From: Amphiscolops sp. MND2022 | Lineage: Eukaryota | Direction of reading: 5' to 3' | Length of the DNA: 64,000 nt | Assembly: GCA_964187785.1 (NCBI GenBank) | Contig: OZ076409.1 | Span: 14,944,001-15,008,000 of the forward strand | Notes under the pieces: generated by a model | Databases searched by the model: none | Told to the model about the DNA's origin: nothing | Seen by the model: only the letters and a program-made list of their open reading frames with translations | Part shown: positions 1 to 64,000 of the stretch, in pieces | How positions within the stretch are numbered: position 1 is the stretch's first letter | Layout: each line of letters starts with the position of its first letter | Position numbers and translations under genes: made by a program

Positions 1-2966
1 TAATCACACGCATTCCAGAGTGCTGGGGGTATAATTTTCGTCTGGAAGAATCTTGTTACAGCCTTATTGTCAGTAAGGATTATGACCGGTTTGGGCGCAC
101 CCCAAAATATATGCCCAAATTCTTTGAATGCAAAGTAAATTGCTAGAAACTCCTTGGCGTATATTGACATCTTGATTTGAGCTGGGGTGAAGGTTTTTGA
201 GCCATATGCCACCGGTGCATAGGATTTTCGAAGGGAAGTAAATTTCTGGTTTGGGTCATCTTCTATGAGTACTGCATACCCAGCTGCACCAAAACTTGCA
301 TCAGTCATTAGTGCAATCTGCTTGTTTGGAATGGGTTGTTGTAAGGCCAAGTCGCAGCATTTGTCGAGTGCCTTATTGATTTCTTCAAATTGTTGGACTA
401 ATTCTTTCGATACTAGGACCTTTTCGTCACTTTTCAGCATCTTGTAGAATGGGGCAAGGCGTTCTGAGAGTCTTGGGACATAGTTTCTATAGTAATTCAA
501 GAATCCCAAATAACGTTGTAAAGCCTTTTTCGACTTCGGGAATTTGGTCTTTTCCAGAAAGTTTTGAACGTTTTGCTTTTGGGGTTTAACGCCTTGTGGA
601 GTAATTGTTCGTCCAAGAAAATCAATTTCTCTGGCACCAAAATGGCATTTGTGCATGGTTAACTTAAGGCCTGCTTCCTGTATGCATTTGAATGTTGCTC
701 TCAGGTTCGTCATGAGGTGGTCGACATCATTGGCTGCGATGCCGATATCGTCCACGTACTGGGCACATTGATCCGCTTTAATGACTTTGTCGAGGTATTC
801 CCTCATGAAACTCGAGAATGCGGATAGTGACCGACTAAGGCCTTGTGCCAAACGTCTGTACGCAAATGTACGACTGGCAAAATTGAAAGTCAACATTTCG
901 ATTGAACGTTGGTCGGCCATTGGTAGGCAGTGATATGCCTGAGAACAATCCAATTTGCAAAAGAGTTTCTTGCCTGCCATGTGTTGGGCAGCATCAACCA
1001 GGGTGCTAACAGGATGATTATTGTTAATGTAATCATCAGAGATTAGGTTGTTGATTTTTCTCAAGTCAACCAAAAGTCGTAGCTTCCCGTTTGGCTTCTT
1101 TTGGGCAAATATTGGGCTTGCATACTTTGAGAACGGTAGTGTAGTTATGATGCCATATTTGTGTAACATGGCCAATTCGACTAGAATATCCTCCTTCAGG
1201 TTAATAGGCGCTGGAAGACTTTGACTATAGGCTGGGGAATCGTCCTTGGGCGTCAATTTGACTTTGAATTCCTCATTCATGCCTATATCAAATCGGTGTC
1301 GAGCAAATATATCATGGAATTCTACTAATAGTTCCTCTATTTTCTCCTGCTCTTCGGTATTGAGGGTAGAATCTTTCCAATCAAAATTTTCTAGGATTTT
1401 GGCGCGCGATTCTTCGTCTTTCGTGGGGTCGAGTGTCTCCAGTTCCTGTAAGGCCTGTAATTCTCGGAGGATTCGTTTCTGGATAGGTGTATGTTCCTCA
1501 GGATTTCCAGGATTCTCTGGGGTCGGGAACCAATAGTTTTCAGAATTTTGCGGATTTTTGTTGGTCTTGATGAGACTGCTGACATAGTGGGCTGCTTGCT
1601 CTTGGTCATTTTGTAAAAGGTGCCAGGTTGATGCCGGGTCTACCGGTTTGACGTATTTCATTTGTTCTGGGGTCATGACTGAGAAACTAGCAATGTGGAG
1701 TCCCTTTTTAAGTTTATAAGGGTGATCTGTGAAGTTATTCACTGGTATCATTATATTGCCGTCATGCAAGGTGACCAAGGCTGGACAGAATGTGATATCA
1801 CCTTCTTCATGGAGAAGGTCGCTTGGTTGTAAGATTCCCGTAACAGCATTCTCAGGGTACAATAGGGAATTGGTCCTAATTAGGACTCTGTCATTTGGCG
1901 GAATGGTGATCTCATTAGGGTTGAGAATCGGCTCTAATACATTTGAGTATTTGTGATCAGCTGTTTTGAGCTGCATCGAAAAGAACGGGAAGTTCAGTAT
2001 CCCTTGTCTCATGTCCAAGACTGTATGATTTCTCTGAAGGAACATTAGTCCAATGATCGGACCCGTCAGATGTTCCATGACTATAAATATTTCATGAAAT
2101 TCAATGTCGCCAACTTCAAATTTAAGTTCTATAGTACTTTTGGGCGTTTCCAGCTGCCCATTAGCGACCATGATCTGGAAATTCGGTGGCGGACCTTCTC
2201 GGATAACAGATTGTGGAGATAAGAGACGAATTTTCCGGAGGTCCATTTCTGGAATTGCACTGGACAGAGCTCCAGTGTCAATGAGTCCATCTATGGTCAA
2301 CTCCCCAAAGTCCATGGGGAAGTACAACATGCGCTTCTTGCATTTGAGGTTGATGTTGGTCGACAAGGGTATACAGTCTGGTTCACCGTCTCTGGTGATT
2401 AGGACGTTCTGGATCTGCTTCTCGTCTAATAGTGATTGTGGTGTAGATTCAGAGTTGTCCTCATGGGCCTCGGTCCCCAATGGGTTCGGGAACACTGGGT
2501 GATTCGTGCCATCATTCATCTGCCAGTTTTCAACTAGTGCTCTGGTCTTTTTATTGTGGGTAATTGGAGGGTTCTCGTGGACTGTTTTGTTGTAGTGCTC
2601 GATGTCGTCTAGGACATATTGGAATTGTAGTAGTTCCTGGTTGTAGATCTCTGAGTCCCAATAGGGATCTCTGCCATAATCTGGATCTATGTAGGTAGGA
2701 TTGTAATTGTCAACCAGGGGAATGGGCCTGAATCGGGTAGTGAAGGTAGTAGTGTAATCAGGATCCCAAACAGGAATTGGTTTTTGGAACAAATGGGTAT
2801 TGTTATATGTAATGGTTACTGCTTTGTCCATCTGTTGCTGCCAGACAACAGAGGGGTAGCCCATCAATTGTTGGTTATAGTGGTGGAAAGTTTTTATTGG
2901 AGGATCCGACCTGATGTATTGACGGACGGATATGAGTTCGTTGTATTGGAGTCGTGGCGAAGTTAG
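1..2966 (-). CDS. pol: Pol polyprotein of copy A (protease, dUTPase-like insert, reverse transcriptase, RNase H); runs off the window
   Basis: My manual translation in the -1 frame relative to gag shows no stop. Motifs: LIDTGALSS (~2275), KLDCSQAYH, RLAQGL, QYVDDI (747-758), LMTDAS, YAKEFLAI, LTDNKA. Absent from the ORF track, presumably because its stop lies outside the window. Confidence 0.92.
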
Positions 2967-4657
2967 TTTTTTGACTCATCATTGGAAGATGAGGCCTGCG
3001 AATTGGAAGATGTTGCTCTATTTTGTGGTTTCTGCGCCTTTGAGTTGGGTTTACTATCATTGGCGTCATCTGGTCTGGTGCGTTTAGGCTTAAGATGCGC
3101 ACCGGCGCCTTGCCAACATCTTTCCTCGGGGTGGTTCTTTTTACCACAAGTGCCACACTCCGGATACGTCTTTTTCTGAGTCTGTTTGCCTTGTTGGGCA
3201 TCTTTTTCTTTTTTCTTCTTCAACTTTTCGCAGTCTTTGACCATATGGCCCTTCTCCTTGCAATAGTTGCAAGTGATATCTGACATTTGCCCAGTAGTTA
3301 GAGGAGTCTTGGATTTTGTCGAGGAGGTCATTGTGGCCATTGGTAGGTCGTCTGATTCCTCTAGTGCATTGAGTTCTAATTCTCTCTCTAAATGAGCAAC
3401 TATTTCGTCATAAGAGTCATTTTCTAGTCTGGCCATGTTGACAGACCGCTTCAGTTTTGGTGGCAGCTTTGCGTAGAGCAAGTTGTCAATCATTTTCTGC
3501 GCGTGATCTCCAAATGCTTTTTCTGCCCCTTGATTTAATTCTTCAAGGAAATCTGGTAGTTTCATCGTATTGGGATCAAAGACCAGGCGATGCCATTTAT
3601 GTTTGGCAGTCGCTTGTGATTCGGGCTTGACGTATTTTCGTCTGAATATTACCAATACATCTTCTAAGGTCTGTCTATTGCTCGAACTGATGTTCCGGAA
3701 AGTTTGGAGAGCATTCTTCCTCAGCAGTGAGTGGAAGTGATTTATTTTCATCTGTTCCGTCATTTCCGGTTGCATCTTGATCATCGTGTGGAACAGGTCC
3801 TCAAACAGCTCGAATTTTTCGCTCTTGCCATCAAAAGTCATTGTGTTCGAGTTGACTGGGCGTATAGTGAGTTGTTGGGCCGTCGGCCTATTCTGCATCG
3901 TTGTCAAGACATCTGCTAGTCGAGTAATAGGGTCAGTTTGAGTAGCCGGAGCATTTCTCTCTTGCGTTGGGATCGTCGTGTCAAGGTTGATGTCCTCATA
4001 GGACTTGTCGAGATGGTTTCTGGATGAGACTCGTCCCGTGAGAAACTCAGGAACTTGAGGTGGAGATTCGTTGTCTCCTGTCACCATGTCGTGAGCATTG
4101 CGATATGCGTGGTCACATTGTTCATTGATCAAAGTCGTTCTGGTCCTGGTATTTTGCTGAACTTCGGAATGATTTTCCGGTCTCTCAACTGGGACCTCCC
4201 ATCCCCTTCTAGTCTCACGGCCCGATCCGGCCATTAAGGCATTTTGAATCTGAGGCAATACCTGACTATTTATAGCCTCATTAATGGCCCTTTGGATCTG
4301 TGAGCTGACATTATTGAACATGTCATCCATCTCTCTCGAGATCCTAGAGTTTAATTCACTTGACAACCTGTTTATCTCGGCTTGAGAATCTAGGCTTGCT
4401 GAGTTATGGCCATAACCGGCACTTGTCCCAATTCCAAGGTTCTCATTTTCTGAATGAAGATTTGTTTCCTCATCCTCCAAATTATTACTTGCAACGCTAT
4501 TTTGTCTCCTAATGGAGGTCCCGTTAAGGCTGTTATCCCTCCCTGATCCGTTGAAATGGTTCTCGCCTAGCATAATATCTAGATTTTCGATGTCCGAGAA
4601 AATCTCTAATCCTCTAGATTTTCTTGCCTTCTTTTGCTTTCTAGTGGTAGGCATCAA
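2963..4657 (-). CDS. gag: Gag (564 aa) of copy A, with two CCHC zinc knuckles
   Basis: ORF with CNYCKEKGHMVKDC and CGTCGKKNHPEERC and a capsid-like region FDGKSEKFELFEDLF; lies directly upstream of pol. Confidence 0.93.
   Translation of the reverse strand: MMPTTRKQKKARKSRGLEIFSDIENLDIMLGENHFNGSGRDNSLNGTSIRRQNSVASNNLEDEETNLHSENENLGIGTSAGYGHNSASLDSQAEINRLSSELNSRISREMDDMFNNVSSQIQRAINEAINSQVLPQIQNALMAGSGRETRRGWEVPVERPENHSEVQQNTRTRTTLINEQCDHAYRNAHDMVTGDNESPPQVPEFLTGRVSSRNHLDKSYEDINLDTTIPTQERNAPATQTDPITRLADVLTTMQNRPTAQQLTIRPVNSNTMTFDGKSEKFELFEDLFHTMIKMQPEMTEQMKINHFHSLLRKNALQTFRNISSSNRQTLEDVLVIFRRKYVKPESQATAKHKWHRLVFDPNTMKLPDFLEELNQGAEKAFGDHAQKMIDNLLYAKLPPKLKRSVNMARLENDSYDEIVAHLERELELNALEESDDLPMATMTSSTKSKTPLTTGQMSDITCNYCKEKGHMVKDCEKLKKKKEKDAQQGKQTQKKTYPECGTCGKKNHPEERCWQGAGAHLKPKRTRPDDANDSKPNSKAQKPQNRATSSNSQASSSNDESKN
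2966..2972 (-). promoter_or_regulatory. -1 ribosomal frameshift slippery heptamer A AAA AAC at the gag/pol junction
   Basis: TCA AAA AAC TAA ends gag and pol opens in the -1 frame. The same heptamer occurs in B (19757-19763); CAAAAAC occurs in E (26498-26504). Confidence 0.85.
4075..4086 (-). promoter_or_regulatory. Primer-binding site TGGTGACAGGAG, copy A
   Basis: Starts with TGG immediately after the LTR-terminal CA. The identical 12-mer occurs in F (62571-62582) and a variant in E (25387). Confidence 0.75.
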
Positions 4658-5791
4658 GATCGAACCGAGTTGAAATATTGAATTCGTAAACTCAGAAATT
4701 TAACAGTGTAACCGTTTTGATATTTACTAACATGAATCAAAATGAAATTGTGTCTTCCCCAAGCGGGGTAGTAGTATATATACCGCACGGGGAATGACAA
4801 GCACATTTTTTACATAATTAGCAAATCACTTGATTCCATACCTCACAGGGAAATCCCCGACTAATACATTTTTTAGGGGACAACTTAGGAATGGAATTCA
4901 TAGACCGTTTATCTAAACACCAACATCAAACAACATGTCGGCTAGCATCGTGACAATTATGGTGTAAACAAACTTCACTGCTTACATATTTTACAACTAT
5001 GCAAGGTGCAGGCACGTGCCGACACAAGTTCATTTCATAGCATCTTCATAAATGGAATGCATTACGGAATTCTAATAATGTAGCTGTATTCTCAAAGCAC
5101 TATTTTCAATGAACGCCCGAACAGGGACTAAGTCCATAACATGTACAGCACGAATAAGGGGGCATGGAAAAGAGGTTAAATTATCCCCTTTTGTTAGGCA
5201 AGCAACAAGATTATTTAAACTACAAATGCGTATTAAATAGCTCCGGATAAATATTGGCTCATTTAAACAACAAAGGAAATATTATATCAGAATAGGCCGA
5301 AACCGGCCACTTGACTAAAGGGCCATTATTAGAATAGTACCGTTCAGGCAATAGGCCTTATCCGGCCATTATAAACAAAGCATTTATAATTAGCAACAGG
5401 GGAGTGCTGTGATTGGTCAGCGGCCGTACCGAAAGTCACATCGCCGAGAAGGGACGTTTTCTCACTTGAACACGTTTCCTTCTCGCGATTAACTTGCTTT
5501 TGCACTTTACCGCTTTTCACTACAAATTAACACGTCGTTATACTGCACAGTATCTACATTCTAATACAACATCTCAATTTGGATTTTCCAAATTGTAATT
5601 TAACAGACTAATATAATGCACCAATATATAAAATACATCCGGTTAACTAGAAAGTTGACAAAAATAATGATCCAATAACTATAAGTTTTAGTCAAAAGAG
5701 TTTTAAAATGTTGGAAGTGTACCTGGGGCGATATCTTGGCCCACTGCTGTAGTCGTTATAGGAGTTCCGTCACAGGCGGCAGCCTGCGACA
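4087..5791 (-). repeat. 5' LTR of copy A (1705 bp)
   Basis: Termini TGTCGC...CACGACA (TGTCG/CGACA inverted). Both boundaries are homologous to the TSD-defined LTR ends of copy E. Confidence 0.8.
5406..5416 (-). promoter_or_regulatory. CCAAT-box-like motif (ACCAATCACAG) in the LTR
   Basis: The same ACCAATCACAG occurs at an equivalent LTR position in E (~23979 and ~36130) although surrounding sequence has diverged; CCAATCAG occurs in B (~21613). Confidence 0.45.
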
Positions 5792-5950
5792 CTAGATAAA
5801 ATTCTAAGAAACTTTCCTAGCTGGCAAAATTTTGTATTCGTGACAGTCTATGAGATATTTGGTTTTGAATTTTGCCATTTTAAGCAATGAGGTTGCGATA
5901 TTTTAGAACGCTACTATAAGCTGCGCAAAATTCAAAAAGCTTGAAATGAC

Positions 5951-6454
5951 CTGCGATTGAAGCGACGGAGTCTATGATATTTTTCGAACACCTTTTCCCT
6001 GAAATCTCTCCATTCCACCACTGCCACATGTTAGATATAACGGCGTAACTTAGTTGTACCGCGACAAGCGTGATACCCACAACTTTTCCTCCAACTTTGT
6101 TCGCAACTTTTCCTGCTTCTGTGAGGGGTGCGAGGAGCCAGCTTTTGGGCAGAGACTCCAGGAGAACGATAAACTGCCCCATTTGTTCACTGGGTATAAG
6201 ATGAAACGCTGCGGCCACTCCATTAAGAGTTTTCTCATAAATTGGGTCCGGTTCAAACTCTCTGAGGGCGTTTTCATCAATGAATGCTCTATTATCTTCA
6301 TATGCCATGTAGATATCTCGCATCATGTTAGCATAAAACCAATCATTTTCCGCCCTCTTGGTGTCTTTGATCAGCTGATCAAGATACGGTTTGAGAACTT
6401 CTTCATTGCCAATGTCAATCAATGACACAAGGTAATCTCTAATGGTGGCGGGGG
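5951..6454 (-). CDS. Probable internal exon of a host gene (504 nt, phase 1-1); product uncharacterised
   Basis: Stop-free frame bounded by acceptor ggtttcag| (6455) and donor GCAG|gtcatt (5950). Protein-like sequence includes WQWWNGEISGKRCSKNIIDS, which from memory resembles invertebrate proteins with a C-terminal J domain (unverified). Confidence 0.6.
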
Positions 6455-7637
6455 CTGAAACCAAACTACTTTTCGATTTAAAAAAAACGCCTTTGAAAAC
6501 CCATTGTAAACTCTTTCTTGCCCGATAATGATTTCTTTTTCAGTTCCAGACAGCCTCAATTTATTACTTCGGGGGAACTTCTGGGAATAGCAAAAAGAAC
6601 TCCTAAACCTCCTGTTTCAAGCCTGAATCGCTAACTACATTCCACAAATTGAGGTACAATGAAACTCAAGAAAACAAAACAATCATTTTGAAGTGTCTTC
6701 ACCTAGCTTGTTTGATTGCGATTAAATTTCGTGACCACATTTGGAGCCAAATTTGAGATATGAAGCTTTAAACAAATTCTTCGACTTTGCATTTTTTTTG
6801 AGATTTGTCGAAGAAATAGCGAAAAATGCCTCGTTTTATTGCAAGATAACGAATTTATTCTTCAGGCTCCCTTCCCAAGGAGCGTGAGAATTGTTCGAAA
6901 GGAATTATTTTGGTAATTTTAAAGAGAGAGTAAAATCTTTGGTAGTAAATTGACACCTTGCGACTTCTTCTTCGAACAAGTTTTTTTTCGAAAAATCTCA
7001 ATTTCGAACTTTTTGTGATAATTTCAGTTAAGAAGAGTTTTTAATTCTTGAATGCCACCTTGGAAATGTTCTGATGCAGTATTATATATAAAAAATCGCA
7101 GTGTCACTGCGTTTCTTGTTTCTTTCTACCTAATTTTTGCTAATAGGTATTAGATAGATGCTGGTGGAAAGCTAAAAAGCACTTCGCACTTTTATAGTTT
7201 ATTGATAATTTCTCGGATATCTCTGTGTGGTGGCGTTGGGGGGCTGTATTTGTAAAGTGGAAACAATTTCCAGACAAACTAGCTTTTTTTCCAAAAAATG
7301 CTTTCCAAAAATTGAGCTTTCTGGGTTTTCCGTTACAAAAATTTGTTCGAGTCTCAGGAGTGATCTCCTAAGATATTTGTTTGTAGGGCGTGATGGAGGA
7401 TGGAGGATTCTGTTGTAATTGAGCTCTAAACGGGGCACTCACCCAAGGCTTTTACGTGGTTTTATCAAGAAATTGCATCTTTGAAACCCAAAATGTTCTC
7501 ATCTTGCATTTTCGGCACTGTGCAACTTACAAAACCAGTCTTCTTTGGTTTTCTTAACGTGTCAAGCTAGAGAAACGTCATTTTTTCTATTAACAAGAAC
7601 TGTAAAATGCCCCCAGGTGCGCGAAAGAACGCATATG

Positions 7638-8764
7638 TGTCGTGATCTTTGTCACTAGATTGGGAAGCTATAGAGTTTCCTCTAAAGTAGTCGTGTTGCC
7701 TACCGTTAGCCAAAGCAGGCTTTGAGTTAGTTTTCCAAGCTTCTCTAGCTCTTTTCTCTTCCGCGGTCCTGCTTAGTCCACTGGACCTGTGGTCCACTTC
7801 TTCCCGAAATACAGGATTTTGGCTTATCACGGTATTTTGACTATTCCAGAGGACTTTCTCACTGAATATCTAATATATAGTGTCCGCTATTTGAGTATTC
7901 TAGTCTCTTTTGAAATCATCTATCTTCTTGGAGACTTCGGAATTCACTAGTCTCATAGTCTTGATGGTAATTTCACTGTTTCTTTTACTATTTGAATTTA
8001 AAAAAGATCGGAAGCAGTTGTTATTTTGTATTATGTCTTGTCTAGTTCTGTCGGAACCAGAGTCCACTTCATCATTCAAGTTTCCTGAATTGCTATCTAA
8101 CTCAATCCTTGAATAAGAAGCCAAGATTACGTCTACATTTTCTATATCAGACATTAGGTCCACTTGTCTAGAGCGTCTTTCCTTTGCTTTTTTTCTAGTT
8201 GAAGGCATTGGGAGAAATGCTTTGCAGGCAACAGTTTACTGCTGTATTTATCAACAAACTGAACAGGATATCAACAAACTGAACAGGATACTACAGTGAA
8301 CAATTAATTCTATTTAAAAATTCTAACAGAAATACGATGGGGACTACGCGTCCAAGTTGACTAAGCGAGACATCACTTCGAACGCGTTGCCTTTCCACTC
8401 TACAGTTGTTTACTATTATATTCACAGCTAATTCAGCTAACTTTTTATCATTCGACATTCTGATTTGCATGATAATAATACATAACAGATATATGAAATA
8501 AATATGAACTGGATGTTACATGTAAAATAATGGGAGATGATTTTTAGGGTTGGTCATACTTAGGCAAACGGACCAGTAGTCCATATGTTAATAAAATGTC
8601 TTTGAAAGCAGTATATAACTACTAGGAACTCGCAAGAAGTGTTTGAATGCTGACCGACTGTCCAAAGGCTTACAGCGGCAAAACTCCTGGGGGCAGTGCG
8701 TAGTTTGATTGTTCGTTAGGGGTTACTTCATGATCATTTCCACCACAGGCGGTCGCCTGTGACA
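7638..8764 (-). repeat. 3' LTR of copy B (internally deleted relative to the 5' LTR); carries a gag N-terminal fragment
   Basis: Begins TGTCACAGG and ends CACGACA; matches 22033-20690; contains the MPSTRKKAKERRSRQ ORF (8208-7900). Confidence 0.85.
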
Positions 8765-9725
8765 CTCCCTGCGGGACGAGAAAAAATGGATCCGCCCGCA
8801 TTCCTGCTTGAAATGCGTCTCTCCTGCGTTGTCTGGTCTCGTATGATTCTCCCACTCGATGAGTTCTTTCCAAGTAGTCAAAAACAACTTCTTCGCGTAT
8901 AATATCTGCTGTTTTCCCGCAGATAATACAGTCGCCCCGTTGGAAAAGATTCTGTTACCCGCAAGTTCTGCCATTTCGTACTGCTACCCCAGTGATTTGC
9001 CTACTCTGGGAACAATATTGTTGCTCACTGTCCCAATTGTTATGTCCTTAGACAGCTTGCTGACCTCGTTCGTGCGGTCGCGGCGATTGAAGTGAATCTA
9101 GCAATAGTTCCATCCTGTTGCAGTGCACAATTGGGTGATCACCTTGGTCATTTAGCCCGGTCGTTTACGGGTGGACCTCTTGTACCAAATTGACAAGTTC
9201 GTTGTTTGGCTCAGAGTCGAAGAAACTTCCTTGGCTGAGCAGTATTTCCGAACACGTCTCATTATCTCTGCATCCAGACAAGTCCACCGTCATTCGCCTA
9301 TTTTCTGTCATCTGCGGAATGGGAACTGAGGTTTCCCTGTAACATGCGATCACTTCTATGTCGCTGTCTGCCTCCTGGTCCTCATTAGTCGTACTCAGAG
9401 GACAATCGACTTCCATTTCCTTATCCGACGAGAGATAAGAAAGACTGACCAAAGGCTGAATGAGTTCATCTACAGAGACATTTCTAGTTTGAATCTGCTT
9501 CAGAAAAATTTTCTTGCAGTTTTGAAGATTTAAAGGAGTCAACTGTTTCGTAGGGTGAAATTCAGAAACAATGGCGGCCTTGGTCCAATCGACCTTAGGT
9601 CGGAATTCACAAAATTCGCAGGAAATCTCATCAGGGAAACTTTTACCCGCTTCTTCCATCGAAAACATTGACTTTTTTATGCGGTTTCCTTTCCTAAACC
9701 TGTTTTGGTAATAAGCTGCTCGCAA
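8670..9725 (-). pseudogene. 3' sense accessory ORF (ORF4) of copy B, broken, ending inside the LTR
   Basis: Fragments 9725-9165, 8974-8723 and 8873-8670. C-terminus GVSQATACGG...LPPGVLPL* is homologous to 35414-35893 and 21939-22196. Confidence 0.7.
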
Positions 9726-10734
9726 AGTTGATAAGCCCCTGAGACCAACTTAAGTGGTTGTAATAACTAATAAATAGGTGCCAATGGGTGATGAAATTGT
9801 TTATCATCACTCATACTTAGCAGTGAAGTATCTTCAAAGACTAGCGGTCTACTCGCCTAGTTTTGACAAACTAGCCAATCAGAGTACTACGCTAACTGAA
9901 TAAAGCAATGCTGAATTAAATGGTAGGGAAAGCGAAAATCATTGAAACATAGTGATTGGAATAACTGTGGTTTGAATGAAATGTTGCAATGGTAAAACGT
10001 ACTAATAATTAAATGCACGTCACTGGCAGGTTGCGAAACACTTGAAATCATGATGAAATTATAGTTGAAAGAATTTATAACTCCGGTAAAAATGAAATAG
10101 CTTGCATGTAGCCACGACATCCTTTAAGGCAAAGTAGATTAAAGAACACAAGAATTGTATAATCGACCGTCTCAGGAATCGAGTGTGTAAGTATAAATGG
10201 GACTTGTAGTCGAATTGACATAGAACATCGTAAACCAGTTTGATAACAATTGCAGTCAACAGCACAGCATTGAATTTATTAACTCCTTTGTTATATTCCA
10301 CATTCGCAACAACTGTTACAGTTCTCCTATAGCAGATTAGCCCTCTGATTCGCAACAGATCAACCTTTTCATCTTTTGTCGCCGTGCAGCATCGCCCGCA
10401 GATTTGCATCATCTGGACTGTAAGTCTCTCCGACCTACTTCGAACTAAGTTCAATTTTATCCTGTTGTTGATTCCAGAACTCCAATTCCCATTCAGCAGC
10501 AAACTGCAAATTTGGAGACGCCAGTAATCCAGTCCAGCAGTTGTACTTTACCCACAAACTCTACTTGCCAATTTAGACAATAATCAGGTTGGTTCTTTTA
10601 GAAAATTTCATCAATCTTGACCTTGATCAGGGCTTCCCATTGACTAAGTTTTCACTTCGTCCATCGTGAAAAATTCAACCATAGGTATGAACAGATAATG
10701 AACTTGCTTTTGAAAGGCTTTCAAACGCGATAAG

Positions 10735-13700
10735 ATGGATTTTCATAGCGGAAGTGGATTGTATGAATTTATTTCCTTCCGTTTAAGCAAAGAAATGAGT
10801 GACCAGCCGAATCAAGCAACACTGGAGGACGTAGAGAACAGGTCTCAACATAACGAGCAAGCTCCCGGAGCTGAAGTCTCCGGACGCCCAGTGGACACAA
10901 GGTCCGAAACCGAGTTGACCTCAACCAGCGATACAGAAAGCTGCTGGACGTATTTCACCAGGAAGATGGAGTCTTTAGGTGCAGAAGACCCAGTTACCGC
11001 CATAACTGAGGAACAATTCTCAGAACGCGATGAAGCCAGCATCAGCGATTCCGTGCCCGTCACTCGTGGGGTTAATTTCTTTGAACTCGCAGAATCCCCA
11101 AATGAAAATCCACCAGAAGTCACCTTTCTGGAGTCGTCAACAGTAGTTCGCGGGTCCACTGAGTCCGGCCCAGGACAAATGCCAGGCGAAATGACTGGTA
11201 ATCCAGGTTACAACTTGGAAACCAGGTCTGACGATAGAAGAGAAAGAGGAAGCGAACAGAGTACCACGGAAGAGTCAAATATTGGTGCTGAACGAAAAGA
11301 CTATCGGTGCAATACCAGTATTCTCCGAATTGTAGCAGATGAGAGTGCACCATCGTCATTTGGGATGTTCAATAGCAAAGTCCAACGGGCTAGCCAATTG
11401 AGCCTTTACGATCGATCTAGAACTCCACCTAGGGGGCGGGCGCAAAGGAGTCTTGCTGCCGACGCTAACACTGGTGTCGACGTCAATTCCTCCTTGAACT
11501 CCGACGTCCAGGGTGAAAGTACCAGTCAGGGATTCACCAGCGATCCTGATTCCCATCATGATTTCCAATCCTCAGTCAATCTTGCCTCCCCACCAACGGC
11601 TATCGCCATTGGAAGCAGAGACTCTGGGACCACAGCATCGACGTTTGAGTGCTTCAGTCCAGGAGCTCAGACCCTGGCAAACTTCCAACAGGAAGCCCTC
11701 AGACAGAAAAGGAAAGCCTCCAAGAAACCCAGCGGAGCCCACAAGACTTCCAGACACCCCAAGCCCTGCAAGCCAATCGGGAGAGTTATGAGACAAGAAT
11801 ACTTTGAGAGTATGCCGTGGACGCTTACCTTCGTCTCTGGGTCTATGGGTCCCAAATGGAACAAGCACAAGATTTATTGTCAAATATACAAGTGCAATGT
11901 CTCCATTCGTGCTAAGGGACCCAAAGAGATCCTGCGACACTACGCTACCGAGAGCCATCTCCGCAAAGATCAACGGTGGAGATATGAGTACCTAACCACC
12001 GGGGACCCCGTGACCAAGAGAACGCGCTATCATAAGAGGGGAAGGGACGGCAAGGTACTGACCAACTACCAAGTGCAGCTCGAACTGCCCCACTTCATTA
12101 AATCCGAGCTACTGGACATCGGGGAGAATCTCCCCTTCTACGAGGAAGCGATGACAGGAGAGGATCACATGGCGGCATCTCCCCAGAAAATGGCCCGGTT
12201 GCGAAAACATTCATCTTGGGACACTACCTCCCCTTGTCTGGAGACGTTATTGTCCTTCGCACTCTCTGGCAGCATACTGGAACTTTCGTGAACCACCAGG
12301 CGCTGTTTTGTGACATTGACTGGAGTACCACCAGACTCTCAGTAAGTATTCCCATCTACACGCTATCAGGCCAGGTCCATTGCATGGCACATGTAGCTAA
12401 GTGAATCCTATTAAGGGCTTCCTTAGGCAAAAGTACTACTAGTCAACTGGTGAAGCGCGTGCTAATTGAACCACTCTATTGGGGGTTCAACTTGACCACA
12501 GATAATTGCAGAAGTGAATTTCAGGTGTGGCTTCATCAGTTGTTCCATCAAATGATTCCAAGTTTGGAAAACGACATCCTTTATGAAGGACAACTTTCCA
12601 CCGAGTTCGAACCCCAAGGCGTGTTCCACCATCTGCACGTTCGCTCTGAGAAGGAAAACAAGCTGTGCAGGGTCTACTTGCTCCGGACGGGCCGTACCGG
12701 TGGACAGACGCCGGCTGAACTGCGGCTGCTGTCGACTCTCCTCGCGGCTATTTCAACTGAAGTTGATCTGGTGTATTGCTGTGGGGGTTCCTTCAACATC
12801 GTTCAATTGTTAGACATTTCTCCGCTGTCCGGACATGGGGTCTAGCGCCCTGCTACCTTTGATGAGATTTCCACCAAGAAGTTGATGCATAAGGACAGAC
12901 ACAGCGTGTTCGGTCGTATAGACTTCTTTTCCGTCCTCCATCCTCCATAATCTTGTTATCTCTTTGGGAGGCAGTGTTCAAAAGGAGTGGACTTTGTTTA
13001 CCCCCGAACTAGTCAAAATTAGTACCTTTTACTTTTCAGTCTGGCTATTTTCCAACTCCAGAGATTGTAACTGTGTACGGTTTTGTGGATATAATTTCGC
13101 CATTCCTCAAAAGTGCATTTTTACTGAATTCATCACTAAAATTAGTCCTGGTAAACAACTCCATTCTCCATGTTTAGGCCAAGAAGTCGAGCAAACTAGA
13201 CGTTTTCTCTGTGCCAGCCCTCTGCCAAGAGTTGATCACTCACTGGAAGTCAGTCACATCTTTTCTGTCTGCCCGTGCCGTCCCAGAGCAAAAGCAAGGA
13301 GTGAAAAATCAGGTAGGGCATTCTTCATCCGGTGTACTCACGGTCCCTTTCTTAATTTGCGCAACGAGTTCTTTCATTTTAGCCACAAAGTCTAGAGTGG
13401 TCAATCATCCACGATGATTTCTTCACCTGTCATTGGGAACTCTTCCACAAGCTAGTCCGCGATTGTTAGTAATTGACATGTTCCAAGCTAGCATATATAT
13501 TTTGTTTCTATAGGCTCAATTAATGTTGTCCTTAATAGCGTTATCACGATCTTTCAACGCATTATTCCCTTTGTGACTCCTGGTATTGGCATCCTTAGTT
13601 GTACTAGAATCTGCTGGGTAATTCCCCGTAATCAAAGGTTCGTACAGCGTTTGTTCTTTCGCTTAGATATAACCAACTTCTCTCTCAGCATCAGCGGACG

Positions 13701-14809
13701 TCGAGACCGAGGCTTCCATACATATAGACAATTATGTCTGTACCTCCGCAAGGTTGCAAAGAGAGTGGTGCTGCCGAAATCTCTGCCTTCCGAAGACGAC
13801 TTCGACGGGATCTTTGACCTGGACATCTTCGTTGCCCCTTCTCTAAGTGTCACCGTCTTCCTCAATCGGTTGAAAATCGGACCCAAGTTGGACCACGCGT
13901 GTAAACTGAAGGCAGAGGTTGAACAACACGAGAAGAAAGGGGAGAAGTCAACTCTTGAAGAACTGACGAGCAAGGCCAAAGAATATTCTGGCAGACTGGC
14001 GAGAAGCTACGTCACCCACCTCTTCAAGGAGACCAGAAGTCATTTAGACTTCGCAACTTTAATAGCTCAAGGCTTGGGAAGTTTTGATTTAGAGATTCTC
14101 CTAAAATTGCCTCTTACTCTTGCCATCAGGTGTTACAGTAAGCTGTTCACATCTTTTAGACTGCGAGGCTATTTCTCAATGGACCAGGAATTTCAAGCGC
14201 AGGAAGAATACTTGTCTTTCCTCGACGAACTTCGGGTCAAGTACTCTGAATTTGATCAGCCAATCTTCTAATTCCTGACGCTATTGACTTTATCATTGGG
14301 GAGGCGGCGTTACATGCTCGTTCATTGTTTCAGCATGCTTTGAGCTTGCTTGTCTTTGCCTGGACGAACCATTCCACCCCTTACTTGATGTCAAGTTCGG
14401 TCGTGTCAACACCGAGGACCTTACTATCAAGCTGGTCGATGTCGTCCTGCCGGTCCAGTCTTTCTTTAGTAACGTGGTAAGCTGTTTTGATACTGCCACA
14501 AGCGATACCTCCATTGCAGATATCCTTGAGCTCGAATCTACATTCGAACGGAGTGCCCTAAGTGACACATATGACCCTTGGTTGGGTTTGGATTGCTTCG
14601 GGCGAACGGAGATTCTGTCCAAACTCGATAGAGAAAGCAAGTTCCAGAGCAAGCCCAAGAAGGGAAAATCTGGCAGATAGTCGAAAATTCAGCAATGCCT
14701 CAGTACTCTCCTTTTTTCCAAGAAGCACGCACGGCCCACGCAACTTTTGTCGGAGGATGAGATTAGCCAGAGTGCTAAGAGTCTTCGTCCATGCAGTAGT
14801 AAAGACTAA
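10735..14809 (+). pseudogene. Antisense, intron-containing accessory gene of copy B (low-complexity N-terminus, zinc finger, possibly hAT-transposase-derived body)
   Basis: 518-aa ORF with IYCQIYKC...RHYATESH plus downstream fragments. GT-AG introns at 12342-12524 and 13313-13513, acceptor at 13177. Ends PCSSKD* (14807-14809). Colinear homologue in E. Confidence 0.8.
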
Positions 14810-15059
14810 TTGTACATAGTGTACATGTGGGCGTATAGTTGTATCTTTTTTATTTTGTAGATTCGATTCATCTATTTGTTGAACACCTTTCGTCCTGTTT
14901 GCAAATTTATTTAGCAGTTGTTATTTGTGGGTTTTGTATAGTACGCCACTAGGTCACTAAGACAAGTATTCGTTCCGAAAAAGAAGTCAGAATAGTCCCA
15001 ATTAAATTACATGTCCTTGAGGACAGATAACAAGAAAGGTACTTTGGAATTTAATATTC

Positions 15060-18000
15060 TGACTAGTATCTGTATTTTTTAGTGTAGTTGGGGGTGGGGT
15101 TAAGCGAAGATTGTCTTTTAAGCTCCTATGACTTTCATTGTTTATAATCGTTTCATCATTTTCACTTCCCAATACTTCGGGCACGATAGTATCGCTCCCC
15201 CCTGAGGATGTTTTATCAACAGAATTTTTTTCGTCGTCACTTTCGTGCGTCAGTTGATCAGGACGAATTCCTGCGGTCGTATCTCGTTTGGTGGACCGAA
15301 GGTCCACAACGGTCAGAATTTGATCTGGTTGTTCTGTACTGTCAGCAGCGTCGTTGGTAATTTCTGCTTGTTCGCTCGGTTACTCGTAGGTCTCGTTACG
15401 TCGGCCAGACTCAAAGTCGCCAAAGATCGTTTCCTACGTGATGACGTATAAGTCGTCTTGTGAAATAATATATTCATCGTCGGGCTGCAATTTTTTTTCC
15501 GGGTGGACCTCCTGCAAATCAGTATTTGGTTCATGTTTTCGAAGACAACTTCTACGTAAGATTTGCGTCTTGTTTGAACTGAGTTTTCAGACTATATAAT
15601 TGTTATTCGGTAAAACTATTTTTAATGATGTAAAGACCTATCCAACTAGATTTTCTGAACGGGATGATTTTTAATCCCTGATGATCTGCTATGGGTTGCA
15701 AAATAAAGCAATAGTCATTTTATTTCAAGGGCGCCTGAAACCGGTTGTTGGTATTATAGTACAGTTGGGGTTGAGTCCCAACTTGTGGTCCAGATTTTTA
15801 TATGGTATTCGGTCATGAAATATCCTTGAAGGCTCACAGCCCAGAGTCGAATAATAGGACGTGTTGTAATTGAGTACTGCCAAAGGTAGGTATTTGTGCC
15901 ACTGACGTCTGTACTCCCCTGAGGCTATCTTGAGGTTCGTTTTGAGACTGGCATGAGTCCGCTCGAGCTTCCTTATGGTCTGCGGGTGTTTTGTCGTCGC
16001 ATATTTTATCTGAATTTCCAATATTTGTGCAATTTCAGGAACTAACTTTGGAGTAAAGGCTGTTCCTTTATCGGTTATCAAAGTCGTTTGCAAAAAAGTA
16101 TGTTTGGTCAATATGTCAATAATAAACTTAGCTTTATTTGCTGCTGATGCATCAGTAACTGGGTAAGCAAAACGATAACGCGAAAAAACGTCCATGGCTG
16201 TAACAATATTTTCGTATCCTCAGCTCGGCGGGAGGTTTGGTAAAAGGTCTATTTGTTTTGCGTCTTCGGGACTTAAGGCCCACTCTGAAAAATTGAGTAA
16301 ATCGGGAGTGATTAACTCATTGCTGATTCTCCTATCTTTGTTGCATGTTTCGCATCCGTTCACCCATTTTCAAACAAGTTTGCTATCCCCGGGTAATAAT
16401 GTTTGGATCGGATTTCCTGTAGCATCTTAGCGATGCCTGGGTGTCAATTAGCCTTCCCATGGAGTGATTTAAGTAATTCGGTCACCAGATGCTTAGGTAA
16501 AAGCACTTGGTTGTACTTGACGTTTCATGTTTCATCATAGTACTGCCTGGTGATAATTTCATCGTGAATGGACATCCGGTCCAATTGACGTAGCTAATGT
16601 TGGTATCTGGTATCTTGTATCAAGATCGTTTCTTTCTGTATTTTGGGCTTAAGTTGTTGTAAAATTAACGTCGTTAATTTGTTCTATCGCCACGGTGTTG
16701 ATGTTGACTACTTTTTGAGAAGTTGAAAGTTTATGATAATGGCTGTTGTGGGAACTGAATTTTTCAAACGAGATATCCGGCAATTAGTGGATTGGGTTGT
16801 CACGTGCCTGTTCCTTTCGTTGCCAGATTTGCTTTTCCGTTTCGTCTTCGTCTTCAGTGTAGAAGATTGTTCCTCTTCGGTGACTCCTGCTGATTGGACG
16901 TGAAGTTCAATTGTCGTTGTGGGAATATCTTCTCTAATGCGAAGGATCAATGATGCTTTCGGTGAAACGTCTAAGCGTGATAAATGTTTCACGCGTTCCA
17001 AAATGTATGTGGATTGATCTTTGTTTGAAAAAAACGCGTGACCGATTTGTTGTCGGTCAGTATTATTACCGCTTAAGGCGTCCCCCAGAATATATGTCCA
17101 GATTTCTTCACGGCAAAGAATATTGCTAAGGATTCTTTTGCATGAATGGTTATTTTCAACAGTGTGGGACAGAAGGTCTTTGAGTCGTAAGCCACCGGAG
17201 CAAAAGCTTTCCTCGTTGAAGAGTATTTCTCTTGTGGATCATCCTTAATCAGGACTGTAAATCCAGCTGCCATGAAGCTGGCTTTAGTCATGAGGGCTAT
17301 TTGCTTGTTCGGTAGCGGTTGTTTGAACGCTAGTTCGCAACAACGGTCAAGAGCTTTATTTATCTCGGTATAGATTTCCAACTTACCAGGACTTTTTCAT
17401 CATTCTTTAGTAATTTAAAGAAGGGAGTCAATTTTTCTGAAAGCCTGGGGATGTAATGGCAATAGTAGTGGAGAAATCCCAGGTGTCGTTGTAATGCTTT
17501 CTTGTATTTTGGGAATTTTGTGTTTTCGAAAAAATTTTGGAATCGTGGTTGCTGCGGAAGTACTCCGACCGGAATAATTGTCCGACCTAGGAAGTGAATT
17601 TCCGTTGCACCAAAAGGGCTTTTGTGCCTTGTAAGTTTCAAGCCTGCATCTCGGATGCATTGGAAAGTAGCCCGCAAGTTTTTGATGAGTTGTTCGACTT
17701 CGCTTGCGGCAATAATAACATCGTCGACATATTGTGCACATTGATCAGCTTTGATAACCTTATCAAGGTATTTGCGCTTAAAGCTTGAAAACGCTGATAA
17801 AGCGCGACTGAAGCCTTGTGCCAATCTGCGATTTGCAAAGGTTCTGCTGGCAAAATTGAACGCCAACATATCGATCGACGTTTGGTGTGCCATCTGCCAA
17901 CAATGGTGTGCTTTCGAGCAATCCAATTTGCAAAATCGCTTTTTGCCTGCCATATGTTGAGCTGCATCTGTCAGTGTACTGACGGGATGATTGTTGTTGA

Positions 18001-19757
18001 TATAGTTGTTTGGTATAATATTGTTGATCTTCCTAAGGTCGAATAGTAGTAGTAATTTGCCACTAGGTTTCTTTTTTGCAAAAATTGGACTAGCGTATTG
18101 GTAAAATGGGAGAGTAGTTTTTGTCCGATAACGTTGTAGAAATGCCAATTTCACAAGCATGTCTTCCTTGAGGTTAATAGGCGTTGGTAGATCAATGCTT
18201 GCAATTTCATCTGGTTGTAGCATAGAATCCGTCGAATCAAAATTGGTCAGGAATTGTCGTCTGGACTCAGGGTCATCCTAGCTCTTGGAGATTCAACAGC
18301 TCTTTTAGAATGCGAACTTGGATAGGCGTATGTTGCTGCGTGCCCCCGGGGTCCTCCGGAGTGGGAAACCAAAAATTCTCATTTAAGTTGTCTGGTTTGG
18401 AAGATTTGACTAAGCTGATAACTTACAAGGCAGGGTTCTGAGGATTGGCTTGCAAGACGTGCCAGGTGGTCACCGGATCTATGTCAAATTCCATCTGCCC
18501 TGGTGTCATGACAGAGAAATTAGCAACGTGCGAACCTCTCTTGAGAGTATAAGGATGGTCAGTGAAGTTATTCAAATCAATCTCAACCTGACCCGAGGTC
18601 CAATGTGACCAATGCCGCACAAAAATCAATGTCCCTATCTTCAGTGAGTGCATTGCTCGGTTGGAGATGCCAGTAGCAGTGGTGGTGTCATCGTACATTT
18701 GTGAGGTCAACATGACTAGTTGTCTATCATTAGGGGGACTTGTAATATCCTCCTGAGTACAAATAGGCTCCACGTCGTTGGTGTACTTGTGATCCGCTGT
18801 CTTCAATTGCTTGGAGAAGAACGGGAAATTCAAAATTCCCTGTCGCATTTCCAATATGATATTGTATCGTTGTAGGAACGAAAAGCCGAATAACGGACTC
18901 GTTAGTTTCTCCAATACTACAGATTTTTAGTAAAACTCTATGTCGCCAACCTCAAATTTCAGTTCAACATTGCTATTCGGTGTTTCCAACTGCCCATTTG
19001 CTACCATTATTTGGAAATTTGGTGCTGGGTCCTCTTTGACAATTGACTGTGGGGCTAATATTCGGATTTTACGTAGAGCAGCTTCCGGGATTGCGCTAGT
19101 TAGAGCTCCCGTGTCTACAAGGCCATCTAATGTAAGATAAAATAGAGCATTCGTCGCTTGTATTCGAGTCCAAGATTGGTTGTTAGCGGTACATAATCTG
19201 GCTCTCCATTTGTGGTGACCAGGGTGTTCACAAATCGTGCTTCGACTGTGTAGTCAAAGAGACCTGTGGTCTAAAATTGTATAATTCATCCTTGCGTTCA
19301 TCTTGTGCTGGTGAAGCACAAGGATCAAGTTTTGTTTGCCAAGGGTCAAGTAGTGCTCTGCGCAAGACGTCGTTTAGAGCCCCATCGGTCACAGGATAAT
19401 CGGGTTCGATTTCTGCGTCTTGCTTGTTGAAATTTCCATAAAAGTGTAATTCATGTTGATTGTAGATTTGAATGTGCCAGTAGGGGTCAGCACGGTATTC
19501 AGGGTCTATATAACTTGGGTCGTAATCGGGTATGAATGAGAGGGGACGAATAGAGTTTGTGGTCGCGTCAAGTCCGTCGGACCTGTGGTCCGAAGTGCAA
19601 AATTGTGTAGAGGTGATTCTCATTTGCTGCTGCCAGTCAGCCGATGAGGTTTCCTGAGGTGAAGAGTAATTTTCAGTATAAAATACATTAGAGGGTCAGA
19701 AATAATTTACTGTCTGACACGTAGTTTGTCAATAAATTAGAGATGTGGCGAATCTAG
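15060..19757 (-). pseudogene. pol: pol of copy B, frameshifted (PR, dUTPase-like, RT, RNase H, integrase)
   Basis: LVDTGALTS (~19115), NNFTDHPYTLKRG, KLDCSKAHH, QYVDD, HAKESLAIFF, DVFSRY...TDKGTAFT...LERTHASLK (integrase core). Confidence 0.92.
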
Positions 19758-21052
19758 TTTTTTGTGTTTTTTAAGATAGAAGTTTAGTGTTTAATATTGT
19801 TATCGTTTTGGCCTGGGGACGTATCTTGCTATTTTGCGTCCTCCAATTTGAGGTTTTCTGCTTGAGGTGGGCTCCGGCGCCTTTCCAACACCGTTCCATC
19901 GAGTGGTTCGTTCTGCCGCATGTCGGACGATTTGGATATTCTTTCTTGGTATCCTGCCCTTCGTTGCGTTTTTGTTCCTCCTTTCTTTTGAGTTTTCGGC
20001 AATCATCTTTGACGTGTCCGGGTTTTTGCAGGAATTGCAGGTAATATTCGGGTCAATGCCGGAGATAGGAGGCCTGTTCCCGGTCGTGTTGCTGTCGGGG
20101 CAGTGAACATTGTGGGGACTGGAATGTCGTCACCTTCCTCAAGTCCATTAAGCTCCAGTTCTCGTTCCAGACGGGTACCGATTTCTTCGTATGAGGCGTT
20201 CTCCAGTCTTGCCATGTTCATTGACCTTTTGAGTTTTGGGGCAATTTGGCGTATAATAGGCCGTCTATCATCGCCTGGGCGTTTTCACCGAACGCCTTTT
20301 CTGCACCCTGATTTAAGTCTTCAAGAAAATCCGGGCAGCTTCATAGTGTTTGGATCAAATACCAGTATATGCCGTTTGTGCTTGGCAGTTGCCTGGGATT
20401 CTGGTTTGACGTACTTTCGCCGGAAGACCGCTAGAACATCTTCCAGAGTTTGCCTATTAACAGTGCTAATGTTGCGGAAAGTTTTTAGAGCTTTTTTCCG
20501 TAATGGAGAATGAAAATGACTTATTTTCATCATTTCCGTCGTTTCTGGCTGCAATTTTATCATGGTATGAAAAAGGTTTTCAAAGAGTTCAAATTTGTCC
20601 GACTTGCCATGAAACATCAGTGTAGTGGTGCTGAACGGACGTACTATCAGTGTTTGTGCTGATGATTTGCTGTTCATTAGCTAAAGTAGGAGGACTTTCT
20701 CGCTGATTATCGATTTTATAGTGTCCGCTATTTGAGTATTCAAGTCACTTTTCTTTTCATCTAATTTCTTGGAGACTTCGGAATTCACTAGTCACATGGT
20801 ATCGATGGTAGTTTCACTATTTTCTCTACTATTTGAATTTAAAAAAGATCGGTAGCAGTCGTTATTTTGTTTTATGTCTTGTCTAGGTCTGTCGGAATCA
20901 GAGTCCACTTCATCATTCATGTTTCCTGAATTGCCCTCTAACTCATTTCTTGAGTGAGAACCCAACATTACTTCTACATTTTTTATATCAAACATTAGGT
21001 CCATTTGTCGAGAGCGTCTTTCCTTTGCTTTTTGTTTTCTAGTTGAAAGCAT
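19754..21052 (-). pseudogene. gag: gag of copy B, frameshifted, with an internal deletion near 20690 that removes the LTR end and PBS
   Basis: MLSTRKQKAKERRSRQ start; fragments RRKYVKPESQATAKHK and LERELELN; ends AAAAAAC TAG. Confidence 0.88.
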
Positions 21053-22033
21053 TGGGAGAAATTCTTTTCGGGCAACAGTATATTGCTGTTTTTATTTATC
21101 AACAAACTGAACAGGTTACTATACAGTGGTCAGGTAGTTCTATTTCAACAATAGGTTCAACAGCTGGATTGCGACCGTAGGTCAATTGCAGTTTGTAGCA
21201 CGTGAATATCAGAGATGAGTATTGTCAGGTGTATAATCAATAATGGTCCTGTGATCTACGTGACCCCCGTATAAATACTTGGAAAAGCTTGACAAGAAAG
21301 CACGTTTCCTGGTGTCGCGCATCTAAAAATAGCATCGAACTAGAAAAATGTCTTTGCGGACCTTACGTCGTAATTACATCATTTGGCTATAAACAGAAAT
21401 AGTCTGGGTCGCGAACGGGTCAAACTAGTGAAGGGGGGCGTAAAGGCGGCACGGTTTTCAAGTCTCATATTTGGAATTTATATTTATTTACCAAAGTATT
21501 GGCTAGTGTAAATATTACATATACTTCCAGCTAAGGACCAGCGGTCTAAATAGCTAATGATGGAGAAGAAAATTAGCACTCTAGAACTACGCGAGAATGA
21601 ATGCTAAGCGCTGATTGGATAATACAATGGCTGAGCGAGACATCACTTCGAACGCGTTGCCTTTCAACTCTACAATTGTTTACTACTATATTCACAGCTA
21701 TTCAGCTAATTTTTGATCATTCGACATTCTGGTTTGCATGAAAGTAATACATAACAGGTGTAAGAAATAAAGATGAACTGGATTTTACATGTAAAATAAT
21801 GGGAGTTGATTTATAGGGTTGGTCATACTTAGGCAATCGGACCAGTAGTCCTTACGTTTATAAAATGTATATGAAATCAGTATATAACTACTAGGAACTC
21901 GCAAGAAGTGTATGAATGTGGACCGACTGTCCAAAGGCTTACAGCGGCAAAACTCCTGGGGGCAGTACGTAGTTTGATTGTTCGTTAGAGGTTACTTCAT
22001 AATCATTTCCATCACAGGCGGTCGTCTGTGACA
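20690..22033 (-). repeat. 5' (shared) LTR of copy B, 3' end deleted
   Basis: Begins TGTCACAGACG at 22033; aligns with 8764-7850. Confidence 0.82.
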
Positions 22034-22230
22034 CTCCCCGCGGGACGAGAACAAATGAAGCCGCCCGCATTCCTGCTTGAAATGCGTCTCTCCTGTGTTG
22101 TCTGGTCTCGTATGATTCTCCCGCTTGGTGAGTTCTTTCCAAGTAGTCAAAGACAACTTCTTCGCCTATAATATCTGCTGTTTTCCCACAGACCATACAG
22201 TCGCCCCGTTGGAAAAGATTCTGTTCCCTG
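21939..22230 (-). pseudogene. Second copy of the ORF4 C-terminus, upstream of and overlapping the 5' LTR of B
   Basis: GDCMVCGKTADIIGEEVVFDYLERTH...PPGVLPL*; closely matches 8960-8670. Confidence 0.8.
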
Positions 22231-22604
22231 AAGACTATTCTCCTTTTGAATTTGTTCAGAACTGAGCAACTTTTTTGGATATAGTTTTTGTAGATAGTTT
22301 GTCTCTTTCGTTTTTTTACCGGAATTGTATGTTTCTTGAAACAGCTTCATAGTTTTTGCCAACACGTCCTCCGTGAAGCGGGATCTCGTATCTAATCAGT
22401 TTCAAATATCTATTTAGTGTCAAAGTGATCAGGGTGGAACTTTTGTAGTTGATCAACTTGAAATTTAATAAAAATCAATTCGCTACACCCTAATGCGATA
22501 TAGTCAACACTGTAACGCGACAAATAGCCCCAGTCAAGATTGCTTGAACTTTTTACAGGCTAATTTTTTTTTACAAAACATGGAAAATTCCGGGAGCCTG
22601 ACTC

Positions 22605-22838
22605 AAAAACGTACGCGTGAAAACGAAGTGATCGCGGCGGTGAAGAAGTGGAATTGTTTTCAGTTTTAATTCAAATAGTGGAGGCTGCATTGTAATCCTA
22701 CAACATGTTTCTATTCGGAATAGAAACATGTTGTACATGTTGTAGGATTACAATGCAGCCTCCACTATTTGAATTAAAACTGAAAACAATTCCACTTCTT
22801 CACCGCCGCGATCACTTCGTTTTCACGCGTACGTTTTT
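22605..22838. repeat. Long near-perfect palindrome (112-bp arms, 1-nt centre, 9-bp duplication in the right arm)
   Basis: 22605-22716 is the reverse complement of 22718-22838 once one copy of catgttgta is removed; centre ctattc-g-gaatag. Confidence 0.95.
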
Positions 22839-23656
22839 CACGTAGGTGCCTTAAGTAATCACCGTTAGTCAAACAGCACGCTAATTCTGACGCTACGTTG
22901 AAACTTATAATGTGACTGAAGTTTATTTGCATTGAAAGCGCGGTAAAATAAATGACGGTCTCAGCTGCTTCCAAAATTAGAACTGCTTCTCAATGAAACC
23001 TGCAAAACTTTGCGGCGCAAAATTGCAGCCATTTTTAGGATGCATCTTATAGGCAGCTTGATTAAACTAAATCAAATCTTTGAAGTTTTAGTACATGGAC
23101 GTTTCTCAGAGAATTTTATAAAATCATGGAAAATTAGTTTAGTAACCTACAAAATCATGTAAAACGTTCAAGCAGTTCCAACTAGGGATGTCATACCAAT
23201 TTTTAGCGGTAAGTTCGAATCACCAAAAGAGATCTTGCGAAGTGGAAGGAAAAGGCAAATACTTTGTCCGCAACTTTTTATGAAAAGGTAGATGAACTAA
23301 ATTTCAGATGAAAAACTATTTTCTGTTGAGCGATCGAGGTCAGAAGGTGTCTCATTTTTGAAGGTGTGTTTACAGAACGCACAAAAAATATCTCAGTGCC
23401 ACTTCAACCCTTTTTCACGTCTTCATGAAAATGTTTTCGGACCTTCATCGTTCGAAAAATGTAAAGTAGTTAGTTCAGAATGTTTTCTATTGAGACCCAG
23501 AACCAAATATCGGAACTCAAAACATTTCGTAACTAGTTTTAGTGGCTATCTGTGAGCTTTTTGTTCTTCACTAGTAACAATTACAGACCGGAGAGTACAA
23601 TGGAGTACGACGTCGAATGAAACCAAATCTTTTTGGGTGATTTCTATGTCCTGGAT

Positions 23657-25386
23657 TGTCGCAGGCTTCCACCTGCAATGGAACAATCATCACGACATCG
23701 GCAAACGGACAAGACGTCGCACCAGGAACAATTCCTACATTCTAGTGTTGAAAATGTAACATTTCCATGAAAAAAATCCTTAGTCAATTAAAGATTTTGA
23801 TATGGTACTTTGTATTAGTCTCTTAACTGTTGCTTAAAAATGCTGATTTAGTTTTTGTAGGTGATGTAAATTAGAATGAATTAGAATGCAAGCAATCCAA
23901 TTACTGTACGCTGTAAAGGAAACGAGTTCAAATGTTAAAACGTCTCGTTTCGGCGACGTAGTTCGTTCCCTGTTATTAACCAATCACAGTGCAGTATAGC
24001 TAGTATTATCTTTCAGCAATACATTATTCGGCTGGTTATGGCGGCTTGCCTTGATCGAAATACTACGCTTACGGACGCTGGTTCACTGGCCAATTCCGGC
24101 CTACTTGGTTTTTATCAAACAATCTGTGTTGTTTAACTTTTAGTGCAGTGCATTTCTTGGGAAGTGCTTGTAATTGTCTTAATACGCCATATGTAGTGAT
24201 TAAAGATGTTAAAGAAGCGGTGTTAATTGTTTTATTTAAACGATTAAACCCAAAGTCCAATTTGATTGGAGCATGACTTTATTATCCGTTTCTTGTATAT
24301 TGGCCAATTTGTGACAAGATTGCGAATGAAACCCATGATAGTAGAAATATTTGACCGGACATATATTTGTTTACAGGATTGAATGTAAAATGGAATGTTG
24401 ATGCGTATTTCTAGTACAGTTGAAGCTTTATTGCCATAAACAGTTGTTGCTATCTGTGAACTAGGAATGATTTTCCTCTTGACCATACACTAACAGGACA
24501 AATTCCTGAATTGCTTTGATGAAATTGTTGCCGCTAACAAATATTGATTTGGTAGTGTTCCGCACTGGTCAAGTGCTTTTTAAAGAATTTGTAAATAGTT
24601 AGGTTGATATGTAAAGAATGTGAGTGTCACCCTCTCTCTCAGAAGTATATTTTCTGGAGTATTCTTCTGGAGAGGGACACAATTTTTGCACGTCTTCTTT
24701 AGTTCAGCTTGGTAATATAGTCATTTAACTATACAACTTTCCAAACTTTGTTTTCCGAACAAAATAATTTAGTATTTTTACTCGGATTCTCCTCAATGCC
24801 TACTACCAGAAAGCAAGAGAAAGCTAGGAAGTCTGGGGGACTAGAGATGCTCTCTGATATTGAGAATATGGATATAATGATCCATGAAAATCATTTTGAC
24901 ACGGTAGAAAGAGAGGAAATTTTAAATAACACTTTTGCTAGAAGGCCTGAAATTGCTAATAGTAACAACCTTAACCATGATGATGAAAACATGTATTTGA
25001 ACCCAGGAGTTTTCAACTAAGGTGCTGACGCCGATCACGGCCGACACTCAGCAAGTGCCAACTCTAGTGCTGAGAATAATACATTGTCGAGTGAGTTAAA
25101 CTCGAGGCTTTCTAGACGTTTGTATGAAATGATAAGCAGTGTTATTAGCCAGATCCAGAAGGCGATTAGTGACGCAATTAGCTGCCAAATAGTGCCTCAG
25201 TTTCAAAATGCCCTAAATTCCGGATCGGGCCGTTTGACACAGAACGACAGAATGGATGGAACGTTCCGGCTGAGAGACCGGAAATTAACCCCGAAGTATA
25301 CCGCAGTGACAAAACTGAAAAAAACTCAAAAAGTGAGCCAATTGGTGATCGTCTTAACGACGATATCACACATCAAGCTTACAACA
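23657..25386 (+). repeat. 5' LTR of copy E (1730 bp)
   Basis: TGTCGCAGG...TTACAACA, followed by the PBS-like TGGTGATCGGAG; direct repeat of 35805-37023. Confidence 0.9.
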
Positions 25387-26507
25387 TGGTGATCGGAGAT
25401 AACGAATCTCCAATCCAAGTTCCTGAGTTTCTCACGAGACGAAGGCCATCACAAAGTCATCTCAACGATTCCCATGATGACCTCAATCCCCTTCTTGACG
25501 CGACGATCCCAGGACAAGAGAAAACTGCACCGGATATCGAATTAGATCTAATCAACAGGCTAACTGATGTCTTGACTAGTATGCAGAATCAACCAACGGC
25601 CCAACAACTCACTACTCGTCCGATCAACTCTAATACAATTACCTTTGACGGCAAAAGCGAAAAGTTCGAGCTTTTCGAGGATCTTCTCCACACCATGATC
25701 AAGATACAGCCCGAGATGTCTGAGCAAATGAAAATCAATCACTCTCACTCACTTTTGAGGAAAAATGCGTTGCAGACATTCAGAAACATTAGTACCGCTA
25801 ACAGGCAAACCCTCGAAGACGAATTAGTTATCTTCAGACGCAAATACGTCAAGCCTGAGTCACAAGCGACTGCCAAACACAATTGGCACCGCTTGGTCTT
25901 TGACCCTAACACAATGAAGTTACCAGACTTCCTTGAAGAGTTGAATCAAGGCGCAGGAAAAGCGTTCGAAGACAACGCCCGAAAATTATTTACAGTTTCT
26001 TATACGCAAAACTGCCGCCAAAGCTCAAAACATCAGTCAACATGGCCAGACTGGAAAGTGGCTCTTATGATGAATAAGTCGCTCATTTTGAGAGAGAATT
26101 AGAGCGTAACGCTCTTGAGGAATCTGACGACTTTCCAATGGCAACAATGACCTCCTCAACCCCCAAATCTCAAACCCCTCTCTCAACTGGACAAATGACT
26201 GACACGGACAAATTACTGCAAGGAAAAGGGCCATATGATCAAGGACTGCGAGAAACTGAAAAAGAAAAAGAAAAAGATGCCCAACAAGGCAAACCGACTC
26301 AGAAGAAAACTTATCCTGAGTGTGGAAATTGCGGCAAGAAAAACCATCCCGAGGAAAGATGTCGGCAAGGCGCAGGTGCGCACCAAGCGCAACAGACCTG
26401 AGGACTCAAATGACAGCAAAACAGATTCAAAAGTTCAAAAGCCTCATTCAAAACCGACATCGTCTAATTCCCAATCTTCATCCAAGAATGATGATTCCAA
26501 AAACTAG
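24796..26507 (+). pseudogene. gag: gag of copy E, frameshifted
   Basis: MPTTRKQEKARKS start; fragments closely similar to gag A, including CGNCGKKNHPEERC and the SKN* end. Confidence 0.92.
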
Positions 26508-29500
26508 CTTCGCCACGACCACAATATATCCAACTAGTATCAGTCCGACAAACATCAGGTCGGATCCTCCAGCAAAAACTTTTCATGACTATAAACAACA
26601 ATTGATGGGCTACCCCTCTGGTGTCTGGCAGCAGCGGATGGAAAAAGCTATCATTATTACTTTCAATAATGCTCATTTGTATCAAAACCCATTTCCTGTT
26701 TGTGTGATTGACGATTACAATCCAACGTACATCAATTCAGACTACGGTAGAGATACATATTGAGACACTGAGATCTATAATCAAGATCTATTACAATTCC
26801 AATACGTCCTAGATGACATCGAGCACTACAAAACAACAGTCCACGAGAACCCTCCAATAACGCGCAACAAGAAAACAAGAGCGTTGATTGAAACTTGGTA
26901 AATGAACAATGGCACCAACCATCCAGTGTCCCCAAACCCCTTGGGAACCAAGAACTCTGAACCCAAATTTGGGGAACTGACCATAGACGGCCTGATTGAC
27001 ACTGGAGCATTATCCAGTGCGGTTCTTTGAATGGACTTCCAGAAAATTTGACTCCTTTCTCCACAACCTGTTATCCGGGAAGGTCCGCCTCCGAATTCTA
27101 CAATCTTAAAACTACAATCGAGCTTATACTTGAGGTTGGTGATATCGAGTTCCACGAAATATTCATAGTAACGGAGCATTTGACGGGACCAATCATCGGA
27201 CTAATGGTCCCTCAGCGAAATCATACAGTTCTGGACATGAGACAGGGAATTCTGAACTTCCCGTTCTTTTCAATGCAGTTAAAAACAGCGGATCATCGAT
27301 ATTGGAACGTTTTGGAACTGAACCTCAATCCGACAGATGTTACCATTCCTCCGAATGATAGAGTCCTAATCAGGACAAATTCCCCACTTTACCCTGAGAA
27401 TGCTGTCACCTGGTTACTGCAACCGAGCGACCTTCTACATAAAGAGGGCGACATTACTTTTTCCCCATCTTTGGTCAGTTTGAATAATTGCAATATACAG
27501 ATACCGGTGAAAAGCTTCGCGGATCATCCCTACAAACTTTAAAAGAGACTCCATATTGCTAGCTTCTTTGTTATGACGCCAAAACAAATGAAACATGTCA
27601 AACCAATTGATCTGGCATCAACCTGGCACCTTCTGCAAAATAACTAAGAGCAGGCAGCCCATTATGTCAGCAGTCTCATCAAGACCAATTAAAAACCCTC
27701 AGATTTCCGAAAATTATTGGTTTCCAACTCCGGAAATCCCTGGAAACCTAGATGAGCACACTTCGATCCAGAAAAGGATACAACGGGAACTACAGGCCTT
27801 ACAGGACCTAGAAATCATTGACCCTACTAAAGATGAGAAATCTAGAGCAAAGTTTCAAGAAAATTTTGATTGGAAAGATTCCATTTTAGAGATTATTTGG
27901 GGCATTCGAAGAATTTGGGCATATTTTTTGGGGTGCGCCGAAACCGGTCATCACCCCAACTGACAACAAAGCTGTCACTCAATTTTTCCAAACGAAAATT
28001 GTACCCCCGTCCTGTGGATTGCTTGGGACTATGTAATACAATTCAATTTTGTCATAGCGCATATTCCAGGAGCACAGAATACGACAGCAGATTATTTGTC
28101 GCGCCTGGAAGCTGACCAAAAGGACAAACTAGTCATGAAAATCAGGGAGGACGTACAAACGGTCCCCATCGAGATAAATGTCCGTCAGCAGGCGTCGCCC
28201 AAGAAGAACAAATCTTCTATACAAATGATGACGATGAGACGGAAGGCCATAATTGGGCGAGGAAAGAAGCAATTCGACGAAATCCCGCCACATCAGAAAC
28301 AACAATTACAATCCAATCCGTCTCTGCAAACCTGAATAAACAACAACCTGAAATACAAGTCCGTTTAAGGAAGACGAACCAGATAATAATTGAGCATTCC
28401 AAAGATGCGGTAATACAGCAATTGAAGACAAAACTCCATCATGAGGACTATTCAGAGAAAGTACTGCAACAGGATGCCAGATACAGACATTATACAAACA
28501 ACTCAGAACGAATTATAGTCAAGGAAGACATCCTAACAATGCAAACAGGGAAATTAAAATACCATCAAATTCTCCTCCAACAGCTTTTGCTTCAAGAATT
28601 GTTTCAGTCCCTTCACGGAACGGCTCATAAGCACCCTGGCATCTCGAAATTGTTGCAGTAGATAATACAAAAGTATTACCATCCTAGCATGGCAACTCTT
28701 ATTAAAAAGTGGGTAGAAGGGTGCGAACAGTTCGAAAAAGGACAAACGTGGCCCCAATGCAACGATCAGGCTTGAACTACTTAACTTGTCCGAATGGGAC
28801 CTTGATTCCGAGGACGCTATGCATATCGACTTATTGTCAAATCTTCCTTCAAGAGGAGGTTTTGAAATTGTTCTAACTGCAATTGATGTCTTCTTTCGAT
28901 ATCTGTTCACATAAACTCTGACGAACGCCTCAGCGGTCAATGTAGCAAAAGTGCTCATTGACATAATGACTAAACATTTATAATTCAAAGGGTACTGCCT
29001 AATGAGAAATATATTGTACCTCATCTCAATACAAAAAAAACTCAAACTTTGCATCGCATTCGCCCTAAAAAGTTTGTTCCCAATCAACCGCTTGAGGACA
29101 ATTTCCGGGAAGAGCGACTACAGCAGGACGAAGACATTGTCATTCCGCAAGACAATTTGTACACAATAACGTGGGAAACAAACTCCGTTGAACAACTAGC
29201 TACACGAGGCAATGAGCAACTTCCGACTAGCATGCCGAACGGCGAAAGACAGATTACGTCAGATACGATTTGACCTGACGCACGCGAGAATGAAGCTGAT
29301 TACATATGCACGACGGATAGTCCGAATGACGTCAAGGATGTGGCGCAAAGTCAGAATGAAAGAATGAAAAATGACGTCAGCAACAGAAATGAAGCTAATA
29401 AATCTGAAAAGAATGAAAACTCTGATTGTCCGGATTCGACAGTTTACCACAAAAATCAAGAAAAAAGTTGTCCAAACTTGTCCAAAGGACAAGAAAATGA

Positions 29501-29688
29501 TGCCAATTTTTAGGAAGATAATTCTTCTAATGACAACGATGCACGAGACTCTTCAAAAAAGGGGGATGATATTGTCGTGCCCTAAATGTCTCAAAGCGAT
29601 GATAGAATTGAACGTCTGAGCCCTAGAGGAGGAAAACAAACGTCAAGCCTGACCCTAACCCAAACTACTCAGAAGATTTCAGATACTG
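26504..29688 (+). pseudogene. pol: pol of copy E with large internal deletions (RT lost near 27890; part of integrase lost near 28980)
   Basis: LIDTGALSS; DWKDSILE is joined directly to AFEEFGHIFWGAPKP; SLHGTAHKHPG; IDVFFRYLF; ends YSEDFRY*. Confidence 0.88.
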
Positions 29689-29904
29689 AAAAGGAGTGAA
29701 CTACGTCCAGAAACGAGCGGTATTTTTTCTTATTTCTTTTCTTTCATTTTTTCTGGTCCCATGAAAGTTTTTGGGACAATTGGAAAATCCCTTTGGAACC
29801 AAATAAGTACAGGGGTGCAGAAACAAAACGGAAAAACAACATCAGGGAGAAATCAATCAACAAAGATTACAGTTTTAACACGTACATAGATACATATGTA
29901 CATA

Positions 29905-32900
29905 CTAGTCTTTAGAGGAACACTGGAAAAGCTTTCTGGAAGACGATGAAAGGGTTGAACTACTGCTACCTAATCTTTTTTCTGTGATTTTGTATGAGAA
30001 TTGTTACTGCGGATTCATCGGGAACAAACGAAGCATTCGTTTTCTCAAGACGAACCGAACGGGCAATAGGGACAGATGTGACTGCCTTGTACGAAGCCAT
30101 TAGACCATTATAACTTTTGGACCGACCAAACGTATCAACGTATGTCCATTGGTCGTACTCGGCAGCAAAGGCGGATTGTCCAAAAGAAGCACTAAGGTGG
30201 GAGAATTTCTCCAAATTAACCTCGGTTATACAGCTGGGAATGGAACCTGAGACGCAGGAAAGATAACTTTGACCAGGCGTGACCACTGACAACGATATCT
30301 TGTTTTGTTAACAGTTCCAAATAAACACTGGAGAATACTGGGGACTGGAACACAGGCAGCACAATTTAAACAGATAAAGGAGATGCTCATGGGTTGGAAG
30401 AAATCGAGTTTCATCAGAAAATCTATGATGTCGTTGGAACTCTCTGAAAAGTTAAAATCAGGAGGGTAATTTACTCGCAAACAGTCCAGTAGAACAATGT
30501 ACTTGTCCCGGCAAAAATTCTCATTGTCGCTCGTCACCCAAGATCGACGTTGAAAGGTGGAATATATAAAGTCGAAGTGACGAAGGCCGATCTCTGCAGG
30601 TCTTTTAAACAAGATGAAAGGATCGAAAGCCGCTAGTCCTTTGACTATTTCCGATAGTAAACCAGACTGGTTGAGGACTTCCTTCAAAAAGTACTGGATG
30701 AATAGGAGCCCTTCTCTGGCAAAGCTTGATGTTGCCTCCTCTGCAGTCTGCAGTCTTGTGTATGGCAGCCTTTTCAGACTTCTTGTTCAAGTGGACGACT
30801 TCGGCGTTCTGCTTGCTGGCAGTAGCAACCTTATTGACCAAACGAAACCGGATTAGGAAATTCTCTTCTGTCAAGATTTTGCCCTCACTAACGTTGAATC
30901 CAAGCAGGAGGAACCACGAGTTTTCGAGTGGAATCGTCTCAGGCAGGTTACATCGGGAGCACAACATAGAGATGAATCGGCAAACTTCCCCACAAAGGAA
31001 GAATGTGGCATCCCGTCTGCTCTGAAGATTGATGACGAAACTGGTCACGTCTGAAACACAAATAATCTTTTGGGAGGAACCGGATATATGCGTAGGACTA
31101 GATGAGAGAACTCAGTGTATTTCCAATACAGAAATTCAAAGTCTTGTGCTATCATAATACAAAATCAGAACCCTGAATGTGGAATAGTCCGAATGCTCAC
31201 AATCACTGATGATGCGTTGGAGAACTCCAATTTCACAACGAAGAAGGTGTTGCAAACAAAAGACCAATCGAAACTCTGGACCTGCAACAAAACTTAAGTA
31301 AGAATGTGTACAGCTCATGTAACAAAGTTGAGGATCCCTCAATCCAAAAGTCCGTTTATTGGAATATAAGGCTCATCCGGGGAATCTAACCTGGTTGTGA
31401 ACCCCTTGCATTCCTTGATGTGGTGTGTGAGTAGTCAAATAGTGGCGAATTGTTTTCCAATGCTTCACCAGTTCGCGACAGAGACTCGGCAAGTTGGGCA
31501 AATCTAGTTTGCAAGTAGAAATAGCCTAAACGAACCATTGTTGTCAACAAGCCCTTTGTACCCTTTAGTTTTTTTATCTCGTAGATATACAAATAAACTA
31601 GCTTGAGCCAGTTTGGGCGACTATAGTACCCAGTCATCAGTAGTTGCTGCTCCCACTAAGCTTCGCAGAACCGAAAAGAAGTCAATTCGGCCAAGCACAC
31701 TGTAAGTGGGTTTATGCATCATGGTCTGTAGGTGCAGGTGCTCAAACCGGAAACAGCATTTTACAGCCCGCGAGAGAAGTCCACATTGGTCAATGGTGCG
31801 TATCAGCTCAACAGGGCAGCCTGAGCAAGCGACGATATAAGCCTTTGTGGAAACGACGGATAATATTCTGGACAATGACCCCAACTCTCCAGTTAAATCT
31901 GAGGAAGGGAGTCCACTTCAGCAAACGAAGACACGGCCTAGAGAGTCTCCTTTCCAGAACCTCATTGACATGAGTCTGTTGATACCGGCTCGTTCGTACT
32001 CGATCCCGAAATACTGAGTCGCTGCCACTTGCTCTGTTATGTCCTCCATAGCACAAATGAAGACATTTTGGATAATGGCCTTGAAAGAATATTAAAATAT
32101 TGGATTAGTCTTACTTAACGCATTTTGGTAGATTTAGAAAAGCAAAGCTACTTACCGAGATCCTTTCTTCTCTCCAATCAAAGTCACAGGGAATGTACTG
32201 GTAGTTTGTTAGTGAGCCGACTTGCGCCTACAACCTCCGGAGGACAGAAAGAGCTCCCTGGTACTGGACGAAATATCCTTCAACATGAATCTGTGTCTTG
32301 GCCCGGGATGAAGGTGTTACTAGTGTGGTTGCAGTGCCTTTGACAAAATCGTCGTAGAAAGGGAAACTCTCCCAATGTCAACTAACTCGACATGAATGAA
32401 ACGTGGTAGTTCTTTCGCCAGTCTGATCTTGCTCAAAACTTAACCAATTTGCCCTCTCACCCTGTGTTGCACTTTAACAGTAATTGGATGAACGCTCTTC
32501 AAGTTCTTTTATAACGCCATCTTTGATCTTTTCTGAGGCGCTTTTCCGTTCGATGGTGGCGCAAGATCTCTAGGGTGCCCTTGGTCTTTACGGATCTATT
32601 CTTCTTACAAATATGGCACCATACCATATGTGGGTTATGCAATGGAACAGGTGGCCGAGAAATAAAAGAACGAGTCAATTTTTGCGAAGTTTTGCTCCTT
32701 CATTGATACCCCTCGCGTCAGTCTTCGCTGTTTCCTCTTGGGCGTCTTACCAGGTCCTGTTGGACGTGATTCTCCGGGCGTTGCCTGGTGGCGCAATTCA
32801 GACAGTGTGGCATCTAGACTAGATTGCACGGTGGATTCAAAGCCTTTGCTCTGTGGTTTTGCTTCTACTAATCCTTGACTCCCAGGAATGGAATCCGTAA

Positions 32901-34241
32901 CAACGAGCTCTTTGAAAGCCTAGGAAACCAGAGCTGTCACTTTCATTGAAGGAATCAGAAACTGCTTTTCCTGCTTCCGTATTGAATTCCCCGGTCGTGT
33001 CAGTCCCGGCTCCGGAATCGTCTTCTTCATGTGTCCCATCACCAGAGTCTTTGAAATGTCTCGTTCGTGGTGTTTGGGCCCCAGTCTGAGACCTAAAATG
33101 GTCAGTCCTAGACCTAGATGTAACGGGTGCTCCCTTGACGGCTCCTATCACCATCTGTTCCATAGCAGTGTAGGACATCTTCAAAGTCTCATCTGTCAAG
33201 ACTAGTAGAAGGAGATACACCTGGGACTCTGTCAAAGCTACAGTTCTATGCCCTAACGGGAGGGTCATTATCGCGGCATCCTCGTCGGAACATTGTTTCA
33301 AAGTCGCGCTGCTACGCACAGATAGCTCTCATGTCCCAGCATCTTGTGGCTTGGAGGTTGACGGTCCAATTGGGTAGGTAAGTACCCGGAAGTACTTACT
33401 AAACTGTCATCTTCCCCAGGTGAAGGATCATTCGTAACTGGAATAAAGCCATGTAGCTCCGGAGAACTGAGTTGGCTTGATCCGTCCCCGGTCTCTTCTG
33501 CCTCTGTCCCATCATCAAGGAGCCACACTTTAGTTTCTCCTTGGGGAAGATTGGGCGAATCACAAAAAGACCTGTCTCAGGCTGCAGAAAAGGAACAGCA
33601 GATGCCTCATTGGTAGAATCTGCGGCAGGCAATATTTCCGGAAGAGCTGTCCTCGAAGAGGCGGCAATCCTGAGCCCACTTTCCAATTGCGTCAAAGTCA
33701 TCTCCGGAGCAGTCTCTGTTGTTCCAGGTATTGGAGTACTGGTTCACACAAGTAGATGAACGGATTCTGTCTAAGCCTGGGTAACAGACAGATCATCCGG
33801 CTTACACCCTTAACTTTCCACCATTTCTTCTTCTTCCACACTTCCCATTGCTTCTTCTATTTCTCCGAAATTCTCAGCAACTTGTTCGATATCTGACTGA
33901 TTCGCTAGTATCTGTGCTTCTTCAAGAGCACGAACCCTCTCCTCGGCGTATGCAGTGACGTCTACATTACTGTCAGTACTGTTGGGTGATCTAGGACGTC
34001 TAATAGGAGGAAATTGAGGCGGCGATGGTACCATGTTTGAAGCAGGATTAGTGTTCAAATCAGAGGCTGGTGTCTGATCTCTCTCGGTATTCTGGTTATC
34101 TAAAGGGTAGGAAATGAAGTTGGCGGCGTGCTTTCTTGAAAGAAATCCATTTTGTTGCATTAGAAAACTTCTAGAAGCATCTTCCGACCTCACTAGTCTT
34201 AGCACATGAATTAGACGGAAACAAGAAGCGTTCGTGAACAA
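29905..34241 (-). pseudogene. Antisense, intron-containing accessory gene of copy E
   Basis: Homologous to 10735-14809: EILRHHRTEKRLRKDQRWRY, CDFDW...RIS|gtaagt (32155), 135-nt exon 31525-31391, KGLAAFDPFIL, ends QCSSKD* at 29905. Confidence 0.8.
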
Positions 34242-34806
34242 GCTTTAGCCCTGATCAATTTAAACTAGTTCAAATTACTAAAAATCCAGACCAACCTGAA
34301 TTTGAACACATGGAGTTGCTCGTTTGCAAATGTGGAGACAGTGCTGCTGGGGATTTGAAAGTACTGGAAACTGGCCGAATCTGGCTGCGAAGGGAGTGTT
34401 GGAAGGTCCAATCCGAAAGGGAAGAAAGAAGATAATAACGGAAATTGTAGTTAATGAAAATAGATAAATCCAATAGGAGATGTGAATTGTAAAAAAAAAT
34501 GGAATCAAGAATGGACAATGCAATAGAGAATTAAAAGTTGGAGATCGTGGTTGAAGAAAATTACCAGACTAATACCTTGTGGATATCTAATTGTTTAAAA
34601 TTGTACATGGAGTCTGCCAGCGAAGTGTACAGAAAATCCTTCATTACTTAAAGCTTGATTAGTTAGAAGCCGATTCTGGCCATTTACCCTGTTTCGTTTT
34701 GCCGTTTTGCTACGTTATTCTTATTATTTTTAATTAGAATTTCCGCCACTTTGGGTTAGTTTAGTTCTCATTTTCGCCATTTCATTTATTCATTTTTATT
34801 TTTATC

Positions 34807-35893
34807 AATGGACAAATTTGATAGGCAAAATCGTTTTGAGAGAAATGATGACGGGAGTGATGAAGGGTAAACACCGGAATATCAAAGGCCGCTGACCATT
34901 GATGGAATTCCATTCAGAAGAGTTTACCCCGACTTATGAAGACTACCTGAAGTTATTACCGCCGAATTGGATATCCCTGGAAAAAGGCCTTTCTCGGCTC
35001 ACTTCGAGCAGCTTATCAGTTTCATTCTGATTGAAACTTTTTTCCACTCAGATGCATCGTTAAATTCTAAATTTGCTAAAAAGGATATAATGCAGAAGTT
35101 TAACTTGTCTAGAAAACTTTCGACTTTGAAGAACAAGACTCCAATCATTCAGCAAATTCAGTCACATACATTACTAGCGACAGTGAGGAAGAAGTCTCGG
35201 GTTCCTGGGATTCTGGAATTCGGACTGGTCTACGGACACAGAGGCGCTAATCAACAGGATAGAGCATGGAGTTAAATCGAACCCAATCCTCATTGGGGGA
35301 CGTGCCATGACTGTGGAGGGACTTGACGGTGAGATGGTGGCTTGTCCAAGTAACTCACAGCCGGGTCCGTCCTCTACCCCGAAACTGGTCCTGTAGTACT
35401 TCGAGAAGAAGCTGTGCTTTGTGCCCTCCAGAAACGTAGAGAAAGCAAAATAGAGCTTTGCAAGAACTTGCTTCCTGTCCTACAATCCCCCATGTCACCA
35501 CCTTCCCATGAAAGAGGGCCCGTAAAGGAAACGCGGTTGGCCCCGTTGCCACAACCGGCTAATTCCGGGTTCAGCGCTTCATATAATGTGCAAGACACGG
35601 TGCCTTACGAGAACGTCAGCAAGAAGATGTACACAAGCTGCATCGTTTGTGGGAGATCAGCTGACGCTATCAAGAGAGAGATGGCAGATGAATTTATAAG
35701 GAGATCAACACCAAGAGGTGAACTGGACTACGTCACAGCAATGAGGAAGGAAGCTTATTTAAATGGACTGAAAGCATGGTCGTTTTTATTTATTCCACCC
35801 GCACGGTCGCAGGCTGCCACCTGCAATGGAACAATCATCACGACATCAGCAAACGGACAAAACGTCGCGCCAGGAACGACTCGTACATTTTAG
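34807..35893 (+). pseudogene. 3' sense accessory ORF (ORF4) of copy E, ending inside the 3' LTR
   Basis: Fragments include the 159-aa ORF with SCIVCGRSAD...SQAATCNGTIITTSANGQNVAPGT; homologous to ORF4 of B. The start is approximate. Confidence 0.7.
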
Positions 35894-37023
35894 TGTTAAA
35901 ACTGAAACTTTTCCATGAAAATAATCCTTAGTCTATTTATACATTTTGATATGGCACTTTGTATTAGTCTGTTTACTGTTGCTTAAAAGTGCTGATTTAG
36001 TATTTGTAGGTGATGTAATTTAGAAATAATTAGAATGCAAGCAATCCAATTACTGAACGCTGCAAAAAAAAACGAGTTCAAATGCTAAAACGTGCCGATT
36101 CGGCGACGTAGCTCGTTCTCTTGTTATCAACCAATCACAGTGGAGTATAGATAGTATTATCTTTCAGGATTACATTATTTGGCCGGTTATGGCCTCTTGC
36201 CTTAATCTAAATACTAGACTTACGGACGCTGGTCCAATGGCCGATTCTGGCCTACTTGGCTTTTATCAAACAATCTGTGTTGTTTAATTCAAAGTTCCGT
36301 ACATTTCTTGGAATGTGCTTGAAATTGTCTCAATACGCCATATGTAGTAATTAAAGGTGTAAAAGAAATGTAGTTAATTGTTTTAATTACACGAAAAAAA
36401 CGCCATGTTCATTAAGATTGAAGCATGACATTATTATCCGTTTCATGTATATTGGCCAATTTGGGACAAAATTGCTAATAAAAGATAGTAGAAGTATTTA
36501 AACGGACATATAACTGTTTACACGATTGAATGTAAAATGGAATGTTGATGCATATTTCTACTACCGTTGAAATATTGTTGCCATAAACAATTATTGCTAT
36601 CTGTGAGCTAGGAATGAATTTCTTCTTGACCCTCACAGGACGAATTCCTGAACTGCCTTGATGAAGGTGTCGCCGCTAACAAATAATAATTTGGTAGTGT
36701 TCCACCCTGGTCATGTGCTTTTTAAGGAATTTGTAAATAGTTTGAATGATATGTGAAAAAAGTGAGTGTCACCCTCTCAGGTTAGTACCCAGATCCAAAG
36801 GGCGATTAGTGACGCAATTAGCAGCCAAATTTTGCCTCGGATTCAAAATGTCTTAGTACGGATTCCGGATCGGGCCATTTGACACTGAACGGATGGAACA
36901 TTCCGGCCGAAAGACCGGAAATTAACCCCGAAGTATACCGCAGTGAGAGAACTGAAAAAAACTCAAGAAGGGAGCCAATCCGTGATCGTCCTAACGACGG
37001 TATCACACATCAAGCTTACGACA
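35805..37023 (+). repeat. 3' LTR of copy E (~500-bp deletion near 36781)
   Basis: Aligns to 23657-24640, then jumps to ~25140-25386; ends TACGACA followed by the TSD. Confidence 0.9.
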
Positions 37024-40000
37024 TGGATCATACTACCACATTGTTTTCCACTTCGTACTACGTTTTTTGTCAGGTTTACATTACAGTCGCATTATGGCCT
37101 GTTTTAAAAATTGATCAGAAACAATATACAGAAAAAATTGAAGCGCTTGTGTTTTGCTCAACCATTGAACAATGAGATCCAGGTTTTTGTTAGAGCTCGG
37201 AAGAAAATTAGCACTGTGAAAATGAATGTTGCAAAAGAGCTTCGACCGAAGCTTCAATCTACAACGAAACTCTCAAGTATGTGAGTTTGAAGGATATGCT
37301 TGCAAACATTAATCTGAACTGAAATCTTGAGACGAAAAAACTACCCAGGTTCTTAGCAGCCTCGTTGACTTCTTTATGAATGAAGATTAACAACCGAACG
37401 AAGTCATGCACTTTCGAACTATCTTCCAGGTCTGTGTAAAACGATATCTTTCCCGTCAGGTATTCTTCCACTTTTCTCGTAGCCTCTGACATTTCCAAGG
37501 CAATTCCTGAAATATACATTCAATTTGGTTCTACTGGATAATTCAACATATCATAAACCATTTCACATATTGAAGGACACTCGAACTCAAAAGATGAAAA
37601 GAATTCAAAATGCAAAAGAATGATTTGAATAGAGACCTGATTGAAAAACATAGCCTTTTAGCAAAAACGACTAAGTTTACATTTAGACGTTTTAGTTTTT
37701 TACTGATGCTTAGTTTTTACTGATGATAATAGTTGAAATTTTAGCGTTCTTTCTTTTGTTTGGAATACAAATGTTTCCGACAGATCGGATTTCACCAAAA
37801 AATCCAAACTCACAGCTTTTTCAGAGTTTCCATATTTTTCATTTAGTTCCGATTTCAACTGATTTGAGAGTTAGGAAAATACCCGAAAGTGAAGGTTAAC
37901 GACTGGAAAACAGCAAGACCTTGATTGAGGATCTTCGTTTGCTTTGTTTTCATGAGTGAAGAAAGTACCATTAAACGGTTTTCTGCTAAAAACATGAATG
38001 TACGTTGATATGAAACGAAAACAAGGAAAAGCATAGGCGCGACGGCATGTAGCGCTTGGGCACGAGCAGAAACGTTCAATGGTCTGCAGAAAGTGTGAAA
38101 AATTCTTCGTGTTCCAGGACCTTGTGAACTTATCCAGTCTCAGATGAGGATAATTTTAATGAAGGAAATTTTCTTTTGAGAAAAATGGAAAAATGTATTT
38201 TTGGCAGGAACCCGAAGGCGTCACACGTCATGACGGAAACTTTGAAGGTACAAAAAGTAGCCTACATACTTGCCTCATTTTGTGAGGGAGAATGGTTTTC
38301 GTTTCTATTTTCAGTTCTGAGAAAAATCAGCCACAAATTGGAAAAAATGGAAAAAAATCAGAAAAATTTTACATTATTTGCTGATTAAAAACCAGAGCGA
38401 AAAAAATTTCGACATCACTTTTAGCCTGAAACGTAGCCTACATAAGCCTCGTAAAATTAACGAAACCATGAACCCCATATTTAGTCTCGGTCATGAGATA
38501 TACGAGCTCAAGTAAAAAAGAACAAGAAATTTTTTTGAAAAACATTGATGATTTTTGGCAGAAACCCGAGGGCGTCATACTTCATGACGGAAACTTTGAT
38601 AGTACAAAAAGTAGCCCACATACTTGTCTTACTTTGTGAAGGAGAATGGTTTTCGTATCTATTTTCAGTTCTGAGAAAAATCAGCTACAAATTTGAAAAA
38701 AATGGAGAAAATTCAGAAAAAGATTTTCATTACTTTATTTGCTTAAAAAAATCCAGGGCAAAAAAATTTAGACATCACTTTTAACCTAAAACGTAGCGTA
38801 CATAAGCCTCGTAACTTTAACAAAAACATGAACCCCATATTTGGTCTCGGTTTTGTGGGTTTTTGGCAGAAAAAAGAGGGTTTTTTTGGCAGAAAAAAGA
38901 GGCGTCATACTTTATGACGGTAACTTTTTGGTCCAAAAAGTAGCCCATATCTATGCTGTTCTTCTCGAAAGAGAACGGTTTCTGTGCCTTATATCAGTTT
39001 TGACAAACATGAGCTACGAATGAGAAAAAGTTTTCCGAAAAATTTTTTGTCCTCTTTTTTGCCCAAAAACACAAAGTATGAAAATAATTGACGTCATTTT
39101 TTGGACAAAATGTAGCCTATAAAACGCTTTTACCATTTACGAAACCATGGACCTTGTATAAGGTCTCAGTTCTGAGATATAGGGGATCAAAGAAGAAAAA
39201 TAGTCAAAAATAGCGTTTTTTTCAAAAATTTTTTTGAAAAAAACCCATGAAACCGTTTTTTTCGGAACTTATTTTCAGCGAAAATTTAGCCTAGGATCCT
39301 GCAAATTTTTTAACGAAAACATGGTGTCCGTATCTGTTCTGCGTTTTGAGAAACTTGCTCCACAAGTTTGAAAAATCGGCACATGTCACGAAATCTGCGG
39401 AAAAAAACATAGGCGCGACGGCATGTCGCCCTTGAGCACGAGCAGAAACGTTCAATGGTCTGCAGCAGGTGTTACAAGTTCTTTTTGTTCCAGGGCCCAC
39501 AACTTTGTGAACTTATCCAGTCTCAGATGAGGATATTTTGATGAAAGAACTAAAAAGGTGAAGGTAAACTTTTTTTAAAATGAAAAACTGAGTTTTTGGC
39601 AGAAACCCCAAGGCGTCATACTTCATGACGGAAACTTTGATGGTACAAAAAGTAGCCTATATACTTGCCTCACTTTGTGAGGGAGAATGGTTTTCGTATG
39701 TATTTCCAGTTCGGAGAAAAATCAGCTACAAATTGGAAAAAAAAGGAAAAAATTCAGAAATTTTTTTTTATTAATTTATTTGCAAAAAAAATCCAGAGCG
39801 AAAAAAATTTCGACATCACTTTTAGCCTAAATCGTAGCGTACATAAGCCTCGTAACTTTAACAAGAATATGAACCCCATATTTGGTCTCAGTCATGAGAT
39901 ATACGAGCTCAAGTGAGAAAAAAAACCAGGGAAATTTTTTTTGAAAAAATAAGTTTTTGGCACAAAAACGATGGCGTCATACTTGATGACGGTAACTTTT

Positions 40001-42450
40001 TGGTCCAAAAAGTAGCCCATATCTATGCTGTTCTTCTCGAAAGAGAACGGTTTCTGTGCCTTATATCAGTTTTGACAAACATGAGCTACGAATGAGAAAA
40101 AATTTTTCGAAACATTTTTTGTCCTCTTTTGCCCAAAAACACCAAGTATGAAAAAAATTGACGTCATTTTTCGGCCAAAATGTAGCCTATAAAACGCTTG
40201 TACCATTTATGAAACCATGGACCTCGTATTGGGTCTCAGTTCTGAGATATAGGGGATCAAAGATGAAAAATAGTCAAAAATAGCGTTTTTTCAAAAATTC
40301 TTTTGAAAAAAACCCATGAAACCGTTTTTTTCGGAACTTATTTTCAGCGAAAATTTGGCCTAGGGTCCTGCAAATTTTTTAACGAAAACATGGTGTCCGT
40401 ATCTGTTCTGCGTTTTGAGAAACTTGCTCCACAAGTTTGAAAAATCGGCACATGTCACGAAATCTGCGGAAAAAAACATAGGCGCGACGGCATGTCGCCC
40501 TTGAGCACGAGCAGAAACGTTCATTGGTCTGCAGCAGGTGTTACAAGTTCTTTTTGTTCCAGGGCCCACAACTTTGTGAACTTATCCAGTCTCAGATGAG
40601 GATATTTTGATGAAAGAACTAAAAAGATGAAGGTAAACTTTTTTTAAAATGAAAAACTGAGTTATTGGCAGAAACCCGAAGGCGTCATACTTCATGACGG
40701 AAACTTTGATGGTACAAAAAGTAGCCTATATACTTGCCTCACTTTGTGAGGGAGAATGGTTTTCGTATGTATTTCCAGTTCGGAGAAAAATCAGCTACAA
40801 AGTGGAAAAAAATCGAAAAAATTCAGAAAATTCTTTAAATATATTATTTGCTTAAAAAAAACCAGAGCAAAAAAAATTCGACATCACTTTTAGCCTAAAA
40901 CGTAGCCTACATAAGCTTTGTAAAATTAACGAAACCATGAACCCCATATTTGATCTCGGTCATGAGATATACGAGCTCAAGAAAAAAAGAACCAAGAATT
41001 TTTTGAAAAAAATGAAGTTTTTTGGAAGAAAAACGAAGGCGCCATGCTTGATGACGGTAACTTTTTGGTCCAAAAAGTAGCCCATATCTATGCTGTTCTT
41101 CTCGAAAGAGAACGGTTTCTGTGCCTTATATCAGTTTTGACAAACATGAGCTACGAATGAGAAAAAAATTTTCGAAACATTTTTTGTCCTCTTTTTTGCC
41201 CAAAAACACCAAGTATGAAAATAATTGACGTCATTTTTCGGCCAAAATGTAGCCTATAAAACGCTTGTACCATTTATGAAACCATGGACCTTGTATTGGG
41301 TCTCAGTTCTGAGATATAGGGGATCAAATATGAAAAATAGTCAAAAATAGCGTTTTTTCAAAAATTCTTTTGGAAAAAACCCATGAAACCGTTTTTTTCG
41401 GAACTTATTTTCGGCGAAAATTTAGCCTAGGGTCCTGTGCATTTTTTAGCGAAAACATGGTGTCCTTATCTGTTCTCGGTTTTGAGAAATTTGCCTCACA
41501 ACTTCAAAAAATTGGCACATGTCACGAAATCTGCGGAAAAAACAAAGGCGCGACGGCATGTCGCGCTTGGGCACGAGCAGAAACATTCAATTGTCTGCAG
41601 CAGGTTGTGAGGGTTGTGAGGGACAAAAAGTAGCATACATACTCGCCTCACTTTGTGAGGGAGAATGGTTTTCGCATCTATTTCCAGTTCGGAGAAAAAC
41701 CAGCTACACTTTGAAAAAATGGAAAAAATTCAGAAAAAATTTTTCATTACTTTAATTGCTAAAAAAATCCAGAGCGAAAAAAATTTCGACATCACTTTCA
41801 ACCTAAAACGTAGCCTACATAGGTTTCGTTAAGCTAACGAAATCATGAACCCCATATTTGGTCTCGGTCATGAGATATACGAGCTCAAGTAAAAAAGAAC
41901 TAAGAAACTTTTTTAAAAAAATTGAAGTTTTTTGGAAGAAAAACGAAGGCGTCATACTTGATGACGGTAACTTTTTGGTCCAAAAAGTAGCCCATATCTA
42001 TGCTGTTCTTCTCGAAAGAGAACGGTTTCTGTGCCTTATATCAGTTTTGACAACCATGAGCTACGAATGAGAAAAACTTTTTGAAACATTTTTGTCCTCT
42101 TTTTTTGCCCAAAAACACCAAGTATGAAAATAATTGACGTCATTTTTTGGACAAAATGTAGCCTATAAAACGCTTTTACCATTTACGAAACCATGGATCT
42201 TGTATTGGGTCTCAGTTCTGAGATATAGGGGATCAAAGATGAAAAATAGTCAAAAACAGCGTTTTTTCAAAAATTCTTTTGAAAAAAACCCTTGAAACCG
42301 TTTTTTTTTCGGAATTTATTTTCGGCGAAAATTTAGCCTAGGATCTTGCGCAACTTTTAGCGAAAACATGTTGTCCGTATCTGTTCTGGATTTTGAGAAA
42401 TTTGCCTCACAAGTTTGAAAAATTGGCACATGTCACGAAATCTGCGAAAA

Positions 42451-42540
42451 AAAACTTAACCATATGGGCATCTCCAAAGCTCGTGCCCCAAAAAAAACGT
42501 CACCATATGGGCATCTCGCAAATCTCGAGCCCCAAAAACA
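42451..42540. repeat. ~40-bp minisatellite (2 copies) inserted in one satellite unit
   Basis: ccatatgggcatctc...cgtgcccc repeated; same motif as 56363-56487. Confidence 0.85.
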
Positions 42541-45500
42541 TAGGAGCGACGGCATGTCGCGCTTGGGCACGAGCAGAAACATTCAATGGACTGCAGCAGG
42601 TGTTACAATTTCTTTGTGTTCCAGGGCCCACAACCTTGTGAACTTATCCAGTCTCAGATGAGGATATTTTGATGAAAGATGAAGGAAAATTTTTTTGAGA
42701 AAAATGAAAAAATGAATTTTTGGCAGAAACCCGAAGGCGTCATACTTCATGACGGAAACTTTGATAGTACAAAAAGTAGCCTACATACTTGCCTCACTTT
42801 GTGAGGGAGAATGGTTTTCGTATGTATTTCCAGTTCGGAGAAAAATCAGCTACAAATTGGAAAAAATTGGAAAAAATTCAGAAAATTTTTTTCATTAATT
42901 TATTTGCTAAAAAAATCCAGAGCGAGAAAAATTTCGACATCACTTTCAACCTAAAACGTAGCCTACATAGGTTTCGTTAAATTAACGAAACCATGAACCC
43001 CATCTTTGGTCTCGGTCATGAGATATACGAGCTCAAAAAAAAGAACCAAGAAACTTTTTTTTTAAATGAAGTTTTTTGGAAGAAAAACGAAGGCGTCATA
43101 CTTGATGACGGTAACTTTTTGGTCCAAAAAGTAGCCCATATCTATGCTGTTCTTCTCGAAAGAGAACGGTTTCTGTGCCTTATATCAGTTTTGACAACCA
43201 TGAGCTACGAATGAGAAAAACTTTTTGAAACATTTTTTGTCCTCTTTTTTGCCCAAAAACACCAAGTATGAAAATAATTGACGTCATTTTTTGGACAAAA
43301 TGTAGCCTATAAAACGCTTTTACCATTTACGAAACCATGGACCTTGTATTGGGTCTCAGTTCTGAGATATAGGGGATCAAAGATGAAAAAAAGTCAAAAA
43401 CAGCGTTTTTTCAAAAATTCTTTTGAAAAAAACCCTTGAAACCGTTTTTTTCGGAATTTATTTTCGGCGAAAATTTAGCCTAGGATCTTGCGCATTTTTT
43501 AGCGAAAACATGGTGTCCTTATCTGTTCTCGGTTTTGAGAAATTTGCCTCACAACTTTGAAAAATTGGCACATGTCACGAAATCTGCGGAAAAAACATAG
43601 GCGCGACGGCATGTCGCCCTTGAGCACGAGCAGAAACGTTCAATGGTCTGCAGCAGGTGTTACAAATTCTTTGTGTTCCAGGGCCCACAACTTTGTGAAC
43701 TTATCCAGTCTCAGATGAGGATATTTTGATGAAAGAGCTAAAAAGATGAAGGAAATTTTTTAAATGAAAAAATGAATTTTTGGCAGAAACCCGAAGGCGT
43801 CATACTTCATGACGGAAACTTTGATAGTACAAAACGTAGCCTACTTACTTGCCTCATTTTGTGAGGGAGAATGGTTTTCGTATGTATTTCCAGTTCGGAG
43901 AAAAATCAGCTACAAATTGGAAAAAAATGGAAAAACTTCAGAAAATTTCTTTAAATAATTTATTTGCTTAAAAAAACCAGAGCAAAAAAAATTCGACATC
44001 ACTTTTAGCCTAAAACGTAGCCTACATAAGCTTTGTAAAATTAACGAAACCATGAACCCCATATTTGGTCTCGGTCATGAGATATACGAGCTCAAGAAAA
44101 AAAGAACCAAGAATTTTTTGAAAAAAATGAAGTTTTTTGGAAGAAAAACGAAGGCGCCATGCTTGATGACGGTAACTTTTTGGTCCAAAAAGTAGCCCAT
44201 ATCTATGCTGTTCTTCTCGAAAGAGAACGGTTTCTGTGCCTTATATCAGTTTTGACAAACATGAGCTACGAATGAGAAAAAAATTTTCGAAACATTTTTT
44301 GTCCTCTTTTTTGCCCAAAAACACCAAGTATGAAAATAATTGACGTCATTTTTCGGCCAAAATGTAGCCTATAAAACGCTTGTACCATTTATGAAACCAT
44401 GGACCTTGTATTGGGTCTCAGTTCTGAGATATAGGGGATCAAAGATGAAAAATAGTCAAAAACAGCGTTTTTTCAAAAATTCTTTTGAAAAAACCCTTGA
44501 AACCGTTTTTTTCGGAATCTATTTTCGGCGAAAATTTAGCCTAGGATCTTGCGCATTTTTTAGCGAAAACATGGTGTCCTTATCTGTTCTCGGTTTTGAG
44601 AAATTTGCCTCACAACTTTGAAAAATTGGCACATGTCACGAAATCTGCGGAAAAAACATAGGCGCGACGGCATGTCGCCCTTGAGCACGAGCAGAAACGT
44701 TCAATGGTCTGCAGCAGGTGTTACAAATTCTTTGTGTTCCAGGGCCCACAACTTTGTGAACTTATCCAGTCTCAGATGAGGATATTTTGATGAAAGAACT
44801 AAAAAGATGAAGGAAATTTTTTAATGAAAAAATGAATTTTTGGCAGAAACCCGAAGGCGTCATACTTCATGACGGAAACTTTGATAGTACAAAAAGTAGC
44901 CTACTTACTTGCCTCACTTTGTGAGGAAGAATGGTTTTCGTATGTATTTCCAGTTCGGAGAAAAATCAGCTACAAATTGGAAAAAAATGGAAAAACTTCA
45001 GAAAATTTCTTTAAATAATTTATTTGCTTAAAAAAAACCAGAGCAAAAAAAATTCGACATCACTTTTAGCCTAAAACGTAGCCTACATAAGCTTTGTAAA
45101 ATTAACGAAACCATGAACCCCATATTTGGTCTCGGTCATGAGATATACGAGCTCAAGAAAAAAAGAACCAAGAATTTTCTTGAAAAAAAATGAAGTTTTT
45201 TGAAAGAAAAACGAAGGCGTCATGCTCGATGACGGTAACTTTTTGGTCCAAAAAGTAGCCCATATCTATGCTGTTCTTCTCGAAAGAGAACGGTTTCTGT
45301 GCCTTATATCAGTTTTGACAAACATGAGCTACGAATGAGAAAAAAATTTTCGAAACATTTTTTGTCCTCTTTTTTGCCCAAAAACACCAAGTATGAAAAT
45401 AATTGACGTCATTTTTCGGCCAAAATGTAGCCTATAAAACGCTTGTACCATTTACGAAACCATGGACCTTGTATTGGGTCTCAGTTCTGAGATATAGGGG

Positions 45501-48500
45501 ATCAAAGATGAAAAATAGTCAAAAATAGCGTTTTTTCAAAAATTCTTTTGGAAAAAACCCATGGAACCGTTTTTTTTCGGAACTTATTTTCGGCGAAAAT
45601 TTAGCCTAGGGTCCTGTGCATTTTTTAGCGAAAACATGGTGTCCTTATCTGTTCTCGGTTTTGAGAAATTTGCCTCACAACTTCAAAAAATTGGCACATG
45701 TCACGAAATCTGTGGAAAAAACATAGGCGCGACGGCATGTCGCCCTTGAGCACGAGCAGAAACGTTCAATGGTCTGCAGCAGGTGTTACCAATTCTTTGT
45801 GTTCCAGGGCCTACAACTTTGTGAACTTATCCAGTCTCAGATGAGGGTATTTAGATGAAAGAACTAAAAAGATGAGGGAAAATTTTTTTTAAATGAAAAA
45901 ATGAATTTTTGGCTGAAACCCGAAGGCGTCATACTTCATGACGGAAACTTTGATAGTACAAAAAATAGCCTACATACTTGCCTCACTTTGTGAGGGAGAA
46001 TGGTTTTCGTATGTATTTCCAGTTCGGAGAAAAATCAGCTACAAATTGGAAAAAATGGAAAAAATTCAGAAATTTTTTTTTATTAATTTATTTGCTAAAA
46101 AAATCCAGAGCGAAAAAAAATTCGACATCAGTTTTAGCCTAAAACGTAGCCTACATAAGCTTCGTAAATTTAACGAAACCATGAACGCCATATTTGGTCT
46201 TGGTCATGAGATATACGAGCTCAAGTAAAAAAGAACCAAGAATTTTTTTGAAAAAAAATGAAGTTTTTTGGAAGAAAAACGAAGGCGTCATATTTGATGA
46301 CGGTAACTTTTTGGTCCAAAAAGTAGCCCATATCTATGCTGTTCTTCTCGAAAGAGAACGGTTTCTGTGCCTTATATCAGTTTTGACAAACATGAGCTAC
46401 GAATGAGAAAAAAATTTTCGAAACTTTTTTGTCCTCTTTTTTGCCCAAAAACACCAAGTATGAAAATAATTGACGTCATTTTTCGGCCAAAATGTAGCCT
46501 ATAAAACGCTTGTACCATTTACGAAACCATGGACCTTGTATTGGGTCTCAGTTCTGAGATATAGGGGATCAAAGATGAAAAATAGTCAAAAATAGCGTTT
46601 TTTCAAAAATTCTCTTGGAAAAAACCCTTGAAACCGTTTTTTTTCGGAATTTATTTTCGGCGAAAATTTAGCCTAGGATCTTGCGCATTTTTTAGCGAAA
46701 ACATGGTGTCCTTATCTGTTCTCGGTTTTGAGAAATTTGCCTCACAACTTTGAAAAATTGGCACATGTCACGAAATCTGCGGAAAAAACATAGGCGCGAC
46801 GGCATGTCGCCCTTGAGCACGAGCAGAAACGTTCAATGGTCTGCAGCAGGTGTTACAAATTCTTTGTGTTCCAGGGCCCACAACTTTGTGAACTTATCCA
46901 GTCTCAGATGAGGATATTTTGATGAAAGAGCTAAAAAGATGAAGGAAATTTTTTAAATGAAAAAATGAATTTTTGGCAGAAACCCGAAGGCGTCATACTT
47001 CATGACGGAAACTTTGATAGTACAAAAAGTAGCCTACTTACTTGCCTCACTTTGTGAGGGAGAATGGTTTTCGTATGTATTTCCAGTTCGGAAAAATCAG
47101 CTACAAATTGGAAAAAAATGGAAAAACTTCAGAAAATTTTTTTAAATAATTTATTTGCTTAAAAAAAACCAGAGCAAAAAAAATTCGACATCACTTTTAG
47201 CCTAAAACGTAGCCTACATAAACTTTGTAAAATTAACGAAACCATGAACCCCATATTTGGTCTCGGTCATGAGATATACGAGCTCAAGAAAAAAAAGAAC
47301 CAAGAACTTTTTTGAAAAAAATGAAGTTCTTTGGAAGAAAAACGAAGGCGTCATGCTCGATGACGGTAACTTTTTGGTCCAAAAAGTAGCCCATATCTAT
47401 GCTGTTCTTCTCGAAAGAGAACGGTTTCTGTGCCTTATATCAGTTTTGACAAACAAGAGCTACGAATGAGAAAAAAATTTTCGAAACATTTTTTGTCCTC
47501 TTTTTTGCCCAAAAACACCAAGTATGAAAATAATTGACGTCATTTTTCGACCAAAATGTAGCCTATAAAACGCTTGTACCATTTACGAAACCATGGACCT
47601 TGTATTGGGTCTCAGTTCTAAGATATAGGGGATCAAAGATGAAAAATAGTCAAAAATAGCGTTTTTTTCAAAAATTCTTTAGGAAAAAACCCATGGAACC
47701 GTTTTTTTCGGAACTTATTTTCGGCGAAAATTTAGCCTAGGGTCCTATGCTTTTTTTAGCGAAAACATGGTGTCCTTATCTGTTCTCGGTTTTGAGAAAT
47801 TTGCCTCACAACTTCAAAAAATTGGCACATGTCTCGAAATCTGCGGAAAAAACATAGGCGCGACGGCATGTCGCCCTTGAGCACGAGCAGAAACGTTCAA
47901 TGGTCTGCAGCAGGTGTTACAAATTCTTTGTGTTCCAGGGCCCACAACTTTGTGAACTTATCCAGTCTCAGATGAGGATATTTTGATGAAAGAACTAAAA
48001 AGATGAAGGAAATTTTTTTTAATGAAAAAATGAATTTTTGGCAGAAACCCGAAGGCGTCATACTTCATGACGGAAACTTTGATAGTACAAAAAGTAGCCT
48101 ACTTACTTGCCTCACTTTGTGAGGGAGAATGGTTTTCGTATGTATTTCCAGTTCGGAGAAAAATCAGCTACAAATTGGAAAAAATGGAAAAAATTCAGAA
48201 ATTTTTTTTATTAATTTATTTGCTAAAAAAAAACCAGAGCAAAAAAATTCGACATCACTTTTAGCCTAAAACGTAGCCTACATAAGCTTTGTAAAATTAA
48301 CGAAACCATGAACCCCATATTTGGTCTCGGTCATGAGATATACGAGCTCAAGAAAAAAAAGAACCAAGAATTTTTTTGAAAAAAATGAAGTTTTTTGGAA
48401 GAAAAACGAAGGCGTCATGCTCGATGACGGTAACTTTTTGGTCCAAAAAGTAGCCCATATCTATGCTGTTCTTCTCGAAAGAGAACGGTTTCTGTGCCTT

Positions 48501-51500
48501 ATATCAGTTTTGACAAACAAGAGCTACGAATGAGAAAAAAATTTTCGAAACATTTTTTGTCCTCTTTTTTGCCCAAAAACACCAAGTATGAAAATAATTG
48601 ACGTCATTTTTCGACCAAAATGTAGCCTATAAAACGCTTGTACCATTTACGAAACCATGGACCTTGTATTGGGTCTCAGTTCTAAGATATAGGGGATCAA
48701 AGATGAAAAATAGTCAAAAATAGCGTTTTTTTCAAAAATTCTTTAGGAAAAAACCCATGGAACCGTTTTTTTCGGAACTTATTTTCGGCGAAAATTTAGC
48801 CTAGGGTCCTATGCTTTTTTTAGCGAAAACATGGTGTCCTTATCTGTTCTCGGTTTTGAGAAATTTGCCTCACAACTTCAAAAAATTGGCACATGTCTCG
48901 AAATCTGCGGAAAAAACATAGGCGCGACGGCATGTCGCCCTTGAGCACGAGCAGAAACGTTCAATGGTCTGCAGCAGGTGTTACAAATTCTTTGTGTTCC
49001 AGGGCCCACAACTTTGTGAACTTATCCAGTCTCAGATGAGGATATTTTGATGAAAGAACTAAAAAGATGAAGGAAATTTTTTTTAATGAAAAAATGAATT
49101 TTTGGCAGAAACCCGAAGGCGTCATACTTCATGACGGAAACTTTGATAGTACAAAAAGTAGCCTACTTACTTGCCTCACTTTGTGAGGGAGAATGGTTTT
49201 CGTATGTATTTCCAGTTCGGAGAAAAATCAGCTACAAATTGGAAAAAATGGAAAAAATTCAGAAATTTTTTTTATTAATTTATTTGCTAAAAAAAAACCA
49301 GAGCAAAAAAATTCGACATCACTTTTAGCCTAAAACGTAGCCTACATAAGCTTTGTAAAATTAACGAAACCATGAACCCCATATTTGGTCTCGGTCATGA
49401 GATATACGAGCTCAAGAAAAAAAAGAACCAAGAATTTTTTTGAAAAAAATGAAGTTTTTTGGAAGAAAAACGAAGGCGTCATGCTCGATGACGGTAACTT
49501 TTTGGTCCAAAAAGTAGCCCATATCTATGCTGTTCTTCTCGAAAGAGAACGGTTTCTGTGCCTTATATCAGTTTTGACAAACAAGAGCTACGAATGAGAA
49601 AAAAATTTTCGAAACATTTTTTGTCCTCTTTTTTGCCCAAAAACACCAAGTATGAAAATAATTGACGTCATTTTTCGACCAAAATGTAGCCTATAAAACG
49701 CTTGTACCATTTACGAAACCATGGACCTTGTATTGGGTCTCAGTTCTGAGATATAGGGGATCAAAGATGAAAAATAGTCAAAAATAGCGTTTTTTCAAAA
49801 ATTCTCTTGGAAAAAACCCTTGAAACCGTTTTTTTTCGGAATTTATTTTCGGCGAAAATTTAGCCTAGGATCTTGCGCATTTTTTAGCGAAAACATGGTG
49901 TCCTTATCTGTTCTCGGTTTTGAGAAATTTGCCTCACAACTTTGAAAAATTGGCACATGTCACGAAATCTGCGGAAAAAACATAGGCGCGACGGCATGTC
50001 GCCCTTGAGCACGAGCAGAAACGTTCAATGGTCTGCAGCAGGTGTTACAAATTCTTTGTGTTCCAGGGCCCACAACTTTGTGAACTTATCCAGTCTCAGA
50101 TGAGGATATTTTGATGAAAGAACTAAAAAGATGAAGGAAATTTTTTTTAATGAAAAAATGAATTTTTGGCAGAAACCCGAAGGCGTCATACTTCATGACG
50201 GAAACTTTGATAGTACAAAAAGTAGCCTACTTACTTGCCTCACTTTGTGAAGGAGAATGGTTTTCGTATGTATTTCCAGTTCGGAGAAAAATCAGCTACA
50301 AATTGGAAAAACTGGAAAAAATTCAGAAATTTTTTTTATTAATTTATTTGCTAAAAAAAATCCAGAGCGAAAAAAAATTCGACATCAGTTTTAGCCTAAA
50401 ACGTAGCCTACATAAGCTTCGTAAATTTAACGAAACCATGAACGCCATATTTGGTCTTGGTCATGAGATATACGAGCTCAAGTAAAAAAGAACCAAGAAT
50501 TTTTTTGAAAAAAAATGAAGTTTTTTGGAAGAAAAACGAAGGCGTCATATTTGATGACGGTAACTTTTTGGTCCAAAAAGTAGCCCATATCTATGCTGTT
50601 CTTCTCGAAAGAGAACGGTTTCTGTGCCTTATATCAGTTTTGACAAACATGAGCTACGAATGAGAAAAAAATTTTCGAAACTTTTTTGTCCTCTTTTTTG
50701 CCCAAAAACACCAAGTATGAAAATAATTGACGTCATTTTTCGGCCAAAGTGTAGCCTATGAAACGCTTGTACCATTTACGAAACCATGGACCTTGTATTG
50801 GGTCTCAGTTCTGAGATATAGGGGATCAAAGATGAAAAATAGTCAAAAATAGCGTTTTTTCAAAAATTCTCTTGGAAAAAACCCTTGAAACCGTTTTTTT
50901 TCGGAATTTATTTTCGGCGAAAATTTAGCCTAGGATCTTGCGCATTTTTTAGCGAAAACATGGTGTCCTTATCTGTTCTCGGTTTTGAGAAATTTGCCTC
51001 ACAACTTTGAAAAATTGGCACATGTCACGAAATCTGCGGAAAAAACATAGGCGCGACGGCATGTCGCCCTTGAGCACGAGCAGAAACGTTCAATGGTCTG
51101 CAGCAGGTGTTACAAATTCTTTGTGTTCCAGGGCCCACAACTTTGTGAACTTATCCAGTCTCAGATGAGGATATTTTGATGAAAGAACTAAAAAGATGAA
51201 GGAAATTTTTTTTAATGAAAAAATGAATTTTTGGCAGAAACCCGAAGGCGTCATACTTCATGACGGAAACTTTGATAGTACAAAAAGTAGCCTACTTACT
51301 TGCCTCACTTTGTGAGGGAGAATGGTTTTCGTATGTATTTCCAGTTCAGAAAAATCAGCTACAAATTGGAAAAAAATGGAAAAACTTCAGAAAATTTTTT
51401 TAAATAATTTATTTGCTTAAAAAAACCAGAGCAAAAAAATTCGACATCACTTTTAGCCTAAAACGTAGCCTACATAAGCTTTGTAAAATTAACGAAACCA

Positions 51501-54500
51501 TGAACCCCATATTTGGTCTCGGTCATGAGATATACGAGCTCAAGAAAAAAAAGAACCAAGAATTTTTTTGAAAAAAATGAAGTTTTTTGGAAGAAAAACG
51601 AAGGCGTCATGCTCGATGACGGTAACTTTTTGGTCCAAAAAGTAGCCCATATCTATGCTGTTCTTCTCGAAAGAGAACGGTTTCTGTGCCTTATATCAGT
51701 TTTGACAAACATGAGCTACGAATGAGAAAAAAATTTTCGAAACATTTTTTGTCCTCTTTTTTGCCCAAAAACACCAAGTACGAAAATAATTGACGTCATT
51801 TTTCGGCCAAAATGGAGCCTATAAAACGCTTGTACCATTTACGAAACCATGGACCTTGTATTGGGTCTCAGTTCTAAGATATAGGGGATCAAAGATGAAA
51901 AATAGTCAAAAATAGCGTTTTTTTCAAAAATTCTTTAGGAAAAAACCCATGGAACCGTTTTTTTCGGAACTTATTTTCGGCGAAAATTTAGCCTAGGGTC
52001 CTGTGCTTTTTTAGCGAAAACATGGTGTCCTTATCTGTTCTCGGTTTTGAGAAATTTGCCTCACAACTTCAAAAAATTGGCACATGTCACGAAATCTGTG
52101 GAAAAAACATAGGCGCGACGGCATGTCGCCCTTGAGCACGAGCAGAAACGTTCAATGGTCTGCAGCAGGTGTTACCAATTCTTTGTGTTCCAGGGCCTAC
52201 AACTTTGTGAACTTATCCAGTCTCAGATGAGGATATTTAGATGAAAGAACTAAAAAGATGAGGGAAAATTTTTTTTAAATGAAAAAATGAATTTTTGGCT
52301 GAAACCCGAAGGCGTCATACTTCATGACGGAAACTTTGAAAGTACAAAAAGTAGCCTACATACTTGCCTCACTTTGTGAGGGAGAATGGTTTTCGTATGT
52401 ATTTCCAGTTCGGAGAAAAATCAGCTACAAATTGGAAAAAATGGAAAAAATTCAGAAATTTTTTTTATTAGTTTATTTGCTAAAAAAATCCAGAGCGAAA
52501 AAAAATTCGACATCAGTTTTAGCCTAAAACGTAGCCTACATAAGCTTCGTAAATTTAACGAAACCATGAACGCCATATTTGGTCTTGGTCATGAGATATA
52601 CGAGCTCAAGTAAAAAAGAACCAAGAATTTTTTTGAAAAAAAATGAAGTTTTTTGGAAGAAAAACGAAGGCGTCATATTTGATGACGGTAACTTTTTGGT
52701 CCAAAAAGTAGCCCATATCTTTGCTGTTTTTCTCGAAAGAGAACGGTTTCTGTGCCTTATATCAGTTTTGACAAACATGAGCTATGAATGAGAAAAAAAT
52801 TTTCGAAACATTTTTTGTCCTCTTTTGCCCAAAAACACCAAGTATGAAAATAATTGACGTCATTTTTCGGCCAAAATGTAGCCTATAAAACGCTTGTACC
52901 ATTTATGAAACCATGGACCTTGTATTGGGTCTCAGTTCTGAGATATAGGGGATCAAATATGAAAAATAGTCAAAAATTGCGTTTTTTCAAAAATTCTTTT
53001 GAAAAAAACCCATTAAACCGTTTTTTTCGGAACTTATTTTCAGCGAAAATTTAGCCTAGGATCCTGCGAGTTTTTTAACGAAAACATGGTGTCCGTATCT
53101 GTTCTGCGTTTTGAGAAACTTGCTCCACAAGTTTGAAAAATCGGCACATGTCACGAAGTCTGCGGAAAAAAACATAGGCGCGACGGCATGTCGCCCTTGA
53201 GCACGAGCAGAAACGTTCAATGGTCTGCAGCAGGTGTTACAAGTTCTTTTTGTTCCAGGGCCCACAACTTTGTGAACTTATCCAGTCTCAGATGAGGATA
53301 TTTTGATGAAAGAACTAAAAAGATGAAGGAAAACTTTTTTTAAAATGAAAAACTGAGTTTTTGGCAGAAACCCGAAGGCGTCATACTTCATGACGGAAAC
53401 TTTGATGGTACAAAAAGTAGCCTATATACTTGCCTCACTTTGTGAGGGAGAATGGTTTTCGTATGTATTTCCAGTTCGGAGAAAAATCAGCTACAAATTG
53501 GAAAAAAAAGGAAAAAATTCAGAAAGTTTTTTTATTAATTTATTTGCAAAAAAAATCCAGAGCGAAAAAATTTCGACATCACTTTTAGCCTAAAACGTAG
53601 CGTACATAAGCCTCGTAACTTTAACAAGAATATGAACCCCATATTTGGTCTCAGTCATGAGATATACGAGCTCAAGTGAAAAAAAACCAAGAAATTTTTT
53701 TTGAAAAAATAAGTTTTTGGCACAAAAACGATGACGTCATATTTGATGACGGTAACTTTTTGGTCCAAAAAGTAGCCCATATCTATGCTGTTCTTCTCGA
53801 AAGAGAACGGTTTCTGTGCCTTATATCAGTTTTGACAAACATGAGCAACGAAAGAGAAAAAATTTTTCGAAACATTTTTTGTCCTCTTTTGCCCAAAAAC
53901 ACCAAGTATGAAAATAATTGACGTCATTTTTCTGCCAAAATGTAGCCTATAAAACGCTTGTACCATTTATGAAACCATGGACCTTGTATTGGGTCTCAGT
54001 TCTGAGATATAGGGGATCAAAGATGAAAAATAGTCAAAAATAGCGTTTTTTTCAAAAAATCTTTTGAAAGAAACCCATGAAACCGTTTTTTCGGAACTTA
54101 TTTTCAGCGAAAATTTAGCCTAGGATCCTGCCAATTTTTTAACGAAAACATGGTGTCCGTATCTGTCCTGCGTTTTGAGAAACTTGCTCCACAAGTTTGA
54201 AAAATCGGCACATGTCACGAAATCTGCGGAAAAAAACATAGGCGCGACGGCATGTCGCCCTTGAGCACGAGCAGAAACGTTCAATGGTCTGCAGCAGGTG
54301 TTACAAGTTCTTTTTGTTCCAGGGCCCACAACTTTGTGAACTTATCCAGTCTCAGATGAGGATATTTTGATGAAAGAACTAAAAAGATGAAGGAAAACTT
54401 TTTTTAAAATGAAAAACTGAGTTTTTGGCAGAAACCCGAAGGCGTCATACTTCATGACGGAAACTTTGATGGTACAAAAAGTAGCCTATATACTTGCCTC

Positions 54501-56362
54501 ACTTTGTGAGGGAGAATGGTTTTCGTATGTATTTCCAGTTCGGAGAAAAATCAGCTACAAATTGGAAAAAAAAAGGAAAAAATTCAGAAATTTTTTTTTA
54601 TTAATTTATTTGCAAAAAAAATCCAGAGTGAAAAAAATTTCGACATCACTTTTAGCCTAAAACGTAGCGTATATAAGCCTCGTAACTTTAACAAGAATAT
54701 GAACCCCATATTTGGTCTCAGTCATGAGATATACGAGCTCAAGTGAAAAAAAACCAAGAAATTTTTTTTGAAAAAATAAGTTTTTGGCACAAAAACGATG
54801 GCGTCGTATTTGATGACGGTAACTTTTCGGTCCAAAAAGTAGCCCATATCTATGCTGTTCTCGAAAGAGAACGGTTTCTGTGCCTTATATCAGTTTTGAC
54901 AAACATGAGCTACGAATGAGAAAAAATTTTTCGAAACATTTTTTGTCCTCTTTTGCCCAAAAACACCAAGTATGAAAATAATTGACGTCATTTTTCTGCC
55001 AAAATGTAGCCTATAAAACGCTTGTACCATTTATGAAACCATGGACCTTGTGTTGGGTCTCAGTTCTGAGATATAGGGGATCAAAGATGAAAAATAGTCA
55101 AAAATAGCGTTTTTTCAAAAATTCTTTTGAAAAAAACCCATGAAACCGTTTTTTTCGGAACTTATTTTCAGCGAAAATTTAGCCTAGGATCCTGCGAGTT
55201 TTTTAACGAAAACATGGTGTCCGTATCTGTTCTGCGTTTTGAGAAACTTGCTCCACAAGTTTGAAAAATCGGCACATGTCACGAAATCTGCGGAAAAAAA
55301 CATAGGCGCGACGGCATGTCGCCCTTGAGCACGAGCAGAAACGTTCAATGGTCTGCAGCAGGTGTTACAAGTTCTTTTTGTTCCAGGGCCCACAACTTTG
55401 TGAACTTATCCAGTCTCAGATGAGGATATTTTGATGAAAGAACTAAAAAGATGAAGGAAAACTTTTTTAAAATGAAAAACTGAGTTTTTGGCAGAAACCC
55501 GAAGGCGTCATACTTCATGACGGAAACTTTGATGGTACAAAAAGTAGCCTATATACTTGCCTCACTTTGTGAGGGAGAATGGTTTTCGTATGTATTTCCA
55601 GTTCGGAGAAAAATCAGCTACAAATTGGAAGAAAAAGGAAAAAAAATCAGAAGTTTTTTTTATTAATTTATTTGCAAAAAAATCCAGAGCGAAAAAAATT
55701 TCGACATCACTCTTAGCCTAAAACGTAGCGTACATAAGCCTCGTAACTTTAACAAGAATATGAACCCCATATTTGGTCTCAGTCATGAGATATACGAGCT
55801 CAAGTGAAAAAAAACCAAGAAATTTTTTTTGAAAAAATAAGTTTTTGGCACAAAAACGATGGCGTCATACTTGATGACGGTAACTTTTTGGTCCAAAAAG
55901 TAGCCCATATCTATGCTGTTCTTCTCGAAAGAGAACGGTTTCTGTGCCTTGTATCAGTTTTGACAAACATGAGCTACGAATGAGAAAAAGTTTTTCGAAA
56001 CATTTTTTGTCCTCTTTTTTGCCCAAAAACACCAAGTATGAAAATAATTGACGTCATTTTTCGGCCAAAATGTAGCCTATAAAACGCTTGTACCATTTAC
56101 GAAACCATGGACCTTGCATTGGGTCTCAGTTCTGAGATATAGGGGATCAAAGATGAAAAATAGTCAAAAACAGCGTTTTTTCAAAAATTCTTTTGAAAAA
56201 CAACCCATGAAACCGTGTTTTCGGAATTTATTTTCGGCGAAAATGTAGCCTAGGATCCTGCGCAACTTTTCGCGAATATATGGTGTCCGTACTTGTTCTG
56301 GATTTTGAGAAATTTGCCTCACAAGTTTGAAAAATTGGCACATGTCACGAAATCTGCGAAAA

Positions 56363-56487
56363 AAAACGTCACCATATGGGCATCTCGCAAAAGTCGTGCC
56401 CCGAAAACGTCACCATATGGGCATCTCGCAAAATTCGTGCCCCAAAAACGTCACGATATGGGCATCTCGCAAAGCTCGTTCCCCAAA
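56363..56487. repeat. ~40-bp minisatellite (3 copies) capping the satellite array
   Basis: aaaacgtcaccatatgggcatctcgcaaa..tcgtgcccc x3. Confidence 0.9.
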
Positions 56488-59400
56488 AATACCAGCTAAG
56501 GCGCTTAGCGCAATGCTTCAGAAGAATACTTGACACCAAACAGATTCAGGATAATAATCACCTGCATCGCAAATTGTCTGGAAGATATAGGTAAATAAAA
56601 AACTAGATTGTACAAAACTGATTATTCAATGATCAATTTTTGTTAAAAGAGTACTAAGTAGCTTCTTTAGCGAGATAAAAATTATTGCAGAAAGGGAACA
56701 GGAGTGCACCATGCAAAAGTATTGGTGCATCATGCCAGTATCGCCAATGGGTTCGGAGACATGAATATCCTTCTGGCTGAAAATGGACCTATAGGCTGAA
56801 CCTCCAAAATTGTTTTCACAAAAAGAACACGATGGAACTTGCACTGATTCATCATTTTAGCACTAGAGCATGGACGAATTACTCGGGCATCTTTCTTGGT
56901 TTCGAATGTCCACATTGAAGTTGAAGGAGGCGCTTCTTATGCACTTCTGCATACGGGAACAAAAAGTTGATTTTCAACAACCACTTATATGGTTGTCAAT
57001 GTCAATGTCTTCAATGTCAATAAAACGTTCTTGTAATAATGTAAATAAATTCATTGATTTAATTCAAAGGGGGTCACGCGATAAAGAGGCTAGTTTTTTA
57101 CGAAGTACATTTCAACCACCTTGTGATTTCATCTATTTTCCGAGTTTGCGGCCTCATGCGATTGTTTTGACAGTCGATACAGGTACGCGCACACTTCTTT
57201 CTGGGTGAGAGGCTCTTCAGTCATACGGGATTCTACTGTCATCATAATGATGTTAAACTAATACAATGTGAGAGTACGTTGTGCCAAATAGAGGAAGATT
57301 TCCCAAAGGCAAAGAGGAATTACAAAAAATGATGTTTTCCCGGCAGTGGTTCAGTGTAGCAAATTCGAAAGCAATGAGTGTATTGGAAGACTTATTGTCC
57401 ACGCTCACTAAACAATTTATCTATTTAACGTTGTTTGTTTAATGAGCCCTGTTCATTTATTAATACCTTGCTGATGAATGCTTTAAATCAACATCATCGT
57501 GATGTAAGTAAAAAATGTCAAAACTCTTGCATGTGCCACCGAAGCAACAAGTTCGTCACACTGGAAAATCGAAAGTTTTTATTTTTTCGCCTAAAACTTT
57601 TTGTAGCATGACATGTTTGTCATAAATTGTTGACAACAGTGCAAAAAAACAAAAGGATAATAATTTTCACCGTGTTCTCAAACAACGTTCATGGCTCTAC
57701 TTTGGAGCGTAAAATTGAATTGCCAGATTTTCACTGGACGCTTCAAAAGTTCCTTGTTTGAACTTTGCATAACGTGATAAACTCCAAGAGCAAATTGAAC
57801 TAACAACCGATATTATTATAAACGTTTTTGTGTTGTCTTTTCACCCAGGTTTGTTGGAATCATTGAATGGGTATATCTGTTTTGTTTTGTAAGATTTCTT
57901 GTGGAAACGTTTCTGACCTGGAAGTTTGCTTGCAACTAGTGTAGATTCTCTCTCAGTTGGATATGAGCCAGTTTCTCGAAGACAGATCACTTTCTAAAAC
58001 CGACTGGCTAAAACAGGAACTGATGTGTGAGTATTTTTGCATTGTTTTTCAAATAAATTCTATTTTGATGTTCAAAGATTCAGTTCTCAAATTCGTTATT
58101 TTTTTCACGTTTCCTCGTTTTTATCAGAACAGTTATCTGAGGGATGTCCTTTTTATCGGAGAAATGAACGCTTGTTCAAAAATTTCATAAGTTGCAGGGA
58201 TTTTTTGGAGGTTTTCAATAAAAACTTGAACTATTTCCAGAGATTTATCAGGTTGCAGAGCTTTTTTGAAGCGCAGGCAAAAACGTCCAAAAATTTTCAA
58301 TGATGCAGCAAAGTTTCCACGATTTTCCAAGATGCAGGGGGTTTTTACTACAATTTTCCCAGCATGAGCCCTAAATTTTCTGTTTTTCTAAAAATCTTCC
58401 CTGCATGCATCCATGCAACGAAAAGTTCATGGACCCTCGACTAGCGTACTTTATAATATCGTCTCGACTTATGACCGGTGGACCAGAAACAAGAAACAAC
58501 GGTTCAGCATGATGAAAATAAGAAACCACGTGATTACGTAATCTACTTCGATTATCAATATAGTTCGATTTTACACTTCTGCTCTTCAGTTTAGAAACGA
58601 ATCAATTTTTTTTATTTACCCATCTATTAGAAAAGGATGCAATAATCTGTGCAAGATTCAAGGCATTTTCGCCATAACATCGTTTCCGAAAAAGATTCAT
58701 CTTTGGGGCTTTTTTTCTCTTATCACAGTGGTCAAAGTCGAAAACTTTGTTTTTGCGTAATCACTGAATTGTTTGTCCTCTTGTTCGTTGTCTCCTTTGA
58801 CAACCCAGTTAATATAGGAAGCACTTTTTTGTTTGCAAACTGAACGTTAAAATTGCGTCATCAGCTTTCGTTGAGTCATGCCAAGATACAACCATTAAGC
58901 ATTCACTGTATCTCTTTTGTAAAACGTGTATTGAAGATTATTAGGGGATGAAGCGGGAAAATCCTCGAGCAAAACCGTAAGTGATTTTCGTCTTTGGAAG
59001 TTCTGATTATAGCTAAAACCGATTCAAACTCGAATTTATTTTTGAAATTTGTTGGTGGTTCTTTCTCGCGGAAGGCGACAAATCGTGTTGGCAAAATGCA
59101 ATAATTTTTGGTTTCAATAAAAAAGAAACAAAATAAGCAAAGTAGCTCAAATACTGAATCGAATTAATTTCTTCACCCGGCATATAGTAACGTACCAATA
59201 AACGTAGAAGTACTAACTGTTTTGGATCTGAAAACAAGTTAAGAAGTTCCTGTAGATCTTCCCTTCGTCTCTTGTACTTTTATGGTTTGTAAAAATTACG
59301 TTTCAGAAATTCACGTAAAGTGTTAGAATTTGAAGTTCTTGAAAGATGACAGAAATAATGATCTTGAGATGTTTTGATATTTCAAAAAGGTAAGATATTC

Positions 59401-60304
59401 GGCCTTGCTGTTATTTTAGTTTGAACCGAGTGAATCACGTTGTATTTATTAGTCAGAAAATCCAATTGGCTTGATATGTAGTCAATTGTTTTGGAGGGTG
59501 AAAGCCAACAATGGCATGTAACTTGAAATCTGTAACTGAACGAATTAGATTCATTCGTTGATATTGGATGTTGCAAGGCTGCCTGAGTTCTTGAGAAACA
59601 TACCTTCAGATGGAACTTGATAGAAACATACATTATGCAATGTTTGTAGCTATAAAGGTTGATCATTATTTTTCCTGTTAGTAAATTTATTGGTGGATTC
59701 TTGACATTTATTCAATATTTTTGATTATTGAGATATTGCACAACGAGAGATTCCAAGATATTTTCAATGCCAAGTGAATCTCAATAGCAAATGAAAGTTC
59801 CATGTTAGCAACTTTCCAATGAAGAGTTCCTGTCAAGTACTAGAAAAACTGTTTACAATGTTTTCAGACGTAAAAAATTGTATAAACGCCGAGAGTAAAA
59901 GTGCCTGAAAGCAAAGGATGCTCAGTAGTTTTAACTTCTCCGGTGTGAAAACTACCCATCTTTTCCCAGGACTTTTTGAAAATCTCAGAACAGTTTCTAA
60001 GCATCCAACGGGTGCTTTTGTGCTCGAAAAACGATTCGGAGGTTCAGATGTAGCGTGCTGAGACAAATACGAGGCTGATACTACGCCTTATCCACATTAT
60101 ATTGGATATAACGTTCAAAGTTCGGATATAGCGTGATGGGAGAAATGGGAGCGCTTGTTTTTGAACCTCCGCCTCCTCCTTAGTAAAACGCAATATAGTT
60201 CAGATACAATGTCAAAAATTCGAAAATAGCGTTTTACTTCAGATATTACGTCGGTTAGTATTGAGGAAAAAATTATTGGATATCCATTGAGAAAACCTAA
60301 TCAG

Positions 60305-60835
60305 AAAAAAGATAGTTTTGAACATAGTCTCATAGTGCCAAAAAACGTAAAAACTGGGACCCTTTAAGGTTTTTTAACATCCATTCAGTTGTAATTTTTT
60401 TAAAACTCAAGGGGGCCCTTTAGGGACATTTTAAAATATTTTCGATACAAAAAAAAGTGAAAGTTTTGAACATGGTCTGATGGTGCCGAAAAATTCAACA
60501 GGGGAAGGACTCTTTGGGATTTTTTTCATCCATTCTGTTGCGAAATGTCAAAACAATTGAAAGAAGGCCCTTCGGAGACATTTAAAAAATTTTCAAATTT
60601 TCAGGAAAAAATCTCACAAGGCCAAAAAGTGGAAACAGGGACCCTATAGTTTCGTCCGGTTTTGTATATTACGCTAGAAAAAGGAACAACTAATGTATGT
60701 CAGGTCTCTGGGTCAAAAGGTGAACTTTGGCCCCCTAAGGTTTTGTAGATTTGTAGAACTATTTGGTCAGTTTGTGTAGGTTGAGAAAAAGTCATTATTA
60801 TTGTGACGTTTCACTTCATGAAGCGCCGACTAAAA
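60305..60835 (+). repeat. Degenerate ~147-bp tandem repeat (about 2.3 copies), possibly a non-autonomous element
   Basis: gttttgaacat(a/g)gtct...gtgcc at ~60316 and ~60463, partial third copy near 60612; small stem-loop near 60807-60825. Confidence 0.55.
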
Positions 60836-61333
60836 ATTTGTTTCTCAGCCAAGTGGACCAGTTTGACGCAAATAAAATTCATTATTTATGTTTTGGTCAG
60901 AAAATTAATTTAAAATACTTGTATTTTGACACTCAATTTCTTTTGCATCGCCCCATTCGACATCTAACTCACTTCAAATTGTTTTTTTGAAGGATCCATT
61001 CTCAAAAAATTTTTCAAATTTGGGAAAAACTTTTTTCGGAATCTAGCAAAAAAAACACTCTATGAATAAATTGAAAAGTGTCCTAAAAATACTTGTTAGA
61101 AACGTTCGATGTGTATTTTCATTCTAGAAGACTGAACTTGTACTGGAATGCCGATTGATTCATGGCAGTTTATGCTCGCAAAATAATCTTCTCCCGTAAT
61201 TTTTAGTCCGCGCTTTTCAGCGAACCTACAATTTCTGTTAGCAATCCTATAGCTTCTGGAAACTTGTAACTTCTGAAGCCACTTGGCAAAAAAGTTGAAA
61301 CGGAATTGCTGAGGTCTCAGAGGGCACAGTACG

Positions 61334-64000
61334 TGTCATGCAATACGCGCCGATTGCTAACAATCGATGCTGTTACCCACACAGCACTACCAGACAGAAA
61401 GTATGAATGAAAACAACGGAACACACGAGATTCACGAAGTGACGCCACTAAGTGCACAACGTCACAAGGCCAGAAAGGAAAAATGAAAGAAAACGGGACA
61501 TAGATTGATGCAATTGATTACACAGCTTTAACAAATAAACGCAAACATTCTACATGAATAAATTATAACGTGACTGTAATACATGCATCCTTTATACATT
61601 TATGCAAAATAATTTATTTCCATCAAATCCATTTCCGTTGCTTGTTGTAGTTGTATCGAATACATACTTTATACATTTACGCAGAATAATAATCTCTATT
61701 TTCATCAAGTACATTCGCGGTGTTTGAGTTAGTTGTGTTGAATACGTCAAATCAAGTGCCAAAAGTGTTTGTAATACTATAGTACGCAGCCTTGCTTAGT
61801 CCATAATTTGTCATTTACCCAATGTTAGTGATGCATCATCATCATTTAGTCATTTGTATTAGCCTCAACGTTGGGGATATAACATGATCTATCTCTAGTA
61901 CAAGTGCAATTATTTCACATATATTATTCATTCGTATTATATAATGCTTCATGAAACCATAGTAACGTACCATCACTGCACTCATACCAATAGACGCAAT
62001 TGCGCTACCAAACACAAGGTGCTAATTAACACCAAGAAAATAACGCAACAGGATTGGCTAATGAGGTCACGTGACCAACATCACCAAACTCAACAGCAGG
62101 CGCCACCACGCAGCCATTAACTTTTACTTTACTATAACGTGCAGTTACCAACTACATCATTTTTTTATACCAAACTTCATTTCAAAATCAATCTAAAAAC
62201 CATCCTTCAACAACTCAATTAAACTTTTAAAAACTCCAATTTTTCTTTATGCTTAACACGAGATCTCAATTAGCGAGAAATAATTCAGTAGATATGAGCG
62301 GAATGGATAGAGATAGTGATGCTGAGAGTGAAAGCAGTTTGCCCGAGATCCTCGCGAGAGATCAAACAAATGAGTTCGATAATGGCGACTTGTTAAAAAA
62401 CCAGAACGATACTGAACGACATATACTATACCAGCGTTTCTCTGAAATAAACAAGCAGATCAACGAACTAACAAACCTAGTATCGGCCTTAACGAAGAAG
62501 ATATTCTCTAGCAATAGAGAAAGGAACGATTTAAACAGTGTCTCAAATAGACACGAGACACGTTCCAACGTGGTGACAGGAGCTTCAACAAGCAATGTCC
62601 AGACGAACCTACTGCGTCCATCATCATCACACTACACTCAGCCACCCGCACACTAAATTGACGACATAGTAACCAAAATCCAACACCTGAGAAATACCAT
62701 GACGGATTCTGTACATCATCCGAAAATTCTCCAGACCCACGTTCCACTTTTCCGAGGGAACCGGGAGAGGCATAACCATACTTCCAGAGCCTGCTACGTG
62801 ACGACGCCATCAAATGCTGGCAGTCACGAAAAAACCAACCAAAAAACTCTTGCCCAAGTTTTGCGTTACTTCAAAAATGAGCATGCCAGAGAAGACTTGA
62901 AAAAAGTGACCAAATACAAGTTTGGCCAGATCCGCAATGACCCTTCAGCCGAGACGTTTAATGACTTTCTCAACAAATACAAGAAGGTGGCAAAACAAGC
63001 ATTCGGGACCAGATCAGGTGACATCACAGAGACCTTTTTGTTTGCAAAACTCCTCCCGGCCACATCAAGTGCCCAACTGTTAAATCAGATTAGCTCACCC
63101 CATCCACCAATTGCCACACCGCGGACTTCCAATTCCCAACCGCAACAAAACAGGGAAATCAAAAGGAAGTTTGATGGACAATGCCGTCATTGCGGCATAC
63201 ACGGGCACAAATGAGCAGAAAGTAGAAATAGACTTCGAGAAGAAAAGGAAAACAAATCCGCGAACCCAAACTCGCAAACCGCAACCCAGTCCAACCCAAC
63301 AAACGAACCAAAACCCAAAAACAACTCCAAATTGGTATGCCAAATTTGTCGAAAGGTGGGACATTCAGCCCGAGACTGTTATTACTGGAATACGGGTACG
63401 TCAGCATACCGAAGCGTCCTGTACCCTAAACAGTCAACGAAGGAAAATAAACAGATTCAAAGGGATTTCATACACACCAACAATAGGGTCTACAATACAA
63501 ACCAAACGAACTGTCCCACGCAGCACATGACGAAGCTGACAGTAATGAAAAAACCGAAAAACACGATGACGTAGAAGATCCAAAAAATTTCTGCTTAAAC
63601 CACGTCATCCTCCTCAATTGAACGAAAGTGCGCGCTAAAATCAACAACTAACCACTTCAAAACAAACTCGACTGAAGACTTCAAACAAACACGGGGTGGC
63701 AGTCCCGTGCCTCAACTTACACAAAGGAAACAACAAACTTTGTCATTACAAGACATTCGACTGACAACTACACCTTCCGACCGAAAGAATACAACTGACG
63801 ACCCGAAGTCAACAATATGGAATTGTTACCTCAGAACAATGACTCGGGTAACGAAACTAACGAAGCTAAACAACCCTCATTCCCAAAACCAAACCCACGG
63901 AAGAAAACCAATTACGAAAACCGCCCGTTGAGTGCTACCCTGCAACTCAACAGCGAAGACAGGATGTTATACGTACCACTCCAATTCCGAGAATACAAAA
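61334..64000 (+). mobile_element. Decayed, more distant Gypsy-type element, copy F (5' part)
   Basis: gag fragments with CRHCGIHGH and CQICRKVGHSARDC; PBS TGGTGACAGGAG at 62571; the window ends in PLSATLQLNSEDRMLYVPLQF, homologous to the pre-protease motif of A. The 5' boundary (TGTCATG at 61334) is tentative. Confidence 0.8.
62249..63600 (+). pseudogene. gag: gag of copy F, with stops and frameshifts
   Basis: ORF pieces 62249-62656, 62699-63214 and 63332-63574; two knuckle remnants. Confidence 0.8.

Follow-up and report, generated by a model that had tools for sequence, protein, structure and literature searches.

Gag of the yeast retrotransposon Ty1 reportedly overlaps its LTR by about 13 codons. 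In Saccharomyces cerevisiae, the primer binding site (PBS) of this element lies inside the GAG ORF, at RNA nucleotides 94-104, as described in the available part of PMC4974528. The 5' UTR of Ty3 consists of R and U5 with the PBS segment adjoining, according to the same partial text (PMC4974528). The usual layout of the PBS is described in PMC5006619. As a rule, U5 is short and carries no code, and the gag start lies past the primer site. In Cer1 of C. elegans, the capsid of a gypsy-type Gag is preceded by a long coiled-coil region at the N-terminus, the element has an additional 3' ORF, and Gag shares exons with a spliced accessory protein (PMC10309623). The Cer1 primer is tRNA-Pro, and the available parts of PMC10309623 and PMC3315495 do not place its start codon in the LTR. 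In HIV-1, intermolecular strand transfers produce breakpoints at U3/R and at the PBS (PMC5651808). These HIV breakpoints fall outside gag. A domain-sized gag/LTR overlap was not found in the literature searched; older subscription papers were beyond reach, and a precedent may exist. Older reports on the Drosophila elements Ulysses and Osvaldo may offer precedents for such an overlap.

The elements described here break this usual division. Their gag frame is already open within the 5' LTR, 107-198 codons short of its end, and is under protein selection there, so we consider it likely, with a rough probability of 0.84, that U5 encodes the whole N-terminal module (N-module) of Gag and that the tRNA-Leu primer site falls in the middle of the gene. 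Ty1 already shows the principle; what sets these elements apart is the larger scale, a folded module predicted in U5, coding frames at both LTR junctions and the swapping of modules by strand transfer. As in Ty1, the PBS of the A group lies within the gag ORF and cis signals overlap gag codons, the start is in frame inside the LTR, and the frame stays open across the PBS. The strong-stop DNA of Ty1 is under 100 nt, whereas that of the A group would reach ~690 nt, about seven times as much, and 107-198 codons with a predicted folded module are involved across the families here. The elements also differ from Ty1/copia in belonging to Ty3/Gypsy, in their tRNA-Leu primer and in a second frame across the U3 end; integrase followed RNase H in element A, in contrast to the Ty1/copia order with integrase before RT. 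The order PR-RT-RH-IN, the TG...CA LTRs, the 5-bp target site duplication (TSD), the capsid fold resembling PNMA2 and dArc, and the likely -1 shift between gag and pol resemble Ty3/Metaviridae. Unlike in Ty3, U5 is coding here, and the A group departs from the Ty3/Gypsy standard by having no polypurine tract and, in a 16-kb element, extra sense and antisense ORFs. Cer1 resembles these elements in the coiled-coil region ahead of the capsid and in its extra 3' ORF. In contrast to HIV-1, the two breakpoints in one lineage (L234) bracket the first third of Gag.

The window, the whole stretch of 64 kb that was analysed, contains pieces of several related LTR elements, namely A (minus strand, 5' end at 5791) and the decayed B, E, and F. 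Searches covered the 1.07-Gb eukaryote assembly containing the window. Element A is a Ty3/Gypsy element of ~16 kb, and these elements are recently active Ty3/Gypsy retrotransposons. The 3' LTR of A (L031) lies ~10 kb beyond the window, differs at 3 positions from the 5' LTR and is flanked by the TSD TCTAG. The features of A in the window, all on the minus strand, are as follows.

5792..5796, minus strand: 5-bp TSD TCTAG, with its partner outside the window after the 3' LTR
4087..5791, minus strand: 5' LTR, 1,705 bp, TGTCG...CGACA, 3 mismatches to its own 3' LTR
5703..5791, minus strand: tail of ORF3 in the 5' LTR, last 28 codons and stop; ORF3 spans the internal/U3 junction
4775..4783, minus strand: TATA box, 127 nt upstream of the gag ATG
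4745..4760, minus strand: putative transcription start (U3/R border), 20-35 nt past the TATA box, in agreement with the left breakpoint of L234
4723..4728, minus strand: AGTAAA, candidate variant poly(A) signal, which would place R entirely upstream of the ATG
2963..4654, minus strand: gag ORF, 563 aa, with N-module, capsid (about residues 265-435) and two zinc knuckles
4087..4654, minus strand: LTR-coded Gag N-module, 189 codons, with basic N-terminus, acidic linker, long helix and linker
4229..4402, minus strand: predicted amphipathic helix, residues 85-142, pLDDT 72-84 over residues 91-140, predicted to self-associate as a coiled coil
4075..4086, minus strand: PBS TGGTGACAGGAG, 12 nt complementary to tRNA-Leu(CAG) plus CCA; (A)TG GTG ACA GGA G reads M-V-T-G
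2966..2972, minus strand: A AAA AAC heptamer at the gag end with pol in the -1 frame, a likely frameshift site for a putative shift
1..2975, minus strand: pol with protease, RT and RNase H; integrase continues outside the window

Pfam matches in the sequence gave the order PR-RT-RNase H-integrase. The best PDB matches of the RT were foamy virus RT (E 1e-29) and Ty3 RT (E 4e-24), neither of which assigns it to a clade. The model of the Gag capsid region had a pLDDT of 81, and its best Foldseek rows were the PNMA2 and dArc capsids (E 0.008-0.08), with no row at E<=0.001. Among 57 relatives, 12 matched Retrotrans_gag in Pfam, and the zf-CCHC match was below the cut-off.

Searching the genome with the DNA of A returned 40 matches, of which 27 covered the full query and 13 ended at query base 614-617. 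The 3' ends were retrieved for all 27 full-coverage matches, and each was paired with a 3' LTR. All 27 pairs had LTRs of 1,700-1,713 bp with TGT...ACA ends, a 5-bp TSD and 0-6 mismatches between the two LTRs. The repeat ended with ...GACA at HD|MVTG within gag in every one of them, and the 5' LTR was followed directly by TGGTGACAGGA(G/C). Thus the LTR end that the earlier note had placed at HD|MVTG was borne out with TSDs in all 27 copies, and its claim that the Met of MVTG is made of the terminal A of the LTR and the TG of the PBS held when read across the junction. The same note had put the gag start 571 nt inside the LTR of A; the location inside the LTR stood, and the distance was corrected to 568 nt (189 codons plus 1 nt), since the ATG is at 4654 and position 4657 belongs to an upstream TTG. 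Among 12 further pairs from other subfamilies, 11 had a TSD, and 568 or 586 nt of gag were inside the LTR where this was read. The twelfth pair (L236) was left out since the 3' LTR fetched was not its own, and L236 was also dropped as a second mosaic.

The LTR-coded stretch of gag is protein under purifying selection, as judged from its pattern of substitution. In an alignment of 20 relatives, conservation was seen in the basic N-terminus and in a helix block; a variable linker separated the two, and another linker followed ahead of MVTG. The dN/dS was 0.14 for codons 1-189 against 0.04 for the codons after them in 8 natural subfamily copies (0.06-0.18 in 19 unsaturated pairs). The value is approximate, since dS had reached saturation in the other 9 of the 28 pairs and the copies were related mosaics picked for open frames. 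Differences at codon positions 1, 2, and 3 numbered 1127, 1184, and 2625 in LTR-coded gag, and 104, 12, and 451 in codons 1-33. No in-frame stop was present in the 8 copies, compared with 9-32 in the other two frames. A test of indel phase was set aside because the copies had been chosen for open frames. In family A, which was found by DNA search, the frame was open in 25 of 27 5' LTRs and in all 27 3' LTRs. Inherited variants in this family comprised 30 synonymous and 16 nonsynonymous changes, whereas differences between the paired LTRs of single elements comprised 9 and 19, respectively (26 of 27 elements; Fisher p 0.008); 20% of sites are synonymous. The earlier note had named translation from the MVTG ATG with no coding constraint upstream as a refuting outcome; the dN/dS of 0.14 and the synonymous excess among inherited variants showed that the constraint is there. 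No stop separated the N-module from the capsid in 96 of 103 loci, a proportion biased by the many loci that came from a protein search. One group had just 177 open codons. The ATG context of the A-group gag was weak (T at -3), and an upstream ATG was present in the leader of 3 of the 8 copies.

The PBS paired with tRNA-Leu(CAG) over 12 nt in 24 of the 27 A copies and over 11 nt in the other 3. The tRNA 3'-end pattern complementary to the PBS had 964 matches in the genome, compared with 0 for the reversed control. ARAGORN called tRNA-Leu(CAG) at 2 of 8 loci inspected, where the gene end was the complement of the PBS. A tRNA search that preceded the pattern search found Lys/Arg arrays and no Leu genes; the Leu genes came from the pattern search. 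Codons 189-197 of gag, around the junction, were identical in every base in all 8 subfamily copies. Synonymous sites were frozen at 25 of 36 invariant-residue columns in gag codons 181-240, compared with 10 of 70 in codons 1-180. The overlapping constraints that had been proposed for this short stretch (att site, PBS, and protein) were thus visible as frozen synonymous sites at the junction. In this clan, which has many young copies, one stretch of bases at the 5' end can serve at once as att site, tRNA primer site and protein code. The frozen stretch corresponds to about 3935-4114 of the window (minus strand) and may mark a cis signal, possibly for packaging, that extends ~150 nt beyond the PBS; mosaicism may contribute. 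A 231-nt segment spanning the PBS folded as RNA no more stably than shuffled versions of it (z -0.03), and no hairpin is claimed.

The layout of U3, R, and U5 was read from the promoter and from mosaic copies. A TATA box was located 127-136 nt upstream of the gag ATG in all 8 subfamily copies, although their U3s were otherwise poorly alignable. AGTAAA or GATAAA was seen by eye ~70 nt before the ATG in 7 of the 8 aligned copies. Up to position 1060, the element L234 agreed with L238 at 101 of 104 informative sites; across 1076-1758 it matched L241 at 60 of 62, and beyond the LTR it returned to L238 at 96 of 101. Since both of its LTRs were mosaic and a TSD was present, L234 arose in reverse transcription. 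Its left break (1061-1075) was at the start expected 20-35 nt after the TATA box and its right break was at the PBS. Breaks at these two places are the described signature of intermolecular strand transfer between two RNAs (PMC5651808, partial text). On this evidence R plus U5 would be 683-698 nt in L234 and about 665 nt in A, the U3/R breakpoint being taken from this one well-resolved lineage. The long strong-stop DNA that the earlier note had proposed, and with it a long R-U5, was supported indirectly by the coincidence of TATA box and breakpoint ~100 nt upstream of the ATG.

The mosaics were not confined to L234. When 94 copies were clustered by U3, by R-U5, and by the gag after the PBS, one gag cluster (96% or more alike) was paired with at least four LTR types, which were about 70-85% alike. 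Three amplified lineages of 8, 9, and 8 copies differed by a swap of R-U5. L208 had a whole LTR of one type, with divergence starting right after the PBS. These pairings, together with L208, show that the Gag N-module travels with the LTR and not with the capsid. The obligatory strand transfers thereby probably become a shuffling of Gag domains, visible in the amplified lineages. The amplification suggests that the chimeric Gags are functional, with help in trans being possible. The 3' LTR frames had no stop of their own and ran 1 to over 100 codons into host DNA, and among 120 short database matches listed, 105 lacked the junction motif, as expected of frames in 3' or solo LTRs. Annotation and dating that assume neutral, non-coding LTRs will mislead in this genome, and so will gene prediction where 3' or solo LTRs yield "genes" of 190-250 aa.

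Four other explanations were weighed. The strongest concerns where the border between R and U5 lies: the frame would be coding, but R would be long and cover most of it, so that strong-stop transfer would be early and U5 proper short. No conserved AATAAA that would mark the R/U5 border was found in the 8-copy alignment, and the parent switch in L229 and L235 was less sharp, lying between 1076 and 1190. However, R plus U5 would still be ~690 nt and coding, the whole 1076-1758 stretch of L234 came from one parent, and in 7 of 8 copies the candidate AGTAAA or GATAAA preceded the gag ATG; we regard a long R as unlikely. Somewhat less likely still is that selection keeps the LTR frame chiefly for an accessory protein made by splicing, whose first exon it would form, with a donor near the LTR/PBS junction and Gag proper starting from MVTG. 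Cer1 offers a precedent, its CERV sharing exons with gag (PMC10309623, available part), ATG|GTGACA resembles a weak splice donor, the 3' ORF could serve as a splice partner, and the Met of MVTG is invariant. That Met is, however, forced by the CA of the att site and the TGG of the PBS, ORF3 has a Met and an N-terminus of its own, and the open path from module to capsid in 96 of 103 loci (biased, as stated, toward protein-search hits) argues against it. Such an exon could also coexist with an N-module translated as part of Gag.

It is very improbable that the upstream frame is non-coding LTR, open by descent or chance, with translation from MVTG. The frame was broken in some copies and in young lineages, and gene callers started 8 distant proteins at MVTG; but the third-position bias, a dN far below dS, the synonymous excess among inherited variants, the absence of in-frame stops in the 8 copies against 9-32 in the other frames, and the conserved helix all speak for a protein. 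A repeat boundary produced by segmental duplication, gene conversion or assembly is harder still to credit, and was rejected. It drew on the rearrangement of B and on the TSD of E, which begins with TGG like the PBS, and it is contradicted by 27 of 27 independent insertions, which are spread over many contigs, carry different TSDs and have the boundary at the same base. The reading in which U5 encodes the N-module thus remained the preferred one.

The other elements of the window and their relatives extended the arrangement beyond family A.

23657..25386, plus strand: 5' LTR of decayed E, with 591 nt of gag inside (ATG at 24796); preceded by the TSD TGGAT, 23652-23656
35805..37023, plus strand: 3' LTR of E, from which an internal stretch of ~500 bp that includes the gag start is deleted; followed by the TSD TGGAT, 37024-37028
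61334..62570, plus strand: 5' LTR of decayed F, from a distant family, with 322 nt of gag inside (ATG at 62249), junction phase unchanged
7638..8764, minus strand: 3' LTR of decayed B, with a broken MPSTRK... gag N-module ending at HD|

The earlier note had estimated gag starts ~590 nt (E) and ~320 nt (F) inside the LTR, close to the 591 and 322 nt measured. It had also fixed the boundary by the TGGAT TSD of E, together with the points where the 3' LTRs of B and E stop matching; the TSD was present, but is insufficient alone as TGGAT begins like the PBS, and the boundary was fixed by other copies. It had named LTR boundaries upstream of the gag start as a further refuting outcome; they lay downstream of the start in every family tested. 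The E copy carried one stop and one frameshift in LTR-coded gag, and B in the window was a rearranged, decayed copy. B-like elements had TSDs in 6 of 7 pairs, with 198 codons inside the LTR in L140; F-like elements had TSDs in 2 of 4 related pairs, with 107 codons inside. In a third family with 2.4-2.5-kb LTRs, a TSD was found in 6 of 10 elements fetched, and 132 codons were inside in 8 of 10. The junction is common to these three distant families, which have between 107 and 198 codons of gag in the LTR. Among 38 representatives at 50% identity with at least 70 residues before the capsid motif, an MVTG-like motif was present in 25 and absent in 13. The 25 proteins had unrelated N-modules, mostly basic at the start, and 8 of them had been called from the MVTG Met itself. 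The N-part of one protein (P0273) gave no match in this genome; the clan may reach another genome, or the search missed it. A young 8.2-kb family (L142, L147, L150, L153, L154, and L156) had near-identical LTRs and a gag open from about codon 15 only; a stop at codon 14 was read in L142 and L147, and the shortened frame was common to the 6 copies. This family is probably non-autonomous, and lineages without a full N-module probably spread in trans. The upstream LTR of B (window 20690-22228, minus strand) had ORF3 sequence before it, as for a 3' LTR, and its gag was joined through a deletion that removed the PBS junction; this arrangement is a tandem or recombined copy.

The full-length Gag model was poor apart from one helix, with a mean pLDDT of 40.6. 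When three copies of residues 80-165 were folded, the only number of copies used, the predicted trimer scored 0.75 compared with 0.01 for the best control, with contacts agreeing at least 72% and pLDDT at least 72, although coiled coils may score through likeness to solved ones. Among microbial proteins, 21 of 30 pairs but none of 23 single chains attained this mark; the eukaryotic figures were 17 of 29 and 0 of 30. The N-module is predicted to consist of a basic tip and a self-associating coiled coil, with a likely role in oligomerisation or targeting.

In the proposed mechanism, Pol II would start ~100 nt upstream of the gag ATG, just past the conserved TATA box. Ribosomes would initiate at MPTT..., read through the att site and the PBS into capsid and nucleocapsid, and then shift by -1 into pol. 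Reverse transcriptase primed at the PBS would copy about 670-690 nt of R-U5, including the gene of the N-module, before the first jump. Because both strand transfers bracket the N-module, co-packaged RNAs would recombine and the N-module, alone or with the whole LTR, would be swapped against the capsid core. Each 3' or solo LTR would keep the promoter and a stop-less 189-codon frame leading into host DNA. A further, speculative and rather doubtful possibility is that the LTR acts as a portable cassette for a Gag domain: strand transfer would routinely re-pair N-modules and cores, 3' and solo LTRs would express truncated coiled-coil Gag with random host tails, and these products would restrain capsids of the same LTR type by co-assembly. 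If true, copy number would be limited from within, much as by p22 in Ty1; this control would make LTR types turn over rapidly, and new host genes could arise.

The 3' end of the element was also coding. In HIV, nef is a 3' ORF overlapping U3. ORF3 here was a 259-aa sense ORF, acidic and with a CxxC motif, which ended 28 codons inside U3 in 12 of 12 copies read (L054:4533-5354, plus strand; window 5703-5791, minus strand, and 35354-35893, plus strand), and a Pfam search with it gave no match. Nine codons at its junction (P-A-V|S-Q-A-A-A-C by alignment rows) were identical in every base in 8 of 8 copies, while the neighbouring codons varied. Since ORF3 crosses the U3 start and gag crosses the LTR end, both LTR junctions lie within coding frames, and the att site at the 3' side is carried in this second ORF. 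No polypurine tract was found before the 3' LTR of the A group (27 of 27 and 12 of 12), where a fixed CCCGCAG was present instead; B-like and some F-like copies had a short purine run there. In L031 and L259-L270, a pyrimidine-rich run ending in CCCGCAG adjoined U3; it is similar to a splice acceptor as well. Between integrase and ORF3 lay three ORFs antisense to pol, of 689, 201, and 389 codons (L044:1254-5534; window 10735-14271 and 30226-33743), and a similar frame was present in the distant family. One of the three had a C-x2-C...H-x4-H finger and one a C-terminus that are reminiscent of BED fingers and hAT transposases. When env-like ORFs after pol were sought, the four extra ORFs, ORF3 and the three antisense ones, had no convincing Pfam match.

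Several other features of the genome and the window were observed. Very large tandem tRNA arrays were located at G000:C8:35587000-35637000 and C7:5230000-5338000, and most of the listed Leu-pattern matches fell in one array; the Lys/Arg tRNA arrays of this genome contained anticodon variants. In the host flank next to the LTR of A (window 5880-6539, minus strand), a frame of 219 codons without a stop had no Pfam match. A near-perfect palindrome of 234 bp (92%) was located at 22605-22838 of the window, between B and E, and a tandem array at 38027-56449 consisted of ~17 units of ~1,064 bp that are 90-96% alike and show an internal periodicity of about 355 bp.

Follow-up and report, generated by a model that had tools for sequence, protein, structure and literature searches.

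A Ty3/Gypsy retrotransposon family of an animal carries a conserved, probably spliced gene on the strand opposite gag-pol

A large gene lying antisense to gag-pol, between pol and the 3′ long terminal repeat (LTR), was detected in all 11 copies compared of an animal LTR retrotransposon family. The gene consists of five coding exons and four introns, and a long reading frame is present only after all four introns are removed. We hold with high confidence that this gene exists, is under selection, depends on the removal of its introns and belongs to the element. The full account, in which it is a spliced accessory gene borne by an animal Ty3/Gypsy family, with the anatomy and likely function described below, is on balance the probable explanation.

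Two decayed copies of the gene, in elements B and E, are located in the window, the stretch of 64,000 nucleotides of Amphiscolops sp. DNA analysed here (Table 1). The first-pass annotation had described these genes as sharing splice sites at the same protein positions, and the sites that it listed were recovered. Exon 1 ends with DIDWSTTRLS in element B and with DFDWREERIS in element E (last base 32156, minus strand), followed in each case by a gtaagt donor, which starts at 32155 in element E. A 135-nt exon is bounded by tttag/g and Q/gt in both elements, intron 1 of B (183 nt) is longer than that of E (76 nt), and both genes terminate in CSSKD and a stop, encoded by different codons. The exon set was incomplete, the 82-nt, phase-1 exon 4 having been missed in both elements. 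A tblastn comparison of the frame pieces of B with E produced seven collinear protein-level matches of 26 to 56% identity and one short off-diagonal match. In element B, exon 1 contains one frameshift, between 12123 and 12177, the intron-2 donor has decayed to AT, and the frame of exon 5 shifts near 14270-14290 and near 14680. With projected splice sites, the first in-frame stop is encountered at codon 518 in B and codon 16 in E; both antisense genes are pseudogenes.

Table 1. Positions of the antisense genes and of the elements carrying them in the window
Feature	Position	Strand	Remarks
Element B exon 1	10735..12341	+	ATG 10735; donor gtaagt 12342; holds CCHH finger-like motif
Element B exon 2	12525..13017	+	493 nt versus the usual 486; frameshift near 12845-12858
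Element B exon 3	13178..13312	+	135 nt
Element B exon 4	13383..13464	+	82 nt; ends in phase 1; donor gttagt
Element B exon 5	13667..14809	+	stop 14807-14809
Element B gag-pol remnants	15089..20677	-	PR, dUTPase-like, RT, RNase H and IN, in pieces
Element B sense-strand third ORF (ORF3) remnant	8673..9599	-	runs into 3′ LTR
Element B 3′ LTR	7610..8960	-	start approximate; LTR-LTR match 7849-8960, 87-92% identity
Element B 5′ LTR	20451..22228	-	inner boundary approximate
Element E, whole	23657..37023	+	LTRs ~23657-25389 and 35806-37023, 85-86% identical
Element E antisense gene	29905..34150	-	heavily decayed; intron-2 donor GC
Element E exons 1 to 5	34150-32156, 32079-31603, 31525-31391, 31281-31201, 31050-29905	-	

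The anatomy of the gene was compared across 11 copies from at least seven diverged lineages, picked for a long open first exon. Exon 1 extends over approximately 1.9 to 2.2 kb and exon 5 over approximately 1.14 kb, with exon 2 being 486 nt in 9 of the 11 copies, exon 3 135 nt in all 11 and exon 4 82 nt in 10. Intron lengths range from 63 to 994 nt, and the 44 introns have GT-AG ends in 39 cases and GC-AG ends in 3. All eight splice junctions could be aligned across the 11 copies at an overall DNA identity of just 45 to 70%, a shared pattern far beyond chance. In 13 of 15 database open reading frames (ORFs) of exon 2, a valine (GTN) is present directly after the last exon codon. The start context AAGATGG or TAGATGG is kept in all nine aligned copies. 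Intact spliced frames, of 1,280, 1,280, 1,248, 1,322 and 1,289 amino acids, were observed in 5 of the 11 copies, a share that is biased upward because the copies were selected by their long open exon 1. An AATAAA or ATTAAA signal was located 111 to 211 nt past the stop in four of these five; in the fifth, copy c1, neither signal was present within 450 nt of the stop.

Retention of any single intron in the intact copies introduced a premature stop in 20 of 20 cases. As the junctions and exon lengths are also conserved and five spliced frames are intact, we infer that the transcript is spliced by the host. Separate transcription from the antisense strand would then follow by necessity. Searches with exons 1 and 2 each returned at least 6,400 first-look candidates, and 150 of 150 scored in each search were matches. 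No intron-less processed retrocopies were observed among the best 150 exon-2 matches of approximately 6,500 candidates, all of whose open frames were of 252 amino acids or less; this sample is small, and the lack of retrocopies in it is no evidence against splicing.

Selection was assessed by comparing lineages c3a and d2, for which dN/dS was 0.09 for exon 1, 0.04 for exon 2, 0.04 for exon 3 and 0.05 for exons 4 and 5 together, values that are rough because synonymous sites are near or beyond saturation (dS of 1.1 to 1.7 for this best pair and pS above 0.75 for others). Identity between these lineages was 0.90 to 0.96 at codon positions 1 and 2 (0.94 to 0.96 at position 2), 0.53 to 0.65 at position 3 and 0.63 to 0.74 in the introns. 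These comparisons show strong purifying selection on the gene across lineages and agree with the earlier proposal of a selected gene. For the close copies d2 and d8 the corresponding ratios were 0.35, 0.04, 0.78 and 0.44, which do not represent purifying selection and which we read as decay after insertion. Alternatively, no protein would be made, and the conservation would be that of a regulatory antisense RNA or of signals acting in cis within the sense genomic RNA; non-coding antisense transcripts are known for micropia, TART and IAP, according to the available portion of PMC7264820. The three-base periodicity in identity is, however, the signature of a coding frame, the lengths of the exons are fixed while those of the introns vary, and frames of 1,248 to 1,322 codons are open only without the introns, so that this explanation is given next to no weight.

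The carrier is a Ty3/Gypsy (Metaviridae) LTR retrotransposon, as established by TG...CA LTRs, target duplications and the order of PR, RT, RNase H and IN. Seven whole elements of 15.8 to 16.7 kb have LTRs of 1.48 to 1.75 kb; the LTR pairs of these young copies are 98.7 to 99.9% identical, with TGTC...GACA ends, and the 5-bp target duplications are perfect in five of the seven and have one mismatch in two. Matches within pol were to PR (residues 220-314), RVT_1 (625-790), RT_RNaseH (882-986), Integrase_H2C2 (1179-1235) and rve (1255-1350). No match to Chromo was detected in pol, the C-terminal 200 residues of which match Integrase_p58_C only. Pol domains are also matched by the window copies B and A, and the gag-pol pieces of element E (25302-29207) lack parts corresponding to residues 538-938 and 1311-1502 of an intact reference pol. 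Wnt genes, which only animals possess, were detected in the genome (163 bits, with a cut-off of 20.3); the host is therefore an animal and not a flowering plant.

The 4-kb block containing the gene might be a separate mobile element that had inserted into B and E, since repeat-rich DNA often holds nested insertions and the block recombines as a unit. This possibility, which the first-pass annotation had itself raised, was rejected, since the block occupies the same position and orientation in all 11 copies. Its edges, moreover, lacked terminal repeats, whether inverted or direct (the sole flanking pair, 15 nt at 87% identity, is inside pol), no transposase or RT domain was present within it, and the 5-bp target duplications lie outside the LTRs, bracketing the entire 16-kb unit. 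An independent nested transposon is accordingly extremely improbable, and the antisense gene belongs to the element.

A different concern is that a cellular gene was transduced in reverse and either rides along or serves the host, with no help to the element. Introns and a good start context are the expected look of a captured cellular gene, and gene transduction by retroelements is documented (PMC7264820, in the portion available). A passenger should decay, yet the low dN/dS ratios persist across lineages saturated at silent sites, and the gene is present in every copy of at least seven lineages. The 305 database relatives of exon 1 are ORFs without names from large contigs; none contains a Pfam domain and none lies within a longer gene model, and longer gene models uniting the exons numbered 0 among 8,000 candidates. 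In the course of these searches no single-copy cellular homologue came to light. We regard a passenger host gene as very unlikely.

The intact spliced copies encode a product of 1,248 to 1,322 residues with three parts. An N-terminal part of approximately 420 to 500 residues is variable, acidic and rich in serine and threonine; in the middle, a basic stretch precedes a C-x2-C...H-x5-H finger-like motif, present as C-x2-C-x(n)-H-x5-H in four of four intact lineages; and the C-terminal part of approximately 750 residues is conserved and belongs to no recognisable family. Pfam searches detected nothing at E = 0.01 on any exon of B, c3a or 52 aligned homologues, and Transposase_28 (PF04195), the plant mobile domain and bZIP had no Pfam match on any exon scanned. 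A search of PDB sequences with the exon-2 profile returned no match. The C-terminus of exon 1 was modelled with a beta-beta-alpha core (pLDDT 76.7) and had no fold match (Foldseek best E 0.33, VIA best Z 5.0), as was also the case for the exon-5 model (pLDDT 57; Foldseek best E 0.12, VIA best Z 5.2). The likeliest function, suggested tentatively and at less than even confidence, would be that of a nuclear nucleic-acid-binding regulator of the element's own expression or replication. This proposal draws on the finger-like motif, the basic stretch and analogy, the role being like that proposed for Grande gene23 and Retand TRP28 and that known for HTLV antisense proteins.

The protein might instead derive from a DNA transposase of the BED/hAT type (Buster-like), captured in reverse, that has lost its catalytic residues and now tethers or targets the element. 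Weak look-alikes were returned by a language model: for exon 1, GTF2IRD2-like clusters with zf-C2H2_12 and FAM200-ZBED5_RNase-like (0.76 to 0.78), and for exon 5, Dimer_Tnp_hAT (0.80). BED fingers were among the Foldseek matches to the exon-1 C-terminus, that of ZBED1 at rank 2 (E 1.1) and that of ZBED3 at ranks 6 and 12. Possible traces of hAT motifs are the D-x-D-W-S at the end of exon 1 and, in exon 2, a C-S-G-A where Buster-type proteins have D-G-A. Shuffled proteins, however, reached look-alike scores in the same range, and all Foldseek E-values for the exon-1 C-terminus were 0.33 or higher, with the BED matches at 1.1 or higher. No Pfam match to zf-BED, Dimer_Tnp_hAT (PF05699) or any hAT model was observed in sets of 8, 5, 20 and 32 sequences (the last being exon 5); PF05699, the hAT dimerisation model, does recognise true hAT copies elsewhere in the genome, at least 150 of them. 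Alignment of exon 5 by hhalign to the C-terminal ORF of a hAT element from the same genome gave a probability of 0.4%, and the negative exon-2 profile search also argues against a transposase. The candidate region for an RNase-H-like catalytic core with a DDE triad is interrupted by intron 1. Such a derivation is considered unlikely.

Comparisons between lineages revealed that the elements are mosaic. Copies c2 and c7a are 0.89 to 0.98 identical in gag-pol and 0.55 to 0.70 in the antisense gene, and copies c7b and c1 are 0.90 to 0.99 identical in the LTR and gag-pol and 0.50 to 0.74 in the antisense gene. Amino acid identities were 0.94 and 0.93 for pol versus 0.64 and 0.63 for the antisense protein. 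Just beyond the stop of the gene, identity steps from 0.68 to 0.93 within approximately 150 nt. The pol tree contains a clade of c2 and c7a with a support of 100; this clade is rejected by the antisense data (AU p = 0.0135), the group having been named after the matrices were seen. The gene has been exchanged between lineages as a block.

Because lineages whose gag-pol is 90 to 99% identical bear antisense genes of just 50 to 70% identity, the gene behaves as an exchangeable cassette. In a broader reading, which we offer as a speculative possibility, this animal retrotransposon would carry the antisense gene and its upstream control region together as a regulatory cassette open to exchange; the gene would have originated by reverse capture from an intron-bearing cellular or transposase gene, and its several versions would be anciently diverged, kept separate by selection and moved by recombination among near-identical gag-pol backbones. 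Such a cassette is likened to the immunity regions of temperate phages and, if real, the protein could let each lineage regulate itself or counter host silencing in a way of its own. A further proposal, which we consider rather unlikely, is that the protein confers specificity or 'immunity' as a lineage-specific repressor or self-regulator that acts on sites upstream of its own gene or in its LTR, by which copy number would be controlled or rivals excluded, with different versions being kept and shuffled onto the best gag-pol backbones. The mosaic identities and the disagreement between the pol and antisense data would be as expected. Mosaicism is, however, evidence of recombination and is silent on the role of the protein, and homogenisation of gag-pol by frequent template switching would produce the same picture without specificity.

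Under the favored explanation of a spliced accessory gene borne by the element, the gene would have its own promoter, either in the 3′ LTR itself or in the approximately 2 kb that separate this LTR from the ATG, and would be transcribed towards pol, with the antisense transcript being spliced by the host machinery. The introns would outlast retrotransposition because the sense genomic RNA contains only their reverse complement, in which they go unrecognised. They may be a relic of the capture, in reverse orientation, of an intron-bearing gene.

Judged by LTRs of up to 99.9% identity, the family is young, and it is abundant, with thousands of copies divided among many lineages. A large and strongly constrained gene without a recognised fold may represent a new kind of regulator encoded by a mobile element, and cassette-like exchange makes selection for the accessory genes of retrotransposons testable by sequence data alone. 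Unless the layout is recognised, annotation will mistake genes of this kind for host genes or mask them as repeats.

Accessory genes antisense to gag-pol have been described mostly in the LTR retrotransposons of plants and fungi, and the present gene extends their range to an animal. The first-pass annotation knew of no described Gypsy lineage with this layout; that claim does not hold for plant Retand, Tat, Grande and RIRE2 elements or for fungal Boty elements and does hold for animal elements, none with an antisense gene in this layout having been described in the literature searched. The gene is therefore of a kind known from plant Retand/Grande, fungal Boty and HTLV, in a layout that appears to be new for an animal element as far as searched. 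The available portions of PMC11963269, PMC7264820 and PMC4408406 describe an extra antisense gene between pol and the 3′ LTR in plants, namely, the Retand TRP28 ORFs, maize Grande gene23, rice RIRE2 and PvRetro13. According to the same portions (PMC11963269, PMC7264820, PMC4408406), these ORFs are present in most copies and are conserved within lineages; the Grande gene has its own promoter where tested, and a nuclear or DNA-binding regulatory role has been proposed for the plant antisense ORFs. They encode TRP28, PMD or SMC-like domains, and the descriptions give each as one uninterrupted open frame, with 0 occurrences of the word 'intron' in the available text of PMC11963269 and PMC7264820. 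The placement opposite gag-pol is the same as in the plant Tat/Retand elements; the gene described here differs in its animal host, its four introns, a length three to four times greater and the absence of a TRP28 or PMD match.

Boty elements are fungal chromoviruses, whereas no chromodomain was found in the pol of the present family. In the Boty-like Ty3/Gypsy elements of Botrytis cinerea and Sclerotinia, the antisense gene brtn occupies the interval from pol to the 3′ LTR (Zhao et al. 2011, Virology 417:248, cited in the available portions of PMC7264820 and PMC8365987), and those portions of the papers citing brtn make no mention of introns in it. This is the same placement outside plants. 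HTLV-1 HBZ and its relatives in the deltaretroviruses are alike in being minus-strand protein-coding genes near the 3′ end of a retroelement, with a regulatory function. HBZ, a small bZIP protein, has one intron and a first exon in the 3′ LTR, and its main mRNA is spliced. The antisense promoter of HTLV is situated in the 3′ LTR (PMC7264820, in the portion available). The present gene differs from HBZ in having no recognised bZIP or other domain and four introns inside the coding region.

A spliceosomal intron is also kept by Ogre elements, plant Ty3/Gypsy retrotransposons in which an intron separating pol domains is spliced from the sense transcript, whereas the introns of the present family are antisense and in a separate gene. 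In engineered retroviral and lentiviral vectors, intron-bearing cassettes are placed in reverse, as introns survive in genomic RNA only if they are antisense. The same logic would apply to the gene described here, which would provide a natural example of this engineering rule, that an intron-bearing gene is carried by a retroelement only backwards; the vectors are man-made, whereas the present family is natural and numbers thousands of copies.

The host genome, of 1.07 Gb, encodes Wnt and is therefore that of an animal. The window held two old, related LTR retrotransposon copies, B and E (see table), with the pol of E being partly deleted. Pfam searches of B and of intact relatives from elsewhere in the genome detected a DUF1759-type gag, aspartic protease, reverse transcriptase (RT), RNase H and integrase, arranged in the Ty3/Gypsy order. 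A dUTPase-like stretch between protease and RT fell below the Pfam cut-off in both the intact reference copy and B (18.7 to 20.2 bits versus 22). A third related element, A, was 71% identical to the reference copy in pol and 53% in gag; its 3′ part, the expected place of the antisense gene, lies beyond the window. The window also contains a satellite with a period of ∼1,064 nt (∼17 copies, 60 to 100% identical, with a uniform GC content of 0.35 to 0.37), which was missed by Tandem Repeats Finder because the longest period there was 500. hAT transposons are abundant in this genome: the hAT dimerisation domain had 2,215 first-look candidates, with open frames as long as 697 codons.

Positions of features in the window (unprefixed coordinates) and in stretches fetched from elsewhere in the genome (prefixed; G000 is the genome itself)
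Feature	Position	Strand	Details
Element A	3-4699	-	Open gag, 578 codons; pol, 991 codons up to window edge
Element B	~7,610-22,228	gag-pol, -	LTRs 87-92% identical
Element E	23,657-37,023	gag-pol, +	LTRs ~85-86% identical
Exon 1 end, B	12342		DIDWSTTRLS/gtaagt
Exon 1 end, E	32155		DFDWREERIS/gtaagt
135-nt exon (exon 3), B	13178-13312		
135-nt exon (exon 3), E	31525-31391		
82-nt exon (exon 4), B	13383-13464		
Intron-2 GC donor	L045:3427 (d2); L046 (d8); 31602 (E)		
Conserved bases after antisense stop	e.g. 14810-14825		TTGTAC.....TGT
gag frame open in 5′ LTR	L034:4437-6167; 20690-21052, 7639-8208	- (L034)	
dUTPase-like stretch	L034 pol residues 349-432; 18423-18926	- (window)	
Third sense-strand ORF	L033:2539-3471; 8673-9599 (B); 35438-35878 (E)	-; -; +	Conserved in all six aligned lineages
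~1,064-nt satellite	38,200-56,500		
Copy c2	G000:C2:70,611,001-70,631,000		Also L035/L036
Three evenly spaced gene copies	G000:C7:62,497,437; 62,512,110; 62,526,783		

Between pol and the 3′ LTR, on the strand opposite gag-pol, B and E carry the gene that the first-pass annotation had described from these two copies. Its exon-1 ends, the 135-nt exon, the differing lengths of intron 1 (183 nt in B and 76 nt in E) and the common terminal CSSKD, written in different codons before the stop, were all recovered. A tblastn search of E with pieces of the B reading frame gave seven collinear matches of 26 to 56% identity and one short stray row. Two points differ from the first-pass annotation. Both genes are broken: in the frames joined at the projected splice sites, a stop was first met at codon 518 in B and codon 16 in E, and an apparent common frame change after VDIG was in fact due to different frameshifts in the two copies. 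The exon set was also incomplete. Exon 3 ends in phase 0 and the last exon begins in phase 1; a missing exon was therefore searched for, and one of 82 nt was found, which is conserved and ends in ...KLVRD + T/gttagt.

Eleven copies, including B and E and only 45 to 70% identical, were then aligned as nucleotides, and the splice sites of one intact copy were projected onto the others. Donor and acceptor dinucleotides fell at the same alignment columns in all aligned copies. Exon 2 was 486 nt in 9 of the 11 copies, exon 3 was 135 nt in every copy and exon 4 was 82 nt in 10, while introns ranged from 63 to 994 nt. GT-AG borders were present in 39 of 44 introns and GC-AG borders in 3 (intron 2 of d2, d8 and E); the 2 noncanonical cases were the intron-2 donors of B and c3b, both of which are broken. 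The spliced frame of d2 is intact, and GC-AG seems to be the working form of intron 2 in this lineage. Intron 3 was 994 nt in c2 versus 65 to 109 nt in the remaining ten, probably due to an insertion.

Uninterrupted spliced frames were obtained from 5 of the 11 copies (1280, 1280, 1248, 1322 and 1289 codons); the other six were broken by stops or frameshifts. Retention of any single intron produced a premature stop in all 20 cases in the five intact copies. Independent ORF calls from a public protein collection were in line with this model: among exon-2 homologues, a Val codon (GTN) directly followed the last exon codon in 13 of 15.

A genome search with the conserved part of exon 1 gave at least 6,400 first-look candidates. 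The 150 of these that were scored all matched, and in many of them the first exon was open for 630 to 765 codons. Seven complete elements were retrieved together with two gene regions, all picked for long open first exons and hence biased toward intact copies. The seven elements were 15.8 to 16.7 kb long, with LTRs of 1.48 to 1.75 kb (98.7 to 99.9% identical, TG...CA ends), a primer-binding site starting with TGG adjoining the 5′ LTR and 5-bp target duplications that were perfect in five and had one mismatch in two. The antisense gene was at the same place in all seven, its stop ∼200 nt from that of pol, so that the two genes converge.

Several other features of these elements were observed. 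The bases directly after the antisense stop were conserved across lineages otherwise ∼50% identical and may be a 3′-end signal for one or other of the converging genes. Within the 5′ LTR, ∼600 nt of the gag frame were open, and the frame stayed open through the primer-binding site; the first ∼195 gag residues are therefore LTR encoded, and they matched both LTRs of B. A third sense-strand ORF of 288 to 337 codons was conserved in all six aligned lineages, with shared motifs including MSLQF, DIEVIAC, SPPPHE, C-x-VCG and SQAA-CDG. This ORF is located upstream of the start of the antisense gene, spans the polypurine tract and ends 89 to 104 nt inside the 3′ LTR; it had no Pfam match and could possibly be expressed from a spliced subgenomic sense RNA. 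Three gene copies were spaced by exactly 14,673 nt, the element length minus one LTR, which suggests elements arrayed in tandem and sharing LTRs. Copy c2 lies within an array of a ∼99-nt satellite, present on both flanks.

The antisense block could alternatively have been a nested element, which the annotation expected to show its own termini and target duplication. No terminal repeats were present at the edges of the block, the one inverted pair flanking it (15 nt, 87%) being located within pol. The block lacked any transposase or RT domain, and the target duplications bound the whole 16-kb unit. This reading was rejected.

Selection was assessed between lineages c3a and d2. The dN/dS ratios were 0.09, 0.04, 0.04 and 0.05 for exons 1, 2, 3 and 4 plus 5 (dS, 1.1 to 1.7), values that are rough because of saturation. 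Identity was 0.90 to 0.96 at codon positions 1 and 2, 0.53 to 0.65 at position 3 and 0.63 to 0.74 in introns. Silent sites were saturated in more distant pairs (pN, 0.11 to 0.42). The close copies d2 and d8 gave ratios of 0.35, 0.04, 0.78 and 0.44, which we read as neutral, post-insertion decay of d8. These analyses showed that the antisense strand holds a coding gene that is element-borne, constrained and intron-dependent; as judged by sequence comparison, the feature is real and well supported.

In pairwise comparisons, amino acid identity of the antisense protein was far below that of pol, and the difference was not proportional. For c2 and c7a, identity was 0.94 in pol, 0.89 in gag and 0.64 in the antisense protein; for c7b and c1, it was 0.93, 0.92 and 0.63. 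DNA identity of the latter pair was 0.90 to 0.99 over the LTR and gag-pol and 0.50 to 0.74 over the antisense gene, introns included, with a step over ∼150 nt, directly beyond the antisense stop, from 0.68 to 0.93; c2 and c7a were similarly step-like. The pol tree joined c2 and c7a with a support of 100, while the antisense data rejected this clade (AU P = 0.0135), a post hoc test in that the group was named after the matrices had been seen. The steps and the tree conflict indicate that either the antisense gene was exchanged as a block between lineages or gag-pol was homogenised around it. Cassette-like exchange suggests, as a bolder reading, that the protein is a lineage-specific regulator.

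The first 420 to 500 residues of the protein are variable, acidic (16 to 17% D+E) and Ser/Thr rich (19 to 23%), followed by a basic stretch (17 to 18 K+R in 75 residues). A C-x2-C...H-x5-H motif comes next and is retained by each of the four intact lineages; the remainder is conserved. No Pfam family matched any exon. An AlphaFold model of the exon-1 C terminus (pLDDT, 76.7) had a beta-beta-alpha core without a significant structural neighbor (BED fingers only at E ≥ 1.1; best VIA Z, 5.0), and none was found for the exon-5 model (pLDDT, 57; helical over residues 14 to 232). Weak language-model leads to hAT/Buster-type proteins were not confirmed: hhalign against a hAT ORF of the same genome gave a probability of 0.4%, and a PDB profile search gave no match. 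Intron 1 interrupts the stretch in which an RNase-H-like core might lie. Our guess at the function, made by analogy and from the finger-like motif and basic stretch, is a nuclear regulator serving the element. The gene would be driven by a promoter of its own, located either in the 3′ LTR or upstream of the ATG, and its transcript would be spliced by the host; the introns would survive because they are reverse-complemented in the sense genomic RNA.

The layout, which the annotation had thought undescribed, has precedents outside animals. An antisense ORF located between pol and the 3′ LTR is reported as a hallmark of plant Retand/Tat elements, in which TRP28 is present in 97% of clusters and gene23 of Grande has its own promoter, and the fungal Boty element has the antisense ORF brtn (PMC11963269, PMC7264820, PMC4408406, PMC8365987). 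No animal example was found in the full-text literature, subscription journals and Repbase being outside the scope of the search, and the word "intron" was absent from the available text of both plant reviews (PMC11963269, PMC7264820). As far as those accounts extend, the present gene is likewise antisense between pol and the 3′ LTR, whereas its host is an animal and it has multiple introns. It is an antisense accessory gene with a known plant and fungal layout, set apart by its animal host, its large multi-intron structure, a fold without known match and its cassette-like exchange.

Follow-up and report, generated by a model that had tools for sequence, protein, structure and literature searches.

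ORF4, a sense gene running into the 3' LTR of a Ty3/Gypsy-like retrotransposon lineage

Introduction

HIV/SIV nef and foamy-virus bel2 are 3' sense accessory frames whose C-terminal parts run into U3 of the 3' long terminal repeat (LTR). Coding sequence may also enter an LTR from the other side, as in Ty1, where gag starts within the LTR, although over far fewer codons than in the elements described here. In the Ty3/Gypsy element Cer1 of C. elegans, the accessible text of PMC10309623 describes CERV as a 517-aa protein made by splicing and in part shared with gag. The additional ORFs of the plant elements Grande, RIRE2 and Retand include, in the portion of PMC7264820 at hand, no sense ORF crossing into the LTR, and the bdelloid ORF3s are of env-like, GDSL, DEDDy, coiled-coil or TM types in the available part of PMC5408684. 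LTR elements are given as half of an acoel genome in the excerpted account of PMC9911081.

The window, a 64,000-nt stretch of Amphiscolops DNA, holds LTR elements designated here A, B and E, in which a further frame, ORF4, crosses from the interior into the 3' LTR. Like nef and bel2, ORF4 is a sense accessory ORF overlapping U3; unlike them, it has no match in sequence or fold (PDB, Foldseek and VIA-align, with low-confidence models) and resides in an env-less Ty3/Gypsy-like retrotransposon. The likeness to nef and bel drawn in a preliminary description of this DNA holds in position only. It likewise differs from CERV, as far as the accessible text describes the latter, in its length of about 260 aa, its own conserved N-terminus, its LTR overlap and its antisense partner ORF3, and it matches none of the bdelloid types named in that source's available part.

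Architecture of the elements

Element E spans 13,367 bp (23657-37023) and is complete, with TGTCG...CGACA ends, a 5-bp target-site duplication (TGGAT) and a primer-binding site. Identity between its two LTRs is 87% (1210 aligned bases), and the insertion is therefore old. Its parts, and the corresponding parts of A and B, are as follows.

23652-23656 (+): target-site duplication TGGAT, left copy; right copy at 37024-37028
23657-25386 (+): 5' LTR of E (1730 nt), opening with the ORF4 tail and containing the gag ATG at 24796 (197 codons)
25387-25398 (+): sequence resembling a primer-binding site, with TGG as its first letters, immediately adjacent to the 5' LTR and within the gag frame; the same in A
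24796-29686 (+): gag and pol of E, decayed, most of RT deleted (Pfam; tblastn with intact Pol relatives)
29966-34244 (-): antisense ORF3 of E, broken, head-to-head with ORF4; six blocks matching B 11809-14611
32502-32699 (-): C2H2-like finger in E ORF3
35805-37023 (+): 3' LTR of E, 1219 nt after loss of about 500 nt; the ORF4 C-terminus occupies its first 89 nt, part of the gag head its end
4087-5791 (-): 5' LTR of A, 1705 nt, gag ATG at 4654, ORF4 tail at 5791-5703
8670-9500 (-): ORF4 of B, interrupted by stops; the LTR runs from 8764 to 7638
21939-22228 (-): 3' portion of another B-family ORF4, continuing into the other LTR of B, which starts at 22033
24796-25386 (E, +), 4654-4087 (A, -), 8208-7638 (B, -): gag head inside the LTR, about 190 codons

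The LTRs begin at 35805 and 23657 in E, at 5791 in A and at 8764 and 22033 in B; those of A and B have the same ends as E (TG...CA), and full length is 1705-1730 nt (A, E). The last 570-590 nt of the LTR are the first 189-197 codons of gag, whose frame continues through the primer site. Between A and E, identities of 0.66/0.74/0.36 at the three codon positions over 120 ungapped codons show that this gag head is constrained as coding sequence. With the ORF4 tail at its start and the gag head at its end, the LTR is protein-coding at both ends, as had been proposed, and 3' and solo LTRs consequently carry a gag head open to the flank. A search for a tRNA matching the primer-binding site of E and A gave no match.

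Five intact Pol relatives contain, by Pfam, a protease, a dUTPase-like domain, RT, one RNase H and an integrase; P0438 and A's pol share 94% identity across 943 aa. The best PDB match of an intact Pol relative is Ty3 (E 2e-47); an RT fragment alone scores best against foamy virus (E 7e-18, versus 1e-9 for Ty3). TG...CA ends with a 5-bp duplication, the order protease, RT, RNase H, integrase, and a primer-binding site after the 5' LTR are thus all found as in Ty3/Gypsy elements. The domain order and single RNase H are those of Ty3 itself, whereas the dUTPase-like domain after the protease, the 1.7-kb LTR with about 190 gag codons, the two extra ORFs and the lack of a polypurine tract are not; for want of that tract the element is filed only as Ty3/Gypsy-like. 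In the window, the dUTPase-like domain lies between protease and RT at 18426-18926 (-), with a Pfam E of 5.5e-4 (5e-6 in intact P0376).

Two other affiliations were considered and rejected. Odin, lokiretrovirus and Retroviridae have a dual RNase H, a tether plus an acquired RH, according to the accessible portion of PMC9040795; the present elements have one Ty3-type RH per Pol unit, and Pfam finds no second RH family at E 0.1. Troyka, in the available text of PMC12440569, has CG...CG termini, a 3-bp target-site duplication and LTRs of 100-400 bp; here there are instead TG...CA ends, a 5-bp duplication and a 1.7-kb LTR.

The antisense ORF3 lies between pol and ORF4 in B as well as in E, and the two versions align in six blocks at 26-50% identity. 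ORF3 (29966-34244 (-) in E, 10714-14680 (+) in B) has an acidic disordered N-terminus and a C2H2-like finger. Pfam and PDB searches with it returned no match; it may derive from a hAT-type transposase. Within the LTR, a stem-loop at 24620-24681 in E and 4805-4749 (-) in A precedes the gag ATG by about 95-115 nt; at -26 and -25 kcal/mol, calculated with no shuffle control, and with differing sequences in E and A, it is a candidate packaging or dimerisation signal, and it was not found in B.

At 22228-22034 (-), 195 nt of internal ORF4 sequence precede B's 5' LTR and form the 3' end of another B-family copy; that is, a second copy shares B's LTR, in tandem or as a recombinant. A 219-aa open frame with no Pfam match lies between A and B, outside both (5880-6539 (-)), and a 234-bp, MITE-like palindrome, 92% self-complementary, occupies 22605-22838. 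In the satellite array at 38027-56367, a unit of about 1064 nt recurs about 17 times; the units are 91-96% alike, and subrepeats of about 350 nt within them show about 68% likeness. The GC- and A-skewed segment 62231-64000, which has several open frames and no nucleotide match to A, B or E, is possibly another element.

ORF4 and its relatives

In E, ORF4 is a decayed gene of about 260 aa whose surviving features are these.

35090-35893 (+): ORF4 of E, whole gene, in three reading frames with one in-frame stop; ATG at 35090 (extent supported by tblastn of intact relatives)
35354-35893 (+): longest frame still open (179 aa); its homology to intact ORF4 begins at about 35420
35161-35193 (+): decayed N-terminal SUMO-interacting-like motif with serine/acidic run (three-frame translation; motif counts in intact relatives)
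35639-35650 (+): CxxC, followed as far as the LTR edge by a predicted hairpin of two helices (alignment; AlphaFold2)
35036-35051 (+): weak splice-acceptor-like pyrimidine run with CAG, 37 nt before the ORF4 ATG

The sense frame 35354-35893, open over 179 aa from stop to stop, carries the pattern CxxCG...SQxxxCxG...PG and is the 3' two-thirds of the gene; its first 20 or so codons lie outside the ORF4 protein. Intact relatives are 256-283 aa long; P0111, P0103 and P0093 align to E by tblastn in three frames, at 35113-35214, 35214-35522 and about 35420-35890, and the gene starts at the ATG at 35090. The open frame first reported is therefore real, yet it is only the 3' part of the gene. Its last 89 nt, stop included, are the first 89 nt of the LTR, in agreement with the roughly 30 codons and 90 nt estimated earlier; in the lineage as a whole, the LTR takes in the final 28-32 codons of ORF4. 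With the frame as tblastn query, two minus-strand matches lie in B (8930-8706 and 22199-21975), both at 32% identity across 75 aa (E 3e-11 to 8e-11); further matches are A's LTR-borne tail at 5789-5706 (68%) and E's own 5' LTR at 23641-23742. The tail of A (5791-5703) is identical to intact P0093 at 29/29 residues. The claim that one CxxC sense ORF is common to E, B and, as a tail, A thus stands, although stop codons interrupt B's copy at about 9500-8670. In 3/4 copies the acceptor-like site, 37-53 nt before the ATG, has 9-10 pyrimidines of 12; a count of 10 is attained by about 7% of background windows.

Beyond the window, an ORF4 profile search gave 403 clusters at 90% identity; among the best 120 of these, many are 256-262 aa long with tens to over a hundred members, fragments included. 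An exhaustive search, clustered at 50%, returned 432 representatives; none of the best 150 is longer than 283 aa, so that there is no fusion among those 150. The source records inspected are from ENA or JGI. Full-length proteins make up 13/15 listed members of the P0009 cluster (256-257 aa), 14/15 of P0239 (279-286 aa), 7/15 of P0268 (273 aa) and 6/15 of P0017, while none of the 15 listed members of P0002 exceeds 218 aa; the frame is accordingly open in young copies, the lack of which had been named as a ground for abandoning the gene. The lineage is large and recently active. A metagenome scan yielded two DNA loci, L001 and L002, from 197 pattern matches, and none was confirmed among the viral contigs scanned. 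Both contigs stop within about 100 nt of the LTR start. CCAAT/ATTGG boxes, recorded with no chance control, occur upstream of ORF4 in L001 (1-460) and L002 (200-555) and likewise in the ORF3-ORF4 spacers of E and B.

Selection on the protein is apparent at several distances. Families only 26-34% identical keep 245-283 aa and the order of motifs. Over 55 ungapped codons from the CxxC to the LTR edge, compared in E, two B copies, L001 and L002, all 9/9 between-family pairs have pS of 0.74-0.90 against pN of 0.33-0.46, and identity upstream of the LTR is 0.27-0.42 at third codon positions versus 0.51-0.76 at second positions. Synonymous sites are thus saturated between families while the protein is kept, which implies constraint on the protein; the suggestion that conservation might be explained entirely at the nucleotide level falls with this result. 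Between families, dN/dS is imprecise owing to that saturation and to there being only 5-7 DNA copies, and printed values of 0.00 are saturation artefacts. The LTR-borne tail gives 0.18 and 0.26 for E against A (0.14 and 0.26 minus its first 7 codons); for the pair of B copies the ratio is 0.97, the value to be expected if they decayed once inserted. ORF4 is almost certainly a selected accessory gene.

The LTR junction and the missing polypurine tract

At the junction itself, protein and DNA are read together. The TG of the LTR falls within the codon preceding SQ. In all 215 motif-bearing proteins (366 scanned) this codon encodes V, L or M, in 191, 23 and 1 cases respectively; the proteins are related, and the cases are thus not independent of one another. 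All three can be coded as NTG; I never occurs there, and is common four residues upstream. Among the DNA copies, 6/7 have NTG at this codon, the exception being the decayed 3' copy of E. The first 7-8 LTR codons are near-identical in DNA across families, which makes the SQ part of the motif weak evidence for protein function; within these codons Ser, Ala, Cys and Asp codons vary synonymously, the LTR-borne Cys using both of its codons. The residues at the LTR start, and only these, are fixed also by DNA. The conserved SQxxxC of the preliminary description is consequently present, but held in part by its place at the LTR terminus.

No polypurine tract was found abutting the 3' LTR in the DNA copies, and the codons of most intact proteins leave no room for one. 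In the 30 nt before the LTR the longest purine runs are 2, 6, 6, 7 and 5 in five DNA copies. From the amino acids alone of 64 non-redundant intact proteins, 52/64 allow at most 2 purines next to the LTR TG, with runs of 2-4 in the 25 nt before; 6/64 allow no purine against the TG, with runs of 4-7 just before; and 6/64 allow a 6-8-purine run abutting the LTR. Whereas nef spans and keeps its polypurine tract, the codons of ORF4 exclude one in most families. Active copies probably lack the tract.

Anatomy of the ORF4 protein

Residues 1-60 are acidic (net -8 to -16) and serine-rich. By the strict pattern, 53/64 non-redundant intact proteins and 5/9 deep families have here a hydrophobic core followed by SSD and acids, which appears in 95/18000 shuffled N-termini (0.5%) and lies in a region unstructured in the models. 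SUMO-interacting motifs (SIMs) are defined, in the available part of PMC12751080, by a hydrophobic core plus acidic and CK2-type serines, and the ORF4 motif, as judged from its residues, fits the form of a phosphorylatable SIM. SIMs are loose motifs in general, and B-type families are without the ORF4 one at that place (4/9 deep families by the strict pattern, 3/9 by the loose one) and have an I-[EQ]-[VE]-[IF] stretch further along. A predicted helix and a proline-rich linker follow, with S/T-P-x-S-P in 56/67 proteins. Five Cys/His are near-invariant (C121, H160, C178, C181 and C239 in P0095 numbering; 65-67/67); the CxxC is invariant in 67/67 aligned proteins, and C239 is encoded by the LTR. 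Two AlphaFold2 runs gave mean pLDDT of 52 and 55, confident (about 90) only for the helix-helix hairpin right after the CxxC. A homodimer-with-zinc prediction scored 0.61, as did its control.

Profile and structure searches, which the preliminary description had called for, revealed no known homologue or fold. Pfam gave no homologue above cut-off, PDB sequence search 0 matches and Foldseek against PDB and viral structures 0 matches at E 0.001 (with models mostly of low confidence); the best VIA-align hit (Z 5.3) covers the generic helical hairpin only, and the ESM Atlas has no usable match for E ORF4. Several candidates were set aside. The Spin-doc zinc finger PF18658 is sub-threshold in 9/32 members (best E 0.005) but in only 1/25 of a deeper set; kinship with the ORF3 finger has a profile-comparison probability of 0.1; and piggyBac-N-like acidic proteins, ESM Atlas leads under 0.9 for P0095, were taken as compositional. 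A basic nuclear-localisation cluster is inconsistent (5/9 deep families).

A proposed regulatory role and its alternatives

ORF4 is probably a soluble regulator. The earlier proposal is supported, its regulatory part remaining an inference. A more specific reading, that it is a soluble zinc-binding regulator engaging the SUMO-marked silencing machinery, has a probability of about 0.45. ORF4 would be made from its own short transcript, either from an internal promoter back-to-back with antisense ORF3 or by splicing to the acceptor-like site. Four of the five conserved Cys/His would bind zinc and anchor the helical hairpin, which may be a binding module for DNA or a partner, while the phosphorylatable SIM of the disordered acidic N-terminus would engage, or compete for, SUMO-dependent silencing complexes. 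Docking on SUMO-marked host chromatin proteins could then bring about anti-silencing or transactivation, and the element would stay expressed. In flies, SUMO and SIM-bearing effectors drive piRNA-guided silencing (PMC8490990, as far as its available text goes), and because they are central to it a competing SIM is a plausible counter-measure. The proposed role resembles that of VANC, the anti-silencing proteins of Arabidopsis VANDAL transposons in the accounts available, in being an element-encoded counter to silencing; the two are likened by role alone, VANC coming from a DNA transposon and a plant DNA-methylation context. The literature searched contained no element-encoded anti-silencing protein acting via SUMO.

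Alternatively, ORF4 might be a Rev- or CERV-like factor that exports or stabilises unspliced genomic RNA. The dispersed Cys/His, the S/T-P-x-S-P motif (56/67) and the possible upstream splice acceptor are compatible with such a function; an arginine-rich RNA-binding stretch is nevertheless absent, the N-terminus is strongly acidic and the protein is half the length of CERV, with which it was compared by description, so that this role is unlikely. A self-limiting or host-modulating factor, whether controlling copy number or antagonising cytoplasmic restriction in a nef-like role, would suit a small, largely disordered, motif-rich protein encoded where nef and bel2 are, but no Met-Gly start was seen among the intact proteins inspected, which argues against nef-type myristoylation, and there is no membrane segment; we regard it as quite unlikely.

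The missing tract raises the further idea that ORF4, by itself or together with ORF3, has a part in reverse transcription or integration, such as enabling plus-strand priming at the junction. Codons that bar a tract in 52/64 proteins, purine runs of 2, 6, 6, 7 and 5 in DNA copies, and the many intact copies of families that lack the tract speak for it, although no enzymatic fold or nucleic-acid-binding family was detected in ORF4, RT/RNase H could select a non-canonical RNA primer without it, and 6/64 proteins do allow a 6-8-purine run abutting the LTR. On balance the idea is improbable, and compensation by ORF4 for the missing tract is a long shot. It is very improbable that all of the following hold together: the tract was overwritten by the gene, priming is non-canonical and ORF4-dependent, a phospho-SIM counters SUMO silencing, and ORF3 and ORF4 form a retrovirus-like cassette that evolved independently.

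An envelope or small fusogen, for which ORF4 is in the usual place and for which env-less infectious elements that use small ORFs (sORF2, in the available text of bioRxiv 10.1101/2025.03.14.642691) offer a precedent, is extremely improbable. No transmembrane segment was found: the Kyte-Doolittle 19-residue maximum has a median of 1.30 and reaches 1.6 in 1/64 proteins, the best windows mostly hold Pro and often Arg, and the acidic N-terminus has no hydrophobic leader. The earlier judgement that ORF4 does not look like env is thereby borne out, and Env and sORF2-FAST fusogens were rejected as candidates on the same hydropathy scan for signal peptide and transmembrane segment. Next to no credence can be given to the view that the frame is a by-product of conserved cis-acting DNA at the LTR end, which the near-identical first 7-8 LTR codons and the NTG-codable residue before SQ (215/215) would favour, since it is refuted, except at the junction codons, by synonymous saturation alongside retained amino acids, both upstream of the LTR and across the remaining tail, and by frames of 245-283 codons open at 26-34% identity.

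Conclusion

No published description of the lineage of E and its ORF4 was found in the freely accessible literature searched, although Repbase may contain it; what is new is the ORF4 family, its combination with antisense ORF3, protein-coding sequence at both LTR ends and the loss of the purine tract. Non-env accessory genes of LTR retrotransposons with a tested function are rare (CERV and sORF2), and this lineage opens two questions, that of the evasion of host silencing and that of how the plus strand starts without a purine tract. Annotation tools that require a polypurine tract or a non-coding LTR would mis-delimit such elements. Every solo LTR, moreover, would carry a promoter and about 190 gag codons open to the flank.
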